Program-made: the position numbers and the translations under genes
Assembly: GCF_048403405.1 (NCBI RefSeq)
Contig: NZ_CP183129.1
Direction: 5' to 3' (one strand)
Source of the DNA: Escherichia coli
GTDB taxonomy: Bacteria > Pseudomonadota > Gammaproteobacteria > Enterobacterales > Enterobacteriaceae
DNA: 64,000 nucleotides
The notes under the pieces: model-generated
The model's input: the letters and a program-made list of their open reading frames with translations, nothing else
Databases searched by the model: none
Told to the model about the DNA's origin: nothing
Shown: positions 1-64,000 of the stretch, piece after piece
Layout: every line of letters begins with the position of its first letter
How positions within the stretch are numbered: position 1 is the first letter of the stretch

Positions 1-21715: not shown

Positions 21716-21974
21716 CCACCACTATTTCATTAAACAGGGTTATCCAGACATGGCGGCACACAAAAATATCTCCGGGAAAAACCCCCTCTCTGACGAAGAC
21801 ATTTTGCAGGCGGTTTACCGGGTATGTTTCAGCCCGTCCGGTGAAATCAACCGGGATGGCGTGGATGCGCTGATTACAACACTGGATCGCCGTATCAGTG
21901 ATCTATTGGATGAGATTATCCATTTTTGTGAGTTTCAGCAGAGCGCGTCGCACTGGCAGCGCGTACTTCACTGA
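21705..21974 (+). CDS. Small ORF (74-89 aa) paralogous to an N-terminal segment of TssC
   Basis: GVDALITTLDRRISDLLDEIIHFCEFQQSASHWQRV aligns with downstream TssC AVDSMIADIDERISRQMDVIIHAPAFQQVESFWRSL (17 of 36 identical); GTG at 21705 or ATG at 21750. Confidence 0.5.
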   Translation: MGNNHHYFIKQGYPDMAAHKNISGKNPLSDEDILQAVYRVCFSPSGEINRDGVDALITTLDRRISDLLDEIIHFCEFQQSASHWQRVLH

Positions 21975-22024
21975 TGGCGAAAAGCCGGTTTCAGAAACAC
22001 AGCTAAAACAGAAGGATTTTCAGT

Positions 22025-23500
22025 ATGTCTTTACAGGAAGAGGAACTCGTTTCCAGTCATGCCGGGCAGCCTGAGCAGGCATCGTCGCTGCTTGATCAAA
22101 TCATGGCACAGACCCGTATTCAGCCCGGTTCGGAAGGTTATGACGTTGCCCGCCAGGGTGTGACAGCCTTTATTGCCAGCATCCTGCAATCCACTGCATC
22201 TGCCGAACCGGTCAATAAACTGGCCGTGGACAGCATGATTGCAGATATTGATGAACGCATCAGCCGCCAGATGGATGTCATCATCCATGCGCCTGCCTTT
22301 CAGCAGGTCGAGTCGTTCTGGCGCTCACTGAAAACCATGGTGGATCGCGTTGATTTCCGTGAAAACATCAAGGTCAACGTGCTTCATGTCACCAAGCAGG
22401 AACTTCTGGAAGACTTTGAGTTTGCGCCAGAAATTATTCAGTCCGGATTTTATAAGCACGTTTATTCGTCCGGTTTCGGACAGTTTGGCGGTGAACCCAT
22501 CGCTGCCGTGCTGGGCGCTTATGAGTTCAAAAATACCGCGCCTGACATGAAACTGCTGCAATACGTCAGTGCCGTGGGCGCAATGGCGCACGCACCGTTC
22601 CTGTCCTCCGTTTCCCCGGAGTTTATGGGGCTGAACTCGTGGACCGAACTGCCTAATATCAAAGATCTTTATGCCATCTTTGAAGGTCCGGCCTACACCA
22701 AATGGCGCGCCCTGCGAGACTCGGAAGATTCGCGCTATATAGGGCTTACGGCACCCCGCTTCCTGCTTCGCCAGCCTTATTCACCAACAGATAACCCTGT
22801 TAAGAACTTTAACTATCACGAAGATGTCAGCCGGAACCACGAAGATTATCTGTGGGGTAATACGGCCTGGATGCTGGCGTGCAATGTCGCAGACAGTTTT
22901 GCCAAATACCGCTGGTGTCCAAATATCATCGGTCCGCAAAGCGGCGGCGCAGTGAAAGATCTGCCGGTGCATCTGTTCGAAACGATGGGTCAGATTCAGG
23001 CCAAAATCCCAACCGAGGTGCTGGTCACCGATCGCCGCGAATTTGAACTGGCTGAAGAGGGTTTTATCACCCTTACCATGCGTAAAGACTCTGATAATGC
23101 AGCCTTTTTCTCTGCAAACTCGGTACAAAAACCGAAGCACTTTCCGGGCAAAGACGCAGAAACCAACTATAAGTTGGGTACGCAGCTTCCTTATCTCTTC
23201 ATCATCAATCGGTTAGCGCACTACATCAAGGTGTTGCAGCGTGAACAACTGGGGTCATGGAAAGAAAGGAGCGACTTAGAGAGGGAGCTTAATACCTGGA
23301 TCCGTCAGTATGTTGCCGACCAGGAAAACCCGCCTGCGGACGTGCGCAGCCGCAAGCCTCTGCGTGCTGCCAGAGTTGAGGTTATGGATGTGGAAGGCGA
23401 ACCCGGCTGGTACCAGGTCGCGCTGAGCGTGCGGCCCCATTTTAAATTTATGGGGGCAAACTTTGAGCTTTCCCTGGTTGGCCGGTTAGACAGGGAGTAA
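22025..23500 (+). CDS. tssC: T6SS sheath large subunit TssC (VipB)
   Basis: 491 aa, typical TssC. Confidence 0.9.
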   Translation: MSLQEEELVSSHAGQPEQASSLLDQIMAQTRIQPGSEGYDVARQGVTAFIASILQSTASAEPVNKLAVDSMIADIDERISRQMDVIIHAPAFQQVESFWRSLKTMVDRVDFRENIKVNVLHVTKQELLEDFEFAPEIIQSGFYKHVYSSGFGQFGGEPIAAVLGAYEFKNTAPDMKLLQYVSAVGAMAHAPFLSSVSPEFMGLNSWTELPNIKDLYAIFEGPAYTKWRALRDSEDSRYIGLTAPRFLLRQPYSPTDNPVKNFNYHEDVSRNHEDYLWGNTAWMLACNVADSFAKYRWCPNIIGPQSGGAVKDLPVHLFETMGQIQAKIPTEVLVTDRREFELAEEGFITLTMRKDSDNAAFFSANSVQKPKHFPGKDAETNYKLGTQLPYLFIINRLAHYIKVLQREQLGSWKERSDLERELNTWIRQYVADQENPPADVRSRKPLRAARVEVMDVEGEPGWYQVALSVRPHFKFMGANFELSLVGRLDRE

Positions 23501-23506
23501 CACGCC

Positions 23507-23920
23507 ATGATACCGGATCGGGAAAGAACCACAGGTTCTCTTTTTGAGCGTATGGAAGCCTCACCGGCCAGAAACTGGCAAGGAAGCAGTATTCATGCGC
23601 TCAGGCAGTCCATTCGCCAGAACCTGCGAAACATTCTTAATACCCGATCCGGTAGTTGCCGGGGTGCGCCTGAACTGGGCATTGATGAACCTGAAGGGGC
23701 TGAAAACTTCCGCGAATCAATGAGTCTGGCCATCGCGCAATGTATAGAACGCTATGAACCCCGGATCTCACACGCTGAAGTGCAGGCTGTGGTTTCATCC
23801 GCCGCCAGCCCGCTGGATATGACGTTTCGTATTACAGCCTGGGTGACATTTAACGAAACGCATGAGGTGCTTGAATTTGATATGGCACCGAATGGCAGCC
23901 AGCATTACCGGGTGGACTGA
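23507..23920 (+). CDS. tssE: T6SS baseplate protein TssE (gp25-like)
   Basis: 137 aa, GSLFERM... N-terminus typical of TssE. Confidence 0.85.
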   Translation: MIPDRERTTGSLFERMEASPARNWQGSSIHALRQSIRQNLRNILNTRSGSCRGAPELGIDEPEGAENFRESMSLAIAQCIERYEPRISHAEVQAVVSSAASPLDMTFRITAWVTFNETHEVLEFDMAPNGSQHYRVD

Positions 23921-23923
23921 CAA

Positions 23924-25774
23924 ATGGAATTTGAAGAACGCTATTTCCGGGAAGAACTCGATTACCTGCGCCAGCTTAGCAAGCTGCTGGCAACGGAAAA
24001 ACCCCATCTGGCCCGCTTCCTGGCCGAAAAAGATGCAGATCCGGATATTGAACGCCTGCTGGAAGGGGTGGCTTTTCTTACCGGCAATCTCCGCCAGAAA
24101 ATTGAGGATGAATTCCCAGAACTGACGCACGGGCTTATTAAGATGCTATGGCCTAATTACCTGCGTCCGGTTCCGGCAATGACCCTTATTGAATATACGC
24201 CGGATATGGATAAGTCTTCTGTACCGGTGTTAATCCCCCGTAATGAGCAGTTTACAACCAACGCCGGGGAAATCAGAGTTGATGAAGTGCTGCCCTCTGA
24301 TGCTAAAAAGGAGGAGCCTCCTCCCTGTACCTTCACCCTCTGCCGGGATATCTGGCTGCTGCCCGTTCGCCTGGAGCAGATTGAAAACCGCAGTACGACC
24401 CGTAATGGTGTTATCAACATCACCTTTTCGGTCGCACCGGGAACGGACTTCCGCACGCTGGATCTGAACAAACTTCGCTTCTGGCTCGGCAATGACGACA
24501 ACTATACCCGTGACCAGCTTTATTTATGGTTCTGTGAATACTTGCAGGGTGCCGACCTGACTGTGGGTGAACAGCATATTCGCCTGCCTGAGTTTATGCT
24601 GAAAGCTGTCGGTTTTGAGCCGCAGGATGCCATGCTGCCCTGGCCGAAAAACGTCCACAGCGGCTACCGGATCCTTCAGGAGTATTTCTGTTACCCCGAT
24701 GCGTTTCTCTTTTTTGATCTTTGTGGTTGTCCGGCTTTGCCTGACGGATTGCAGGCGGAATTCTTTACCCTGCAACTGCGTTTTTCGCGCCCTTTGCCCG
24801 TGGACATCCGGCTGCGCCGCGATTCCCTGCGCCTGTATTGCGCACCTGCCATTAATTTATTTATCCACCATGCAGAAGCCATCACGCTGGACAACCGGCG
24901 GGCAGACTATCCGCTGGTTCCCAGCCGCCATTACCCACAACATTACGATGTATTTTCCGTTAACAGTGTGGTGAGCCAGGTCCAGGATATGTTCAGGAAA
25001 AAAGATCTGGGGCGTCCTGTTTCGACGCAGGCCGCGCGCCAGTGGCCAGCCTTTGAAAGTTTCAGCCATCAGATGGAATACAGCCGGAAGCGGGAAGTGG
25101 TGTACTGGCATCACCGGACCAAAACATCCCTGTTCCATCGCGGCTTTGATCATACTCTTGCCTTTATACATGCTGATGGCAGTTATCCGTCAGATGAATC
25201 TCTGCTCAGTAATGAAGTGGTTTCGGTATCGCTGACCTGTACCAACCGTGAGCTTCCGTCACAAATTCGTTCCGGCGATATCACCGGCACAACCGGTAAA
25301 AATGCGGCTGTTGCTTCATTTCGCAACATTACCCGCCCGACGCAACCACTCTGGCCGGTCATTGATGGCAGCCTGCACTGGTCCCTACTCTCCGCCATGA
25401 ACCTGAATTATCTGTCATTACTGGATACGGACGCGCTGAAGCAGGTCATCGCCAACTTTGATCGCCACGCAATCCATCATCCGCAGACGGCGCGGCTGTC
25501 ACAACAAAAGCTGGATGCCATTGAGCGTCTGGAGACTCGCCCTGTCGACCGCCTGTTTACGGGCATTCCCGTCCGGGGGCTGGCCTCCACGCTGTATCTG
25601 CACCCGGAGCCGTTTGTCTGTGAAGGGGAAATGTATCTGCTCGGTACGGTGCTTTCGCATTTTCTGTCGCTGTACGCCAGCGTTAACTCATTCCACATGC
25701 TGACCGTTGTGAACACAGAAAGCCAGGAGACATGGAAATGGACGGAAAGAACCGGGCAGCATCCTCTTATCTGA
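23924..25774 (+). CDS. tssF: T6SS baseplate protein TssF
   Basis: 616 aa, MEFEERYFREELDYLRQL... typical TssF. Confidence 0.85.
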   Translation: MEFEERYFREELDYLRQLSKLLATEKPHLARFLAEKDADPDIERLLEGVAFLTGNLRQKIEDEFPELTHGLIKMLWPNYLRPVPAMTLIEYTPDMDKSSVPVLIPRNEQFTTNAGEIRVDEVLPSDAKKEEPPPCTFTLCRDIWLLPVRLEQIENRSTTRNGVINITFSVAPGTDFRTLDLNKLRFWLGNDDNYTRDQLYLWFCEYLQGADLTVGEQHIRLPEFMLKAVGFEPQDAMLPWPKNVHSGYRILQEYFCYPDAFLFFDLCGCPALPDGLQAEFFTLQLRFSRPLPVDIRLRRDSLRLYCAPAINLFIHHAEAITLDNRRADYPLVPSRHYPQHYDVFSVNSVVSQVQDMFRKKDLGRPVSTQAARQWPAFESFSHQMEYSRKREVVYWHHRTKTSLFHRGFDHTLAFIHADGSYPSDESLLSNEVVSVSLTCTNRELPSQIRSGDITGTTGKNAAVASFRNITRPTQPLWPVIDGSLHWSLLSAMNLNYLSLLDTDALKQVIANFDRHAIHHPQTARLSQQKLDAIERLETRPVDRLFTGIPVRGLASTLYLHPEPFVCEGEMYLLGTVLSHFLSLYASVNSFHMLTVVNTESQETWKWTERTGQHPLI

Positions 25775-26820
25775 GTCCGGGAAATCCCCCGGCAGATAAA
25801 GAGCAGAATGATCCGCTGGCACAGGTTTTTCATAACGCCTGCTCTTACAATTTTTTTGCGATGGCGGAGCTGTTGCACCGCCTGGCACAGGGTGAAAAGG
25901 GGACGCCGGAATTATCCCTGCGCGACGATCCGGCACAGGAAACCCTGCGTTTCAGCGCCGATGCCAGCCTTGCGTTTCCCCTGAGTGATATCAGTGCGCT
26001 GAAACGGGATACGTCAGGGGCATTCAGGATGACCACTACCTTTATGGGGTTACAGGGGAGCCAGTCGCCTCTCCCCGGTTATTACCTCGATCACCTGGCC
26101 TGGAAAGCGGTACATGAACAAAGTCCGGTAGGTGATTTTCTGGATATGTTCAGCCACCGCCTGACCCAGTTTGTCTGGCATATCTGGCGTAAGTACCGCT
26201 ATCACATCAGTTTTCGTAACGGCGGTGTGGATGCGTTCTCGCAGCGCATGTACTCCCTTGTTGGGCTGGGCCACCGCCAGCTTCGCGATAAGCTGGCGAT
26301 TAATCACAGCAAAATGCTGGCGTATTCCGGGATCCTGGCAAATCCGGGACGATCCCCGGAAATAATCTGCGGTCTGGTGTCCCACTGTTTTGATTTGTCA
26401 GACGTGACGCTGCAAAACTGGCAACGTCGCAAGGTGGATATTGAACCGGATCAGCAAAATAGCCTGGGGAGTTATTCACTTAAAAATGGCGAAAAACTGG
26501 CAGGAAGATCGGTACTGGGCAACTTTGTTCTGGGTACACGGGTGCCCGATCTCAGCGGAAAATTCCAGCTCAGTATTACCAGCCTGACCCGAAAACAGTT
26601 CCTCTCTTTTCTGCCGTCCGGCGAAAACTTCCTGCCACTGACGATGTTTGTGTCCTTCATCCTGCGCGATCAGCTTGCCTGGGACTTACATCTGGGGCTG
26701 GCGCCGGAGCAGGTGGGCGCAATGCGCCTGGGCGATAACAAAAGTGCGCTGCTGGGCTGGACCAGCTTCCTCGGCACACCGGAAGAACGACCTTCAGTCA
26801 CCATCAGGGTACGGTCGTAA
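25732..26820 (+). CDS. tssG: T6SS baseplate protein TssG (start uncertain)
   Basis: 362 aa ORF overlapping tssF end; YNFFAMAELLHRLA resembles the TssG N-terminal motif. Confidence 0.8.
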   Translation: MEMDGKNRAASSYLSPGNPPADKEQNDPLAQVFHNACSYNFFAMAELLHRLAQGEKGTPELSLRDDPAQETLRFSADASLAFPLSDISALKRDTSGAFRMTTTFMGLQGSQSPLPGYYLDHLAWKAVHEQSPVGDFLDMFSHRLTQFVWHIWRKYRYHISFRNGGVDAFSQRMYSLVGLGHRQLRDKLAINHSKMLAYSGILANPGRSPEIICGLVSHCFDLSDVTLQNWQRRKVDIEPDQQNSLGSYSLKNGEKLAGRSVLGNFVLGTRVPDLSGKFQLSITSLTRKQFLSFLPSGENFLPLTMFVSFILRDQLAWDLHLGLAPEQVGAMRLGDNKSALLGWTSFLGTPEERPSVTIRVRS

Positions 26821-26823
26821 ATT

Positions 26824-28125
26824 ATGATAATCACGGAGCAGAATATGCCGGAAGAGAAACTACAGACGCTTTCATTGCAGGTCATTAACGGCAGTGAGCT
26901 GGAAAGCGGGCGGGCGGCGCGCTGTCTGTTCACACAGCAGGGAAATGTCGGCCATGGCCCCGAATGCCACTGGTCGGTACAGGATCGTCAGCAGAGCATT
27001 CCGGCTCAGGCTTTTACCGTTATCCTGCACGATGGCACATTTTGTCTGCGCCCGCAGACGGCACAACTGTGGCTGAACCAAGCAAAAGTCACAGCAACAT
27101 CAGACCTGATACAGCTGCGCCAGGGCGATGAGATCCAGATAGGGCGTCTGATGGTGAGGGTTCATCTGAACCGGGGAGATATCCCCCATTACGATGAGGA
27201 AATGGCCACTCCCGAAACCATCGTCACCAATCGCGATATGCTCACGGATACCCTGCTGTCAACGGAGGGTGCGCCACACTATCCGGGAATGACTCACCGG
27301 CATCAGCTTGCAGACACCGTGGTAAACGGTTTTTCTGCCGATCCACTCCAGGCTCTTCAGTCCGAAAGCCTGATTACCACGGGCGATCCGCTTTCAGGCA
27401 TTGCGGCTGTCCGGCCATCGGCACCGCTGTCCGATCCGGCAAGTAATGGGGGGATCAATACGCCGTTTATGGATCTGCCGCCCATTTATGCCAGCCCCGG
27501 CGATCGTAATGATGACGTCTCTGTGGCAGAAATGGCGCAACGCCACCTTGCGGTCACCCCCTTACTGCGCGGTCTCGGCGGTTCGCTTACCGTGAGCAAT
27601 TCCGACGATGCGGATGATTTTCTGGAAGAGGCCGGACGAACGTTACAGGCCGCAATAAAAGGTCTGCTCGATTTGCAGCAACAGCGTAACAGCCTCTCAG
27701 ACAAACATTTGCGCCCGCTGGAAGATAACCCGCTGCGCCTGAACATGGATTACGCCACCGCGCTCGACGTGATGTTTGCCGAAGGTAAAAGTCCGGTACA
27801 TCTGGCGGCTCCCGCCGCTGTCAGTGAAAGCCTGCGCAATGTCCGCCACCACGAAGAAGCTAACCGGGCAGCGATTGTGGAGTCGCTTCGTGTCCTGCTG
27901 GATGCTTTCTCACCACAAAATCTGCTGCGCCGCTTTGTGCAGTACCGCCGCAGCCATGAACTGCGCCAGCCGCTGGATGATGCCGGAGCATGGCAAATGT
28001 ACAGCCATTATTACGAAGAACTGGCCTCCGATCGCCAGCAGGGGTTTGAGATGCTGTTTAACGAGGTCTACGCCCAGGTCTATGACCGGGTGCTTCGTGA
28101 AAAACAGCGGGAGCCGGAAGCATGA
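26824..28125 (+). CDS. tagH: FHA-domain T6SS accessory protein TagH
   Basis: 433 aa; N-terminal FHA-like region (LSLQVINGSELESGRAARCLF...GDEIQIGRLMV). Confidence 0.75.
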   Translation: MIITEQNMPEEKLQTLSLQVINGSELESGRAARCLFTQQGNVGHGPECHWSVQDRQQSIPAQAFTVILHDGTFCLRPQTAQLWLNQAKVTATSDLIQLRQGDEIQIGRLMVRVHLNRGDIPHYDEEMATPETIVTNRDMLTDTLLSTEGAPHYPGMTHRHQLADTVVNGFSADPLQALQSESLITTGDPLSGIAAVRPSAPLSDPASNGGINTPFMDLPPIYASPGDRNDDVSVAEMAQRHLAVTPLLRGLGGSLTVSNSDDADDFLEEAGRTLQAAIKGLLDLQQQRNSLSDKHLRPLEDNPLRLNMDYATALDVMFAEGKSPVHLAAPAAVSESLRNVRHHEEANRAAIVESLRVLLDAFSPQNLLRRFVQYRRSHELRQPLDDAGAWQMYSHYYEELASDRQQGFEMLFNEVYAQVYDRVLREKQREPEA

Positions 28126-28646
28126 ACAGGAAGGCGTTTCTGGCCTGCGTGCTGATGTGCGTCATATTAACCGGCTGCGAAACGGCGAAAAAAATCAGCG
28201 AGGTGATCAAAAACCCGGATATCCAGGTCGGGAGCCTGAAGGAGCAACCTTCGGAAATAACCGTCACCCTGCTGACCGAACCGGACACCAATACCAATGC
28301 GGAGGGTGAATCAGCCGCCGTGGATGTGCAACTGGTGTACCTGACTGACGACTCAAAATTGCTGGCAGCCGACTATGACCAGATAGCCAGTACGCCGCTA
28401 CCGGATGTGCTGGGTAAAAACTATATCGACCACCAGGATTTCAACCTGTTGCCGGACACCATCAAAACCCTGCCGCCGGTAAAGCTGGATGAGAAAACGC
28501 AGTTTATTGGTGTCGTGGCCTATTTCTCCGATGACCAGGCCACTGAATGGAAACAAATCGAGACGGTGGAAGGAACCGGCCACCATTACCGCCTGCTGGT
28601 GCATGTACGTCAAAGCAGCATCGAAATGAAAAAAGAGGATGAATAA
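28122..28646 (+). CDS. tssJ: T6SS outer-membrane lipoprotein TssJ
   Basis: 174 aa with lipobox (ILTGC); ATGA overlap with tagH stop. Confidence 0.85.
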   Translation: MNRKAFLACVLMCVILTGCETAKKISEVIKNPDIQVGSLKEQPSEITVTLLTEPDTNTNAEGESAAVDVQLVYLTDDSKLLAADYDQIASTPLPDVLGKNYIDHQDFNLLPDTIKTLPPVKLDEKTQFIGVVAYFSDDQATEWKQIETVEGTGHHYRLLVHVRQSSIEMKKEDE

Positions 28647-28648
28647 TT

Positions 28649-29980
28649 ATGGCAACCACCCGCAACAAGGTGATGTGGCAGGAAGGGATGCTGATGCGCC
28701 CACACCATTTCCAGCAACAGCAGCGTTACAACGACTACCTGGATAACCAGCGTTTCCGGGCCATGAATGATTTATCCTGGGGATTTACCGAACTCACCCT
28801 CAACAATGAACTGCTGGCGCAGGGTAAGATCATGATTGACAGCGCGTCAGGCACACTGCCCGACGGCACCGTCTTTTCTATCCCCGACCAGGACGCACTG
28901 CCCGATCCGCTGCACCCGCAACATTTTCCGGACGAAAGAAGCCGCAATATTTACCTCGCTCTGCCGGTCGCCAGTGATGTGAGAAATGAAATCAGCGACG
29001 GGCGGCGAATCGGGCGTTACCGGCTGAATTATGCCGATGTCCGGGATCTGCATTCAGAAGAAGGTGACGCGCGAACACTGACGCTGGGTCAACTGACGCC
29101 GCGCATTATGAGCGGTGCAGAAGATATGAGCGCCTATATTACGCTCCCGCTTTGCCGTATCAGCGATCGCCATGCCGACGGCTCCCTGACGCTGGATGAC
29201 GATTTTATCCCCTCCTGCCAGAATATTCAGGTCAGTAAGAAACTGCGTGTTTATCTCAAAGAGGTACAGGGGGCCATTGGCGGACGGGCAAGCGATCTGG
29301 CAAACCGCATTGGCTCTCCGGCGCAGAGCGGCATCGCGGATGTGGCGGAATTTATGATGTTGCAGTTACTTAACCGTAACCAGACCCGGTTTACCCATCG
29401 CGCTCGTCGATCCCAGCTCCACCCGGAAGATTTCTACCTTGATCTTGCCGGGTTGCTGGGTGAACTGATGACCTTTACCGAGCCGTCGCGCCTGCCCTGC
29501 CCGCTTGATGTGTATGATCATCATGACCTGACCAAAACATTTAAAACGCTGTTACCGGAAGTCAAACGGGCGCTGCATACCGTACTGTCGCCAAGAGCCG
29601 TTAATCTGCCGCTGCATCTGCGTGACGGTATCTGGCAGGCCGATATCCATGACACAGAACTGCTGCAATCTGCCACCTTTGTGCTGGCCGTGGCGGCAAA
29701 CATGCCGGTCGATCAGATCCAGCGCCAGTTTATCCAGCAGTCGAAAATTTCCTCGCCGGAAAAAATCCGCAATATGGTCAGTGTGCAGATACCCGGCATT
29801 CCATTGCGTGCCCTGATGGTGGCTCCCCGCCAGCTTCCTTACCATTCCGGGTTCAGCTATTTCGAACTCGACAAGAGCGGCCAGGCCTGGACAGAAATGG
29901 CTGCCGCCGGGGCCGTTGCACTGCATGTATCCGGCAGTTTCCCGGATCTGAACATGCAACTGTGGGCGATAAGAGGGTAA
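28649..29980 (+). CDS. tssK: T6SS baseplate protein TssK
   Basis: 443 aa, MATTRNKVMWQEGMLMRPHHFQQQ... typical TssK. Confidence 0.9.
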   Translation: MATTRNKVMWQEGMLMRPHHFQQQQRYNDYLDNQRFRAMNDLSWGFTELTLNNELLAQGKIMIDSASGTLPDGTVFSIPDQDALPDPLHPQHFPDERSRNIYLALPVASDVRNEISDGRRIGRYRLNYADVRDLHSEEGDARTLTLGQLTPRIMSGAEDMSAYITLPLCRISDRHADGSLTLDDDFIPSCQNIQVSKKLRVYLKEVQGAIGGRASDLANRIGSPAQSGIADVAEFMMLQLLNRNQTRFTHRARRSQLHPEDFYLDLAGLLGELMTFTEPSRLPCPLDVYDHHDLTKTFKTLLPEVKRALHTVLSPRAVNLPLHLRDGIWQADIHDTELLQSATFVLAVAANMPVDQIQRQFIQQSKISSPEKIRNMVSVQIPGIPLRALMVAPRQLPYHSGFSYFELDKSGQAWTEMAAAGAVALHVSGSFPDLNMQLWAIRG

Positions 29981-29984
29981 GACG

Positions 29985-30746
29985 ATGGATGAGGGGTCAC
30001 TGTCTCTGCCACCATTTACCGGACACCACGAAAAAAGCCAGCGCGACTATCATCTCGCGCTTCGTGGCAACAGCCTGAATCCGATGATCGACGCAGCCAC
30101 GCCGCTCCTCGGTATGGTGATGCGCCTTTCAACCATGAACAGTCAGACGATGCCGGAGCATCTTTTTGCTCAGGTGGTGACGGATGTTCAGGCCGTGGAG
30201 CAACTGCTTCAGGAGCAGGGCTACGAACCGGGCGTGATTATCTCGTTTCGCTACATCCTCTGCACGTTTATTGATGAAGCGGCGCTCGGTAACGGCTGGT
30301 CGAACAAGAACGAGTGGATCAAGCAGTCATTGCTGGTCCATTTCCACAACGAAGCCTGGGGTGGAGAGAAAGTTTTCATCCTGCTGGAGCGCCTGATCCG
30401 TGAACCCAAACGTTACCAGGATCTGCTGGAATTTCTCTGGCTCTGTTTTTCTCTGGGATTTCGCGGGCGCTACAAAGTGGCAGCACAGGATCAGGGGGAA
30501 TTTGAGCAGATCTACCGCCGCCTGTACCACGTCCTGCATAAACTACGCGGCGATGCCCCTTTCCCGCTGTTACACCAGGACAAAAAAACCCAGGGCGGGC
30601 GTTATCAGCTCATCAGTCGCCTGACCATTAAACATATTTTTTGTGGTGGCGTTGTCGTGCTGGCGTTGTTTTACCTGTTCTATCTGTTGCGGTTGGACAG
30701 CCAGACGCAGGACATCCTGCACCAGCTAAACAAATTACTTCGATAA
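29985..30746 (+). CDS. tssL: T6SS membrane protein TssL (DotU/IcmH family), no peptidoglycan-binding extension
   Basis: 253 aa with single C-terminal TM helix (GGVVVLALFYLFYLL); ends right after the TM. Confidence 0.85.
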   Translation: MDEGSLSLPPFTGHHEKSQRDYHLALRGNSLNPMIDAATPLLGMVMRLSTMNSQTMPEHLFAQVVTDVQAVEQLLQEQGYEPGVIISFRYILCTFIDEAALGNGWSNKNEWIKQSLLVHFHNEAWGGEKVFILLERLIREPKRYQDLLEFLWLCFSLGFRGRYKVAAQDQGEFEQIYRRLYHVLHKLRGDAPFPLLHQDKKTQGGRYQLISRLTIKHIFCGGVVVLALFYLFYLLRLDSQTQDILHQLNKLLR

Positions 30747-30754
30747 GGACGTTT

Positions 30755-33556
30755 ATGATCCAGATTGATCTTCCCACGCTGGTAAAACGGCTTAACCTGT
30801 TCTCCCGCCAGGCGCTGGAGATGGCCGCCTCTGAATGTATGAGCCAGCAGGCAGCGGAAATTACCGTCAGCCATGTGCTTATTCAGATGCTCGCCATGCC
30901 ACGCAGCGACCTGCGGGTTATTACCCGCCAGGGCGATATTGGCATGGAAGAGTTGCGCCAGGCGCTGACGGTGGAGAACTACACAACTGCCCGTTCTGCG
31001 GACAGCTACCCGGCATTTTCCCCGATGCTGGTTGAGTGGCTGAAAGAGGGCTGGCTGCTGGCGTCGGCTGAGATGCAGCACAGCGAATTGCGTGGCGGCG
31101 TGTTGCTGCTGGCCCTGCTGCATTCGCCGCTGCGTTATATACCGCCTGCTGCCGCCCGGTTGTTGACCGGCATTAACCGTGACCGTCTGCAACAGGACTT
31201 TGTACAGTGGACACAGGAGTCGGCGGAATCAGTCGTGCCGGATGCAGACGGTAAAGTCGCAGGCACACTGACGGACGCTGCTGACACCCTGCTTGCCCGC
31301 TACGCCAAAAACATGACCGCAGACGCCCGTAACGGCAGGCTTGACCCGGTACTGTGCCGCGACCACGAAATCGACCTGATGATCGACATTCTCTGCCGCC
31401 GCCGCAAGAACAACCCGGTGGTGGTGGGCGAAGCAGGCGTGGGTAAAAGTGCCTTAATCGAAGGGCTGGCGCTGCGCATCGTGGCAGGCCAGGTGCCGGA
31501 CAAACTGAAAAACACCGATATCATGACCCTTGACCTAGGCGCATTGCAGGCCGGGGCGTCGGTGAAGGGCGAATTCGAAAAACGCTTCAAGGGGCTGATG
31601 GCGGAGGTCATTTCCTCTCCGGTGCCGGTCATTCTGTTTATTGACGAAGCACATACCCTGATTGGCGCGGGCAACCAGCAGGGCGGGCTGGATATCTCCA
31701 ACCTGCTCAAACCGGCGCTGGCGCGCGGCGAACTGAAAACCATCGCCGCCACCACCTGGAGCGAATACAAAAAATACTTCGAGAAAGATGCCGCCCTGTC
31801 GCGCCGCTTCCAGCTGGTGAAGGTCAGCGAACCCAACGCCGCCGAAGCCACCATTATTCTGCGTGGTCTGTCGGCGGTCTATGAACAGTCTCACGGCGTG
31901 CTGATTGATGATGACGCCTTGCAGGCCGCAGCAACGCTGAGCGAACGTTATCTCTCCGGGCGTCAGTTGCCGGACAAAGCCATTGATGTGCTGGATACCG
32001 CCTGCGCCCGCGTCGCCATTAACCTTTCCTCGCCGCCGAAGCAAATCTCGGCGCTGACCACTCTGAGCCACCAGCAGGAGGCGGAAATTCGCCAGCTTGA
32101 GCGCGAGCTTCGCATCGGGCTGCGTACCAACACCTCACGGATGACCGAGGTGCTGGTGCAGTACGATGAAACGCTGACGGCGCTGGATGAACTGGAAGCG
32201 GCCTGGCATCAGCAGCAGGCGCTGGTCCGGGAGATTATCGCGCTGCGCCAGCAGTTGCTGGGCGTGGCAGAAGACGATGCGGCGTCGTTGCCGGACGCAG
32301 ATGCCGCGGAGGATACGCCGCCAGAGTCAGAGTCAGAGTCAGAGTCAGAGTCAGAGTCAGAGTCAGAGTCAGAACAGGATAATACCGGTGCCGTACCGGC
32401 TGATGAGGCCGACAGAGAACAGCCGGAAGAGACCGCTGAAACAGTTTCCCCGGTACAGCGGCTGGCCCAGCTCACTGCCGAACTGGACGCCCTGCATAAC
32501 GACCGGTTGCTGGTCTCCCCGCACGTCGATAAAAAACAGATTGCGGCGGTGATTGCCGAATGGACCGGCGTGCCGCTCAACCGCCTGTCGCAGAATGAAA
32601 TGTCGGTCATCACCGACCTGCCGAAATTGCTGGGCGACACCATCAAAGGCCAAGACCTGGCGATTGCCAGCCTGCATAAGCATCTACTGACCGCACGCGC
32701 CGACCTGCGTCTTCCGGGACGCCCGCTCGGTGCGTTCCTGCTGGCTGGCCCCAGCGGTGTGGGTAAAACCGAAACCGTCCTGCAACTGGCAGAGCTGCTC
32801 TACGGCGGTCGCCAGTACCTGACCACCATCAATATGTCCGAATTCCAGGAGAAACACACCGTCTCGCGGCTGATTGGTTCGCCTCCGGGCTACGTTGGCT
32901 ACGGTGAAGGCGGCGTACTGACCGAAGCGATTCGCCAGAAACCCTACTCGGTAGTACTGCTCGATGAAGTGGAAAAAGCGCACCCGGATGTGCTCAACCT
33001 GTTCTACCAGTCGTTCGATAAGGGCGAAATGGCAGACGGTGAAGGCCGCCTGATTGACTGCAAAAATATCGTCTTCTTCCTGACGTCCAACCTCGGCTAC
33101 CAGGTAATAGTCGAGCACGCCGATGACCCGGAAACCATGCAGGAAGAACTGTATCCGGTGCTGGCCGACTTCTTCAAACCTGCCCTGCTGGCGCGTATGG
33201 AAGTGGTGCCGTATCTGCCGCTGTCGAAAGAGACGCTCGCCACCATTATCGCCGGAAAACTGGCCCGTCTGGATAACGTGCTGCGCAGTCGCTTTGGTGC
33301 AGAAGTGGTCATTGAACCGGAAGTGACGGACGAAATCATGAGCCGCGTCACCCGCGCGGAAAACGGCGCGAGGATGCTGGAATCGGTCATCGATGGCGAC
33401 ATGCTACCGCCGCTCTCGCTGCTGCTGTTGCAGAAAATGGCGGCTAACACGGCGATTGCCCGGATTCGGTTGTCGGCGGTGGACGACGCATTTACGGCAG
33501 ACGTGGAAGATGCTCAGAACGACGAGTCCGTCACAAAGGATGAAACGGTTTTATGA
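30755..33556 (+). CDS. clpV: T6SS AAA+ ATPase ClpV (TssH)
   Basis: ORF 30641..33556; start at ATG 30755 (MIQIDLPTLVKRL); two Walker A motifs (GEAGVGKSA, GPSGVGKTE). Confidence 0.9.
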   Translation: MIQIDLPTLVKRLNLFSRQALEMAASECMSQQAAEITVSHVLIQMLAMPRSDLRVITRQGDIGMEELRQALTVENYTTARSADSYPAFSPMLVEWLKEGWLLASAEMQHSELRGGVLLLALLHSPLRYIPPAAARLLTGINRDRLQQDFVQWTQESAESVVPDADGKVAGTLTDAADTLLARYAKNMTADARNGRLDPVLCRDHEIDLMIDILCRRRKNNPVVVGEAGVGKSALIEGLALRIVAGQVPDKLKNTDIMTLDLGALQAGASVKGEFEKRFKGLMAEVISSPVPVILFIDEAHTLIGAGNQQGGLDISNLLKPALARGELKTIAATTWSEYKKYFEKDAALSRRFQLVKVSEPNAAEATIILRGLSAVYEQSHGVLIDDDALQAAATLSERYLSGRQLPDKAIDVLDTACARVAINLSSPPKQISALTTLSHQQEAEIRQLERELRIGLRTNTSRMTEVLVQYDETLTALDELEAAWHQQQALVREIIALRQQLLGVAEDDAASLPDADAAEDTPPESESESESESESESESEQDNTGAVPADEADREQPEETAETVSPVQRLAQLTAELDALHNDRLLVSPHVDKKQIAAVIAEWTGVPLNRLSQNEMSVITDLPKLLGDTIKGQDLAIASLHKHLLTARADLRLPGRPLGAFLLAGPSGVGKTETVLQLAELLYGGRQYLTTINMSEFQEKHTVSRLIGSPPGYVGYGEGGVLTEAIRQKPYSVVLLDEVEKAHPDVLNLFYQSFDKGEMADGEGRLIDCKNIVFFLTSNLGYQVIVEHADDPETMQEELYPVLADFFKPALLARMEVVPYLPLSKETLATIIAGKLARLDNVLRSRFGAEVVIEPEVTDEIMSRVTRAENGARMLESVIDGDMLPPLSLLLLQKMAANTAIARIRLSAVDDAFTADVEDAQNDESVTKDETVL
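32322..32369 (+). repeat. Hexanucleotide microsatellite (CAGAGT)x8 inside clpV, encoding (ES)n
   Basis: Eight perfect tandem CAGAGT units; in frame (CCA GAG TCA GAG ...) giving PESESESESESESESE. Confidence 0.95.
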
Positions 33557-34296
33557 GCAGGTTGCGCGTTTTCCGGCAGACAGGATGGTTTATCGCGGGC
33601 CTGATGACGGGCTTACCCGCCACTGCCGCGCCCGCAGAAACATCGTCAATGGCCGGTGTGGCGGTCGCCGTCGCCACCACGACCCCGCCGGATGCGACAG
33701 CCACGTCACAGGCCATGCAGTCCTGTCGGCGGGAGTCCGCGGCGCTGGAGCGGCTTGACTGCTATGACCGCCTGCTGGCACCGCTGTCCCCGTCAGGGTT
33801 TGACGGGGCGCTGGTCAAAGCCGGTTTTGTGGGCGAGGCCTGGACCCGCGCCACAGAGCAGGAAAAACGTCGCGAGGGCAACACCACAGAACTGCTGGTG
33901 ACGCAGGTGCCGGGGGAGCGCCCGACGGTGGTGATAACCACCCCGGCTATCGGCCATGTTCCGCCGCGCCCGGTGCTGATGTTCAGTTGCGTGGACAATA
34001 TCACCCGGATGCAGGTGGCGCTGATGCACCCTCTGGATGTCCATGATATCGCCGTCACTCTGAATGCCGACAGCCGGGCATTGCGTAGCCACTGGTTTGT
34101 GCGCGAGAACGGCACCCTGCTGGAGTCCAGCCGGGGGCTGTCCGGGATTGATGAAATTAAGCAACTGTTCGGCGCAAAAACGCTGACAGTGGATACCGGC
34201 GCAGATAACGCCGCAGGAAAGCTGACCTTTAACATTGACGGGCTGGCAAGGGCGATTGCCCCCCTGCGCGTTGCCTGCCACTGGGCGGGAGAATAA
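33553..34296 (+). CDS. Secreted T6SS-associated protein, VasI-like by position (name from recollection of the Vibrio cholerae cluster)
   Basis: 247 aa with signal peptide; ATGA overlap with clpV stop; sits between clpV and tssA where vasI lies in V. cholerae. Confidence 0.55.
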   Translation: MSRLRVFRQTGWFIAGLMTGLPATAAPAETSSMAGVAVAVATTTPPDATATSQAMQSCRRESAALERLDCYDRLLAPLSPSGFDGALVKAGFVGEAWTRATEQEKRREGNTTELLVTQVPGERPTVVITTPAIGHVPPRPVLMFSCVDNITRMQVALMHPLDVHDIAVTLNADSRALRSHWFVRENGTLLESSRGLSGIDEIKQLFGAKTLTVDTGADNAAGKLTFNIDGLARAIAPLRVACHWAGE

Positions 34297-34300
34297 AAAT

Positions 34301-35713
34301 ATGGCAATGGACTTACGCGATCCGAATGTCTGGATAACGCACCTGCTGGAAAACCTGCCGGAAGAAAAACTGGCATCGGCGCTGAAAGATGACAACCCGG
34401 ACTGGGAGTATATCGACGGCGAAATCGTCAAACTGGGATCTCTGGCCCACAGTCAACTGGATATCCCGGAACTCCAGCGCCGGGGGCTGGTCATTCTGGC
34501 TTCGGAGAGTAAGGACTTTCGTCTGCTGGCGCATCTGCTGAGAACCCTGCAACACGCCGGTGATCCTCATCTCGCATTGCGCCTGCTGGCGCTGTATGTG
34601 GAGCATTACTGGTCGGTGGCTGCGCCGCAGAATATGGCACATAAAAAACGCTTTGCCAGCCAGGTCATTAAACGCTTCGAAACAGGTATTGAAGGCTTTT
34701 CACAGAACGCCGCCACAGCGCAGCGCGACGCGCTGTCAGGGGAACTGGCGAAACTGGCGCAGTGCTGGCAGTCACATAACGCCCCGGAACTGGCACTGGC
34801 TACCGATGATCTTTTTGCCCTGTACCAGCGTGCGTTTAATCGTGCGGCACCGGCTCCTGCCCCCACTCCGGCGGCCTCCGATAGTTCACGACAGACCACC
34901 GCCACGTCTGAAAGCGGCGTGACGCAACCCAGTGCTCCGGCTCCCCAAATCGCCATCGACAGTCACGACGACAAAGCCTGGCGCGACACGCTGTTAAAAG
35001 TGGCGGCTATTTTATGTGAACGCCAGCCGGACTCGCCGCAGGGCTATCGCCTGCGCCGCCATGCCCTGTGGCAATCCATCACCAGTACACCCCAGGCGGA
35101 AAGCGATGGACGTACCCCATTGGCTGCGGTCTCTGCCGATATGGTGGCGGATTACCAGTCCCGGCTTGCCAGCGCGGATATGGCGCTGTGGCAGCAGGTT
35201 GAGAAAAGCGTATTGCTGGCTCCTTACTGGCTGGACGGTCACTGTCTTTCTGCACAGACGGCACTGCGTCTGGGTTACAAACAGGTGGCAGACACCATCC
35301 GCGATGAGGTCATCCGCTTCCTTGAGCGTCTGCCCCAGCTTACCGGGCTGCTGTTTAATGACCGCACACCGTTTCTCAGTGAGCAGACGAAACAATGGCT
35401 GGCAGCTTCGCCCGACGGCAAAGTTGCACCGGTTGCGCAAATCGGTGAGGAATCGCAGGCAGCCAGAGCCTGTTTTGCTGGGCAGGGTCTGGAGGCGGCG
35501 CTGCGATATCTGGACATGCTACCCGAAGGCGATCCCCGCAATCAGTTTCACCGCCAGTACCTTGCCGCACAGTTGACGGAGGAGGCGGGGCTGATACAGC
35601 TTGCGCAGCAACAGTACCGGATGTTGTTGATGATAGGGAGTCAGATGATGGTGTCTGACTGGGAGCCATCATTACTTACGCAGCTTGAACAAAAATTCAC
35701 GGCAGAACAATAA
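34301..35713 (+). CDS. tssA: T6SS protein TssA (ImpA_N family)
   Basis: ORF 34235..35713; start at ATG 34301 (MAMDLRDPNVWITHLLENL); immediately upstream of tssM. Confidence 0.8.
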   Translation: MAMDLRDPNVWITHLLENLPEEKLASALKDDNPDWEYIDGEIVKLGSLAHSQLDIPELQRRGLVILASESKDFRLLAHLLRTLQHAGDPHLALRLLALYVEHYWSVAAPQNMAHKKRFASQVIKRFETGIEGFSQNAATAQRDALSGELAKLAQCWQSHNAPELALATDDLFALYQRAFNRAAPAPAPTPAASDSSRQTTATSESGVTQPSAPAPQIAIDSHDDKAWRDTLLKVAAILCERQPDSPQGYRLRRHALWQSITSTPQAESDGRTPLAAVSADMVADYQSRLASADMALWQQVEKSVLLAPYWLDGHCLSAQTALRLGYKQVADTIRDEVIRFLERLPQLTGLLFNDRTPFLSEQTKQWLAASPDGKVAPVAQIGEESQAARACFAGQGLEAALRYLDMLPEGDPRNQFHRQYLAAQLTEEAGLIQLAQQQYRMLLMIGSQMMVSDWEPSLLTQLEQKFTAEQ

Positions 35714-35731
35714 AAGAGAACAGGAGTTTTT

Positions 35732-38700
35732 GTGTTCAGATTACCAACACCCCGACTACTCAGCGGACTCAAATCAGCCCTACGCCCGGCGATGCCCCGG
35801 TTTAAAGTCTCCGCTTTCTGGCTGCTGATACTGGCGTGGATTTTTCTGCTGGTATGGATCTGGTGGAAAGGCCCGACGTGGACGCTGTATGAAGAACAGT
35901 GGCTCAAACCACTGGCGAACCGCTGGCTGGCAACGGCGGCATGGGGGATTATCGCCCTAGTGTGGCTTACCGTCCGGATGATGAAGCGCCTGCAACAGCT
36001 TGAAAAAATGCAAAAGCAGCAGCGCGAGGAGGCCATTGATCCGCTCAGTGTGGAGCTGAACGCCCAGCAGCGTTACCTTGACCGCTGGCTGCTGCGCCTG
36101 CAACGCCATCTCGACAACCGCCGTTTCCTGTGGCAGTTGCCGTGGTATATGGTCATCGGCCCGGCGGGCAGTGGCAAAACGACACTGCTGCGCGAGGGTT
36201 TTCCGTCCGACATTATTTATGCCCCGGAGGGCGCACGCGGCGCAGAACAACGCCTGTACCTCACGCCCCATGTCGGTAAACAGGCGGTGATCTTTGATAT
36301 CGACGGCACACTCTGCGCTCCCGCTGATGCGGATATCCTGCATCGCCGTCTGTGGGAACATGCCCTCGGCTGGCTGAAAGAAAAGCGCGCGCGCCAGCCG
36401 CTGAACGGGATTATTCTGACACTCGATTTACCCGATCTGCTTACCGCAGACAAACGCCGCCGCGAACATCTGTTACAGACGCTGCGCAGCCGCTTGCAGG
36501 ATATACGCCAGCATCTTCACTGCCAGTTACCGGTTTACGTGGTACTCACCCGGCTTGATTTATTGCAGGGTTTTGCCGCCCTGTTCCAGTCACTGAACAG
36601 ACAGGATCGCGATGCAATTCTAGGGGTCACGTTCACCCGCCGCGCCCATGAAAATGATGACTGGCGAACAGAGTTGAATGCTTTCTGGCAGACATGGGTG
36701 GATCGAATGAACCTAGCGTTGCCGGATCTGATGGTCGCTCAGACTCACACCCGCGCGTCTTTATTTAGTTTTTCCCGCCAGATGCAGGGAAGCCGTGAAC
36801 CACTGGTGTCACTGCTTGAGGGTCTGCTTGACGGCGAAAATATGAACGTGATGCTGCGTGGCGTCTATCTCACCTCTTCGCTTCAGCGCGGACAGATGGA
36901 TGATATTTTCACCCAGTCTGCCGCCCGCCAATACCGGCTGGGCAATAACCCACTGGCGTCCTGGCCTCTGGTGGACACCGCACCCTATTTCACCCGTAGC
37001 CTGTTCCCGCAGGCATTACTCGCAGAGCCTAATCTGGCAACAGAAAGCCGCACCTGGCTGATGCGTTCCCGTCGCCGCCTGACGGTTTTCTCTACCACAG
37101 GAGGCGTGGCGGCACTGCTGCTCATCACCGGCTGGCATCACTATTACAACGGTAACTATCAGTCCGGCATCACCGTGCTTAAGCAGGCAAAAGCCTTTAT
37201 GGATGTACCGCCTCCGCTGGGGGAAGATGATTACGGCAACCTGCAACTGCCGCTGCTGAACCCGGTACGCGATGCCACGCTGGCCTATGGCGACTGGGGC
37301 GACCGCAGCCGTCTGGCCGATATGGGACTGTACCAGGGACGGCGTATCGGGCCTTATGTGGAACAAACCTATCTGCAACTGCTGGAGCAGCGTTACCTGC
37401 CTTCGCTGTTTAACGGGCTGGTCAAAGCGATGAACGCCGCGCCGCCGGAGAGTGAGGAAAAACTCGCCGTGCTGCGTGTGATGCGAATGCTGGAGGACAA
37501 AAGCGGACGCAATAATGAGGTGGTGAAGCAGTATATGGCAAAACGCTGGAGCGAAAAATTCCACGGCCAGCGCGATATCCAGGCACAACTGATGTCCCAT
37601 CTTGACTACGCGCTGGCTCATACTGACTGGCATGCAGAGCGTCAGGCGGGCGACGGTGATGCCATCAGCCGCTGGACGCCATATGACAAGCCTGTTGCGA
37701 CAGCACAGAAAGAACTGAGCAAACTGCCTGTCTACCAGCGAGTTTACCAGAGCCTGAAAACGCGGGCGCTGGGCGTTCTTCCTGCCGACCTCAATCTGCG
37801 TGACCAGGTAGGGCCAACTTTTGACCAGGTATTTACATCTGCCGATGATAACAAACTGGTTGTTCCACAGTTTCTTACCCGTTACGGCCTGCAAAGCTAT
37901 TTTGTAAAACAGCGCGATGAACTGGTTGAACTGACGGCGATGGATTCCTGGGTACTCAACCTCACCCGCAGCGTGAAATACAGTGACGCCGACCGCGCGG
38001 AAATCCAGCGCCAGTTGACCGAGCAGTATATCAGCGACTACACCGCCACCTGGCGGGCCGGGATGGACAATCTGAATATCCGCAATTTTGAGTCCATCGG
38101 ACAACTGACCGGGGCGCTGGAGCAGGTTATCAGCGGCGACCAGCCTTTGCAGCGGGCGCTGACCGTGCTGCGTGACAACACACAGCCAGGCGTCTTTTCT
38201 GAAAAACTCTCTGCCAAAGAGCGGGATGAGACCCTGGCAGAGCCGGATTACCAGTTACTCACCCGCCTCGGGCATGAATTCGCCCCGGAAAACAGTACCC
38301 TGACAGTACAGAAAGACAAAGAAAGCACGATGCAGGCCGTATACCAGCAGCTCACCGAGTTACACCGCTACCTGCTGGCAATCCAGAACGCGCCTGTACC
38401 AGGGAAATCGGCGCTGAAAGCCGTGCAGTTAAGGCTTGATCAGAACAGCAGCGATCCAATATTCGCCACCCGCCAGATGGCAAAAACACTGCCTGCTCCG
38501 CTCAACCGCTGGGTAGGCAGGCTGGCTGACCAGGCCTGGCATGTGGTGATGGTGGAAGCCGTTCACTATATGGAAGTGGACTGGCGCGACAGCGTGGTGA
38601 AACCGTTTAACGAGCAACTGGCAAATAACTATCCGTTTAATCCACATTCTGCACAGGATGCCTCACTGGATGCCTTCGAACGATTCTTTAAACCAGATGG

Positions 38701-39256
38701 CATACTGGATACCTTCTACCAGCAGAACCTAAAGCTGTTTATCGACAATGACCTGAGTCTGGAGGATGGCGATAACAACGTCATTATTCGCGAAGATATT
38801 ATTGCGCAACTGGAAACCGCGCAGAAAATCCGTGACATATTCTTCAGCAAACAGAACGGTCTGGGAACATCCTTTGCCGTGGAAACGGTATCGCTTTCCG
38901 GCAACAAACGCCGCAGCGTACTGAACCTTGACGGTCAGTTAGTCGATTACAGCCAGGGCCGTAACTATACCGCCCATCTGGTCTGGCCTAACAATATGCG
39001 CGAAGGCAACGAAAGCAAACTGACGCTGGTTGGTGCCCGCGGCGGCGCACCGCGCAGTATCAGCTTCAGCGGGCCGTGGGCTCAGTTCCGCCTGTTCGGG
39101 GCCGGACAGCTGACCGGAGTACAGGATGGCAACTTTACCGTGCGCTTTAGTGTGGACGGTGGCGCAATGACCTACCGCGTGCATACCGACACGGAAGATA
39201 ACCCGTTCAGCGGTGGGTTATTCAGCCAGTTTGGCCTGTCAGACACACTGTACTGA
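35732..39256 (+). CDS. tssM: T6SS membrane complex protein TssM (IcmF)
   Basis: 1174 aa; N-terminal TM helices and Walker A (GPAGSGKTTLL). Confidence 0.9.
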   Translation: MFRLPTPRLLSGLKSALRPAMPRFKVSAFWLLILAWIFLLVWIWWKGPTWTLYEEQWLKPLANRWLATAAWGIIALVWLTVRMMKRLQQLEKMQKQQREEAIDPLSVELNAQQRYLDRWLLRLQRHLDNRRFLWQLPWYMVIGPAGSGKTTLLREGFPSDIIYAPEGARGAEQRLYLTPHVGKQAVIFDIDGTLCAPADADILHRRLWEHALGWLKEKRARQPLNGIILTLDLPDLLTADKRRREHLLQTLRSRLQDIRQHLHCQLPVYVVLTRLDLLQGFAALFQSLNRQDRDAILGVTFTRRAHENDDWRTELNAFWQTWVDRMNLALPDLMVAQTHTRASLFSFSRQMQGSREPLVSLLEGLLDGENMNVMLRGVYLTSSLQRGQMDDIFTQSAARQYRLGNNPLASWPLVDTAPYFTRSLFPQALLAEPNLATESRTWLMRSRRRLTVFSTTGGVAALLLITGWHHYYNGNYQSGITVLKQAKAFMDVPPPLGEDDYGNLQLPLLNPVRDATLAYGDWGDRSRLADMGLYQGRRIGPYVEQTYLQLLEQRYLPSLFNGLVKAMNAAPPESEEKLAVLRVMRMLEDKSGRNNEVVKQYMAKRWSEKFHGQRDIQAQLMSHLDYALAHTDWHAERQAGDGDAISRWTPYDKPVATAQKELSKLPVYQRVYQSLKTRALGVLPADLNLRDQVGPTFDQVFTSADDNKLVVPQFLTRYGLQSYFVKQRDELVELTAMDSWVLNLTRSVKYSDADRAEIQRQLTEQYISDYTATWRAGMDNLNIRNFESIGQLTGALEQVISGDQPLQRALTVLRDNTQPGVFSEKLSAKERDETLAEPDYQLLTRLGHEFAPENSTLTVQKDKESTMQAVYQQLTELHRYLLAIQNAPVPGKSALKAVQLRLDQNSSDPIFATRQMAKTLPAPLNRWVGRLADQAWHVVMVEAVHYMEVDWRDSVVKPFNEQLANNYPFNPHSAQDASLDAFERFFKPDGILDTFYQQNLKLFIDNDLSLEDGDNNVIIREDIIAQLETAQKIRDIFFSKQNGLGTSFAVETVSLSGNKRRSVLNLDGQLVDYSQGRNYTAHLVWPNNMREGNESKLTLVGARGGAPRSISFSGPWAQFRLFGAGQLTGVQDGNFTVRFSVDGGAMTYRVHTDTEDNPFSGGLFSQFGLSDTLY

Positions 39257-39266
39257 GGAGGCAGGG

Positions 39267-40619
39267 ATGAATAGTAACGGACTGACACAAACTATCGTTA
39301 CCGGCAGTGACCCGCGCGGGCTGCCGGAATTCAGCGCCATCCGCGAGGAAATAAACAAAGCCAGCCATCCGTCACAGCCTGAGCTGAACTGGAAACTGGT
39401 GGAGTCGCTGGCGCTGGCGATTTTTAAAGCCAACGGTGTGGATTTACACACCGCCACCTACTATACGCTTGCCCGGACACGGACACAGGGACTGGCGGGA
39501 TTCTGCGAAGGTGCGGAACTGCTGGCGGCAATGGTAAGCCACGACTGGGATAAATTCTGGCCGCAGGGCGGTCCGGCGCGTACTGAAATGCTGGACTGGT
39601 TTAACTCCCGAACCGGCAATATTCTGCGTCAGCAAATCTCCTTTGCGGAACCCGATCTGCCACTGATCTACCGCACAGAGCGGGCATTGCAGCTTATCTG
39701 CGACAAGCTTCAGCAGGTGGAGCTGAAGCGCGTTCCGCGCGTGGAGAATCTGCTCTATTTTATGCAGAACACGCGTAAGCGGCTTGAACCCCAGCCGAAG
39801 AGTAACGTTGAAAACGCCGTACAGACCACGGTTAGAACACTGATTTATGCCCCGGAAACAACGGCTTCCTCCACGCCAGAAGCGGTAGTGCCTCCCCTGC
39901 CCGACCTGCCTGAGATGAAAGTAGAAGTGCGCAGTCTGTCAGAGAATCCCCCACAGGCCAGTGTGATGAAGCAAGGCAGTACGGTAAGAGGGTTTATCAC
40001 GGGGATCGCCTGTTCAGTGGCTGTCGCCTCAGCATTGTGGTGGTGGCAGGTCTATCCGGTGCAACAGCAACTGTTACAGGTTAACGACACCGCGCAGGGC
40101 GCAGCAACGGTGTGGATGGCCTCACCTGAACTAGAAAACTATGAGCGCAGGCTACAACAGCTTCTTGGCGTCTCCCCGGTACAACCGCTGGAAACCGGGA
40201 TGCAGATGATGCGTGTTGCCGACAGTCGCTGGCCGGAAAGCCTGCAGCAGCAGCAGGCCTCGACACATTGGAATGAAGCACTCAAAACCCGCGCACAGAG
40301 TAGCCCGCAGTTGCGTGGCTGGTTGCAGACCCGTCAGGACTTACATGCTTTTGCAGATCTCGTGATGCGGCGCGAGAAAGAGGGACTAACCCTTTCCTAT
40401 ATCAAAAATGTCATCTGGCAGGCGGAGCGGGGACTGGGGCAGGAAACACCCGTTGAGTCTCTGTTGACGCAGTACCAGGATGCCCGTGCGCAGAAGCAGA
40501 ATATAGATGCGCTGGAAAAACAAATTAATGAGCGACTCGAAGGCGTGTTAATCCGCTGGCTGCTGCTGAAGAATAACGTCATGCCAGAGGCGGCAACCGG
40601 GACCACGGCCGAAAAATAA
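39267..40619 (+). CDS. ImpA_N-domain membrane protein, VasL/TagA-like
   Basis: ORF 39213..40619; start at ATG 39267 with GAGGAGG upstream; ImpA_N-like N-terminus (GLPEFSAIREEINKA), one TM helix (ITGIACSVAVASALWWW), periplasmic C-terminus. Confidence 0.65.
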   Translation: MNSNGLTQTIVTGSDPRGLPEFSAIREEINKASHPSQPELNWKLVESLALAIFKANGVDLHTATYYTLARTRTQGLAGFCEGAELLAAMVSHDWDKFWPQGGPARTEMLDWFNSRTGNILRQQISFAEPDLPLIYRTERALQLICDKLQQVELKRVPRVENLLYFMQNTRKRLEPQPKSNVENAVQTTVRTLIYAPETTASSTPEAVVPPLPDLPEMKVEVRSLSENPPQASVMKQGSTVRGFITGIACSVAVASALWWWQVYPVQQQLLQVNDTAQGAATVWMASPELENYERRLQQLLGVSPVQPLETGMQMMRVADSRWPESLQQQQASTHWNEALKTRAQSSPQLRGWLQTRQDLHAFADLVMRREKEGLTLSYIKNVIWQAERGLGQETPVESLLTQYQDARAQKQNIDALEKQINERLEGVLIRWLLLKNNVMPEAATGTTAEK

Positions 40620-40642
40620 TTATTTAATTAAAGGAGATTATC

Positions 40643-41125
40643 ATGGCAAATATGAGTTATTTATCTTTGAGTGGAGAGACACAAGGGCTGATTTCAGCAG
40701 GTTGCTCAACGCTTGATTCTGTCGGAAACAAAGCACAGCCAGAACATAAAGATCAGATCATGGTTTATGCGTTAATGCATTCCATCTCAAGAAGTCAAAA
40801 TGTCAATCATCATGAATTAATTATCACCAAACCGGTTGATAAATCCTCACCATTGCTGGCAAAAGCACTTAGTGACAATGAAAAAATGGTAACATGTGAA
40901 TTTATACTCTACCGAACCAGTAAAGCGGGTATTTACCAGCCTTATTATAAAATAAACCTGTCAAAAGCCCGAATATCAAGTATTGATTTTGTCACACCGC
41001 ATGCTGTCCTGGAAAAAGAACTGGAGCCACAGGAGAGAATTGCCTTTATTTATGAAGATATTTCCTGGGAGCATACGTTAGCCGGTACGAATGCAATGAG
41101 TAAATGGCAGGATCGTGTACAGTAA
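40643..41125 (+). CDS. Second Hcp-family protein (Hcp2)
   Basis: 160 aa; Hcp-like profile (ELIITKPVDKSSPLLAKALSDNEKM...ISWEH); AAGGAG RBS; last T6SS-type gene of the plus-strand operon. Confidence 0.75.
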   Translation: MANMSYLSLSGETQGLISAGCSTLDSVGNKAQPEHKDQIMVYALMHSISRSQNVNHHELIITKPVDKSSPLLAKALSDNEKMVTCEFILYRTSKAGIYQPYYKINLSKARISSIDFVTPHAVLEKELEPQERIAFIYEDISWEHTLAGTNAMSKWQDRVQ

Positions 41126-41168
41126 TTTACTGTAATAACATAATAAATTACTATTGCGGAGAGATATA

Positions 41169-42083
41169 ATGGCTGGTTTAAGGAATAATAACAACACACA
41201 GAATGCACAGTGGGCTGATTATGTGGGTGACATTCTTCGGGGGGCTCAACCGATAAACCAGCTAGTACCTCAGCACCCTTATCTTAACGACGTCCCACTC
41301 ATTGATGAATTAAGGCGTCAGAACACTCATCATGTTATTCTCTTGACACTTGATGTTGCAAAAAAAATACTCAGCTCAATAACATCATTTGATTACATTC
41401 ATTTTATCACTACACATCCTTCAGGTATAAAAGATACACTCGCTTGGTTAGTTAACGCGGGTAAATTAATGACTGAGTTTGATGGAAATGGGAAAATTAT
41501 ATTTAACTTTAATACCTTAAAGTATACAAAAGCAAGTTACTTTGAAATACTTGGAGAGAAATATATAAAAATTACAACATCCAGCCCCTGGCTTTTAGAA
41601 AAGCTCGGTAAATATATTTTCTCTTCACGAGCGCCTCAAGTTCTGGAACTCGCTATTGGCTGGCGAGGAGCTTTATCTGAATCAATAAAAGGAGTTAAGT
41701 TCTGTATCTGGTTTTCAGTAGCCTGGAGAACCATAGAATTTATTATGAGTTCAGAGCGAGATCTGGTTAATTTTCTTGGTGATTTTTCAATGGATGTGGC
41801 CAAAGCAGTGATTGCAGGCGGTGTTGCAACTGCTATTGGAAGCCTGGCTTCTTTTGCCTGTCTTAGTTTTGGCCTTCCAGTAATTCTTGTAGGAGGAGCA
41901 ATTTTACTTACAGGGATAGTGTGTACAGTTGTTTTAAATGAAATCGATGCTCAATACCATTTATCAGAAAAATTAAAAGATGCAATTAGAGATGGACTAA
42001 AACGGCAACAGGAACTTGATAAATGGAAAAGGGAAAACATGACTCCATTTATGTATGTTCTTAACACTTCCCCCGTGATATGA
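41169..42083 (+). CDS. Hypothetical membrane protein with C-terminal glycine-zipper helical hairpin; candidate Hcp2-dependent effector
   Basis: ORF 41154..42083; ATG 41169; C-terminal AKAVIAGGVATAIGSLASFACLSFGLPVILVGGAILLTGIVCTVVL; visibly AT-rich; 43 bp after hcp2. Confidence 0.45.
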   Translation: MAGLRNNNNTQNAQWADYVGDILRGAQPINQLVPQHPYLNDVPLIDELRRQNTHHVILLTLDVAKKILSSITSFDYIHFITTHPSGIKDTLAWLVNAGKLMTEFDGNGKIIFNFNTLKYTKASYFEILGEKYIKITTSSPWLLEKLGKYIFSSRAPQVLELAIGWRGALSESIKGVKFCIWFSVAWRTIEFIMSSERDLVNFLGDFSMDVAKAVIAGGVATAIGSLASFACLSFGLPVILVGGAILLTGIVCTVVLNEIDAQYHLSEKLKDAIRDGLKRQQELDKWKRENMTPFMYVLNTSPVI

Positions 42084-42247
42084 GGATTAACTATGCGTTT
42101 ACATGTTAAATTGAAAGAGTTTTTTTCGATGTTTTTTATAGCCATATTATTTTTCCCTGCATTCAATGCTTCTTTATTTTTTACCGGAATTAGGTGATGC
42201 TGCCAACTTACTGATTTAGTGTATGATGGTGTTTTTGAGGTGCTCCA

Positions 42248-42523
42248 GTGGCTTCTGTTTCTATCAGCTGTCCCTCCTGTTCAGCTACTGACGGGGTGGT
42301 GCGTAACGGCAAAAGCACCGCCGGACATCAGCGCTATCTCTGCTCTCACTGCCGTAAAACATGGCAACTGCAGTTCACTTACACCGCTTCTCAACCCGGT
42401 ACGCACCAGAAAATCATTGATATGGCCATGAATGGCGTTGGATGCCGGGCAACCGCCCGCATTATGGGCGTTGGCCTCAACACGATTTTCCGCCATTTAA
42501 AAAACTCAGGCCGCAGTCGGTAA
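42248..42523 (+). CDS. insA: IS1 InsA
   Basis: 91 aa [30 protein letters not shown]... Confidence 0.95.
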
Positions 42524-42945
42524 CCTCGCGCATACAGCCGGGCAGTGACGTCATCGTCTGCGCGGAAATGGACGAACAGTGGGGATACGTCGGGGCTAAA
42601 TCGCGCCAGCGCTGGCTGTTTTACGCGTATGACAGGCTCCGGAAGACGGTTGTTGCGCACGTATTCGGTGAACGCACTCTGGCCACACTGGAGCGTCTTC
42701 TAAGCCTGCTGTCGGCCTTTGAGGTCGTGGTATGGATGACGGATGGCTGGCCGCTGTATGAATCCCGCCTGAAGGGAAAGCTGCACGTAATCAGCAAGCG
42801 TTACACTCAGCGAATTGAGCGGCATAACCTGAATCTGAGACAACATCTGGCAAGGCTGGGACGGAAGTCACTGTCGTTCTCAAAATCGGTGGAGCTGCAT
42901 GACAAGGTCATCGGGCATTATCTGAACATAAAACACTATCAGTAA
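42442..42945 (+). CDS. insB: IS1 InsB (expressed as InsAB' by -1 frameshift)
   Basis: 167 aa ORF overlapping insA 3' end in the -1 frame. Confidence 0.9.
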
Positions 42946-43450
42946 GTTGGAGTCATTACCCGGAATTAAACCTCTATATTCAATAATAAAAGGCTCCACG
43001 GAAATATTTTATGATTGGAGAATGTTGATTCTATGCTTCGGTTTCATATCGTTTTCCTTGTTAAATATTCATGTAATTTTACTAACAATAATAAAATCAT
43101 TCTTAATAAAAAAAACAAAGGTAATCAATTTCGCCACAGACATAACAATACAGCTAACTCTTATATTTTTACTAATAGCTATCGTAATAGCACCTTTAAT
43201 AGCTCCTTTTGTCACAGGATATGTCAATGCTAATTGTCACCCCTGCGGTAATAACACGGGGATTTTCCCAGGAGCAATCTATATTAAAAATGGCATAAAA
43301 TGTAATAATGAACATATTTCTCGCAAGGAAGATTAAGCAGTTAAATAATTAAATATTCTAAAACAAACAGTTTTTAACGCCGGATTCCATGTCCTTTCTT
43401 GCACTGTCTTTGTCAGGAACAATTTCTTATGCAAAGAATTTTGTATTATT

Positions 43451-43472
43451 GCCGCCAGAAATTCCTGGCGGC
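43451..43472. terminator. Hairpin between convergent membrane-protein gene and yafT
   Basis: gccgccag-aaattc-ctggcggc perfect inverted repeat in A/T-rich context. Confidence 0.5.
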
Positions 43473-43484
43473 AGATATAATTTA

Positions 43485-44270
43485 TTATTGATAGCGGTTA
43501 ACCAAATCTTTTACCATCGCTTTATAGGTCTTTTGCTTAAGTTGTATGATTTGCTGCTCTGTCATATCAGTCGTACTGGCTTCATTCTTGCCGGGAAATG
43601 GTGGAAGCACTTTATATTCATAATTCACCGGCGACCAGGCAGCCCACTCACCTGTAGCTACATCCACCAGCGTGAATCGCACCAGATAGCGCAGTGAGAT
43701 TGTGTTAGTCAGTTTTTCATTTTTATAATCGGACCATACTGTTGATTTCAGTGCAGTGTCATATTTTCCTGTCTGCAACGTATCCTGGTAAACAATAATC
43801 GCTTTCTGATGGCCTTTTGCCGCCACAAAACGTAATGCCTGCATCCAGTTCATATTTTCAGCACTGGCAACATCCTCGTTCTCATTTTTATCTTTGTTTT
43901 TGTTACAAGTCAGAGGCTTTTGTCTGTCCGGGATACCAGAGAATGTGGAAACAGTATAATATTTTCGCATCTCCTCCTGCATAATGGTTTCCGGTGCGCG
44001 ACTGCCAGACTGGACAAGTATTACGGGAGAATTGAGAGGCACACGAAACTCATCTCCTTCAAGCGCAGCCTGAATATCCTCCTCGGATACAGCCAGAGTG
44101 GTTTCATTACCGAATAAATCTTTGTCTGTCAGTTGCGGGGGAATGTTTTTATTAATATTACTTTGTGTAACTTGAACTTTTTTCTTTTTTTCATCAATAG
44201 AAGATTGAGAGGCACATCCTGCAAGCAGCGAGAATAATACACATATGCAACAAACCTTTTTTGAATTCAT
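43485..44270 (-). CDS. yafT: Lipoprotein YafT
   Basis: 261 aa with lipobox (LLAGC); position adjacent to aspV as I recall for K-12. Confidence 0.75.
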
Positions 44271-44531
44271 AATCGGACACTCCCTCGCCTGTCATAATGA
44301 TTAGAATATTTAGCACTGATAACGGACTCTAATTATATACCCCACTTAAATAATAACAAACAAAATCAACATGAAATATACATTCATTTAATCAATATAA
44401 AATTATTCACTAAAAATATATTTAAGTTGAATGGTTCGATATCATTATTGAATTTTAATAAATGAGACAACAAGCGAGAGTTACGCACTTACGCCAGAGT
44501 AAAATCATTGAACAGAGAAATATCGTGATTT

Positions 44532-44568
44532 AAATGCAAAAAAACCGCAAAATTAAAAATTTTGCGGT
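44532..44568 (-). terminator. Intrinsic terminator downstream of aspV
   Basis: accgcaaaatt / aattttgcggt stem followed on the minus strand by TTTTTTGCATTT. Confidence 0.6.
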
Positions 44569-44596
44569 TCTCTGAACTCATTTTCATGAGTGAATT

Positions 44597-44673
44597 TGGC
44601 GGAACGGACGGGACTCGAACCCGCGACCCCCTGCGTGACAGGCAGGTATTCTAACCGACTGAACTACCGCTCC
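44597..44673 (-). tRNA. aspV: tRNA-Asp (GTC)
   Basis: Reverse complement is GGAGCGGTAGTTCAGTCGGTTAGAATACCTGCCTGTCACGCAGGGGGTCGCGGGTTCGAGTCCCGTCCGTTCCGCCA. Confidence 0.97.
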
Positions 44674-44805
44674 GCGTTGTGTTCCGTTGGGAACGAGGCG
44701 AATATTACGGATTGCCTCACCCTTCGTCAACGGTTTTTCTCATCTTTTGAATCGTTTGCTGCAAAAATCGCCCAAGTCGCTATTTTTAGCGCCTTTTACA
44801 GGTAT

Positions 44806-45537
44806 TTATGCCCGCCAGAGGCAGCTTCCGCCCTTTTTCTGCACCAGATCGAGACGGGCTTCATGTGCCGCAAGCTCTTCATCTGTCGCAAAAACAACGC
44901 GTAACTTACTTGCCTGACGCACAATGCGCTGAATTGTTGTTTCACCTTGTTGCTGTTGTGTCTCTCCTTCCATCGCAAAAGCCATCGACGTTTGACCACC
45001 AGTCATCGCCAGATAAACTTCCGCAAGGATCTGGGCATCGAGTAATGCCCCGTGCAACGTTCGTTTACTGTTATCTATTTCGTAGCGGGCACATAACGCA
45101 TCGAGGCTGTTGCGCTTACCGGGAAACATTCTCCTCGCCACCGCAAGGCTATCGGTGACCTTACAGAAGGTATTGGTCTTCGGAATATCGCGCTTAAGCA
45201 ACGAAAACTCGTAGTCCATAAAGCCGATATCGAACGCTGCGTTATGGATCACCAACTCCGCGCCGCGAATATAGTCCATGAACTCATCGGCTACTTCGGC
45301 AAACGTGGGCTTATCGAGCAAAAATTCATCGGCAATACCATGTACGCCAAAGGCTTCCGGATCCACCAGCCGATCGGGTTTGAGATAAACATGGAAGTTA
45401 TTGCCCGTCAGGCGACGGTTCACCACTTCAACGGCACCAATCTCAATGATCTTGTGGCCTTCATAGTGCGCGCCAATCTGGTTCATACCGGTGGTTTCGG
45501 TATCGAGAACGATCTGGCGTGTAATTGCAGTGCTCAT
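44806..45537 (-). CDS. dnaQ: DNA polymerase III epsilon subunit (3'-5' proofreading exonuclease)
   Basis: ORF 44806..45546; start at [19 protein letters not shown] (ATG 45535-45537), 243 aa. Confidence 0.9.
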
Positions 45538-45601
45538 AGCGGTCATTTATGTCAGACTTATCGTTTTACAGTTCGATTCAATTACAGGAAGTCTACCAGA
45601 G

Positions 45602-46069
45602 ATGCTTAAACAGGTAGAAATTTTCACCGATGGTTCGTGTCTGGGTAATCCAGGACCTGGGGGTTACGGCGCTATTTTACGCTATCGCGGACGCGAGAAA
45701 ACCTTTAGCGCAGGCTACACCCGCACCACCAACAACCGTATGGAGTTGATGGCCGCTATTGTCGCGCTGGAGGCGTTAAAAGAACATTGCGAAGTCATTT
45801 TGAGTACCGACAGCCAGTATGTCCGCCAGGGTATCACCCAGTGGATCCATAACTGGAAAAAACGTGGCTGGAAAACCGCAGACAAAAAACCAGTAAAAAA
45901 TGTCGATCTCTGGCAACGTCTTGATGCTGCGCTGGGGCAGCATCAAATCAAATGGGAATGGGTTAAAGGCCATGCCGGTCATCCAGAAAACGAACGTTGC
46001 GATGAACTGGCTCGTGCCGCAGCGATGAATCCCACACTGGAAGATACGGGCTATCAAGTCGAAGTTTAA
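45602..46069 (+). CDS. rnhA: Ribonuclease HI
   Basis: ORF 45491..46069; start at [21 protein letters not shown] (ATG 45602), 155 aa; divergent from dnaQ. Confidence 0.9.
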
Positions 46070-46791
46070 GCCTGTGGTTTACGACATTGCCGGGTGGCTC
46101 CAACCGCCTGGCGAATTCGTGGCTTGTTTTTACTCTGTTTCATCGGATTTAGCGTTAAAGGAATAGTCCGTTTCCGGGCGACAATAAGTTGTAAGCAACC
46201 AAGCGCAGGAATATGCGCATTCAATAGTTTTCCACCGTGTTTGTTCCACGGGAGAACGTGGAAACGGCTGGCGTGTAGCACTTCAAAATTCAACAAAGAG
46301 AGCCAGTCCAGCTGCCGCATCAGAGTAAACATCCGGCTATTATAGGGCGAGGTTTTGCGCAATACCGGCACAAGTTTTCGTAATCCCATTAAACTGATGG
46401 GATTGAAGCCACTAATCACCAGCCAGCCATCATCAATCAATACCCGATCGGCTTCACGCAATAAACGATGCGGATCGGTGCACCATGGCAATGTATGTGC
46501 CAGTAGACAAACATCAACGGATTTATCGGCAAAAGGAAGATGAAGTGGGTCCGCCTGCACCTGGACGGGCAGTCCTTGCGCAGAAACATTCACTTGATGA
46601 GAAACCGCGCACGCTTCGCAATTGATTTCTGCGCTTAAATTGCCAATCTTAAGCAGATGAAAACCATACATTTTAGTGAACCACGGGTTGAGCTGGCGCT
46701 CCAGCGCCTTGCGATAAAGCTCTCCCCAGGGCAAATCGCCCCAGCAATCAGGAGCCACGACAGTTTGAGGGACTCTTGCCGGTTTCATCAC
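46066..46791 (-). CDS. yafS: SAM-dependent methyltransferase YafS
   Basis: 241 aa [22 protein letters not shown]... Confidence 0.8.
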
Positions 46792-46818
46792 AACCTTCCG
46801 TTTCGCACTGAGAGGTAA

Positions 46819-47577
<759 letters not shown>

Positions 47578-47648
47578 TAAAACTTTCTTGTCATCGGCTC
47601 CGTTCGCCGTTATGATCGGTCGTCTTTTAAGCAACTATTGACACACAC

Positions 47649-49007
47649 ATGAAGGCAAAAGCGATATTACTCGCCTCTGTCCTGCTCGTGGGTTGCCAGA
47701 GTACCGGCAACGTTCAACAGCACGCACAGAGCCTTTCTGCAGCTGGTCAAGGGGAAGCAGCAAAGTTTACAAGTCAGGCACGATGGATGGACGATGGGAC
47801 GTCTATCGCGCCAGATGGTGACTTGTGGGCTTTCATTGGCGACGAGCTAAAGATGGGAATTCCGGAAAATGACCGGATTCGCGAACAGAAACAGAAATAT
47901 TTACGCAATAAGAGCTATCTCCACGATGTAACTTTACGGGCAGAGCCGTATATGTACTGGATAGCCGGGCAAGTTAAAAAACGTAACATGCCTATGGAAC
48001 TGGTACTACTACCCATAGTGGAGAGCGCTTTTGATCCTCACGCAACGTCTGGCGCCAATGCCGCAGGCATCTGGCAGATCATTCCGAGCACGGGGCGCAA
48101 TTATGGTTTGAAACAGACCCGCAATTATGACGCGCGTCGCGATGTTGTTGCTTCAACAACTGCCGCGCTGAACATGATGCAGCGTCTGAACAAAATGTTT
48201 GACGGCGACTGGCTTCTGACCGTAGCGGCTTATAACAGCGGCGAAGGTCGGGTCATGAAGGCAATTAAAACGAACAAAGCGCGTGGGAAATCCACGGACT
48301 TCTGGTCGTTACCGTTGCCGCAAGAAACGAAGCAGTACGTGCCTAAAATGCTGGCATTGAGTGATATTCTCAAAAACAGCAAGCGTTATGGCGTACGTCT
48401 GCCAACGACCGATGAAAGCCGTGCTCTGGCGCGTGTGCACCTGAGCAGCCCGGTTGAAATGGCGAAGGTTGCAGATATGGCGGGGATTTCCGTCAGCAAG
48501 CTGAAGACATTCAACGCTGGCGTGAAAGGCTCCACGCTGGGCGCAAGTGGTCCGCAGTACGTGATGGTGCCAAAGAAGCATGCAGATCAACTGCGTGAAT
48601 CTCTGGCTTCGGGCGAAATTGCTGCTGTACAGTCGACGCTGGTTGCCGACAATACGCCGCTTAACAGCCGTGTTTACACCGTACGCTCTGGCGACACGCT
48701 TTCAAGCATCGCTTCACGTCTCGGCGTAAGCACCAAAGATTTGCAGCAGTGGAACAAACTGCGCGGCTCTAAGCTGAAACCAGGCCAAAGTCTGACGATT
48801 GGCGCAGGTAGTAGCGCACAGCGGTTGGCAAACAACAGCGATAGCATTACTTATCGTGTGCGCAAAGGCGATTCGCTTTCAAGCATTGCTAAACGCCACG
48901 GCGTGAACATCAAAGATGTGATGCGCTGGAACAGCGATACTGCGAATCTGCAACCAGGCGATAAGCTGACGTTGTTTGTGAAAAACAACAACATGCCAGA
49001 TTCCTGA
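47649..49007 (+). CDS. mltD: Membrane-bound lytic murein transglycosylase D (LysM repeats)
   Basis: 452 aa lipoprotein (LLVGCQS); SLT domain and two C-terminal LysM-like repeats (YTVRSGDTLSSIASRLGV / YRVRKGDSLSSIAKRHGV). Confidence 0.9.
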   Translation: MKAKAILLASVLLVGCQSTGNVQQHAQSLSAAGQGEAAKFTSQARWMDDGTSIAPDGDLWAFIGDELKMGIPENDRIREQKQKYLRNKSYLHDVTLRAEPYMYWIAGQVKKRNMPMELVLLPIVESAFDPHATSGANAAGIWQIIPSTGRNYGLKQTRNYDARRDVVASTTAALNMMQRLNKMFDGDWLLTVAAYNSGEGRVMKAIKTNKARGKSTDFWSLPLPQETKQYVPKMLALSDILKNSKRYGVRLPTTDESRALARVHLSSPVEMAKVADMAGISVSKLKTFNAGVKGSTLGASGPQYVMVPKKHADQLRESLASGEIAAVQSTLVADNTPLNSRVYTVRSGDTLSSIASRLGVSTKDLQQWNKLRGSKLKPGQSLTIGAGSSAQRLANNSDSITYRVRKGDSLSSIAKRHGVNIKDVMRWNSDTANLQPGDKLTLFVKNNNMPDS

Positions 49008-49024
49008 CAAACCAGATAATGAAA

Positions 49025-49053
49025 GGCACCGATTCCCCCGGTGCCATTTTTTA
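49025..49053 (+). terminator. Rho-independent terminator after mltD
   Basis: ggcaccgattcccccggtgcc hairpin followed by attttttatt. Confidence 0.65.
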
Positions 49054-49054
49054 T

Positions 49055-49825
49055 TTATGCTGCTTTATGTGCTTCTACCATGATGATATCACTGGTGAAA
49101 GAGCCATCATTCTGCAAGGCAAAATACGTTTTCACCTCTGTCGATGCGCTCTGTTGGTAAATGCGAATAGCGTCTACTAACGCTTCTGGCGTACGCATTC
49201 TCGCGACCCATGAAGAAAATTCCAGCGGTAACTTATCTGTAATTAAATTATCAACTATCAGATTGGCTTCATTGATTAACGTCAACCACTCACCGCTGGC
49301 GTAGTTTCGTACGTGAGAGGTATCGCGTAATGCTTCTACCGTCTGTAACCAGATGTCGCGCACTGGATGACCCGGAGACATTACGTCCATCACAATCAGC
49401 CTACCGCCGGGTTTCAATACCCGATTCACTTCACGCAGTGCTGCACCAACATCATGCCAGTGATGGGCAGAATAACGGCTGATAACAATATCAAATGCGT
49501 TATCGGCAAATGGCAGACTTTCGACATAACCCTGGCGGGTGGTGATATTTTTCAGTTGCCGGGCTTCGGCAGCTTGTGCCACGACATCCAGCATGTGGGC
49601 AGATAAGTCATACGCCACCACCGCGCTCACGTTCTGCGCAGCGACAAAGCTGGCATGCCCTGCTCCGCAGCCCATATCAAGTACACTTGCATCAGGATAA
49701 TCAGCCAGACGCACCGCCAGGCGCTGTAAATCCCGTCCGGATGCATGTACGGTACTAGTCAGATATTCGCTAGCTTGAGAGCTAAACTGCTTTTCTACGT
49801 GGTCATGGTGGGATTGTGTTGTCAT
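49055..49825 (-). CDS. yafE: SAM-dependent methyltransferase YafE
   Basis: 256 aa ORF with methyltransferase motif I (VLDMGCGAGH). Confidence 0.8.
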   Translation of the reverse strand: MTTQSHHDHVEKQFSSQASEYLTSTVHASGRDLQRLAVRLADYPDASVLDMGCGAGHASFVAAQNVSAVVAYDLSAHMLDVVAQAAEARQLKNITTRQGYVESLPFADNAFDIVISRYSAHHWHDVGAALREVNRVLKPGGRLIVMDVMSPGHPVRDIWLQTVEALRDTSHVRNYASGEWLTLINEANLIVDNLITDKLPLEFSSWVARMRTPEALVDAIRIYQQSASTEVKTYFALQNDGSFTSDIIMVEAHKAA

Positions 49826-49902
49826 TGCGCTGTCCTTTTGTTGTTTGAGTATAAAAGGGCAGCGCCAAACGTTGGTCTGCCCTGTGGCAGACCTGACATA
49901 CC

Positions 49903-50754
<852 letters not shown>

Positions 50755-50943
50755 CTACTGTTATAGGGATTTTAGCTCACTCTTTCAACGAGCAATTGTA
50801 TATTGTTATGTAAGCAAGTGCTTACACCGGTCAGAATTTTGCTCATTATCGAGAACATTAAATCGGATGACATATCACGCATCCTGATGGTTTAATGACA
50901 AATAAATTCAAAATATCTCTTCTATTTTGCAATAGGAGCAAAA

Positions 50944-51858
50944 ATGAAAGCCACGTCGGAAGAACTCGCCATTTTTGTTTCGGTCGTCGAAAGCGGCAGC
51001 TTTAGCCGGGCAGCGGAACAATTAGGGCAAGCAAACTCAGCGGTAAGCCGGGCGGTGAAAAAGCTGGAGATGAAACTTGGCGTTAGCCTGCTTAATCGGA
51101 CCACGCGACAACTTAGCCTGACGGAAGAAGGCGAGCGTTATTTTCGTCGCGTACAGTCAATTTTGCAGGAGATGGCAGCGGCAGAATCAGAAATTATGGA
51201 GACGCGTAATACACCGCGTGGACTGTTACGGATCGATGCCGCAACTCCAGTGGTGCTGCACTTTCTGATGCCGTTGATTAAGCCTTTTCGTGAACGCTAT
51301 CCGGAAGTCACTTTATCACTAGTCTCCTCCGAAACGATTATTAATTTGATCGAAAGAAAAGTGGATGTCGCGATACGCGCCGGTACGTTAACGGATTCCA
51401 GCTTACGTGCCAGGCCGTTATTTAACAGTTATCGAAAAATTATAGCCTCCCCCGATTATATTTCCCGCTATGGGAAGCCAGAAACGATCAACGATTTAAA
51501 GCAACATGTTTGCCTGGGATTCACTGAACCCGCTTCCCTCAATACCTGGCCGATAGCCTGTAGCGATGGACAATTACATGAGGTGAAGTACGGTTTGTCA
51601 TCCAATAGTGGGGAAACACTGAAACAGCTTTGCCTGAGTGGCAACGGGATTGCGTGTTTGTCCGACTACATGATCGACAGAGAAATCGCTCGCGGAGAAT
51701 TGGTGGAGTTAATGGCAGATAAAGTGTTGCCAGTGGAAATGCCATTCAGTGCAGTCTATTACAGCGACCGTGCGGTAAGTACGCGCATCCGGGCTTTTAT
51801 CGATTTCCTTAGCGAGCATGTAAAAACAGCTCCCGGAGGAGCTGTCAGAGAGGCTTAA
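50944..51858 (+). CDS. yafC: LysR-family transcriptional regulator YafC
   Basis: 304 aa, N-terminal HTH ([23 protein letters not shown]). Confidence 0.85.
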
Positions 51859-52658
51859 TCCCATTCAGGAGCCAGACCTTCCGGGCTAACCAGGCGGTCG
51901 TTGCAATCCAGTGCGGCGATCGCTTTTTTATCTTCGGCATCAAGCTGTAAATTTTGTGCCTTAAGATTACTCTCCAGGTTTTCACGTTTAGTAGAAGAAG
52001 GAATTACGGAGCAACCTTCCCCCATAGCCCACGCCAGAATCACTTGAGCCGGAGTCGCATTGTGTTTAGTTGCGATACGAGCAATAACCTCATCTTTCAG
52101 GGCCTTCCCATAAGCCAGCGTCATATAGGAAGTAATATGGATGCCGTGCTGTTTAGCCCAAGCGACCACTTTACGGTTTTGCAGATAAGGAGAGAGTTCA
52201 ATCTGGTTAGTAGCGATGTTTTCAGCGCCAACAGCAGCAATCGCTTTTTCCATCAATGGGATCGTGAAGTTGGAAATACCGATCTCACGCGTCAGCCCTT
52301 GTTTTTTCGCTTCCAGCAGCGCCTGCATAAACTCTTCAACAGAGACTTCATCGTTTGGTGACGGCCAGTGGATTAGCGTCAGATCTACATAATCGGTACG
52401 CAATTTTTGCAGGCTTTCTTTCAGGCTTGGGATCAATTTAGCTTTGTTGAGATTTTCAATCCAGATTTTAGTGGTGATGTAGAGTTCATGACGCGGCACG
52501 CCACTTTCTGCAATCGCCTGACCTACTGCGGCTTCGTTATCATAGATTTGTGCGGTATCAATTGCGCGATAACCAAGTTCTAGCGCCGTTTTCACAGATG
52601 AAATAACAACGTCGTCTTTCAGACGGAAAGTACCTAAACCAAATGCAGGGATAGCCAT
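51855..52658 (-). CDS. dkgB: 2,5-diketo-D-gluconate reductase B (aldo-keto reductase)
   Basis: 267 aa [39 protein letters not shown]... Confidence 0.9.
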
Positions 52659-52820
52659 AATATGCCTCTTTTAATGCTATTTTCGTTAACTGAGGTGATT
52701 ATGGGCTTTAGAATGTTGCGGAAAAAGGGCGTAAAACGCAGAGGATTTTTGCGATTTAAGCAATAATAGAAATATAGACGAAAAAAAACCTCGAGCGTTA
52801 ACTCGAGGCTTCTTAATAAG

Positions 52821-52897
52821 TGGCGGAACGGACGGGACTCGAACCCGCGACCCCCTGCGTGACAGGCAGGTATTCTAACCGACTGAACTACCGCTCC
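52821..52897 (-). tRNA. aspU: tRNA-Asp (GTC), distal tRNA of the rrnH operon
   Basis: Sequence identical to aspV copy; lies just downstream of the 5S rRNA. Confidence 0.95.
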
Positions 52898-52949
52898 ACC
52901 GAATTCTTTTACAACCACCGGTTTTATGACCGGCTTACTGCTTAATTTG

Positions 52950-53069
52950 ATGCCTGGCAGTTCCCTACTCTCGCATGGGGAGACCCCACACTACCATCGG
53001 CGCTACGGCGTTTCACTTCTGAGTTCGGCATGGGGTCAGGTGGGACCACCGCGCTAAGGCCGCCAGGCA
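52950..53069 (-). rRNA. rrfH: 5S ribosomal RNA
   Basis: Reverse complement matches E. coli 5S (TGCCTGGCGGCC...GGGAACTGCCAGGCAT). Confidence 0.95.
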
Positions 53070-53163
53070 AATTCTGTTTTATTAACCCGCTTACCGCCGG
53101 TTAATTTAATCTGTATCAGGCTGAAAATCTTTCTCTCATCCGCCAAAACATCTTCGGCGTTGT

Positions 53164-56065
<2,902 letters not shown>

Positions 56066-56248
56066 TCACAACCCGAAGATGTTTCTTTCGATTCATCATC
56101 GTGTTGCGAAAATTTGAGAGACTCACGAACAACTTTCGTTGTTCAGTGTTTCAATTTTCAGCTTGATCCAGATTTTTAAAGAGCAAAACTTCGCAGTGAA
56201 CCTTTGCAGGTACACTCTGAAGTATTTTTTATTTAATCACTACAGAGA

Positions 56249-56324
56249 TGGTGGAGCTATGCGGGATCGAACCGCAGACCTCCTGCGTGCAAAGCAGGCG
56301 CTCTCCCAGCTGAGCTATAGCCCC
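56249..56324 (-). tRNA. alaV: tRNA-Ala (TGC), spacer tRNA
   Basis: Reverse complement GGGGCTATAGCTCAGCTGGGAGAGCGCCTGCTTTGCACGCAGGAGGTCTGCGGTTCGATCCCGCATAGCTCCACCA. Confidence 0.97.
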
Positions 56325-56366
56325 ATAACATGTAGTTAAAACCTCTTCAAATTTGCGGTGCAAATT

Positions 56367-56443
<77 letters not shown>

Positions 56444-64000: not shown

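What the first reader, a model, noticed from the sequence alone, without database searches (positions are those of the whole stretch)
26824..28125. FHA-domain protein present without cognate kinase, phosphatase or sigma-54 activator
TagH carries a recognisable FHA domain, yet the island encodes no Ser/Thr kinase or phosphatase (PpkA/PppA type) and no VasH-type enhancer-binding protein at the position it occupies in the Vibrio cholerae cluster as I recall it. Post-translational activation via threonine phosphorylation and sigma-54 control are therefore unlikely here, unless a kinase is encoded elsewhere.
Basis: inference. Interest (0 to 1): 0.4.

Follow-up and report, generated by a model that had tools for sequence, protein, structure and literature searches.

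The report
Kinase-less TagH in E. coli T6SS-2
The gene is the ordinary TagH scaffold protein of the common E. coli type VI secretion cluster, which really has no linked kinase, phosphatase or sigma-54 activator, and its FHA domain has lost the residues that normally bind phosphothreonine, so it probably works without phosphorylation.

Summary
The window is the aspV-linked T6SS-2 island of E. coli. It is 100% identical over 10 kb to strain 4621, and tagH is in about 2,100-2,280 of 5,426 complete genomes. The gene at 26845-28125 is a bona fide TagH: TIGR03354 341 bits, T6SS_FHA_C 142 bits, and an FHA fold in the AF2 model.

No Ser/Thr kinase, PP2C phosphatase, TagF or sigma-54 activator is in the 64 kb. 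The clpV stop overlaps the vasI start, so vasH has no room. No -24/-12 promoter lies upstream of tssB, hcp1 or hcp2.

This is not unusual.
- V. cholerae-type clusters also lack PpkA/PppA (literature; 8 relatives checked here).
- None of 80 Enterobacterales/Pasteurellaceae loci has a kinase or a full VasH.
- 43 of 75 keep only a ~264-aa protein with an HTH_8 domain at the vasH site; 32, including E. coli, have nothing there.

Canonical residues occur only in the TagH homologues whose clusters carry kinase and PP2C (4 of 4).

tagH is under purifying selection. TagH is most likely a phosphorylation-independent assembly scaffold, and the cluster is probably sigma-70 transcribed and H-NS silenced. 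Known system; low interest.

The parts
26845..28125 (+). tagH (426 aa).
   Evidence: TIGR03354 341.5 bits; PGAP annotation in the identical strain 4621; GGAG 5 nt before ATG 26845.
26866..27171 (+). FHA-fold domain (residues 8-109) with a degenerate pThr pocket: G36-H37, P53-A54-Q55-A56, T72-A73-Q74.
   Evidence: Pfam FHA 22.2 bits against GA 20.7. AF2 pLDDT 79-91 with beta-strands at 8-13, 26-29, 33-36, 57-62, 65-70, 75-77, 80-82, 96-99 and 102-109. Foldseek hits FhaA, GarA, OdhI and Rad53. The profile alignment to Rad53 FHA1 gives the residue equivalences.
27175..27516 (+). Predicted disordered linker (residues 111-224).
   Evidence: AF2 pLDDT below 50 over 111-224. dN/dS 0.03-0.11 among E. 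coli alleles.
27568..28089 (+). C-terminal helical T6SS_FHA_C domain.
   Evidence: PF20232 142 bits; AF2 helices 227-422.
33553..33556 (+). clpV(tssH)/vasI junction. The stop and start codons overlap at the position where vasH sits in Vibrio-type clusters.
   Evidence: ORF coordinates. A full sigma-54 activator lies at this position in L005, L008, L009, L010, L011, L012, L099 and L101.
20519..21214 (.). Divergent hcp1/tssB intergenic region. AT-rich (25-34% GC); sigma-70-like sites only; no sigma-54 -24/-12 element.
21215..21715 (+). tssB, first gene of the structural operon.
   Evidence: PF05591 175 bits.
20000..20518 (-). hcp1. In Vibrio the equivalent gene is the VasH/sigma-54 target.
   Evidence: PF05638; no -24/-12 site upstream.
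40643..41125 (+). hcp2.
   Evidence: PF05638; best upstream sigma-54 score 5 of 12.
29985..30746 (+). tssL (DotU, short form). It is the PpkA substrate in A. tumefaciens; no evidence of that here.
   Evidence: PF09850 196.7 bits; sequence.
30755..33556 (+). clpV/tssH.
33553..34296 (+). vasI.
   Evidence: PF11319 178.6 bits.

Best explanation
This tagH encodes the accessory scaffold protein of the E. coli T6SS-2 machine, which has the V. cholerae-like gene order. It most likely acts without phosphorylation.

Proposed mechanism (inferred). The N-terminal FHA-fold domain serves as a phospho-independent protein-protein interaction module. The ~115-residue disordered linker and the helical C-terminal domain help to concentrate and bridge membrane-complex components (TssL/TssM) and baseplate components (TssE/G/K) so that assembly can start. 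This follows what has been reported for Fha of Acidovorax, P. aeruginosa and V. cholerae.

Regulation (inferred). The lineage has lost the kinase/phosphatase switch and, in Enterobacteriaceae, also the VasH/sigma-54 switch. Control is then mainly transcriptional, from sigma-70 promoters in the AT-rich hcp-tssB intergenic region that H-NS silences.

Shown here: gene identity, domain architecture, FHA fold, replacement of four of the five hallmark FHA residues, absence of kinase, phosphatase, VasH and sigma-54 promoter in the window, the same absences across relatives, and purifying selection.

Inferred only: scaffold function, phospho-independence, and H-NS/sigma-70 control in this strain.
For: - Identity and architecture.
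- Pocket. The profile-to-PDB alignment puts H37, P53, A56 and A73 at Rad53 R70, S85, H88 and N107; only G36 (G69) is kept. These residues fall in the loops after strand 33-36, before strand 57-62, and between strands 65-70 and 75-77 of the model.
- Comparison. None of about 88 TagH from kinase-less clusters has the Arg; they carry H, S, C, A or Y. Only 3 of about 85 diverse 50%-cluster representatives have GR + SxxH + TNG. Every canonical-FHA TagH with enough context sits with Pkinase and PP2C: L006, L007, L096, L098. Arg-less TagH sit with VasH and no kinase.
- Pfam FHA score falls in step: 66 and 52 bits (kinase-linked), 41 and 37 (Vibrio type), 26 (Photorhabdus), 22 (E. coli), none (Rahnella).
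- A. tumefaciens Fha R30 and S46 are needed for pThr-TssL binding and Hcp secretion.
- V. cholerae TagH is required for Hcp secretion, no phosphorylation was detected, and there is no PpkA/PppA.
- Scaffold/condensate role of Fha, including V. cholerae Fha.
- Purifying selection on all three parts: whole-gene dN/dS 0.03-0.16 among four E. coli alleles.
- The orthologous aspV-linked T6SS in EHEC is functional and H-NS repressed. The intergenic region here is 25-34% GC.
Against: - No experiment on this protein; phospho-independence is inferred from sequence.
- In V. cholerae TagH, S38A and K54A, which lie at the same pocket positions, reduce Hcp secretion. The pocket region may therefore still bind a ligand, possibly an acidic or phosphorylated one.
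- H37 is conserved in the Enterobacteriaceae clade and could contact an anion.
- E. coli has unlinked Ser/Thr kinases and phosphatases such as YegI/PphC.
- The kinase/canonical-FHA association rests on only 4 kinase-linked loci and is not corrected for phylogeny.
- The C-terminal domain of the model has only moderate confidence, and pTM is 0.31.
Confidence: 0.68

Rival explanations
1. TagH still works as a phosphothreonine reader. An unlinked kinase (for example YegI, with PphC as phosphatase) phosphorylates a T6SS component such as TssL, and the FHA domain binds it through a non-canonical pocket.
For: The yegI-pphC locus matches in 5,416 of 5,426 E. coli genomes. PphC is a PP2C_2 protein. Pocket-position mutants S38A and K54A in V. 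cholerae TagH impair Hcp secretion. The review PMC10482370 raises unidentified kinases as a possibility. TssL has Thr12 near its N-terminus.
Against: The Arg and Ser that contact the phosphate in every characterised FHA-pThr complex, and that A. tumefaciens Fha needs, are H37 and P53 here. yegI-pphC is also present in K-12, which lacks this T6SS. No phosphorylation of TagH was seen in V. cholerae. No kinase is linked in any of about 90 related loci.
Confidence: 0.13
2. The FHA domain is a vestige with no function of its own. Only the linker and the C-terminal T6SS_FHA_C domain matter.
For: The Pfam FHA score is barely above threshold, and close homologues are pre-annotated with PF20232 only. 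The C-terminal domain is the best conserved part across distant relatives, at 37-49% identity against no detectable N-terminal match.
Against: The fold is confidently predicted. G36, W43 and D47 are invariant, and L11, N15, L91, D95, G100 and V106 nearly invariant, across very distant TagH. FHA-region dN/dS is 0-0.38 among E. coli alleles, based on few substitutions. Deleting the FHA domain abolishes secretion in A. tumefaciens.
Confidence: 0.1
3. The cluster is a silent or decaying relic, so its regulatory gaps have no functional meaning.
For: The cluster sits in an IS-ridden island with ISEc1, IS1 and, in strain 4621, IS66. T6SS regions have been lost in some E. coli lineages. EHEC expression is very low in vitro.
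Against: All 13 core genes are intact ORFs here. The region is 95-100% conserved in more than 2,000 genomes. tagH is under purifying selection. The EHEC orthologue secretes Hcp once H-NS is removed.
Confidence: 0.06

Closest known systems
V. cholerae VasC/TagH (VCA0112) in the vipA-vasL large cluster
   Same: Same gene order, tssB-C-E-F-G-tagH-tssJ-K-L-clpV-...-vasI-vasJ-vasK-vasL, seen here in Vibrio, Salinivibrio and Photobacterium relatives. Same FHA + linker + T6SS_FHA_C architecture. No PpkA/PppA. The Arg of the GR motif is missing (G-S in the Vibrio type).
   Different: The Vibrio type keeps vasH and sigma-54 sites upstream of hcp, and usually keeps the His of SxxH. E. coli has lost vasH, the sigma-54 sites and also the Ser, His and Asn. 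Protein identity is only about 31-35%.
Threonine phosphorylation pathway Fha proteins (P. aeruginosa Fha1, S. marcescens Fha, A. tumefaciens Fha)
   Same: Homologous family (TIGR03354) with the same three-part architecture. Required for T6SS assembly.
   Different: Those clusters encode PpkA and PppA (with or without TagF and TagQRST), and their FHA domains keep GR / SxxH / N. The clusters with canonical TagH found here (L006, L007, L096, L098) all carry Pkinase and PP2C. The E. coli cluster has none of these.
E. coli T6SS-2 (aspV island; EHEC EDL933 z0243-z0275, ST410 locus)
   Same: Same locus: aspV tRNA, two hcp genes, two tssA-like genes, Rhs and an FHA gene. 97.9% DNA identity of tagH to O157:H7.
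   Different: Only strain-level differences in IS content and the Rhs tip.
Acidovorax citrulli Fha (condensate-forming assembly initiator)
   Same: FHA + intrinsically disordered region + C-terminal domain. Proposed scaffold role, reported as conserved for V. cholerae Fha.
   Different: A. citrulli Fha is longer and works with PpkA/TssW (PMC12607579, abstract). Condensate formation was not tested for the E. coli protein.

Membership tests
TagH/Fha, T6SS-associated FHA protein (TIGR03354) | Whole-protein match above the curated cutoff | tested here: met
   341.5 bits against a cutoff of 120.25, profile positions 1-420 of 420.
TagH/Fha, T6SS-associated FHA protein (TIGR03354) | C-terminal T6SS_FHA_C domain (PF20232) | tested here: met
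   142.1 bits.
TagH/Fha, T6SS-associated FHA protein (TIGR03354) | Encoded inside a T6SS cluster, between tssG and tssJ | tested here: met
   Same position in 80 or more related loci.
TagH/Fha, T6SS-associated FHA protein (TIGR03354) | Required for Hcp secretion and T6SS assembly | not testable with these tools
   Shown for V. cholerae, A. tumefaciens, P. aeruginosa and A. citrulli homologues only.
Canonical phosphothreonine-binding FHA domain (PF00498) | FHA beta-sandwich fold | tested here: met
   AF2 pLDDT 79-91. Foldseek against PDB: TM 0.79-0.83 to FhaA, GarA and OdhI.
Canonical phosphothreonine-binding FHA domain (PF00498) | Pfam gathering threshold | tested here: met
   22.2 bits against 20.7, which is marginal. 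Close homologues are pre-annotated without PF00498.
Canonical phosphothreonine-binding FHA domain (PF00498) | Conserved pThr-binding and loop residues G-R, S-x-x-H, N (Rad53 G69, R70, S85, H88, N107) | tested here: not met
   Only the Gly is kept. R→H37, S→P53, H→A56, N→A73.
Canonical phosphothreonine-binding FHA domain (PF00498) | Binds phosphothreonine peptides | not testable with these tools
   Needs ITC or peptide arrays.
T6SS threonine phosphorylation pathway (PpkA-PppA-Fha, with or without TagF/TagQRST) | Hanks-type kinase PpkA in or near the cluster | tested here: not met
   No Pkinase hit in any ORF. tblastn with 4 T6SS kinases is negative in the window and in 80 related loci.
T6SS threonine phosphorylation pathway (PpkA-PppA-Fha, with or without TagF/TagQRST) | PP2C phosphatase PppA in or near the cluster | tested here: not met
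T6SS threonine phosphorylation pathway (PpkA-PppA-Fha, with or without TagF/TagQRST) | TagF repressor | tested here: not met
   No ORF of the island matches a TagF family in Pfam. Mesorhizobium, which has a kinase, has tagF.
VasH/sigma-54-regulated T6SS (V. cholerae type) | Sigma-54 enhancer-binding protein between clpV and vasI | tested here: not met
   The clpV stop overlaps the vasI start. tblastn with EBP seeds is negative.
VasH/sigma-54-regulated T6SS (V. cholerae type) | -24 GG / -12 GC promoter upstream of hcp (or tssB) | tested here: not met
   The positive control gave 10 of 12 matches in Salinivibrio and Photobacterium.
E. coli T6SS-2 cluster (Journet & Cascales scheme, as used in PMC10711316) | Full tssA-M set, two tssA-like genes, two hcp, vgrG-rhs and an FHA gene at the aspV tRNA | tested here: met

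The most novel reading that the evidence does not exclude
The FHA domain of the whole V. cholerae/E. coli-type TagH lineage may be a 'pseudo-FHA'. On this reading it gave up phosphothreonine recognition when the lineage lost PpkA/PppA, and it now recognises an unphosphorylated partner. Enterobacterales then dismantled the second switch in steps: full VasH, then a ~264-aa HTH_8-only protein in Yersinia, Serratia, Photorhabdus and Xenorhabdus, then nothing in Escherichia, Citrobacter and the Pasteurellaceae. This would be a documented case of stepwise regulatory simplification of a secretion machine, with the FHA pocket as a sequence marker that predicts kinase dependence.
Probability: 0.5. Interest if true: 0.4.

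Novelty: already known. Interest (0 to 1): 0.22.

Why it matters
The cluster and its kinase-less TagH are already described, so the finding itself changes little. There is a practical use. The residues at the FHA pocket (GR / SxxH / N against GH or GS) appear to predict from sequence alone whether a T6SS is gated by threonine phosphorylation. This tells experimenters working on the widespread E. coli T6SS-2 (EHEC, ExPEC, ST410) to look for control at transcription, through H-NS and sigma-70, and not at a kinase or at RpoN.

The HTH-only gene at the vasH position in Yersiniaceae and Morganellaceae is a candidate sigma-54-independent regulator and may deserve a look.

Tried and rejected
- phmmer of TagH against PDB sequences gave no hit at E<=1. 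A profile of N-terminal domains was needed to reach Rad53, GarA and OdhI.
The narrower alignment A3 worked, but it returned only Enterobacterales and Pasteurellaceae. Kinase-linked comparators had to come from plasmid tblastn and the look-up of encoding contigs.
- Contigs for P0222 (canonical FHA) and P0198 were too short (7.5 kb and 3 kb) to judge kinase linkage.
- Bernard et al. 2011 (PMC3133059), on sigma-54 and T6SS, is not held.
- YegI does not score Pkinase in Pfam. It is therefore cited only as annotated, plus a weak tblastn hit.
- A pseudogene or decay reading of tagH was considered and rejected because of the dN/dS values.
- A sigma-54 site hidden inside tssB-tssC (21716-22024) was considered and rejected; the best score there is 7 of 12, on the wrong strand.

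Full report
**What is there.** The window is E. coli chromosome. Positions 20000-30000 are 100% identical to strain 4621 and to nine other complete genomes. The 10-kb segment is at least 80% covered in 2,066 of 5,426 complete E. coli genomes. The island lies next to tRNA-Asp (aspV, 44597-44673), between yafV/ivy/fadE on one side and dnaQ/rnhA on the other.

Pfam and PGAP give this gene order:
- Rhs (13071-17573, minus strand)
- vgrG (17649-19790, minus strand)
- hcp1 (20000-20518, minus strand)
- tssB (21215-21715)
- a 74-aa ORF
- tssC, tssE, tssF, tssG
- tagH
- tssJ, tssK, tssL
- clpV (30755-33556)
- vasI (33553-34296)
- tssA/vasJ, tssM, vasL
- hcp2 (40643-41125)

This is the T6SS-2 type of E. 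coli, with two tssA-like genes, two hcp genes, Rhs and an FHA gene, as described for ST410 and EHEC EDL933.

**The gene.** The ORF is real.
- ATG 26824 gives 433 aa. PGAP and the homologue alignments use ATG 26845 (426 aa), which has GGAG 5 nt upstream. I number from 26845.
- NCBIfam TIGR03354 (TagH) scores 341.5 bits against a cutoff of 120, and Pfam T6SS_FHA_C scores 142 bits.
- Pfam FHA reaches only 22.2 bits against a threshold of 20.7. Close homologues in the large protein collection are pre-annotated with PF20232 alone.
- An AlphaFold2 model built on a 16-sequence alignment shows a confident beta-sandwich at residues 8-109 (pLDDT 79-91), a disordered stretch at 111-224 (pLDDT below 50) and a helical C-terminal domain at 227-422.
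- Foldseek against the PDB returns only FHA domains at the top: FhaA 3oun with TM 0.82, then GarA, OdhI and Rad53 FHA1.

The description 'recognisable FHA domain' is therefore correct at the level of fold.

**The absences.**
- All coding space of the island is taken by T6SS, Rhs or IS genes.
- The flanks are core genes, none of them a protein kinase, a PP2C phosphatase or an enhancer-binding protein.
- tblastn with four T6SS-linked Hanks kinases, four PP2C phosphatases and three sigma-54 activators taken from related loci finds nothing in the window at E<=0.01. The kinase seeds are sensitive enough to detect the atypical K-12 kinase YegI.
- The clpV stop codon overlaps the vasI start (33553-33556), so there is no room for vasH.
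- No site with GG-N10-GC spacing scoring above 5 of 12 against TGGCACG-N4-TTGCW lies in the 400 bp upstream of tssB, hcp1 or hcp2.
- As a positive control, the same scan finds 10 of 12 matches 56-64 bp upstream of hcp in Salinivibrio and Photobacterium loci that carry VasH. This agrees with the published result that RpoN-VasH drives the hcp operons but not vipAB in V. cholerae V52.

**Is it unusual? No.** The literature states that V. cholerae has no PpkA or PppA, that its TagH is needed for Hcp secretion, and that no TagH phosphorylation was detected.

I checked eight loci from Vibrio, Salinivibrio, Photobacterium, Halomonas, Thalassospira and Bartonella, plus two metagenome or genome contigs.
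- The seven with full ±10 kb context have the same gene order as E. coli; the eighth (L099) has clpV-vasH-vasI on the opposite strand, upstream of tssB.
- All have a full sigma-54 activator between clpV and vasI and no kinase.

A scan of one genome per species returned 80 TagH loci from Enterobacterales and Pasteurellaceae.
- None has a kinase, a PP2C or a full activator within ±10 kb.
- Of the 75 that contain both clpV and vasI, 32 have no spacer (-60 to +93 bp). These are Escherichia, Citrobacter, Lelliottia, Buttiauxella, Trabulsiella, Enterobacter, some Rahnella and the Pasteurellaceae.
- The other 43 have a spacer, about 725-935 bp in 41 of them (two are larger), holding a ~264-aa gene. 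These are Yersinia, Serratia, Photorhabdus, Xenorhabdus and others.
- That gene's only Pfam domain is the Fis-type HTH_8 found at the C-terminus of VasH.

VasH thus appears to have been reduced and then lost within Enterobacterales.

**The FHA pocket.** A profile of TagH N-terminal domains aligns to Rad53 FHA1 (1g6g) over 69 residues. The equivalences are:

| Rad53 FHA1 | E. coli TagH |
|---|---|
| G69-R70 | G36-H37 |
| S85-N86-K87-H88 | P53-A54-Q55-A56 |
| S105-T106-N107-G108 | T72-(gap)-A73-Q74 |

Four of the five hallmark residues are replaced. They sit in the expected loops of the model: after strand 33-36, before strand 57-62, and between strands 65-70 and 75-77. In A. tumefaciens Fha the equivalents, R30 and S46, are required for binding phospho-TssL and for secretion.

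Across relatives:
- None of about 88 TagH from kinase-less clusters has the Arg. Enterobacteriaceae mostly have His; Vibrio, Yersinia and Photorhabdus types have Ser.
- Among about 85 full-length representatives of 50%-identity clusters nearest to the query, only three have GR + SxxH + TNG.
- The canonical ones with enough context all sit with Pkinase and PP2C. These are Rhizobium L006, Mesorhizobium L007, and L096 and L098, whose gene order resembles what I recall of the P. aeruginosa H2-T6SS.
- The Pfam FHA score declines in step: 66 and 52 bits (kinase-linked), 41 and 37 (Vibrio type), 26 (Photorhabdus), 22 (E. coli), none (Rahnella).

The association is strong but rests on four kinase-linked loci and is not corrected for phylogeny.

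**The gene is not decaying.** Among four E. coli alleles, including O157:H7, whole-gene dN/dS is 0.03-0.16. The FHA region gives 0-0.38 on few substitutions. The pocket residues H37 and IPAQAF are identical in all four alleles; position 73 is A in three and V in one. G36, W43 and D47 are invariant across very distant TagH.

**Most likely mechanism.** TagH here is a phosphorylation-independent assembly scaffold built from an FHA-fold interaction module, a disordered linker and a helical C-terminal domain. This is in line with the reported role of Fha in nucleating membrane-complex and baseplate assembly, including in V. cholerae.

Transcription most likely starts at sigma-70 promoters in the 696-bp hcp-tssB intergenic region, which is 25-34% GC and so a typical H-NS target. 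The orthologous EHEC cluster is silent in vitro, de-repressed in an hns mutant, and then secretes Hcp. These last steps are inferred for this strain.

**Remaining doubt.**
- An unlinked kinase cannot be excluded. The yegI-pphC kinase/PP2C locus matches in 5,416 of 5,426 E. coli genomes, but it is also in K-12, which has no T6SS-2.
- In V. cholerae, mutating the residues at two pocket positions (S38, K54) lowers Hcp secretion. The pocket surface may therefore still bind something; E. coli has H37 and Q55 at those positions.

**Verdict.** The situation is the normal state of a well-known, widespread T6SS lineage, so novelty is low. The modest new points are two. The pThr-binding residues are degenerate specifically in kinase-less TagH. 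VasH shows stepwise loss in Enterobacterales.

Noticed in passing
window 21750-21974 (+): A 74-aa ORF in the 309-bp tssB-tssC gap, annotated as hypothetical in RefSeq. It is 43% identical over 40 aa to residues 63-102 of the adjacent TssC (E = 2e-9), so it looks like a duplicated N-terminal TssC fragment. Rahnella and Vibrio relatives have no such gap.
   Followed up: partly
L004:21544-22332; L044:16556-17350; L049:16622-17419, and about 40 further loci: In Yersinia, Serratia, Rahnella victoriana, Photorhabdus and Xenorhabdus, the vasH position between clpV and vasI holds a ~264-aa gene. Its only Pfam domain is a C-terminal Fis-type HTH_8, with no sigma-54 AAA+ domain. It looks like a truncated VasH that might act as a sigma-54-independent regulator.
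   Followed up: partly
window 26824 vs 26845: tagH has two in-frame ATGs. The downstream one (26845) has a GGAG Shine-Dalgarno 5 nt upstream and matches the N-termini of homologues.
   Followed up: yes
window 20650-21100: The divergent hcp1/tssB intergenic region drops to 25-28% GC against about 53% in the genes on either side. This fits the H-NS silencing reported for the EHEC orthologue.
   Followed up: partly
window 11337-12458 (-), 42442-42945 (+); L001 10558-13173: IS elements differ between otherwise identical islands. The window has an ISAs1-family element (ISEc1) next to the Rhs immunity region and an IS1 transposase ORF after hcp2. Strain 4621 instead has an IS66 element that truncates the Rhs C-terminal tip, while the window's Rhs is an intact 1,500-aa ORF.
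   Followed up: no
window 12694-13071 (-): A 125-aa ORF immediately downstream of the Rhs toxin tip, with a weak DUF7674 match (20.7 bits, below threshold). It is a likely cognate immunity protein.
   Followed up: no
window 41154-42083 (+): A 309-aa ORF after hcp2 with no Pfam or NCBIfam match. The equivalent gene in strain 4621 is flagged as a pseudogene (internal stop) by PGAP. It may be an orphan effector or adaptor.
   Followed up: no
window 1707-3479 (+): An FHIPEP (FlhA-like) ORF that lacks the first ~98 profile positions. It is annotated as a partial FlhA pseudogene in strain 4621. From my own knowledge, this is probably a remnant of the Flag-2 lateral flagellar locus.
   Followed up: no
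L096:9289-10895; L098:8769-10399: Metagenomic T6SS clusters with the order fha-tssJ-tssK-tssL-tssM-PP2C-kinase-tssA-tssB carry fully canonical FHA pockets. From my own recollection, this order resembles the P. aeruginosa H2-T6SS. These clusters are useful positive comparators for predicting kinase dependence from sequence.
   Followed up: partly

What the first reader, a model, noticed from the sequence alone, without database searches (positions are those of the whole stretch)
32322..32369. In-frame (CAGAGT)x8 microsatellite inside clpV encoding an acidic (ES)n tract
Eight perfect hexanucleotide repeats sit in the middle of clpV and translate to PESESESESESESESE within an acidic, Pro/Asp/Glu-rich insertion between the two AAA+ modules. 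Hexanucleotide repeats change copy number by slipped-strand mispairing without breaking the frame, so this is a potential length-variable linker in an essential T6SS ATPase.
Basis: seen in the sequence. Interest (0 to 1): 0.5.

Follow-up and report, generated by a model that had tools for sequence, protein, structure and literature searches.

The report
Known variable repeat in E. coli clpV
The eight-copy six-base repeat is real and its copy number varies from 1 to about 40 among E. coli strains, but it is already a standard strain-typing marker lying in a floppy, dispensable-looking loop of the type VI secretion ATPase ClpV, so it is a correct but ordinary finding.

Summary
A perfect (CAGAGT)x8.7 array lies at 32322-32373, in frame in tssH/clpV (30755-33556), and encodes (Glu-Ser)8, residues 524-539. 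The window is the aspV-linked T6SS island of E. coli, and all 17 T6SS ORFs are intact.

The predicted length variability is also confirmed. In complete E. coli genomes the array ranges from 1 to 40 units, always in steps of 6 bases. At least 7 alleles (8-23 units) occur among 32 genomes whose flanks are 100% identical to the window.

The locus is already known. Published primers of the generic E. coli MLVA scheme (GECM-10) match the window exactly on either side of the array, and the amplicon arithmetic and allele ranges fit marker CVN016. A 2026 paper also reports a 12-bp (Ser-Glu-Ser-Glu) deletion at this site in O157:H7.

Structurally, the tract lies in a 60-residue acidic loop (net charge -23) predicted to be disordered. 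The loop sits inside the coiled-coil middle domain, at a position that varies in length in all ClpVs.

The best explanation is a slippage-driven, nearly neutral VNTR in a permissive loop. It cannot act as an on/off switch. A role in tuning ClpV activity is untested and unlikely.

The parts
32322..32373 (+). (CAGAGT)x8.7 perfect hexanucleotide tandem array (VNTR)
   Evidence: TRF score 104 with 100% matches; sequence read directly; the only perfect hexamer array with 3 or more copies in the window.
32324..32371 (+). (GAG TCA)x8 codons = (Glu-Ser)8, ClpV residues 524-539
   Evidence: Translation of the ORF. A single codon pair is used throughout, as expected for recent slippage.
32264..32443 (+). 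Acidic low-complexity insert, ClpV residues 504-563 (24 D/E, 1 K/R, net charge -23), predicted to be disordered
   Evidence: Composition. AlphaFold2 pLDDT is below 50 for residues 511-557 while the whole protein averages 89.4. Occupancy is only 5-57% in an alignment of 121 diverse ClpVs. Identity among Escherichia is 70-87%, against 96-98% for the rest of the protein.
30755..33556 (+). tssH/clpV CDS (933 aa), type VI secretion sheath-recycling AAA+ ATPase
   Evidence: TIGR03345 1118.5 bits, cutoff 884.95. Pfam AAA, AAA_lid_9, AAA_2 and ClpB_D2-small. RefSeq annotation in colinear strain 4621. The N-domain matches the V. cholerae ClpV N-domain 3zri, E = 2.5e-33.
32039..32260 (+). M-domain coiled-coil helices before the loop (residues 429-453 and 461-502)
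   Evidence: DSSP on the AlphaFold2 model. These residues align to T. thermophilus ClpB about 400-469, which is M-domain.
32450..32497 (+). M-domain helix after the loop (residues 566-581), leading into the second ATPase module
   Evidence: AlphaFold2 model. The alignment to ClpB resumes at query 571 = ClpB 497.
32031..32049 (+). Exact binding site of a published GECM-10 MLVA primer (CGCCGCCGAAGCAAATCTC)
   Evidence: Primer from Table 1 of PMC8143711; exact match.
32535..32556 (-). Exact binding site of the paired MLVA primer (GCAATCACCGCCGCAATCTGTT). The amplicon 32031-32556 is 526 bp = 478 + 6x8
17649..41125 (.). Surrounding T6SS cluster (vgrG, hcp, tssB, tssC, tssE, tssF, tssG, tagH, tssJ, tssK, tssL, tssH, vasI, tssA, tssM, vasL, hcp). 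All ORFs are intact in the window. The island lies next to tRNA-Asp (aspV)
   Evidence: Annotation of colinear strain 4621; zero offset over 17151-42200; ORF integrity checked in the window.

Best explanation
This is a coding microsatellite (VNTR) that gains and loses 6-base units by slipped-strand mispairing during replication.

Because the unit is two codons, each event adds or removes one Glu-Ser dipeptide and can never shift the reading frame. The array therefore changes protein length and cannot switch the gene on or off.

The array sits in a disordered, strongly acidic surface loop within the coiled-coil middle domain of ClpV. That position tolerates insertions of very different length and sequence throughout the ClpV family. 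The variation is therefore most likely neutral or nearly neutral for sheath recycling.

Short arrays (1-2 units) are stable. Once an array is long and pure (8 or more units) it becomes hypermutable, which is why the locus works as a high-resolution typing marker (generic E. coli MLVA, most likely locus CVN016).

Shown here: the array, its frame, its polymorphism, its identity with the MLVA amplicon, and its position in a predicted disordered and poorly conserved loop. Inferred: slippage as the mechanism, and neutrality.
For: - **Polymorphism.** In an even sample down the ranking of 2,736 matching genomes (n = 55), the counts were 1 unit x14, 2 x14, 3 x4, 4 x3, 5 x2 and 10-32 units x14.
- **Fast change.** Among 32 genomes whose flanks are 100.0% identical to the window there are 7 alleles (8, 14, 15, 16, 18, 19, 23). 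In a group with 99.7% identical flanks (n = 25) there are 13 alleles from 15 to 40. All 57 length differences are multiples of 6.
- **Direct counts** in fetched loci: 2, 3, 4, 8, 12, 16, 21 and 40 units.
- **Purity.** The arrays are pure apart from occasional synonymous CAGAAT units, and expansions occur on at least two different flanking haplotypes. This points to recurrent, recent slippage.
- **Threshold behaviour.** Groups with 1-2 units show no variation; for example, 8 genomes at 97.1% identity all give 490 bp.
- **Frame.** The ORF stays open at 8 units (2802 nt) and at 40 units (2994 nt).
- **Permissive site.** pLDDT is below 50 for residues 511-557 in an otherwise confident model. In 122 diverse ClpVs the segment between conserved anchors has a median of 27 aa and a range of 9-80, and many carry unrelated low-complexity inserts. 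The linker evolves about 4-8 times faster than the rest of ClpV within Escherichia.
- **Independence from system function.** A 40-unit allele sits in a fully intact cluster, and a 21-unit in-frame allele sits in a cluster lacking tssB-tssG with broken tssK and tssA.
- **Known marker.** MLVA primers match exactly and (526-478)/6 = 8. PMC3877011 reports a 475-bp no-repeat CVN016 product. PMC3407997 gives ST38 isolates CVN016 = 10-20. PMC3519732 gives CVN016 a range of 1-15 with high diversity.
- **Short alleles work.** EHEC clpV, which has a short array, complements a clpV deletion.
Against: - No experiment compares ClpV function at different repeat numbers, so neutrality is inferred and not shown.
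- In ClpB the corresponding part of the middle domain regulates the motor, so a length effect on ClpV activity is conceivable.
- Long arrays (30-40 units) persist within whole lineages with intact clusters. This shows they are tolerated, but it does not exclude a benefit.
- Copy numbers for most genomes were deduced from the lengths of BLAST matches. Only 13 arrays were read directly.
- The CVN016 versus CVN017 name is not fully resolved, because the original description (Lobersli et al. 2012) was not available.
Confidence: 0.85

Rival explanations
1. Tuning knob. The length of the acidic (ES)n loop modulates ClpV activity, and selection favours different lengths in different lineages. For example, loop length could change how the middle domain docks on the first ATPase ring, or how the hexamer approaches the contracted sheath.
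For: - The loop lies in the middle domain. In ClpB/Hsp104 this domain regulates ATPase and threading activity (established knowledge; PMC11975955 also notes it as the most flexible ClpV region).
- Long alleles are kept in lineages with intact clusters.
- The Escherichia insert is the longest of 122 representative ClpVs.
Against: - Expansions also occur in a clearly dead cluster.
- The arrays are pure single-codon repeats, typical of mutation pressure and not of selection for an amino-acid pattern.
- Many alleles coexist among genomes with identical flanks.
- The site is poorly conserved and variable in length across the family.
- No functional data exist.
Confidence: 0.08
2. Degeneration. Repeat changes in clpV are part of the decay of a T6SS that is no longer needed, as proposed for EHEC. 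Expansions or contractions would mark, or contribute to, loss of function.
For: - PMC12981562 lists the 12-bp Ser-Glu-Ser-Glu deletion among 'degenerative' mutations of the EHEC cluster.
- Strain 08_3323 combines a 21-unit allele with a wrecked cluster.
- An IS1203 element splits the gene right next to the array in one strain.
Against: - All 17 T6SS ORFs are intact in the window and in the 40-unit strain elppa9.
- The change can never break the frame.
- EHEC clpV with the shortened array still complements a clpV deletion.
- The same paper rates the clpV change as minor compared with the tssM change.
Confidence: 0.05
3. Phase-variable contingency locus. Slippage in the repeat switches clpV, and hence T6SS activity, on and off.
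For: Only a general analogy with simple-sequence contingency loci in Haemophilus and Neisseria (own knowledge).
Against: The unit is 6 bases. All 112 sampled length differences are multiples of 3, and the ORF stays open from 2 to 40 units. The array is 1.5 kb inside the coding sequence, not in a promoter.
Confidence: 0.01
4. Assembly or sequencing artefact. The apparent copy-number differences come from mis-assembled repeats.
For: Long-read assemblies can miscount simple repeats.
Against: - The differences are exact multiples of 6 across many independent complete genomes.
- Arrays of 50-250 bp are easily spanned by single reads.
- Fragment-length PCR typing found the same range years earlier.
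Confidence: 0.01

Closest known systems
Generic E. coli MLVA (GECM-10; Lobersli et al. 2012) locus CVN016 (labelled CVN017 in one primer table)
   Same: It is the same locus. The published primers match the window exactly on either side of the array, and the amplicon is 526 bp = 478-bp offset + 8x6. The unit is 6 bp. The marker is absent from about half of strains. The reported allele ranges (1-20) and the high values in ST38 agree with what the genomes show.
   Different: The MLVA papers I could read treat it as an anonymous marker and do not discuss ClpV or the protein consequences. Genomes reveal alleles of up to 40 units, beyond the ranges in those papers. The marker name is ambiguous because PMC8143711 prints these primers under 'CVN017' while its own offset formula fits CVN016.
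12-bp Ser531-Glu534 deletion in EHEC O157:H7 ClpV relative to O55:H7 (PMC12981562, 2026)
   Same: Same gene, same (ES)n tract and the same kind of event, a two-unit contraction. I see 3- and 4-unit alleles among O157:H7 genomes.
   Different: That paper presents it as a single degenerative mutation on one evolutionary path. It does not present it as one state of a species-wide hypervariable VNTR.
Middle (M) domain of ClpB/Hsp104, distal part of helix L2 and motif 2
   Same: A coiled-coil inserted after the first ATPase module. ClpV helices 429-453 and 461-502 align to the ClpB M-domain, and the loop replaces ClpB residues about 470-496.
   Different: In ClpV this stretch is replaced by a non-conserved, disordered acidic loop. 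ClpV does not work with DnaK (established knowledge; Schlieker et al. 2005, cited). No regulatory role of this loop is known.
Ser-Asp dipeptide repeat (R/SD) regions of staphylococcal Clf/Sdr surface proteins
   Same: A dipeptide repeat of serine plus an acidic residue, encoded by short tandem DNA repeats, variable in length between strains and used for typing (own knowledge).
   Different: Those are long extracellular stalks with a demonstrated spacer function and glycosylation. This one is a cytoplasmic loop of an ATPase with no demonstrated function.
Phase-variable simple-sequence contingency loci (e.g. tetranucleotide repeats in Haemophilus and Neisseria)
   Same: Slippage-prone tandem repeats inside genes involved in interactions with hosts or competitors.
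   Different: Their unit lengths are not multiples of three, so they toggle expression. This one cannot.

Membership tests
TssH/ClpV (type VI secretion AAA+ ATPase) | Whole-protein score above the curated cutoff of the equivalog model TIGR03345 | tested here: met
   1118.5 bits against a cutoff of 884.95. ClpB, ClpA, ClpK and ClpG models all score below their cutoffs.
TssH/ClpV (type VI secretion AAA+ ATPase) | Two AAA+ modules with Walker A lysines, plus a ClpV-type N-domain | tested here: met
   Pfam AAA (224-335), AAA_lid_9, AAA_2 (657-818) and ClpB_D2-small. G228/G230/K231 and G668/G670/K671 are invariant. The N-domain matches the V. cholerae ClpV N-domain 3zri, E = 2.5e-33.
TssH/ClpV (type VI secretion AAA+ ATPase) | Encoded within a T6SS core gene cluster | tested here: met
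   The gene lies between tssL and vasI/tssA in a complete cluster. All ORFs are intact in the window.
TssH/ClpV (type VI secretion AAA+ ATPase) | Disassembles contracted TssB/TssC sheaths | not testable with these tools
   This needs biochemistry or live imaging. The EHEC orthologue has clpV-dependent phenotypes (PMC12981562).
VNTR / MLVA marker CVN016 of the GECM-10 scheme | Published primer pair anneals on either side of the array | tested here: met
   Both primers match with 0 mismatches at 32031-32049 and 32535-32556. The primers are printed under the label 'CVN017' in PMC8143711.
VNTR / MLVA marker CVN016 of the GECM-10 scheme | Amplicon size = 478-bp offset + 6n | tested here: met
   526 = 478 + 48, so n = 8, equal to the counted units. 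PMC3877011 gives a no-repeat product of 475 bp for CVN016. The alternative offset of 202 would give 54 units.
VNTR / MLVA marker CVN016 of the GECM-10 scheme | Copy number polymorphic among isolates, with null (absent) alleles | tested here: met
   1-40 units. The locus is found in 2,736 of 5,426 genomes. This agrees with CVN016 (1-15 repeats, diverse, with nulls) and not with CVN017 (9 repeats or null) in PMC3519732.
VNTR / MLVA marker CVN016 of the GECM-10 scheme | Locus definition in the original description (Lobersli et al. 2012) | not testable with these tools
   The paper is not held. The choice between the names CVN016 and CVN017 therefore rests on secondary papers.
Phase-variable contingency locus | Slippage shifts the reading frame or alters promoter spacing so that expression toggles | tested here: not met
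   The unit is 6 bases. All observed length differences are multiples of 3, and ORFs are intact from 2 to 40 units.
ClpB/Hsp104-type middle domain | Coiled-coil inserted at the end of the first AAA+ module | tested here: met
   Helices 429-453, 461-502 and 566-581 in the model, aligned to T. thermophilus ClpB 400-469 and 497 onward.
ClpB/Hsp104-type middle domain | Conserved motif 2 (DnaK-binding, repressing contact) | tested here: inconclusive
   ClpB 470-496 has no aligned counterpart and is replaced by the non-conserved loop. Helix-by-helix correspondence was not established by structural superposition.

The most novel reading that the evidence does not exclude
The (ES)n loop is a mutational 'rheostat'. 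Its length tunes how the ClpV middle domain gates the motor, or how the strongly acidic hexamer surface engages contracted sheaths. Hypermutable arrays would then let lineages such as the ST38-like and 30-40-unit groups rapidly adjust T6SS firing and recycling rates.
Probability: 0.07. Interest if true: 0.55.

Novelty: already known. Interest (0 to 1): 0.2.

Why it matters
Biologically it matters little. The repeat is a textbook in-frame coding microsatellite in a permissive loop, and its variability has been used for E. coli typing since 2012.

Three practical points are worth keeping.

1. The anonymous MLVA marker can now be stated to lie in the ClpV middle-domain loop of the aspV-linked T6SS. 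This explains its 'null' alleles, which occur in strains lacking the island or carrying divergent or disrupted clpV.
2. Alleles with about 14-16 or more units are named 'AAA family ATPase' instead of TssH by the RefSeq pipeline, because the family-model alignment splits at the expanded loop. Annotation-based T6SS surveys may therefore score these genomes as lacking ClpV.
3. The 12-bp 'degenerative deletion' reported for EHEC ClpV is best read as ordinary VNTR drift.

If loop length did affect ClpV activity, it would be a rare example of a mutational tuning knob in a secretion motor. Nothing here supports that.

Tried and rejected
- **Original marker description.** I looked for Lobersli et al. 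2012, but it is not held. The CVN016/CVN017 naming therefore rests on three secondary papers.
- **Other MLVA loci.** I tested all ten GECM-10 primer pairs against the window, allowing up to 3 mismatches. Only one pair matches.
- **Literature searches.** Searches for ClpV with MLVA, VNTR or microsatellite terms found no functional study of this repeat. The only direct mention is the 12-bp deletion in PMC12981562.
- **Close-homologue search.** The search of the 90%-clustered database returned only E. coli and E. albertii in its top 120. It established the ancestral single-ES state but said nothing about other genera, so I ran the 50%-cluster search instead.
- **Right-half-only matches.** I suspected genomes matching only the right half of the amplicon might have a deletion ending at the repeat. 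The one I fetched (CE0007a) simply has an intact tssH with a more divergent 5' half.
- **Annotation transfer.** Comparing the window with strain 4621 base by base failed because of upstream indels. K-mer anchoring showed zero offset only over 17151-42200.
- **Overlapping ORFs.** The alternative-frame and antisense ORFs over the repeat (QS and DS tracts) were considered and dismissed as by-products of the repeat.
- **Phosphorylation idea.** I considered ES-tract phosphorylation linked to the FHA protein TagH. It was dropped because no kinase gene is annotated in the cluster and FHA domains recognise phosphothreonine (own knowledge).
- **Not run.** I did not run a fold search, because sequence matches to ClpB structures already place the domains.
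Full report
**1. The observation**

The sequence at 32322-32369 is eight perfect copies of CAGAGT, followed by a partial ninth copy (CAGA). Tandem Repeats Finder reports 32322-32373, period 6, 8.7 copies, 100% matches and score 104. The next best array in the 64 kb scores 57. It is the only perfect hexamer array with three or more copies in the window. The chance expectation is about 3e-21.

In the reading frame of the long + strand ORF the units are (GAG TCA)x8 at 32324-32371, giving ...EDTPP-(ES)8-EQDNTG....

**2. The gene and its setting**

The ORF scores 1118.5 bits on the TssH/ClpV equivalog model TIGR03345 (cutoff 884.95). It falls below the cutoffs of the ClpB, ClpA, ClpK and ClpG models. 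Pfam finds both AAA+ modules, the AAA lid and the ClpB D2-small domain.

Megablast places the window in E. coli. The 701-bp segment around the repeat is found in 2,736 of 5,426 complete genomes. RefSeq annotation of strain 4621 is colinear with the window at zero offset over 17151-42200. It gives tssH at 30755-33556 (933 aa), inside a complete cluster: vgrG, hcp, tssB, tssC, tssE, tssF, tssG, tagH, tssJ, tssK, tssL, tssH, vasI, tssA, tssM, vasL and hcp, lying next to tRNA-Asp. All 17 ORFs are open in the window.

This cluster is homologous to the main T6SS cluster of EHEC O157:H7 studied in PMC12981562. Two O157:H7 genomes match the amplicon at 92.8-96.9% identity with tssH annotated.

**3. 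Is the copy number variable?**

Yes, strongly.

I used the exact MLVA amplicon (32031-32556, 526 bp) as the query and listed 60 genomes at even steps down the whole ranking. Of these, 55 covered both ends. Their lengths correspond to 1 unit (14 genomes), 2 (14), 3 (4), 4 (3), 5 (2) and 10-32 units (14). Four shorter variants carry 3-bp-multiple deletions elsewhere in the loop.

Among the 32 best hits whose flanks are 100.0% identical to the window there are seven alleles: 8, 14, 15, 16, 18, 19 and 23 units. In a group with 99.7% identical flanks (25 genomes) there are thirteen alleles, from 15 to 40 units. Every one of these 57 length differences is a multiple of 6.

I read 13 arrays directly:
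- 2 units (SCU-104)
- 3 and 4 units (two O157:H7 strains)
- 8 units (the window, strain 4621 and Z1323CEC0019)
- 12 units (ETEC1701 and OkiPb01707)
- 16 units (EC5502)
- 21 units (08_3323)
- 40 units (elppa9)

The arrays are pure. The only variant unit is CAGAAT, a synonymous GAA codon. Expansions sit on at least two different flanking haplotypes, so they arose more than once.

E. albertii and many E. coli have a single ES ('PPESEQ' or 'PSESEQ') inside a loop of constant 46-residue length. That is the likely ancestral state. Groups with 1-2 units show no length variation, whereas groups with 8 or more units show many alleles. This is the threshold behaviour expected of slippage.

The coding sequence remains open at 2802 nt (8 units) and at 2994 nt (40 units).

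**4. The repeat is already a typing marker**

Table 1 of PMC8143711 prints the primers of the ten-locus generic E. coli MLVA scheme (GECM-10; Lindstedt 2007 and Lobersli 2012). Tested against the window, exactly one pair matches, with no mismatch. The sites are 32031-32049 and 32535-32556, on either side of the array.

The pair is labelled CVN017 in that table. However, the same paper's size formulas are CVN016 = (product-478)/6 and CVN017 = (product-202)/6. The window's 526-bp amplicon gives exactly 8 with the first formula and 54 with the second.

Three independent papers point to CVN016:
- PMC3877011 reports a 475-bp CVN016 product with no repeats.
- PMC3519732 describes CVN016 as highly diverse (1-15 repeats, with null alleles), and CVN017 as 9 repeats or null.
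- PMC3407997 lists ST38 isolates with CVN016 = 10, 15, 17 and 20, while most ST131 isolates score 0.

The window's 100%-identity group includes a genome named 'strain ST38' with 15 units.

The locus is therefore most likely CVN016, and one table has swapped the names. I could not read the original description.

Separately, PMC12981562 (2026) reports that EHEC EDL933 ClpV lacks Ser531-Glu532-Ser533-Glu534 through a 12-bp deletion relative to its O55:H7 ancestor. That is a two-unit contraction of this array. The same study shows that EHEC clpV complements a clpV deletion, so a short allele is functional.

**5. Where the tract sits in the protein**

phmmer against solved structures aligns ClpV to T. 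thermophilus ClpB (1qvr) in two blocks: residues 179-501 to ClpB 151-469, and 571-893 to ClpB 497-825 (numbering from 30752, one higher than the annotated protein). About 69 ClpV residues therefore replace about 27 residues of the ClpB middle domain.

An AlphaFold2 model was built on 120 sequences (mean pLDDT 89.4, pTM 0.74). It shows helices 429-453 and 461-502, then a segment with pLDDT below 50 (511-557), then helix 566-581 leading into the second ATPase module.

The 60-residue insert (504-563) has 24 acidic residues, one basic residue and only three hydrophobic residues.

The tract is therefore a disordered acidic loop within the coiled-coil middle domain. In ClpB this domain lies on the outside of the first ATPase ring (established knowledge). 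The tract is not a plain tether between the two rings.

**6. The site is permissive across the family**

In an alignment with 121 representatives of ClpV clusters at 50% identity, occupancy of query positions 501-570 is 5-57%, while the flanking helices are at 95-100%. The segment between conserved anchors has a median of 27 residues and a range of 9-80. The window's is the longest. Several other lineages carry unrelated Ala/Pro/Asp/Glu-rich inserts of 50-78 residues.

Within Escherichia the loop, not counting the extra repeat units, is 70-87% identical, against 96-98% for the rest of the protein. Most distant homologues match the query in two stretches that break at this loop.

**7. Does array length track function of the system?**

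No, as far as I could test.

Strain elppa9 (40 units) has every T6SS gene annotated intact. Strain 08_3323 (21 units) has lost tssB-tssG and part of tagH, has a frameshifted tssK and a stop in tssA, and still has an open clpV. The window (8 units) has an intact cluster.

Expansions thus occur with and without a working system. This is what mutation pressure in a permissive site predicts.

**8. Explanation and rivals**

The best-supported account is a slippage-driven, in-frame VNTR whose variation is neutral or nearly so (confidence 0.85).
- A tuning-knob role for loop length cannot be excluded, because the middle domain regulates the related ClpB motor. There is no positive evidence for it (0.08).
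- The 'degeneration' reading of PMC12981562 is weak for clpV. The change cannot break the frame, occurs in intact clusters, and leaves a complementing gene (0.05).
- An on/off phase switch is ruled out by the 6-base unit.
- An assembly artefact is ruled out by the exact multiples of 6 and by independent PCR fragment sizing in the MLVA literature.

**9. Verdict**

Novelty is 'already known' and interest is low (0.2).

The useful by-products are:
- the mapping of an anonymous typing marker to a specific protein loop;
- the reinterpretation of the EHEC 12-bp deletion as VNTR drift;
- the finding that long alleles lose the TssH name in RefSeq. For the 40-unit allele the TIGR03345 alignment splits into two stretches, although the total score (1123 bits) stays above the cutoff.

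Noticed in passing
window 32168-32199 (inside clpV, about 120 bases upstream of the repeat); locus L015 1501-1534: The ygcE-queE CRISPR array of E. coli strain MS 21-1 contains a 32-nt spacer identical to this stretch of clpV. The protospacer is on the - strand with a GCC flank, which is not a canonical type I-E PAM. That genome shows no other match to the clpV query, so it appears to lack this gene. A chromosomal T6SS gene as a CRISPR spacer source is unusual.
   Followed up: partly
tssH alleles in loci L001, L009 and L011, and many rows: RefSeq (PGAP) names alleles with about 14-16 or more repeat units 'AAA family ATPase' instead of TssH. For the 40-unit allele the TIGR03345 alignment splits into two stretches at the expanded loop, although the total score (1123 bits) is still above the cutoff of 885. 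Annotation-based T6SS surveys could miss ClpV in these genomes.
   Followed up: yes
locus L008 (strain Z1323CEC0019), equivalent to window about 32369/32370: An IS1203 (IS3-family) element is inserted immediately after the eighth CAGAGT unit and splits clpV into two pseudogene fragments.
   Followed up: partly
locus L017 (strain 08_3323) compared with locus L016 (strain elppa9): 08_3323 has a decayed T6SS island (tssB-tssG and part of tagH deleted, tssK frameshifted, tssA with an internal stop) but keeps an open clpV with 21 units. elppa9 has 40 units in a fully intact island.
   Followed up: partly
literature: PMC8143711 Table 1 against its own Methods: The primer pair that brackets this repeat is printed as CVN017. 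The paper's offset formulas, and the data of three other papers, fit CVN016. Either the primer labels or the formulas appear to be swapped in that paper.
   Followed up: partly
literature: PMC12981562; searched for in window 1-64000: The EHEC island has a second in-frame hexanucleotide repeat, (GGTGAA)6 encoding Gly-Glu, in the immunity gene Z0269. No (GGTGAA)n array of 2 or more copies exists in this window.
   Followed up: yes
window 41169-42083: This ORF downstream of the second hcp is open in the window (304 codons) and in strain elppa9. It is annotated as a pseudogene with an internal stop in the otherwise near-identical strain 4621.
   Followed up: partly
window 21750-21974: A conserved 74-codon ORF of unknown function sits between tssB and tssC. 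It is annotated as a hypothetical protein in both strain 4621 and elppa9.
   Followed up: no
window 1-17150: Upstream of the T6SS core, the window differs from strain 4621 by indels and rearrangements. In strain 4621 the corresponding region holds ISEc1, IS66/ISCro1, Rhs fragments and a truncated flhA. K-mer anchoring finds shifted or absent matches here.
   Followed up: no

What the first reader, a model, noticed from the sequence alone, without database searches (positions are those of the whole stretch)
33553..40619. Vibrio-like accessory gene order around tssM (vasI-like, tssA, tssM, vasL-like)
A signal-peptide protein precedes tssA, and an ImpA_N-domain membrane protein follows tssM. As I recall, this mirrors the Vibrio cholerae order (vasI, vasJ, vasK, vasL) minus vasH. 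Two ImpA_N proteins (TssA and the VasL-like) in one cluster suggests a cap or anchor role for the second.
Basis: partly seen in the sequence, partly recalled or inferred. Interest (0 to 1): 0.35.

Follow-up and report, generated by a model that had tools for sequence, protein, structure and literature searches.

The report
Standard E. coli T6SS-1 vasI-tssA-tssM-tagA block

Summary
Window 33553-40619 holds four tightly packed + strand genes: vasI (247 aa, exported), tssA (470 aa, ImpA_N + VasJ), tssM (1144-1174 aa) and a 450-aa ImpA_N / hydrophobic helix / VasL-domain protein. A V. cholerae locus fetched here reads ClpV-VasH-VasI-VasJ-VasK-VasL, and each window protein best matches the gene in the same position. 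No vasH homologue lies anywhere in the window.

The window is the E. coli chromosome, and this is the aspV-associated T6SS cluster found in about 65% of complete E. coli genomes. RefSeq already names these genes vasI, tssA, tssM and 'VasL domain-containing protein'. The second ImpA_N protein is a TagA (TsmA, class B TssA-like) protein. Published work on EAEC and V. cholerae shows that TagA anchors and stops the sheath at its distal end.

One nuance: only the ImpA_N domain aligns with V. cholerae VasL. The whole protein aligns with EAEC TagA (28% identity, E 1e-51). So it is an E. coli-type TagA sitting in a Vibrio-type gene order.

VasI remains functionally unassigned. I model it as a Sec-exported, disulfide-bonded periplasmic beta-sandwich with an IalB-like fold.

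The parts
33553..34296 (+). vasI: 247-aa exported T6SS-associated protein (VasI / VCA0118 family)
34301..35713 (+). tssA: 470-aa long-form TssA (class A / TsaC; ImpA_N + VasJ C-terminal domain), the sheath distal-end cap
   Evidence: It matches ImpA_N (2.5e-7) and T6SS_VasJ (5.9e-70), and TIGR03362 at 498 bits against a cut-off of 230. PDB sequence matches are 6g7b (1e-79) and 6riu, the TssA that is 100% identical to V. cholerae VasJ (5e-62). dN/dS is 0.10-0.24.
35732..39256 (+). tssM: inner-membrane core subunit (IcmF family). RefSeq starts it at CTG 35822 (1144 aa); GTG 35732 (1174 aa) is the more likely start
   Evidence: It matches TIGR03348 at 947 bits and four IcmF Pfam domains. It is 37% identical to V. 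cholerae VasK over 1193 aligned columns. It has three hydrophobic segments and the motif GPAGSGKT. An AGGAG sits 7 nt before GTG 35732, and the N-terminal extension is conserved in homologues.
39267..40619 (+). tagA ('VasL domain-containing protein'): 450-aa class B TssA-like protein built as ImpA_N (about 12-175), disordered linker (179-238), hydrophobic helix (about 243-263) and helical VasL domain (276-435)
30755..33556 (+). tssH (clpV), the gene directly upstream. In V. cholerae vasH sits between it and vasI; here it overlaps vasI by 4 nt
   Evidence: RefSeq annotates it as tssH. It is 57% identical to V. cholerae ClpV. The junction sequence is shown.
40643..41125 (+). Orphan hcp immediately downstream of tagA (context, low G+C)
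   Evidence: It matches Pfam T6SS_HCP and TIGR03344. Its G+C is 0.39. An Hcp gene follows VasL in most of the closest loci from other enterobacteria.

Best explanation
The region is the distal part of one operon of the widespread aspV-associated E. coli T6SS cluster. This cluster is in the same phylogenetic group as the V. cholerae system. It encodes four products.

1. VasI is exported by Sec to the periplasm, where it folds into a disulfide-bonded beta-sandwich. It acts as a non-essential accessory that improves delivery.
2. TssA is the long form. It primes sheath-tube polymerisation and rides on the growing distal end as a cap.
3. TssM is the inner-membrane core of the TssJLM membrane complex.
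4. TagA has a cytoplasmic ImpA_N domain tethered through a flexible linker to a hydrophobic membrane helix and a helical VasL domain. When the TssA-capped sheath reaches the opposite membrane, TagA binds TssA, stops polymerisation and clamps the extended sheath until it fires.

Shown here: domain content, architecture, homology, synteny and purifying selection. Inferred from published work on EAEC and V. cholerae homologues: the TssA-TagA interaction, distal-end localisation and the stop-and-hold activity.
For: - Identity of the locus: the window is 100% identical to E. coli MS 69-1, where RefSeq names the genes vasI, tssA, tssM and VasL domain-containing protein.
- Positional orthology with V. 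cholerae VasI/J/K/L is shown.
- The TagA candidate aligns over its full length with EAEC TagA.
- The architecture ImpA_N / linker / hydrophobic segment / VasL is conserved in 51 aligned homologues and in the AF2 model.
- dN/dS for tagA (0.10-0.18) is like that of tssA.
- The genes are tightly packed, with gaps from -4 to +23 nt and Shine-Dalgarno sites.
- Literature: TagA anchors or stops the sheath and partners with long TssA (PMC6745524; PMC7545191; PMC7896307). VCA0118 is dispensable for Hcp secretion but needed for full killing (PMC3166118).
Against: - No experiment in the literature I could search addresses this particular E. coli TagA. The EAEC 042 genome paper said there was no evidence that the aspV cluster is even expressed (PMC2808357).
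- Identity to the characterised EAEC TagA is only 28%.
- Stietz et al. report that in V. cholerae termination does not depend on a distal TssA-TagA interaction. Schneider et al. propose that TagA may act by competing with TssA.
- The hydrophobic segment is borderline for a transmembrane helix (Kyte-Doolittle 1.56), and TagA is described as peripherally associated. The topology of the VasL domain is therefore unresolved.
- The role of VasI is inferred only from export signals and fold.
Confidence: 0.85

Rival explanations
1. The second ImpA_N protein is a decaying duplicate of tssA with no function, as Zheng et al. 2011 suggested for VCA0121.
For: Deleting VCA0121 had no effect on Hcp secretion, amoeba killing or bacterial killing in V. 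cholerae V52 (PMC3166118). BLASTP between the window's TssA and the 450-aa protein is not significant (E 0.25).
Against: dN/dS is 0.10-0.18, the same as for tssA. The full-length architecture is conserved across Enterobacterales with invariant residues. The AF2 model is confident in both domains. The gene is present in 3501 of 5426 E. coli genomes. Later microscopy found clear sheath phenotypes for tagA mutants.
Confidence: 0.03
2. TagA here is mainly a negative regulator. From the membrane it sequesters or competes with TssA, and acts together with TssM. This limits where and how often sheaths start, rather than clamping the distal end.
For: [quoted passage not shown] Stietz 2020 finds that termination does not depend on the distal TssA-TagA interaction and describes tripartite TssA-TssM-TagA control. 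The gene adjacency tssA-tssM-tagA is conserved in 49 of 80 loci.
Against: The window protein is full-length homologous to EAEC TagA. For that protein, distal capture and long residence of extended sheaths are reported. It shares only the ImpA_N domain with V. cholerae TagA.
Confidence: 0.1
3. VasI is a T6SS-delivered effector or a surface adhesin, not a periplasmic accessory (the proposal of Zheng et al. 2011).
For: The VCA0118 mutant secretes Hcp and VgrG-1 normally but is avirulent to amoebae and kills E. coli less well.
Against: The N-terminal Sec-type signal and four invariant cysteines are conserved, which points to the periplasm. No adjacent immunity-like gene is present. The position between clpV and tssA is fixed in 49 of 80 loci, which is typical of machine parts and not of variable cargo. 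The fold resembles the IalB beta-sandwich family and shows no enzyme-like features.
Confidence: 0.1

Closest known systems
EAEC TagA (Sci-1 T6SS of E. coli 042 / 17-2; EC042_4550 by my recollection; ORF at NC_017626.1 4884070-4885437)
   Same: The architecture is the same: ImpA_N, linker, hydrophobic segment, VasL domain. The two align end to end (residues 12-438, 28% identity, E 1e-51). Both are encoded in a cluster with a long TssA.
   Different: The T6SS family and gene context differ. In Sci-1-type clusters tagA follows tssM-tssA-tssF-tssG-tssJ-tssE. Here it directly follows tssM. Sequence identity is low, and the window protein itself is untested.
V. cholerae VasL / TagA (VCA0121; 'TagAV', TsmA class)
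   Same: The position is the same (directly after vasK/tssM) in the same overall gene order. The ImpA_N domains are homologous (31% over 138 aligned positions, E 3e-16; hhalign probability 99%). It also has a hydrophobic segment after a linker.
   Different: The C-terminal halves do not align. V. cholerae VasL does not match Pfam VasL PF12486 even at E<=1. Bernal et al. already separate 'TagA' from 'TagAV'. The V. cholerae cluster also has vasH between clpV and vasI.
V. cholerae large T6SS cluster VCA0107-0123 (vipA ... clpV, vasH, vasI, vasJ, vasK, vasL, vgrG3)
   Same: The order tssG-FHA-tssJ-tssK-tssL-clpV-...-vasI-tssA-tssM-tagA is collinear, with 27-57% identity gene by gene.
   Different: There is no sigma-54 activator VasH in the window. 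An hcp gene follows tagA, where V. cholerae has vgrG3-tsiV3. The vasH-less form is the commoner one among the Enterobacterales loci sampled (41 against 8).
Long-form TssA (A. hydrophila 6g7b/6g7c, V. cholerae 6riu)
   Same: The window TssA matches both over most of its length (E 1e-79 and 5e-62) and has the same ImpA_N + VasJ architecture.
   Different: None of note. It is an ordinary member.

Membership tests
TagA / TsmA (class B TssA-like membrane anchor) | N-terminal ImpA_N domain (PF06812) | tested here: met
TagA / TsmA (class B TssA-like membrane anchor) | Hydrophobic membrane-association segment after the ImpA_N domain | tested here: met
   There is a single hydrophobic stretch at about 243-263 (Kyte-Doolittle 1.56 for a 19-mer, 2.25 for an 11-mer) within predicted helix 239-273. 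It is conserved in position in 51 homologues. Whether it spans the membrane or sits peripherally is not resolved.
TagA / TsmA (class B TssA-like membrane anchor) | C-terminal VasL domain (PF12486), E. coli TagA type | tested here: met
   E 6.6e-22, 78.5 bits against a cut-off of 27.3, residues 292-434. It aligns over its full length with EAEC 042 TagA.
TagA / TsmA (class B TssA-like membrane anchor) | Encoded in a T6SS cluster together with a long-form TssA | tested here: met
   tssA with a VasJ C-terminal domain lies two genes upstream.
TagA / TsmA (class B TssA-like membrane anchor) | Binds TssA, localises to the distal sheath end, and stops and holds the sheath | not testable with these tools
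   This is known only for the EAEC and V. cholerae homologues.
V. cholerae-type TagA ('TagAV') C-terminal domain | C-terminal half homologous to VCA0121 | tested here: not met
   BLASTP and hhalign align only residues about 12-151. VCA0121 does not match PF12486.
Long-form TssA (class A / TsaC) | ImpA_N plus T6SS_VasJ domains; TIGR03362 equivalog above its cut-off | tested here: met
   (498 bits against 230). PDB relatives are 6g7b and 6riu.
VasI (PF11319 / TIGR03360) | Profile match above the curated cut-off | tested here: met
   178.6 bits against 26.5 (Pfam) and 256 bits against 124 (NCBIfam).
VasI (PF11319 / TIGR03360) | Sec signal peptide (exported protein) | tested here: inconclusive
   All 32 homologues have a hydrophobic N-terminus by heuristic scoring, and 29 pass the stricter cut-off. 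All share four invariant Cys. No dedicated predictor or experiment was available.
TssM (TIGR03348) | Equivalog HMM above its cut-off; N-terminal TM segments; IcmF domains | tested here: met
   947 bits against 388. Four IcmF Pfam domains. Three hydrophobic segments.
V. cholerae-like T6SS gene order | clpV-(vasH)-vasI-tssA-tssM-tagA collinearity | tested here: met
   Comparison with L085. The order holds in 49 of 80 other loci.
V. cholerae-like T6SS gene order | sigma-54 activator vasH between clpV and vasI | tested here: not met
   tssH and vasI overlap by 4 nt. No VasH homologue lies in the window.

The most novel reading that the evidence does not exclude
VasI, whose function is still unknown, may be a true periplasmic subunit or assembly factor of the group-1 T6SS membrane complex. 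It would be an IalB-like, disulfide-bonded beta-sandwich docking on the periplasmic part of TssM/TssJ or on peptidoglycan. That would explain why it always sits next to tssA-tssM, and why its loss impairs killing without affecting Hcp secretion.
Probability: 0.3. Interest if true: 0.4.

Novelty: already known. Interest (0 to 1): 0.1.

Why it matters
It matters little as a discovery. The genes, their order and the anchor role of the second ImpA_N protein are in RefSeq annotation and in papers from 2018-2021.

Three points have practical value:
- The E. coli T6SS-1 TagA is of the EAEC type despite its Vibrio-like position. EAEC Sci-1 results are therefore the better guide for it than V. cholerae results.
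- The Pfam name 'VasL' is misleading, because V. cholerae VasL does not match that family.
- VasI is the one member of the block that still lacks a mechanism, and the model made here gives a starting point.

Tried and rejected
- I looked for V. cholerae VasL among the 150 best representatives and named 20 of their clusters. All named ones were Enterobacterales. The genome scan kept only Enterobacterales in its best 80. I reached V. cholerae instead by rebuilding its TssA sequence from a PDB alignment.
- A paper search for VasI/DUF3121/PF11319 was swamped by the dermatology acronym VASI.
- Santin et al. 2018 is not held, and 'EC042_4550' is not found in the library. Equating the 042 ORF with that locus tag therefore rests on its position, its architecture and my memory.
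- PDB sequence search found nothing for VasI. For TagA it found only ImpA_N matches.
- I considered and rejected the reading that the second ImpA_N gene is a pseudogene-like duplicate.
- The first attempt to scan ykfM coordinates failed because the window carries an IS1 there.
Full report
**What is there.** ORF listing and a megablast against complete E. coli genomes show that window 33000-41000 is 100% identical to E. coli MS 69-1. It is also found in 3506 of 5426 genomes. RefSeq annotation of that genome places the region inside a full T6SS cluster next to tRNA-Asp (aspV) and dnaQ:
- On the minus strand: hcp, vgrG, Rhs.
- On the plus strand: tssB, tssC, tssE, tssF, tssG, tagH, tssJ, tssK, tssL, tssH, vasI, tssA, tssM, 'VasL domain-containing protein', hcp.

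The finding's coordinates run exactly from the vasI start to the stop of the VasL-domain gene.

**Check of the observation.** Pfam and NCBIfam confirm all four genes.
- VasI matches PF11319 (1.3e-52) and TIGR03360.
- TssA matches ImpA_N plus T6SS_VasJ, and TIGR03362 at 498 bits.
- TssM matches TIGR03348 at 947 bits.
- The 450-aa protein matches ImpA_N (5.6e-20) and VasL PF12486 (6.6e-22).

The protein is 450 aa, not 451. Its ATG follows GAGGAGG.

The 450-aa protein has one hydrophobic stretch at about 243-263. VasI has a signal-peptide-like N-terminus. All 32 aligned homologues have a hydrophobic N-terminus, 29 pass a stricter hydrophobicity cut-off, and all keep four invariant cysteines. I had no dedicated signal-peptide predictor, so export is inferred.

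The genes are packed as one operon. tssH and vasI overlap by 4 nt, and the other gaps are 4, 18, 10 and 23 nt.

**Comparison with Vibrio.** I rebuilt the V. cholerae TssA sequence from a PDB alignment and found the exact V. cholerae protein. I then fetched its contig, which reads TssG-FHA-TssJ-TssK-TssL-ClpV-VasH(sigma-54)-VasI-VasJ-VasK-VasL-VgrG3.

BLASTP pairs each window protein with the gene in the same position:

| Window protein | V. cholerae partner | Identity | E-value |
|---|---|---|---|
| VasI | VasI | 31% | 4e-19 |
| TssA | VasJ | 32% | 3e-66 |
| TssM | VasK | 37% | 0 |
| 450-aa protein | VasL | 31% (residues 17-151 only) | 3e-16 |

No VasH homologue lies in the window. So 'V. cholerae order minus vasH' is correct.

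Among 80 VasL-encoding loci from other species, the gene orders were:

| Gene order | Loci |
|---|---|
| Same as the window | 37 |
| Same, with an hcp between tssM and vasL | 4 |
| Vibrio form with vasH (Lonsdalea, Brenneria, Hafnia, Enterobacter soli) | 8 |
| EAEC Sci-1-like: tssM-tssA-tssF-tssG-...-vasL | 26 |
| Other | 5 |

**What the second ImpA_N protein is.** The literature already covers it. Proteins with ImpA_N, a membrane segment and a VasL domain were named TagA. [quoted passage not shown] V. cholerae VCA0121 is the class B representative (PMC6745524). [quoted passage not shown] Long TssA proteins usually co-occur with TagA anchors in phylogenetic groups 1 and 2 (PMC7896307).

I located the EAEC 042 tagA ORF downstream of sci-1. 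The window protein aligns with it over residues 12-438 (28% identity, E 1e-51). By contrast, V. cholerae VasL shares only the ImpA_N region with the window protein or its family profile, and it does not match Pfam 'VasL' at all. This agrees with Bernal et al., who separate 'TagA' from 'TagAV'. The window protein is thus an E. coli-type TagA in a Vibrio-type position.

**Structure and selection.** The AF2 model of TagA has mean pLDDT 83. It shows four parts:
- a helical N-domain, residues 12-175;
- a disordered linker, 179-238;
- a long helix, 239-273, carrying the hydrophobic stretch;
- a helical C-domain, 276-435.

**Verdict.** The aspV T6SS was described in the EAEC 042 genome paper in 2010. 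tagA is present in 65% of complete E. coli genomes. The confidence of 0.85 applies to the identity and architecture of the genes. The stop-and-hold mechanism for this specific protein is inferred by homology.

Noticed in passing
window 42193-42955: An IS1 element (763 bp) is inserted about 100 nt into ykfM relative to E. coli MS 69-1. Apart from this, window 12997-61776 is 99.99% identical to that genome.
   Followed up: yes
window 35732-35822: RefSeq starts tssM at a CTG (35822, 1144 aa). GTG 35732 has an AGGAG 7 nt upstream. The extra 30 residues (MFRLPTPRL...PRFK) align with the N-termini of V. cholerae VasK and another TssM, so the annotated start is probably 30 codons too short.
   Followed up: partly
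window 40643-42083: The orphan hcp and the following 304-aa protein (hydrophobic segments at about 213-261, no Pfam or NCBIfam match) have G+C 0.38-0.39 against 0.56-0.64 for the T6SS core. This looks like a foreign Hcp-linked cargo or immunity module.
   Followed up: no
L085:15022-16284 (V. cholerae VasL): The protein that gives Pfam family 'VasL' (PF12486) its name does not match that family even at E<=1. Only its ImpA_N domain is detected.
   Followed up: partly
L088:29070-30437 (E. coli 042, NC_017626.1 4884070-4885437): The EAEC tagA gene is an intact 455-aa ORF, but RefSeq annotates it as three partial pseudogene fragments (ImpA_N, POTRA, VasL).
   Followed up: partly
window 33553-40619 compared with L010, L013, L005: The cluster is mosaic. 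Against a Pseudocitrobacter locus, VasI is 95% identical but TssA is 72% and TagA 75%, which suggests a recombination breakpoint near the vasI/tssA junction. Within E. coli, tagA falls into two allele classes: >=95% identity (2914 genomes) and about 75% (553 genomes).
   Followed up: partly
L087:15659-16813 (E. coli 042): A second, shorter (384 aa) VasL-domain gene sits among IS fragments and a tssB remnant downstream of the aai/Sci-2 cluster. It is probably a relic of another T6SS.
   Followed up: no
window 21750-21974: A small hypothetical ORF (74 aa) is annotated between tssB and tssC in the matching RefSeq genome. I did not examine it.
   Followed up: no
window 13071-17573 and 12001-14000: An Rhs core protein gene lies downstream of vgrG on the minus strand. 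G+C drops sharply (0.42) at its 3' end, as expected for a variable toxin tip plus immunity gene.
   Followed up: no

Follow-up and report, generated by a model that had tools for sequence, protein, structure and literature searches.

The window analysed here, a stretch of 64,000 nucleotides of Escherichia coli DNA (contig NZ_CP183129.1), contains an aspV-linked T6SS cluster, at the 3' end of which three genes follow each other on the plus strand: hcp2, a gene encoding a 304-aa protein, designated tme, and ykfM, interrupted by an insertion sequence. Genes and features are as follows.

40643–41125, plus strand: hcp2, 160 aa, short-loop Hcp (TIGR03344, E=1e-60).
41169–42083, plus strand: tme, 304 aa, 34.0 kDa, pI 8.3 (ATG at 41169, stop at 42083).
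41211–41282, plus strand: N-terminal motif of Tme, residues 15–38 (WaDYvGDiLRGaqPINQLvPQHpY), from alignments A1 and A6, regex and profile searches.
41532–41999, plus strand: Tme domain, residues 122–277; limits from the published table for the SE11 ortholog (E=1.16e-35).
41793–41804, plus strand: DxxK motif defining Tme (D209-V-A-K212).
41805–41948, plus strand: hydrophobic helical hairpin, residues 213–257, closed by the conserved D260 (from hydropathy and AF2 helices).
42093–42192, plus strand: 5' part of ykfM (predicted tmi), codons 1–33, with TM1.
42193–42960, plus strand: IS1, 768 bp, insA/insB, within ykfM.
42969–43336, plus strand: 3' part of ykfM (predicted tmi), with TM2, TM3 and a Cys-containing C-terminal tail (motif Y..C...Y.K....C).
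43449–43474, plus strand: terminator-like GC-rich hairpin between the convergent ykfM and yafT (consensus match alone).

The 304-aa ORF (41169–42083) lies 43 bp 3' of the 160-aa hcp (40643–41125), as given in the preliminary description of this DNA, and its start is preceded by a GGAGAG Shine-Dalgarno sequence. The same description had judged all three genes by eye to be AT-rich compared with the T6SS core, and measurement bears this out: GC content is 0.391 for hcp2, 0.378 for tme and 0.27–0.30 for ykfM, against 0.559 for the core (tssB-vasL). The core genes are all present in the window as long, uninterrupted ORFs, and hcp2 and tme are likewise uninterrupted. Within the window there is no second copy of either ykfM or tme, and no DUF4123, DUF1795 or DUF2169 adaptor gene adjoins tme. 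The operon probably ends at the hairpin at 43449–43474; terminator-like sites of this kind are not more numerous than expected from shuffled sequence.

The start codon of ykfM (42093) is found 9 bp after the tme stop, with a GAGGA ribosome-binding site overlapping the tme stop codon, and the gene ends at 43336. A hydrophobic ORF of about 155 aa had been described directly after tme: it is present, and 155 aa long once rebuilt, but it is not contiguous, being split by IS1 after codon 33, after TM1. The element is flanked by an 8-bp target duplication, CGGAATTA, at 42185–42192 and 42961–42968; when IS1 and one repeat copy are removed, the 155-aa ORF is obtained, identical over 468/468 nt to the intact ykfM of strain MS 69-1. 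The earlier description made no mention of IS1 interrupting the immunity gene. None of 5,426 complete genomes of E. coli has the ykfM-IS1 junction: a disrupted allele shared by a lineage is thus ruled out, and the uniqueness of the junction points to a recent insertion, with no sign of long-term decay.

RefSeq lists the 304-aa protein as "hypothetical protein", UniProt/AFDB as "inner membrane protein YafU"; scans against Pfam and NCBIfam return no family match, and a sequence-profile search of PDB returns none either. The protein is, however, 96% identical to WP_000908051.1 of E. coli SE11, which stands in row 1 of Supplementary Data 5 of Fridman et al. 2020 (PMC7046647) as a member of the Tme family. 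The SE11 protein is reported there as having 304 aa, a Tme domain at 122–277 (E=1.16e-35), an Hcp 43 bp upstream and, 9 bp downstream, a 159-aa protein with 3 TM (YkfM), taken as the predicted Tmi. Coordinates and accessions of the entry, checked against the SE11 genome, agree. Compared with SE11, identity is 96% for Tme, 98% for Hcp (WP_001284199.1) and 93% for YkfM (WP_001236649.1); likeness to the validated Tme1 and Tme2 is taken from the published table, by way of this 96%-identical ortholog. Tme1 and Tme2 themselves were sought among 10 candidates of about 310 aa, which proved to be from Chlamydiales, Acidobacteriota, Desulfamplus and Rheinheimera. The preliminary description, which recognised no characterised effector family in the 304-aa protein, was wrong on this point: the E. 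coli Tme/Tmi pair is already known, its protein having been catalogued in a published family in 2020. Its proposal of a membrane effector paired with a membrane immunity protein is upheld by Tme/Tmi family membership, while the lack of a known family is not.

Tme proteins are defined by a C-terminal region, where a near-invariant DxxK is followed by a predicted TM helix and a flanking conserved Asp (PMC7046647). All of these are found in the window protein. DxxK is invariant across the 10 sequences of alignment A1, and in a set of 108 diverse homologues D209, K212 and D260 each reach a conservation of at least 90%. The Tme domain occupies the C-terminal part, residues 122–277 of 304, and the most distant homologues match profile positions ~120–280 only. 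Kyte-Doolittle hydropathy, on 19-residue windows, is at or above 1.6 for windows centred at 222–252, reaching 2.71, and the AF2 model features helices at 199–234 and 238–263, with pLDDT of ~78–92 for the block; Phobius topology of the SE11 ortholog is published as o234-256i (PMC7046647). The two small-residue strings quoted in the preliminary description are located within the two hydrophobic segments (AGGVATAIG at residues 216–224, VGGAILLTG at 241–249); the hairpin follows the pattern A216xxxA220xxxG224xxxS228, with an invariant P237 at the turn. A representative library contains 702 relatives at E<=1e-3, and PAAR fusions are found among the AFDB relatives; fusions to PAAR, VgrG or MIX occur elsewhere in the Tme family (PMC7046647). 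Association with T6SS is apparent from the hcp 43 bp upstream, from the T6SS cluster to whose end the locus is attached and from the PAAR-fused homologues.

The companion Tmi proteins are defined as DUF1240-like, with 3–6 TM, encoded directly downstream of Tme (PMC7046647). YkfM agrees with this in position and topology: it directly follows Tme and, once rebuilt, contains three hydrophobic segments (Phobius topology of SE11 YkfM in PMC7046647: i12-32o52-75i96-119o). Its relation to DUF1240 is fainter. Pfam and NCBIfam give no family match for YkfM, DUF1240 (PF06836) included, and hhalign against bona fide DUF1240 neighbours yields a weak match in the correct register (probability 12%, E=0.0024). 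The protein encoded downstream of the Salmonella Tme, for which a DUF1240 match is precomputed, shares 49% identity with YkfM (E=3e-46); in our own scan this match reached only an i-E of 0.075, at model positions 2–94 of 95. Among the aligned downstream proteins, 4 out of 10 match DUF1240 at E<=1e-3 and 7 out of 10 at E<=0.1, and residues C126, Y138, K140 and C145 are invariant in all of them.

Linkage is constant: a DUF1240/Tmi-type gene lies directly 3' of tme at all 9 distinct homologue loci, the window counted, with downstream DUF1240 copies tandemly amplified at some of them. The pair is polymorphic at a fixed locus and is also found at orphan loci devoid of a T6SS core. The tme gene is present in 2,993 of the 5,426 complete E. 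coli genomes (~55%). About 440 complete genomes, K-12 among them, keep ykfM and miss the full tme, as would be expected if ykfM were an orphan immunity gene. K-12 features the last 357 nt of tme as a pseudogene, by an ISAs1 fragment, and an intact ykfM; the relics named for this strain in the preliminary description, ykfM and yafU, are thereby confirmed. K-12 yafU is the 3' remnant of tme, and K-12 ykfM an orphan immunity gene.

The hcp gene is also part of the association. Hcp2 is the product of the second hcp of the window and is only 28% identical to that of the first (20000–20518, minus strand, 172 aa). An hcp of 159–160 aa adjoins tme at 7 of the 9 distinct homologue loci, including orphan loci outside a T6SS core, while none is found in the flanks of the other two. 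Hcp2 is 49–74% identical to the Hcps adjoining Tme homologues at six other loci; these Tme-linked Hcps are 47–78% identical among themselves and 25–31% to Hcp1. By these identities, Hcp2 belongs to an Hcp lineage which travels with Tme/Tmi pairs, and the occurrence of this dedicated lineage at 7 of the 9 loci lends indirect support to loading of Tme through Hcp. That Tme is "Hcp-borne", as first proposed, we infer from gene linkage, strengthened by the co-inherited Hcp lineage. At 34.0 kDa, Tme falls within the range of known Hcp cargo, the largest known cargo of Hcp1 being Tse3 with 44.4 kDa. Hcp loading is no rule for the family, since two of the nine loci have no hcp and other members are fused to PAAR, VgrG or MIX.

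The N-terminal motif of 24 residues is kept in an Enterobacterales subclade of Tme, even where identity elsewhere in the protein is ~35%. A search of limited reach, with a 62-residue profile, found it shared with no other toxin type: every match was either a short remnant of the N-terminus or a Tme-N::Tmi fusion, from Enterobacterales. A modular delivery domain common to other toxins is thus unsupported by this search. One may go further and see in the Hcp2 lineage, the Tme clade and Tmi a self-contained, mobile "tube-cargo cassette", with Hcp2 as a private chaperone and carrier and the motif as Hcp-loading signal; W.DY.GD.LRG..PINQL.PQH.Y would then be a sequence-defined signal of a kind so far undescribed for Hcp cargo. 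This extension is speculative and must be considered unlikely. Two observations speak against the motif as a loading signal: homologue P0036 has no N-terminal motif and yet a linked Hcp, and the search found the motif on no other toxin type.

Taken together, hcp2, tme and ykfM very probably form a Tme/Tmi effector-immunity cassette at the 3' end of the T6SS cluster, the 304-aa protein being very likely a toxin which damages the membranes of rivals and is paired with an immunity protein. Tme1 and Tme2 are secreted by T6SS; their toxicity is confined to the periplasm, the cells they act on are depolarised and made permeable, and the cognate Tmi alone neutralises them (PMC7046647). If the homologous pairs Tme1/Tmi1 and Tme2/Tmi2 of Vibrio parahaemolyticus are taken as the model, the 34-kDa E. 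coli Tme would be a load of the T6SS tube, its most probable place being within or on rings of Hcp2, the dedicated short-loop protein whose gene lies directly upstream; once the tube has been shot into an adjacent Gram-negative bacterium, Tme would be freed in the periplasm. There the C-terminal domain, with DxxK, hydrophobic hairpin and flanking Asp, would insert into the inner membrane, dissipating the membrane potential and making the membrane permeable. YkfM, predicted as a 3-TM inner-membrane protein with its Cys tail facing the periplasm, would be the cognate Tmi, protecting sister cells. Secretion, loading route, toxicity and immunity are proposed for the E. coli proteins by homology, and the label "pore-forming", used in the preliminary description, is likewise an extrapolation from Vibrio Tme1 and Tme2; a literature search found no experiment on an E. 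coli member of the family.

The state of the cassette in the source strain deserves a separate evaluation. The module consists of an intact toxin gene and a broken immunity gene, a combination unexpected for an active system; with immunity disrupted, the cassette is either silent or a liability to the strain. It is a distinct possibility, if not a probable one, that the cassette is here a silent or decaying relic, where H-NS silences the cluster, disruption of ykfM by IS1 is neutral and no toxin is deployed. The interruption of ykfM after TM1 fits with this, as does a GC content of 0.27–0.39, typical of H-NS targets. The homologous aspV cluster of EHEC is poorly transcribed (RPKM 5.7, compared to a genome mean of 198) and repressed by H-NS, hcp-2 being raised 60-fold in delta-hns; deletion relics, moreover, are common, as shown by the ~440 genomes mentioned above. 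On the other hand no interruption affects tme, hcp2 or any core ORF of the T6SS in the window, all of which are long, and the unique, hence recent, IS1 junction gives no sign of long-term decay. A relic would, in any case, be compatible with the Tme/Tmi identity of the genes. The cassette could also be real and its effector carried by a VgrG/PAAR spike or an adaptor, hcp2 being just a second tube gene. Fusions of other Tme proteins to PAAR, VgrG or MIX, the two loci without a nearby hcp and a size of 34 kDa, exceeding that of most Hcp cargo, speak for such a route, and effectors with TM helices often need spike-associated chaperones. It is nevertheless rather unlikely: this Tme clade is inherited together with an Hcp lineage of its own, even at orphan loci where the flanks contain no vgrG, PAAR or adaptor, none of the three adaptor gene types adjoins tme in the window, and 34 kDa is less than the 44.4 kDa of Tse3.

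Two other explanations dispense with an antibacterial toxin. The 304-aa protein may be a membrane-anchored T6SS accessory or housekeeping protein, unrelated to YkfM, as could be suggested by Pfam and NCBIfam scans in which neither an enzymatic nor a toxin domain appears, by the names of some database relatives ("ImpA domain-containing", "inner membrane protein") and by the stress-lethality phenotype of K-12 ykfM. This can be given hardly any credence, as orphan loci devoid of a T6SS core also have the pair, which is polymorphic at a fixed locus, downstream DUF1240 copies are found in tandem, as is often the case for immunity genes, PAAR fusions exist, and the validated family members are toxins. 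Tme might, alternatively, hit mainly the membranes of eukaryotic hosts, with a different role for YkfM. T6SS clusters at the aspV locus are linked to virulence, and that of EHEC shows induction in macrophages and has a part in virulence; yet a cognate bacterial membrane protein, polytopic and encoded in tight linkage downstream, is the signature of an antibacterial effector, the targets of Tme1 and Tme2 are bacteria, in whose periplasm they act, and strains without T6SS still retain an orphan ykfM, which makes a host target very improbable.

For the preferred reading, that of an antibacterial Tme/Tmi cassette, publication in 2020 already covered the toxin family, the disruption of membranes by its members and the DUF1240-like immunity, and the gain is one of annotation rather than new biology. 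A gene present in ~55% of complete E. coli genomes is still a "hypothetical protein" in RefSeq, and two K-12 y-genes receive a working annotation, yafU as a T6SS toxin remnant and ykfM as an orphan immunity gene. Strains without ykfM, or with the IS1-disrupted allele, are predicted to be sensitive to Tme-armed E. coli.

Among known systems, Vibrio parahaemolyticus Tme1/Tmi1 and Tme2/Tmi2 (PMC7046647, Nat Commun 11:1085) share with the E. coli pair the C-terminal DxxK, TM segment and flanking Asp, the downstream gene for a multi-TM DUF1240-like protein and the association with T6SS genes. The E. coli clade differs in its N-terminal half, which bears the conserved 24-residue motif of its own, in the stretch ahead of the helices, which deviates from "GYAGLRRILxGTRY", the consensus of the family, and in having tme behind a dedicated hcp, unlike Vibrio Tme at T6SS1-associated loci. 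Tse4/Tsi4 of Pseudomonas aeruginosa is similar in that Tse4 is a small T6SS effector with TM helices, is rich in small residues and hits the inner membrane from the periplasm; Tse4 is an ion-selective pore former, stabilised and carried by Hcp1, whereas for E. coli Tme a dependence on Hcp is suggested by gene linkage, and the sizes differ (19 kDa against 34 kDa), a sequence relationship being undetected. Ssp4 and Ssp6 of Serratia marcescens are also Hcp-dependent, ion-selective pore formers with small downstream immunity genes, sometimes next to hcp (PMC12669606); as the family to which Tme belongs they are rejected, no homology being detected and the Ssp4 paper containing neither Tme nor DUF1240 (PMC12669606). 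Finally, VasX/TsiV2 of Vibrio cholerae features a colicin-like pore former, which causes depolarisation from the periplasm as Tme1 and Tme2 do: VasX was the positive control in PMC7046647, where its phenotype was the same as that of both Tme proteins.

The T6SS cluster of the window contains every core gene, each as a long ORF, and adjoins yafT, tRNA-Asp, dnaQ and rnhA; on its minus-strand side it carries hcp1, vgrG and an Rhs gene. The module studied lies at the other end, as follows.

11337-12458, minus: ISAs1 transposase, after the 125-aa ORF
12694-13071, minus: 125-aa ORF without family, beside the Rhs gene
20000-20518, minus: hcp1, 172 aa
21215, plus: start of tssB, first of the T6SS core run, followed by tssC/E/F/G, tagH, tssJ/K/L, clpV, vasI and tssA
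35732-39256, plus: tssM, T6SS core
39213-40619, plus: VasL-domain gene, directly 5' of hcp2
40643-41125, plus: hcp2, 160 aa (TIGR03344, E=1e-60)
41169-42083, plus: tme, the 304-aa ORF, 43 bp 3' of hcp2, with GGAGAG upstream
42093, plus: ATG of ykfM, a hydrophobic gene, 9 bp past the tme stop
42185-42192 and 42961-42968: 8-bp target duplication CGGAATTA, flanking IS1
42193-42960: complete IS1, 768 bp, inside ykfM after codon 33 (after TM1)
43485-44270, minus: yafT, lipoprotein gene, GC 0.415

The spacing, lengths and motif strings of the preliminary description were all correct when checked in the window. Its impression that the three genes are AT-rich was borne out by measured GC contents: 0.391 for hcp2, 0.378 for the 304-aa gene and 0.27-0.30 for ykfM, against 0.559 for the T6SS core.

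Pfam and NCBIfam scans of the 304-aa protein gave no match, and a first homology search returned close enterobacterial relatives only. The Salmonella homologue occupies the same site, in the order VasL, hcp, homologue, then yafT and dnaQ; the Rahnella homologue is found at an orphan locus. Each has an adjacent hcp, and in each the next gene downstream has a Pfam DUF1240 match on record. Tmi proteins, the cognate immunity partners of type VI membrane-disrupting effectors (Tme), have been described as "DUF1240 or DUF1240-like", while Tme proteins are defined by a nearly invariant DxxK, a TM helix following it and a flanking Asp, all C-terminal (Fridman et al. 2020, PMC7046647). Alignment of the 304-aa protein with close relatives shows no variation at D209-V-A-K212 or D260; D209, K212 and D260 also belong to the very few columns that >=90% of 108 homologues keep, at identities as low as 15-25%. 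The stretch from DxxK to D260 contains two hydrophobic segments (213-233 and 236-257) that meet at a turn marked by an invariant Pro. An exhaustive profile search of a representative library found 702 relatives (E<=1e-3), most of which align to positions ~120-280 only, in agreement with the published Tme limits.

The first row of Supplementary Data 5 reports E. coli SE11 WP_000908051.1 (304 aa, Tme domain 122-277, E=1.16e-35), with Hcp WP_001284199.1 (160 aa) 43 bp upstream and WP_001236649.1 (159 aa, 3 TM) 9 bp downstream (PMC7046647). The three accessions and their layout were confirmed on the SE11 chromosome; the window proteins are 96%, 98% (hcp2) and 93% (YkfM) identical to them, respectively. 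The portion of Supplementary Data 5 considered has 1,254 E. coli rows and 2,508 "Hcp" strings, consistent, within that portion, with an Hcp upstream in each of these rows. Judged by its sequence, the hcp2-linked pair had already been catalogued as Tme/Tmi; in the window its immunity gene is disrupted by IS1. The kind of module initially proposed, an effector with its immunity protein, was right, but the pair is not novel, and the toxin does belong to a characterised family, its SE11 ortholog being listed in PMC7046647. The Ssp4 pore-former family is a separate one and was ruled out. Literature searches on the Tme/Tmi family, on ykfM and yafU, on the accessions and on the aspV-linked T6SS found no experiments with the E. 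coli member.

For YkfM, hydropathy indicates three hydrophobic segments, and in a published topology prediction the Cys-containing C-terminal tail is periplasmic (PMC7046647); in position and topology it agrees with a Tmi, and by sequence it is a candidate DUF1240-like protein. A PF06836 (DUF1240) scan gave no direct match, and profile-profile comparison with clear DUF1240 neighbours gave a weak one (probability 12%). A full-length alignment of YkfM with the protein whose gene follows Salmonella tme shows 49% identity (E=3e-46); that Salmonella protein itself reaches only i-E 0.075 against DUF1240. Among ten aligned downstream proteins, YkfM included, DUF1240 is matched by four at E<=1e-3 and by seven at E<=0.1; C126, Y138, K140 and C145 are invariant in all ten.

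Nine distinct homologue loci, the window among them, were compared. In all nine, the tme homologue is directly followed by a gene with a DUF1240 match on record, or by two or three such genes; in seven, a 159-160-aa hcp is adjacent, on either strand and in some cases without a T6SS core nearby. Among themselves the linked Hcps share 47-78% identity, against 25-31% with Hcp1 of the window (28% for hcp2), whose 9-residue loop insertion they lack. This linkage holds even between Tme proteins only 23-37% identical. We infer that Tme would be loaded in an Hcp-dependent way, co-inheritance being the best evidence available; at 34.0 kDa, Tme falls within the size range of known Hcp cargo (Tse3, 44.4 kDa).

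A conserved N-terminal motif might be thought to mediate such loading. In an Enterobacterales subclade, residues 15-38 (W.DY.GD.LRG..PINQL.PQH.Y) are far more strongly conserved than the remainder of Tme, and other alleles occupying the chromosomal site of tme, P0020 (329 aa) among them, retain the motif, the rest being ~35% identical. The hits of a motif-profile search, however, were all either short remnants of the N-terminus or Tme-N::Tmi fusions (Yersinia, Photorhabdus, Xenorhabdus, Serratia, Morganella), and the homologue P0036 has a linked Hcp without the motif. The motif is therefore not claimed as a loading signal, and it is rather improbable that it would serve as one within a self-contained tube-cargo cassette.

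Removal of IS1 and one repeat from ykfM restores a 155-aa ORF that matches the uninterrupted gene of strain MS 69-1 at 468/468 nucleotides. The IS1 junction is absent from all 5,426 complete E. coli genomes searched, indicating a recent, strain-specific insertion; IS1 is found near ykfM, at other positions, in several other strains. The toxin gene, like each T6SS core ORF, is still long and unbroken, and the window has no second ykfM copy. A cell can tolerate an intact toxin whose immunity gene is disrupted, provided that the cluster is silent. Strong H-NS repression has been published for the homologous aspV cluster of EHEC, and the AT-richness of the cassette fits such repression.

Among the 5,426 genomes, 2,993 carry the region; at >=80% coverage, the tme region is found in 2,561, hcp2 in 2,550 and the 3' part of ykfM in 2,999, leaving ~440 genomes with ykfM but without complete tme. 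K-12 belongs to this group, and its supposed relics were confirmed: in MG1655 (L015, 2225-3346), "yafU" consists of the final 357 nt of tme, fused to a truncated ISAs1 transposase, and the adjoining ykfM is intact (159 aa). The presence of ykfM without tme suggests an orphan immunity gene, kept after T6SS loss. The remaining value of the analysis lies in the annotation of K-12 yafU and ykfM, and in a candidate dedicated Hcp carrier for Tme.

In E. coli, Salmonella and one metagenomic relative, yafT, variously annotated as "aminopeptidase", "lipoprotein" or "hypothetical", separates the cassette from tRNA-Asp. The minus-strand block (11337-20518) encodes Hcp1 (172 aa), VgrG (713 aa) and an Rhs core protein (1,500 aa), in which Rhs core profiles stop at residue 1257. 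The neighbouring 125-aa ORF probably encodes the immunity protein for Rhs; if so, a second, spike-borne effector module would reside within the same T6SS cluster.

P0010 (295 aa, source "eukprot", a eukaryote-labelled proteome), with a Pfam Hcp match and 87% identical to E. coli Tme across 79% of the query, is almost certainly a bacterial contamination or a mis-joined gene model. Two further proteins, P0102 (275 aa) and P0197 (107 aa), join the motif-bearing N-terminus of Tme in frame to a Tmi/DUF1240-like membrane protein; they probably arose by deletions that took out the toxin domain. At two loci (L014, 5860-7140; L019, 4957-5775) a single Tme gene is followed by two or three tandem genes with DUF1240 matches, an immunity-gene amplification or orphan-immunity array. 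Finally, the Salmonella enterica locus (L001, 7586-8095 and 8555-9010) has, downstream of its Tme/Tmi pair, another Tme, truncated to 169 aa, which shares the N-terminal motif but continues in the "P0019/P0020-type" manner; the gene after it likewise has a recorded DUF1240 match. The two resemble a displaced toxin remnant and its immunity gene, an arrangement seen in polymorphic toxin loci.

Follow-up and report, generated by a model that had tools for sequence, protein, structure and literature searches.

We found that a complete IS1 element interrupts ykfM, the predicted immunity gene of the adjoining effector gene tme, in an Escherichia coli isolate whose tme and type VI secretion (T6SS-2) genes are intact. 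The locus lies in a stretch of 64,000 nt (hereafter the window), and its features are listed in Table 1. The insertion is most probably a plain knock-out of ykfM that leaves Tme and T6SS-2 untouched and that is tolerated because Tme would do its harm by way of the periplasm and T6SS-2 is silenced by H-NS. We consider such a tolerated loss of immunity more likely than either option of the original prediction, which held that the toxin is already inactive or that the C-terminal part of the immunity protein is still made from IS1.

Table 1. Coordinates of the features of the window that are discussed in the text.
Feature	Position	Strand	Remarks
3-nt in-frame indel relative to MS 69-1	17113-17115	-	Rhs element core protein gene
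hcp (Hcp2A-type tube protein)	40643..41125	+	TIGR03344, E 1e-60; WP_000002621.1 in MS 69-1
tme	41169..42083	+	304-aa predicted Tme-family membrane-disrupting T6SS effector; intact
ykfM 5' fragment	42093..42192	+	codons 1-33 and first base of codon 34
Product of the native ykfM start	from 42093, stop 42195-42197	+	34-aa TM1-only peptide ending ...FFTGIR
Target-site duplication, left copy (cggaatta)	42185..42192		abuts IS1
IS1, complete	42193..42960	+	768 bp; same orientation as ykfM
IS1 terminal inverted repeats	IRL 42193-42215, IRR 42938-42960		23 nt, imperfect
Promoter-like site of IS1	42200-42227		consensus scan
insA	42248-42523	+	open frame, 91 aa
insB frame	42442-42945	+	open, 167 aa; overlaps insA
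ORF with TTG start in the right end of IS1	42947..43336	+	129 codons; mechanical call, expression hypothetical
Target-site duplication, right copy (cggaatta)	42961..42968		abuts IS1
ykfM 3' fragment	42969..43336	+	codons 34-155: periplasmic loop 1, TM2, TM3, periplasmic Cys-containing C-terminal tail
A8 homopolymer in ykfM	43108..43115	+	encodes KK of LIKKTK; slippage hot spot in other strains
Terminator-like hairpin	43449..43474	+	between convergent ykfM and yafT
yafT (lipoprotein gene)	43485..44270	-	convergent with ykfM
tRNA-Asp (aspV)	44597..44673	-	chromosomal anchor of the T6SS-2 island
SNP relative to MS 69-1	45019	-	dnaQ codon 173

The IS1 element and its empty site

The inserted element has the ~768-bp length and the ~23-bp imperfect ends starting GGTxATG that mark IS1. 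It begins with GGTGATGCTGCC and ends with GAGTCATTACC, and its IRL and IRR are 83% complementary, as determined with a repeat finder and by inspection of the sequence. The hallmark of IS1 is insA and an overlapping insB' that are joined by -1 frameshifting at an A6C motif; both frames are open in this copy, and the motif, TTAAAAAACTC, lies at ~42495. Furthermore, many IS1 transposase loci annotated on E. coli chromosomes and resistance plasmids match the element at 100% identity over 768 nt, and the inserted copy looks active. In its length, repeats, insA/insB arrangement, A6C motif, 8-9-bp duplication and AT-rich target it is the same as known IS1, from which it differs in location alone.

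Identical copies of an octanucleotide flank the element. The repeat finder reported these as a 9-nt repeat, ccggaatta (42184-92 and 42960-68), since IS1 itself ends in c. We rejected a 9-bp duplication, which requires an IS1 without its terminal C, in favor of an 8-bp duplication with the canonical 768-bp ends. Chance repeats of 8-9 nt are frequent where the sequence is as AT-rich as here (the repeat finder gave 20 families within 1.5 kb); we counted this duplication as real because its copies abut the IS1 ends exactly and because cggaatta is single-copy in the empty site of E. coli MS 69-1. Excision of IS1 together with one repeat copy gave an ORF of 468 nt and 155 aa, which carries the RefSeq name ykfM, and the excised sequence aligned to MS 69-1 in one piece over 2,211 nt at 100.0% identity. 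The element ends, the repeats and the MS 69-1 empty site therefore agree with the complete 768-bp IS1 and intact 8-bp duplication of the original prediction, and the single ORF that it expected on removal of IS1 and one duplicate was recovered with all 155 codons. The insertion is a simple IS1 transposition.

Comparison with MS 69-1 also revealed how little the two isolates have diverged. The 21,550 nt from tssB to the insertion point (window 20643-42192) are 100% identical between them, and the 20.7 kb after the insertion (window 42956-63629) are 99.99% identical, the remainder consisting of one SNP and an artefact of the alignment at the junction. The first 21.3 kb contain one SNP (position 10350) and a 3-nt in-frame indel, so that over the whole 64 kb, IS1 aside, the isolates differ by 2 SNPs and one 3-nt indel. 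Residue 173 of DnaQ is E in the window, which is the consensus and is likewise found in another strain, and D in MS 69-1; since the window isolate has the consensus residue and MS 69-1 has D, the two are siblings rather than parent and child. It follows from their near-identity that the insertion is very recent, as was originally proposed from the sequence.

The left IS1 junction was present in 0 of 5,426 complete E. coli genomes. In addition, exact look-ups of the 34-aa, 129-aa and 104-aa fragment products, carried out to find other assemblies with the insertion, returned none on record. Because the junction is absent from the 5,426 genomes and the fragment products are off record, ykfM::IS1 looks like a private, very young and possibly transient allele of one isolate. 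The uninterrupted hcp-tme-ykfM locus, at least 80% covered, was found in 2,561 of the same genomes; the sequence search thus located in relatives the intact allele that the original prediction had proposed to look for. In 37 complete E. coli genomes IS1 is found elsewhere around the locus (for example L001 7707-8404 and L002 3058-3755); one copy lies between ykfM and yafT, and another just upstream of tme at a locus where the T6SS is deleted and a truncated vgrG adjoins. This AT-rich end of the island appears to be an IS1-prone region.

Tme and YkfM at the end of the T6SS-2 cluster

The interrupted gene is the last gene of the operon of T6SS-2, the aspV island. The T6SS genes of the window are tssB, C, E, F, G, tagH, tssJ, K, L, H, vasI, tssA, tssM, a VasL-domain gene and hcp, which is the last structural gene of the main operon; it is followed by the gene of a 304-aa 'hypothetical protein' (tme), ykfM and the convergent yafT. 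The upstream arm, hcp-vgrG-Rhs, is divergent. The gene order and this divergent arm are as in the T6SS-2 of avian pathogenic and neonatal meningitis E. coli (APEC/NMEC; Ma et al. 2018, PMC5874247), where the last hcp is named hcp2A. The pair XmtU/XmtV of that study is located on the hcp2B arm and is not the pair behind hcp2A. For this type of cluster, H-NS is reported to repress hcp2A and clpV2 in rich medium. The T6SS-2 cluster is identical to that of the sister strain MS 69-1. An Rfam scan of positions 40000-45000 gave the tRNA as its sole match. Elsewhere in the window (~1010-3479), lafU and an N-terminally truncated flhA are what is left of the Flag-2 lateral flagellar cluster, according to the MS 69-1 annotation.

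The T6SS-2 cluster is complete, and tme is located at its end, 43 nt downstream of hcp. Fridman et al. (2020; PMC7046647) defined the Tme family as membrane-disrupting T6SS effectors and proposed DUF1240 and DUF1240-like proteins as the Tmi immunity family. They reported that Tme1 and Tme2 of Vibrio parahaemolyticus are toxic in the periplasm, that Tme1 is harmless in the cytoplasm, and that Tmi1 and Tmi2 are immunity proteins specific for the cognate Tme. Delivery by a T6SS and depolarization of the membrane from the periplasm have been shown for these two Vibrio effectors alone. Supplementary Data 5 of that paper lists WP_000908072.1 of E. coli MS 69-1 (304 aa; Tme domain 122-277, E 1.74e-37), with Hcp WP_000002621.1 upstream of it and, 9 nt downstream, WP_001236628.1 of 155 aa, for which Phobius gives three transmembrane helices (i12-32o52-75i96-119o). 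The proteins of the window are these accessions, because the DNA, including tme itself, is 100% identical to that of MS 69-1.

We examined whether the predicted effector retains the features of its family. Its D209-V-A-K212 (DxxK) motif, hydrophobic region 213-259 and D260 do not vary among 10 homologs, which range down to 35% identity, and the window Tme keeps every invariant motif residue. No significant Pfam or NCBIfam family was found for the 304-aa protein, whose domain is without a model in either database. In a PDB sequence search the only match, of the hydrophobic region to AhlB, was insignificant (E 0.91), and the AlphaFold2 model, made from a 10-sequence alignment, was poor (pLDDT 45.6). 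Residues 1-45 of Tme (41169-41303) are almost invariant even between homologs that are 35% identical overall, with Y18, G20, L23, G25, N30, P34, H36 and Y38 near-invariant. This N-terminus of ~45 residues belongs to no described family and resembles a common motif for delivery or for Hcp loading.

YkfM begins at an ATG that is separated from the tme stop by 9 nt (42083 and 42093). Hydrophobic segments were found at residues 10-33, 51-81 and 85-121 by hydropathy, and helices at 2-31, 50-78 and 83-122 in an AlphaFold2 model that was of moderate quality (pLDDT 71) and was taken for secondary structure only. The protein thus has three of the three to six transmembrane helices that characterize Tmi proteins. 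Searches with hmmscan against Pfam and NCBIfam gave no significant family and no PF06836 match above threshold, and a PDB sequence search returned nothing. YkfM is, however, 49% identical over its full length (E 3e-46) to the PF06836 (DUF1240) protein at the orthologous position in Salmonella, and a protein 68% identical to it (P0031) carries PF06836. An alignment of 13 YkfM-family sequences, down to 18-28% identity, showed that F20 is invariant and G32 near-invariant, both in the N-terminal part that the insertion separates, and that C126, Y138, K140 and C145 of the tail are invariant and common to remote members. We therefore predict from the sequence that YkfM belongs to the DUF1240/Tmi family, spans the inner membrane with three helices and is the immunity protein for Tme. 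Three short N-terminal fragments of YkfM in the public protein collection (P0065, P0068 and P0070) were considered as other insertions and rejected: their ends are translated Illumina/Nextera adapter (…CLLYTSDAADE…, …LSLIHISEPTRR…), and they stem from adapter-contaminated contigs and are not real alleles.

The gene order is found outside E. coli as well. In Salmonella enterica a Tme homolog of 63% identity follows hcp and is itself followed by a DUF1240 (PF06836) gene, and an orphan locus in Rahnella has the order tme-DUF1240-hcp, with hcp adjacent. The Salmonella locus holds, in addition, a 169-aa ORF with the conserved Tme N-terminus and then a second DUF1240 gene (L007 7586-8095 and 8555-9010), so that Tme/Tmi modules stand in a row there, of which one is truncated. 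The E. coli genes resemble the known Tme/Tmi pairs in that the effector likewise ends in a C-terminal DxxK-TM-D arrangement and stands directly behind a T6SS gene (hcp), in that a three-helix DUF1240-like protein is encoded 9 nt downstream, and in that the same accessions appear in the family table of PMC7046647. They differ from Tme1/Tmi1 and Tme2/Tmi2 of Vibrio in that the pair was assigned by bioinformatics, in that YkfM falls below the Pfam DUF1240 threshold, and in that the immunity gene is interrupted here while the effector is intact. The toxin/immunity reading is well supported by family membership as a predicted pair, and the original proposal that the split gene is a candidate immunity partner of the upstream toxin gains from that published pairing and from the DUF1240 gene at the same position in Salmonella and Rahnella. 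The Tme and YkfM pair is already in the literature (PMC7046647), and IS1, Tme, YkfM/Tmi and T6SS-2 are all catalogued. In our literature searches no paper was found to mention ykfM in connection with a T6SS, and no experiment on the E. coli pair came to light.

Retention and loss of ykfM in other E. coli

The restored ykfM ORF is widely conserved in E. coli, and its presence in the 2,561 genomes answers the concern that it might be absent from relatives. We inspected 12 complete genomes, taken evenly down the match ranking, for the integrity of tme and ykfM. The immunity gene was intact in all 12, while a frameshift had made a pseudogene of tme in three (L019, L022, L024; 527-1442). Strain K-12 has an intact ykfM and yafT beside the last ~119 codons of tme, annotated as yafU; its ykfM/yafU are at the same aspV-proximal locus as the window and its ykfM is the same gene. 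K-12 has thus lost the toxin and kept the immunity gene, whereas the window shows the reverse. The usual direction of decay is loss of the toxin with ykfM kept, opposite to that in the window. Since ykfM is intact in 12 of 12 genomes while tme decays, and since K-12 keeps ykfM beside a remnant, the gene seems as a rule to be kept by selection, so that losing it should come at a cost; this counts against the knock-out reading given below.

Loss in the same direction as in the window has a precedent. The A8 tract of ykfM has a recorded -1 allele, A7, in which gene calling yields two fragments (P0042-like and P0037) and which is found in ~1,960 blocks of the assembly collection. The A7 allele belongs to the same clade as the window, with a tme that is 99.9% identical, and in 4 of the 6 loci shown (L009-L014, position ~4068) it stands beside an intact 304-aa tme. 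Further slippage variants occur in the clade of the 159-aa allele of ykfM. A BLAST count of A7 and A8 alleles in complete genomes was discarded, as masking and identity bands cannot split a 1-nt indel from SNPs. Some A7 alleles may be homopolymer sequencing errors, but the allele is too widely recorded to be sequencing error alone, and the tract could be a mutational hot spot or a site of phase variation. A sister lineage with an A7-frameshifted ykfM and an intact tme is therefore a precedent for losing the immunity gene with the toxin kept, and it favors the view that such a loss is tolerated.

These frameshifted alleles beside an intact tme are also an argument for a different reading of the insertion. 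It would be neutral if E. coli did not need YkfM for its immunity: this Tme might not harm its own producer, or YkfM might serve a different function in the membrane or under stress. The pairing of Tme with YkfM is itself a bioinformatic assignment, and the sole reported phenotype of ykfM, in a K-12 background with a tme remnant and no T6SS-2, is that ykfM::Tn5 alters killing by the stressors nalidixic acid, mitomycin C and SDS. However, the tme-DUF1240 order is shared by Escherichia, Salmonella and Rahnella and is seen in an orphan locus too, ykfM is kept after tme is lost or decays, as an orphan immunity gene would be, and the experimentally validated Tmi1 and Tmi2 are specific immunity proteins (PMC7046647). 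We consider dispensability unlikely. It is similarly improbable that Tmi is lost recurrently and not by accident with Tme and T6SS-2 kept, by IS1 in the window and by A8-to-A7 slippage in a sister lineage, whether ykfM is a phase-variable switch of self-immunity or Tme is not self-toxic and YkfM serves another membrane function.

Consequences of the insertion

IS1 transposed very recently into codon 34, and under the reading that we prefer this is a plain knock-out of ykfM. Codon 33 is the last one before the split, which lies where TM1 reaches the periplasm, in agreement with the original prediction that the first 33 codons are separated from the rest. The native start retains its Shine-Dalgarno pairing (-6.1 kcal/mol) and now yields the 34-aa TM1 peptide only. 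The remaining 122 native codons have lost their promoter-proximal context, ribosome-binding site and TM1; the 124 codons originally ascribed to the 3' part include G32 and I33, which are re-encoded by the right repeat copy. The insertion leaves the toxin gene, the secretion apparatus and the downstream genes unaffected, and there is no downstream gene on which IS1 polarity could act because yafT is convergent.

The either/or of the original prediction, in which the toxin is already inactive or the C-terminal 124 codons are expressed from IS1, was not supported. An inactive toxin is at odds with a tme and a T6SS-2 that are identical to those of the intact MS 69-1 and with the retention of the invariant residues. 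The second option, that a truncated YkfM (residues 32-155 with a 5-residue IS1 leader, or a shorter form from an internal start) is made by read-out from IS1 and still protects, has several points in its favor. The TTG at 42947 does lie in frame inside the IS1 end, as stated, and opens an ORF of 129 codons; IS1 is co-oriented with ykfM, so that insAB transcripts from its promoter-like site could leave by the right end; GGAG precedes an internal TTG (43025) by 4 nt, with a pairing of -6.4 kcal/mol; and the K-rich cytoplasmic loop 76-95 might suffice to orient TM2 and TM3. Against this, the pairing at TTG 42947 is +0.7 kcal/mol, that is, no Shine-Dalgarno at all, and a consensus promoter scan found nothing promoter-like at the right IS1 junction. 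The product of TTG 42947 is without TM1 and the invariant F20, the near-invariant G32 being re-encoded, and the product of TTG 43025 starts at TM2 and is without the near-invariant G32, I46 and Y48 as well. No such product is among the recorded gene calls. InsA auto-represses the IS1 promoter, which is weak, and polarity is the classical effect of an IS1 insertion; both points also count against a truncated YkfM. A protective fragment is very unlikely. Trace expression of a fragment, by low-level read-through from IS1 or the operon or by internal initiation at TTG 43025, is conceivable, but nothing supports it.

It is extremely unlikely that the assembly put IS1 into ykfM in error, by collapse or misplacement of a repeat. 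In favor of such an artefact are the number of IS1 copies (a median of 11 places per genome), the fact that misjoins usually arise at repeats, and the occurrence of the junction in 0 of 5,426 complete genomes. A misjoin, however, would not give a perfect duplication abutting both canonical IS1 ends, nor would it leave flanks that rejoin base-perfect to a sister genome.

We infer that the knock-out of ykfM is survived for two reasons. Tme may be harmful only once it is delivered to the periplasm by a firing T6SS; because Tme1 and Tme2 of Vibrio are toxic in the periplasm and Tme1 is harmless in the cytoplasm, a producer without immunity would be harmed only by firing sisters. T6SS-2 is normally silenced by H-NS, so that the cost would surface only when the system is on, as sibling killing or as vulnerability to kin.

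The insertion is otherwise an ordinary strain-specific IS1 knock-out, and its practical value is small. The case is also a warning to annotators: ykfM should be read as a Tmi gene, and yafU of K-12 as a remnant of tme. The window isolate and MS 69-1 form a natural near-isogenic pair that differs in ykfM, and this pair could be used for a first test of YkfM as the immunity protein of the T6SS-2 effector Tme. If the recurrent-loss reading, which we consider improbable, is true, ykfM would be a contingency locus that turns self-immunity off and on.
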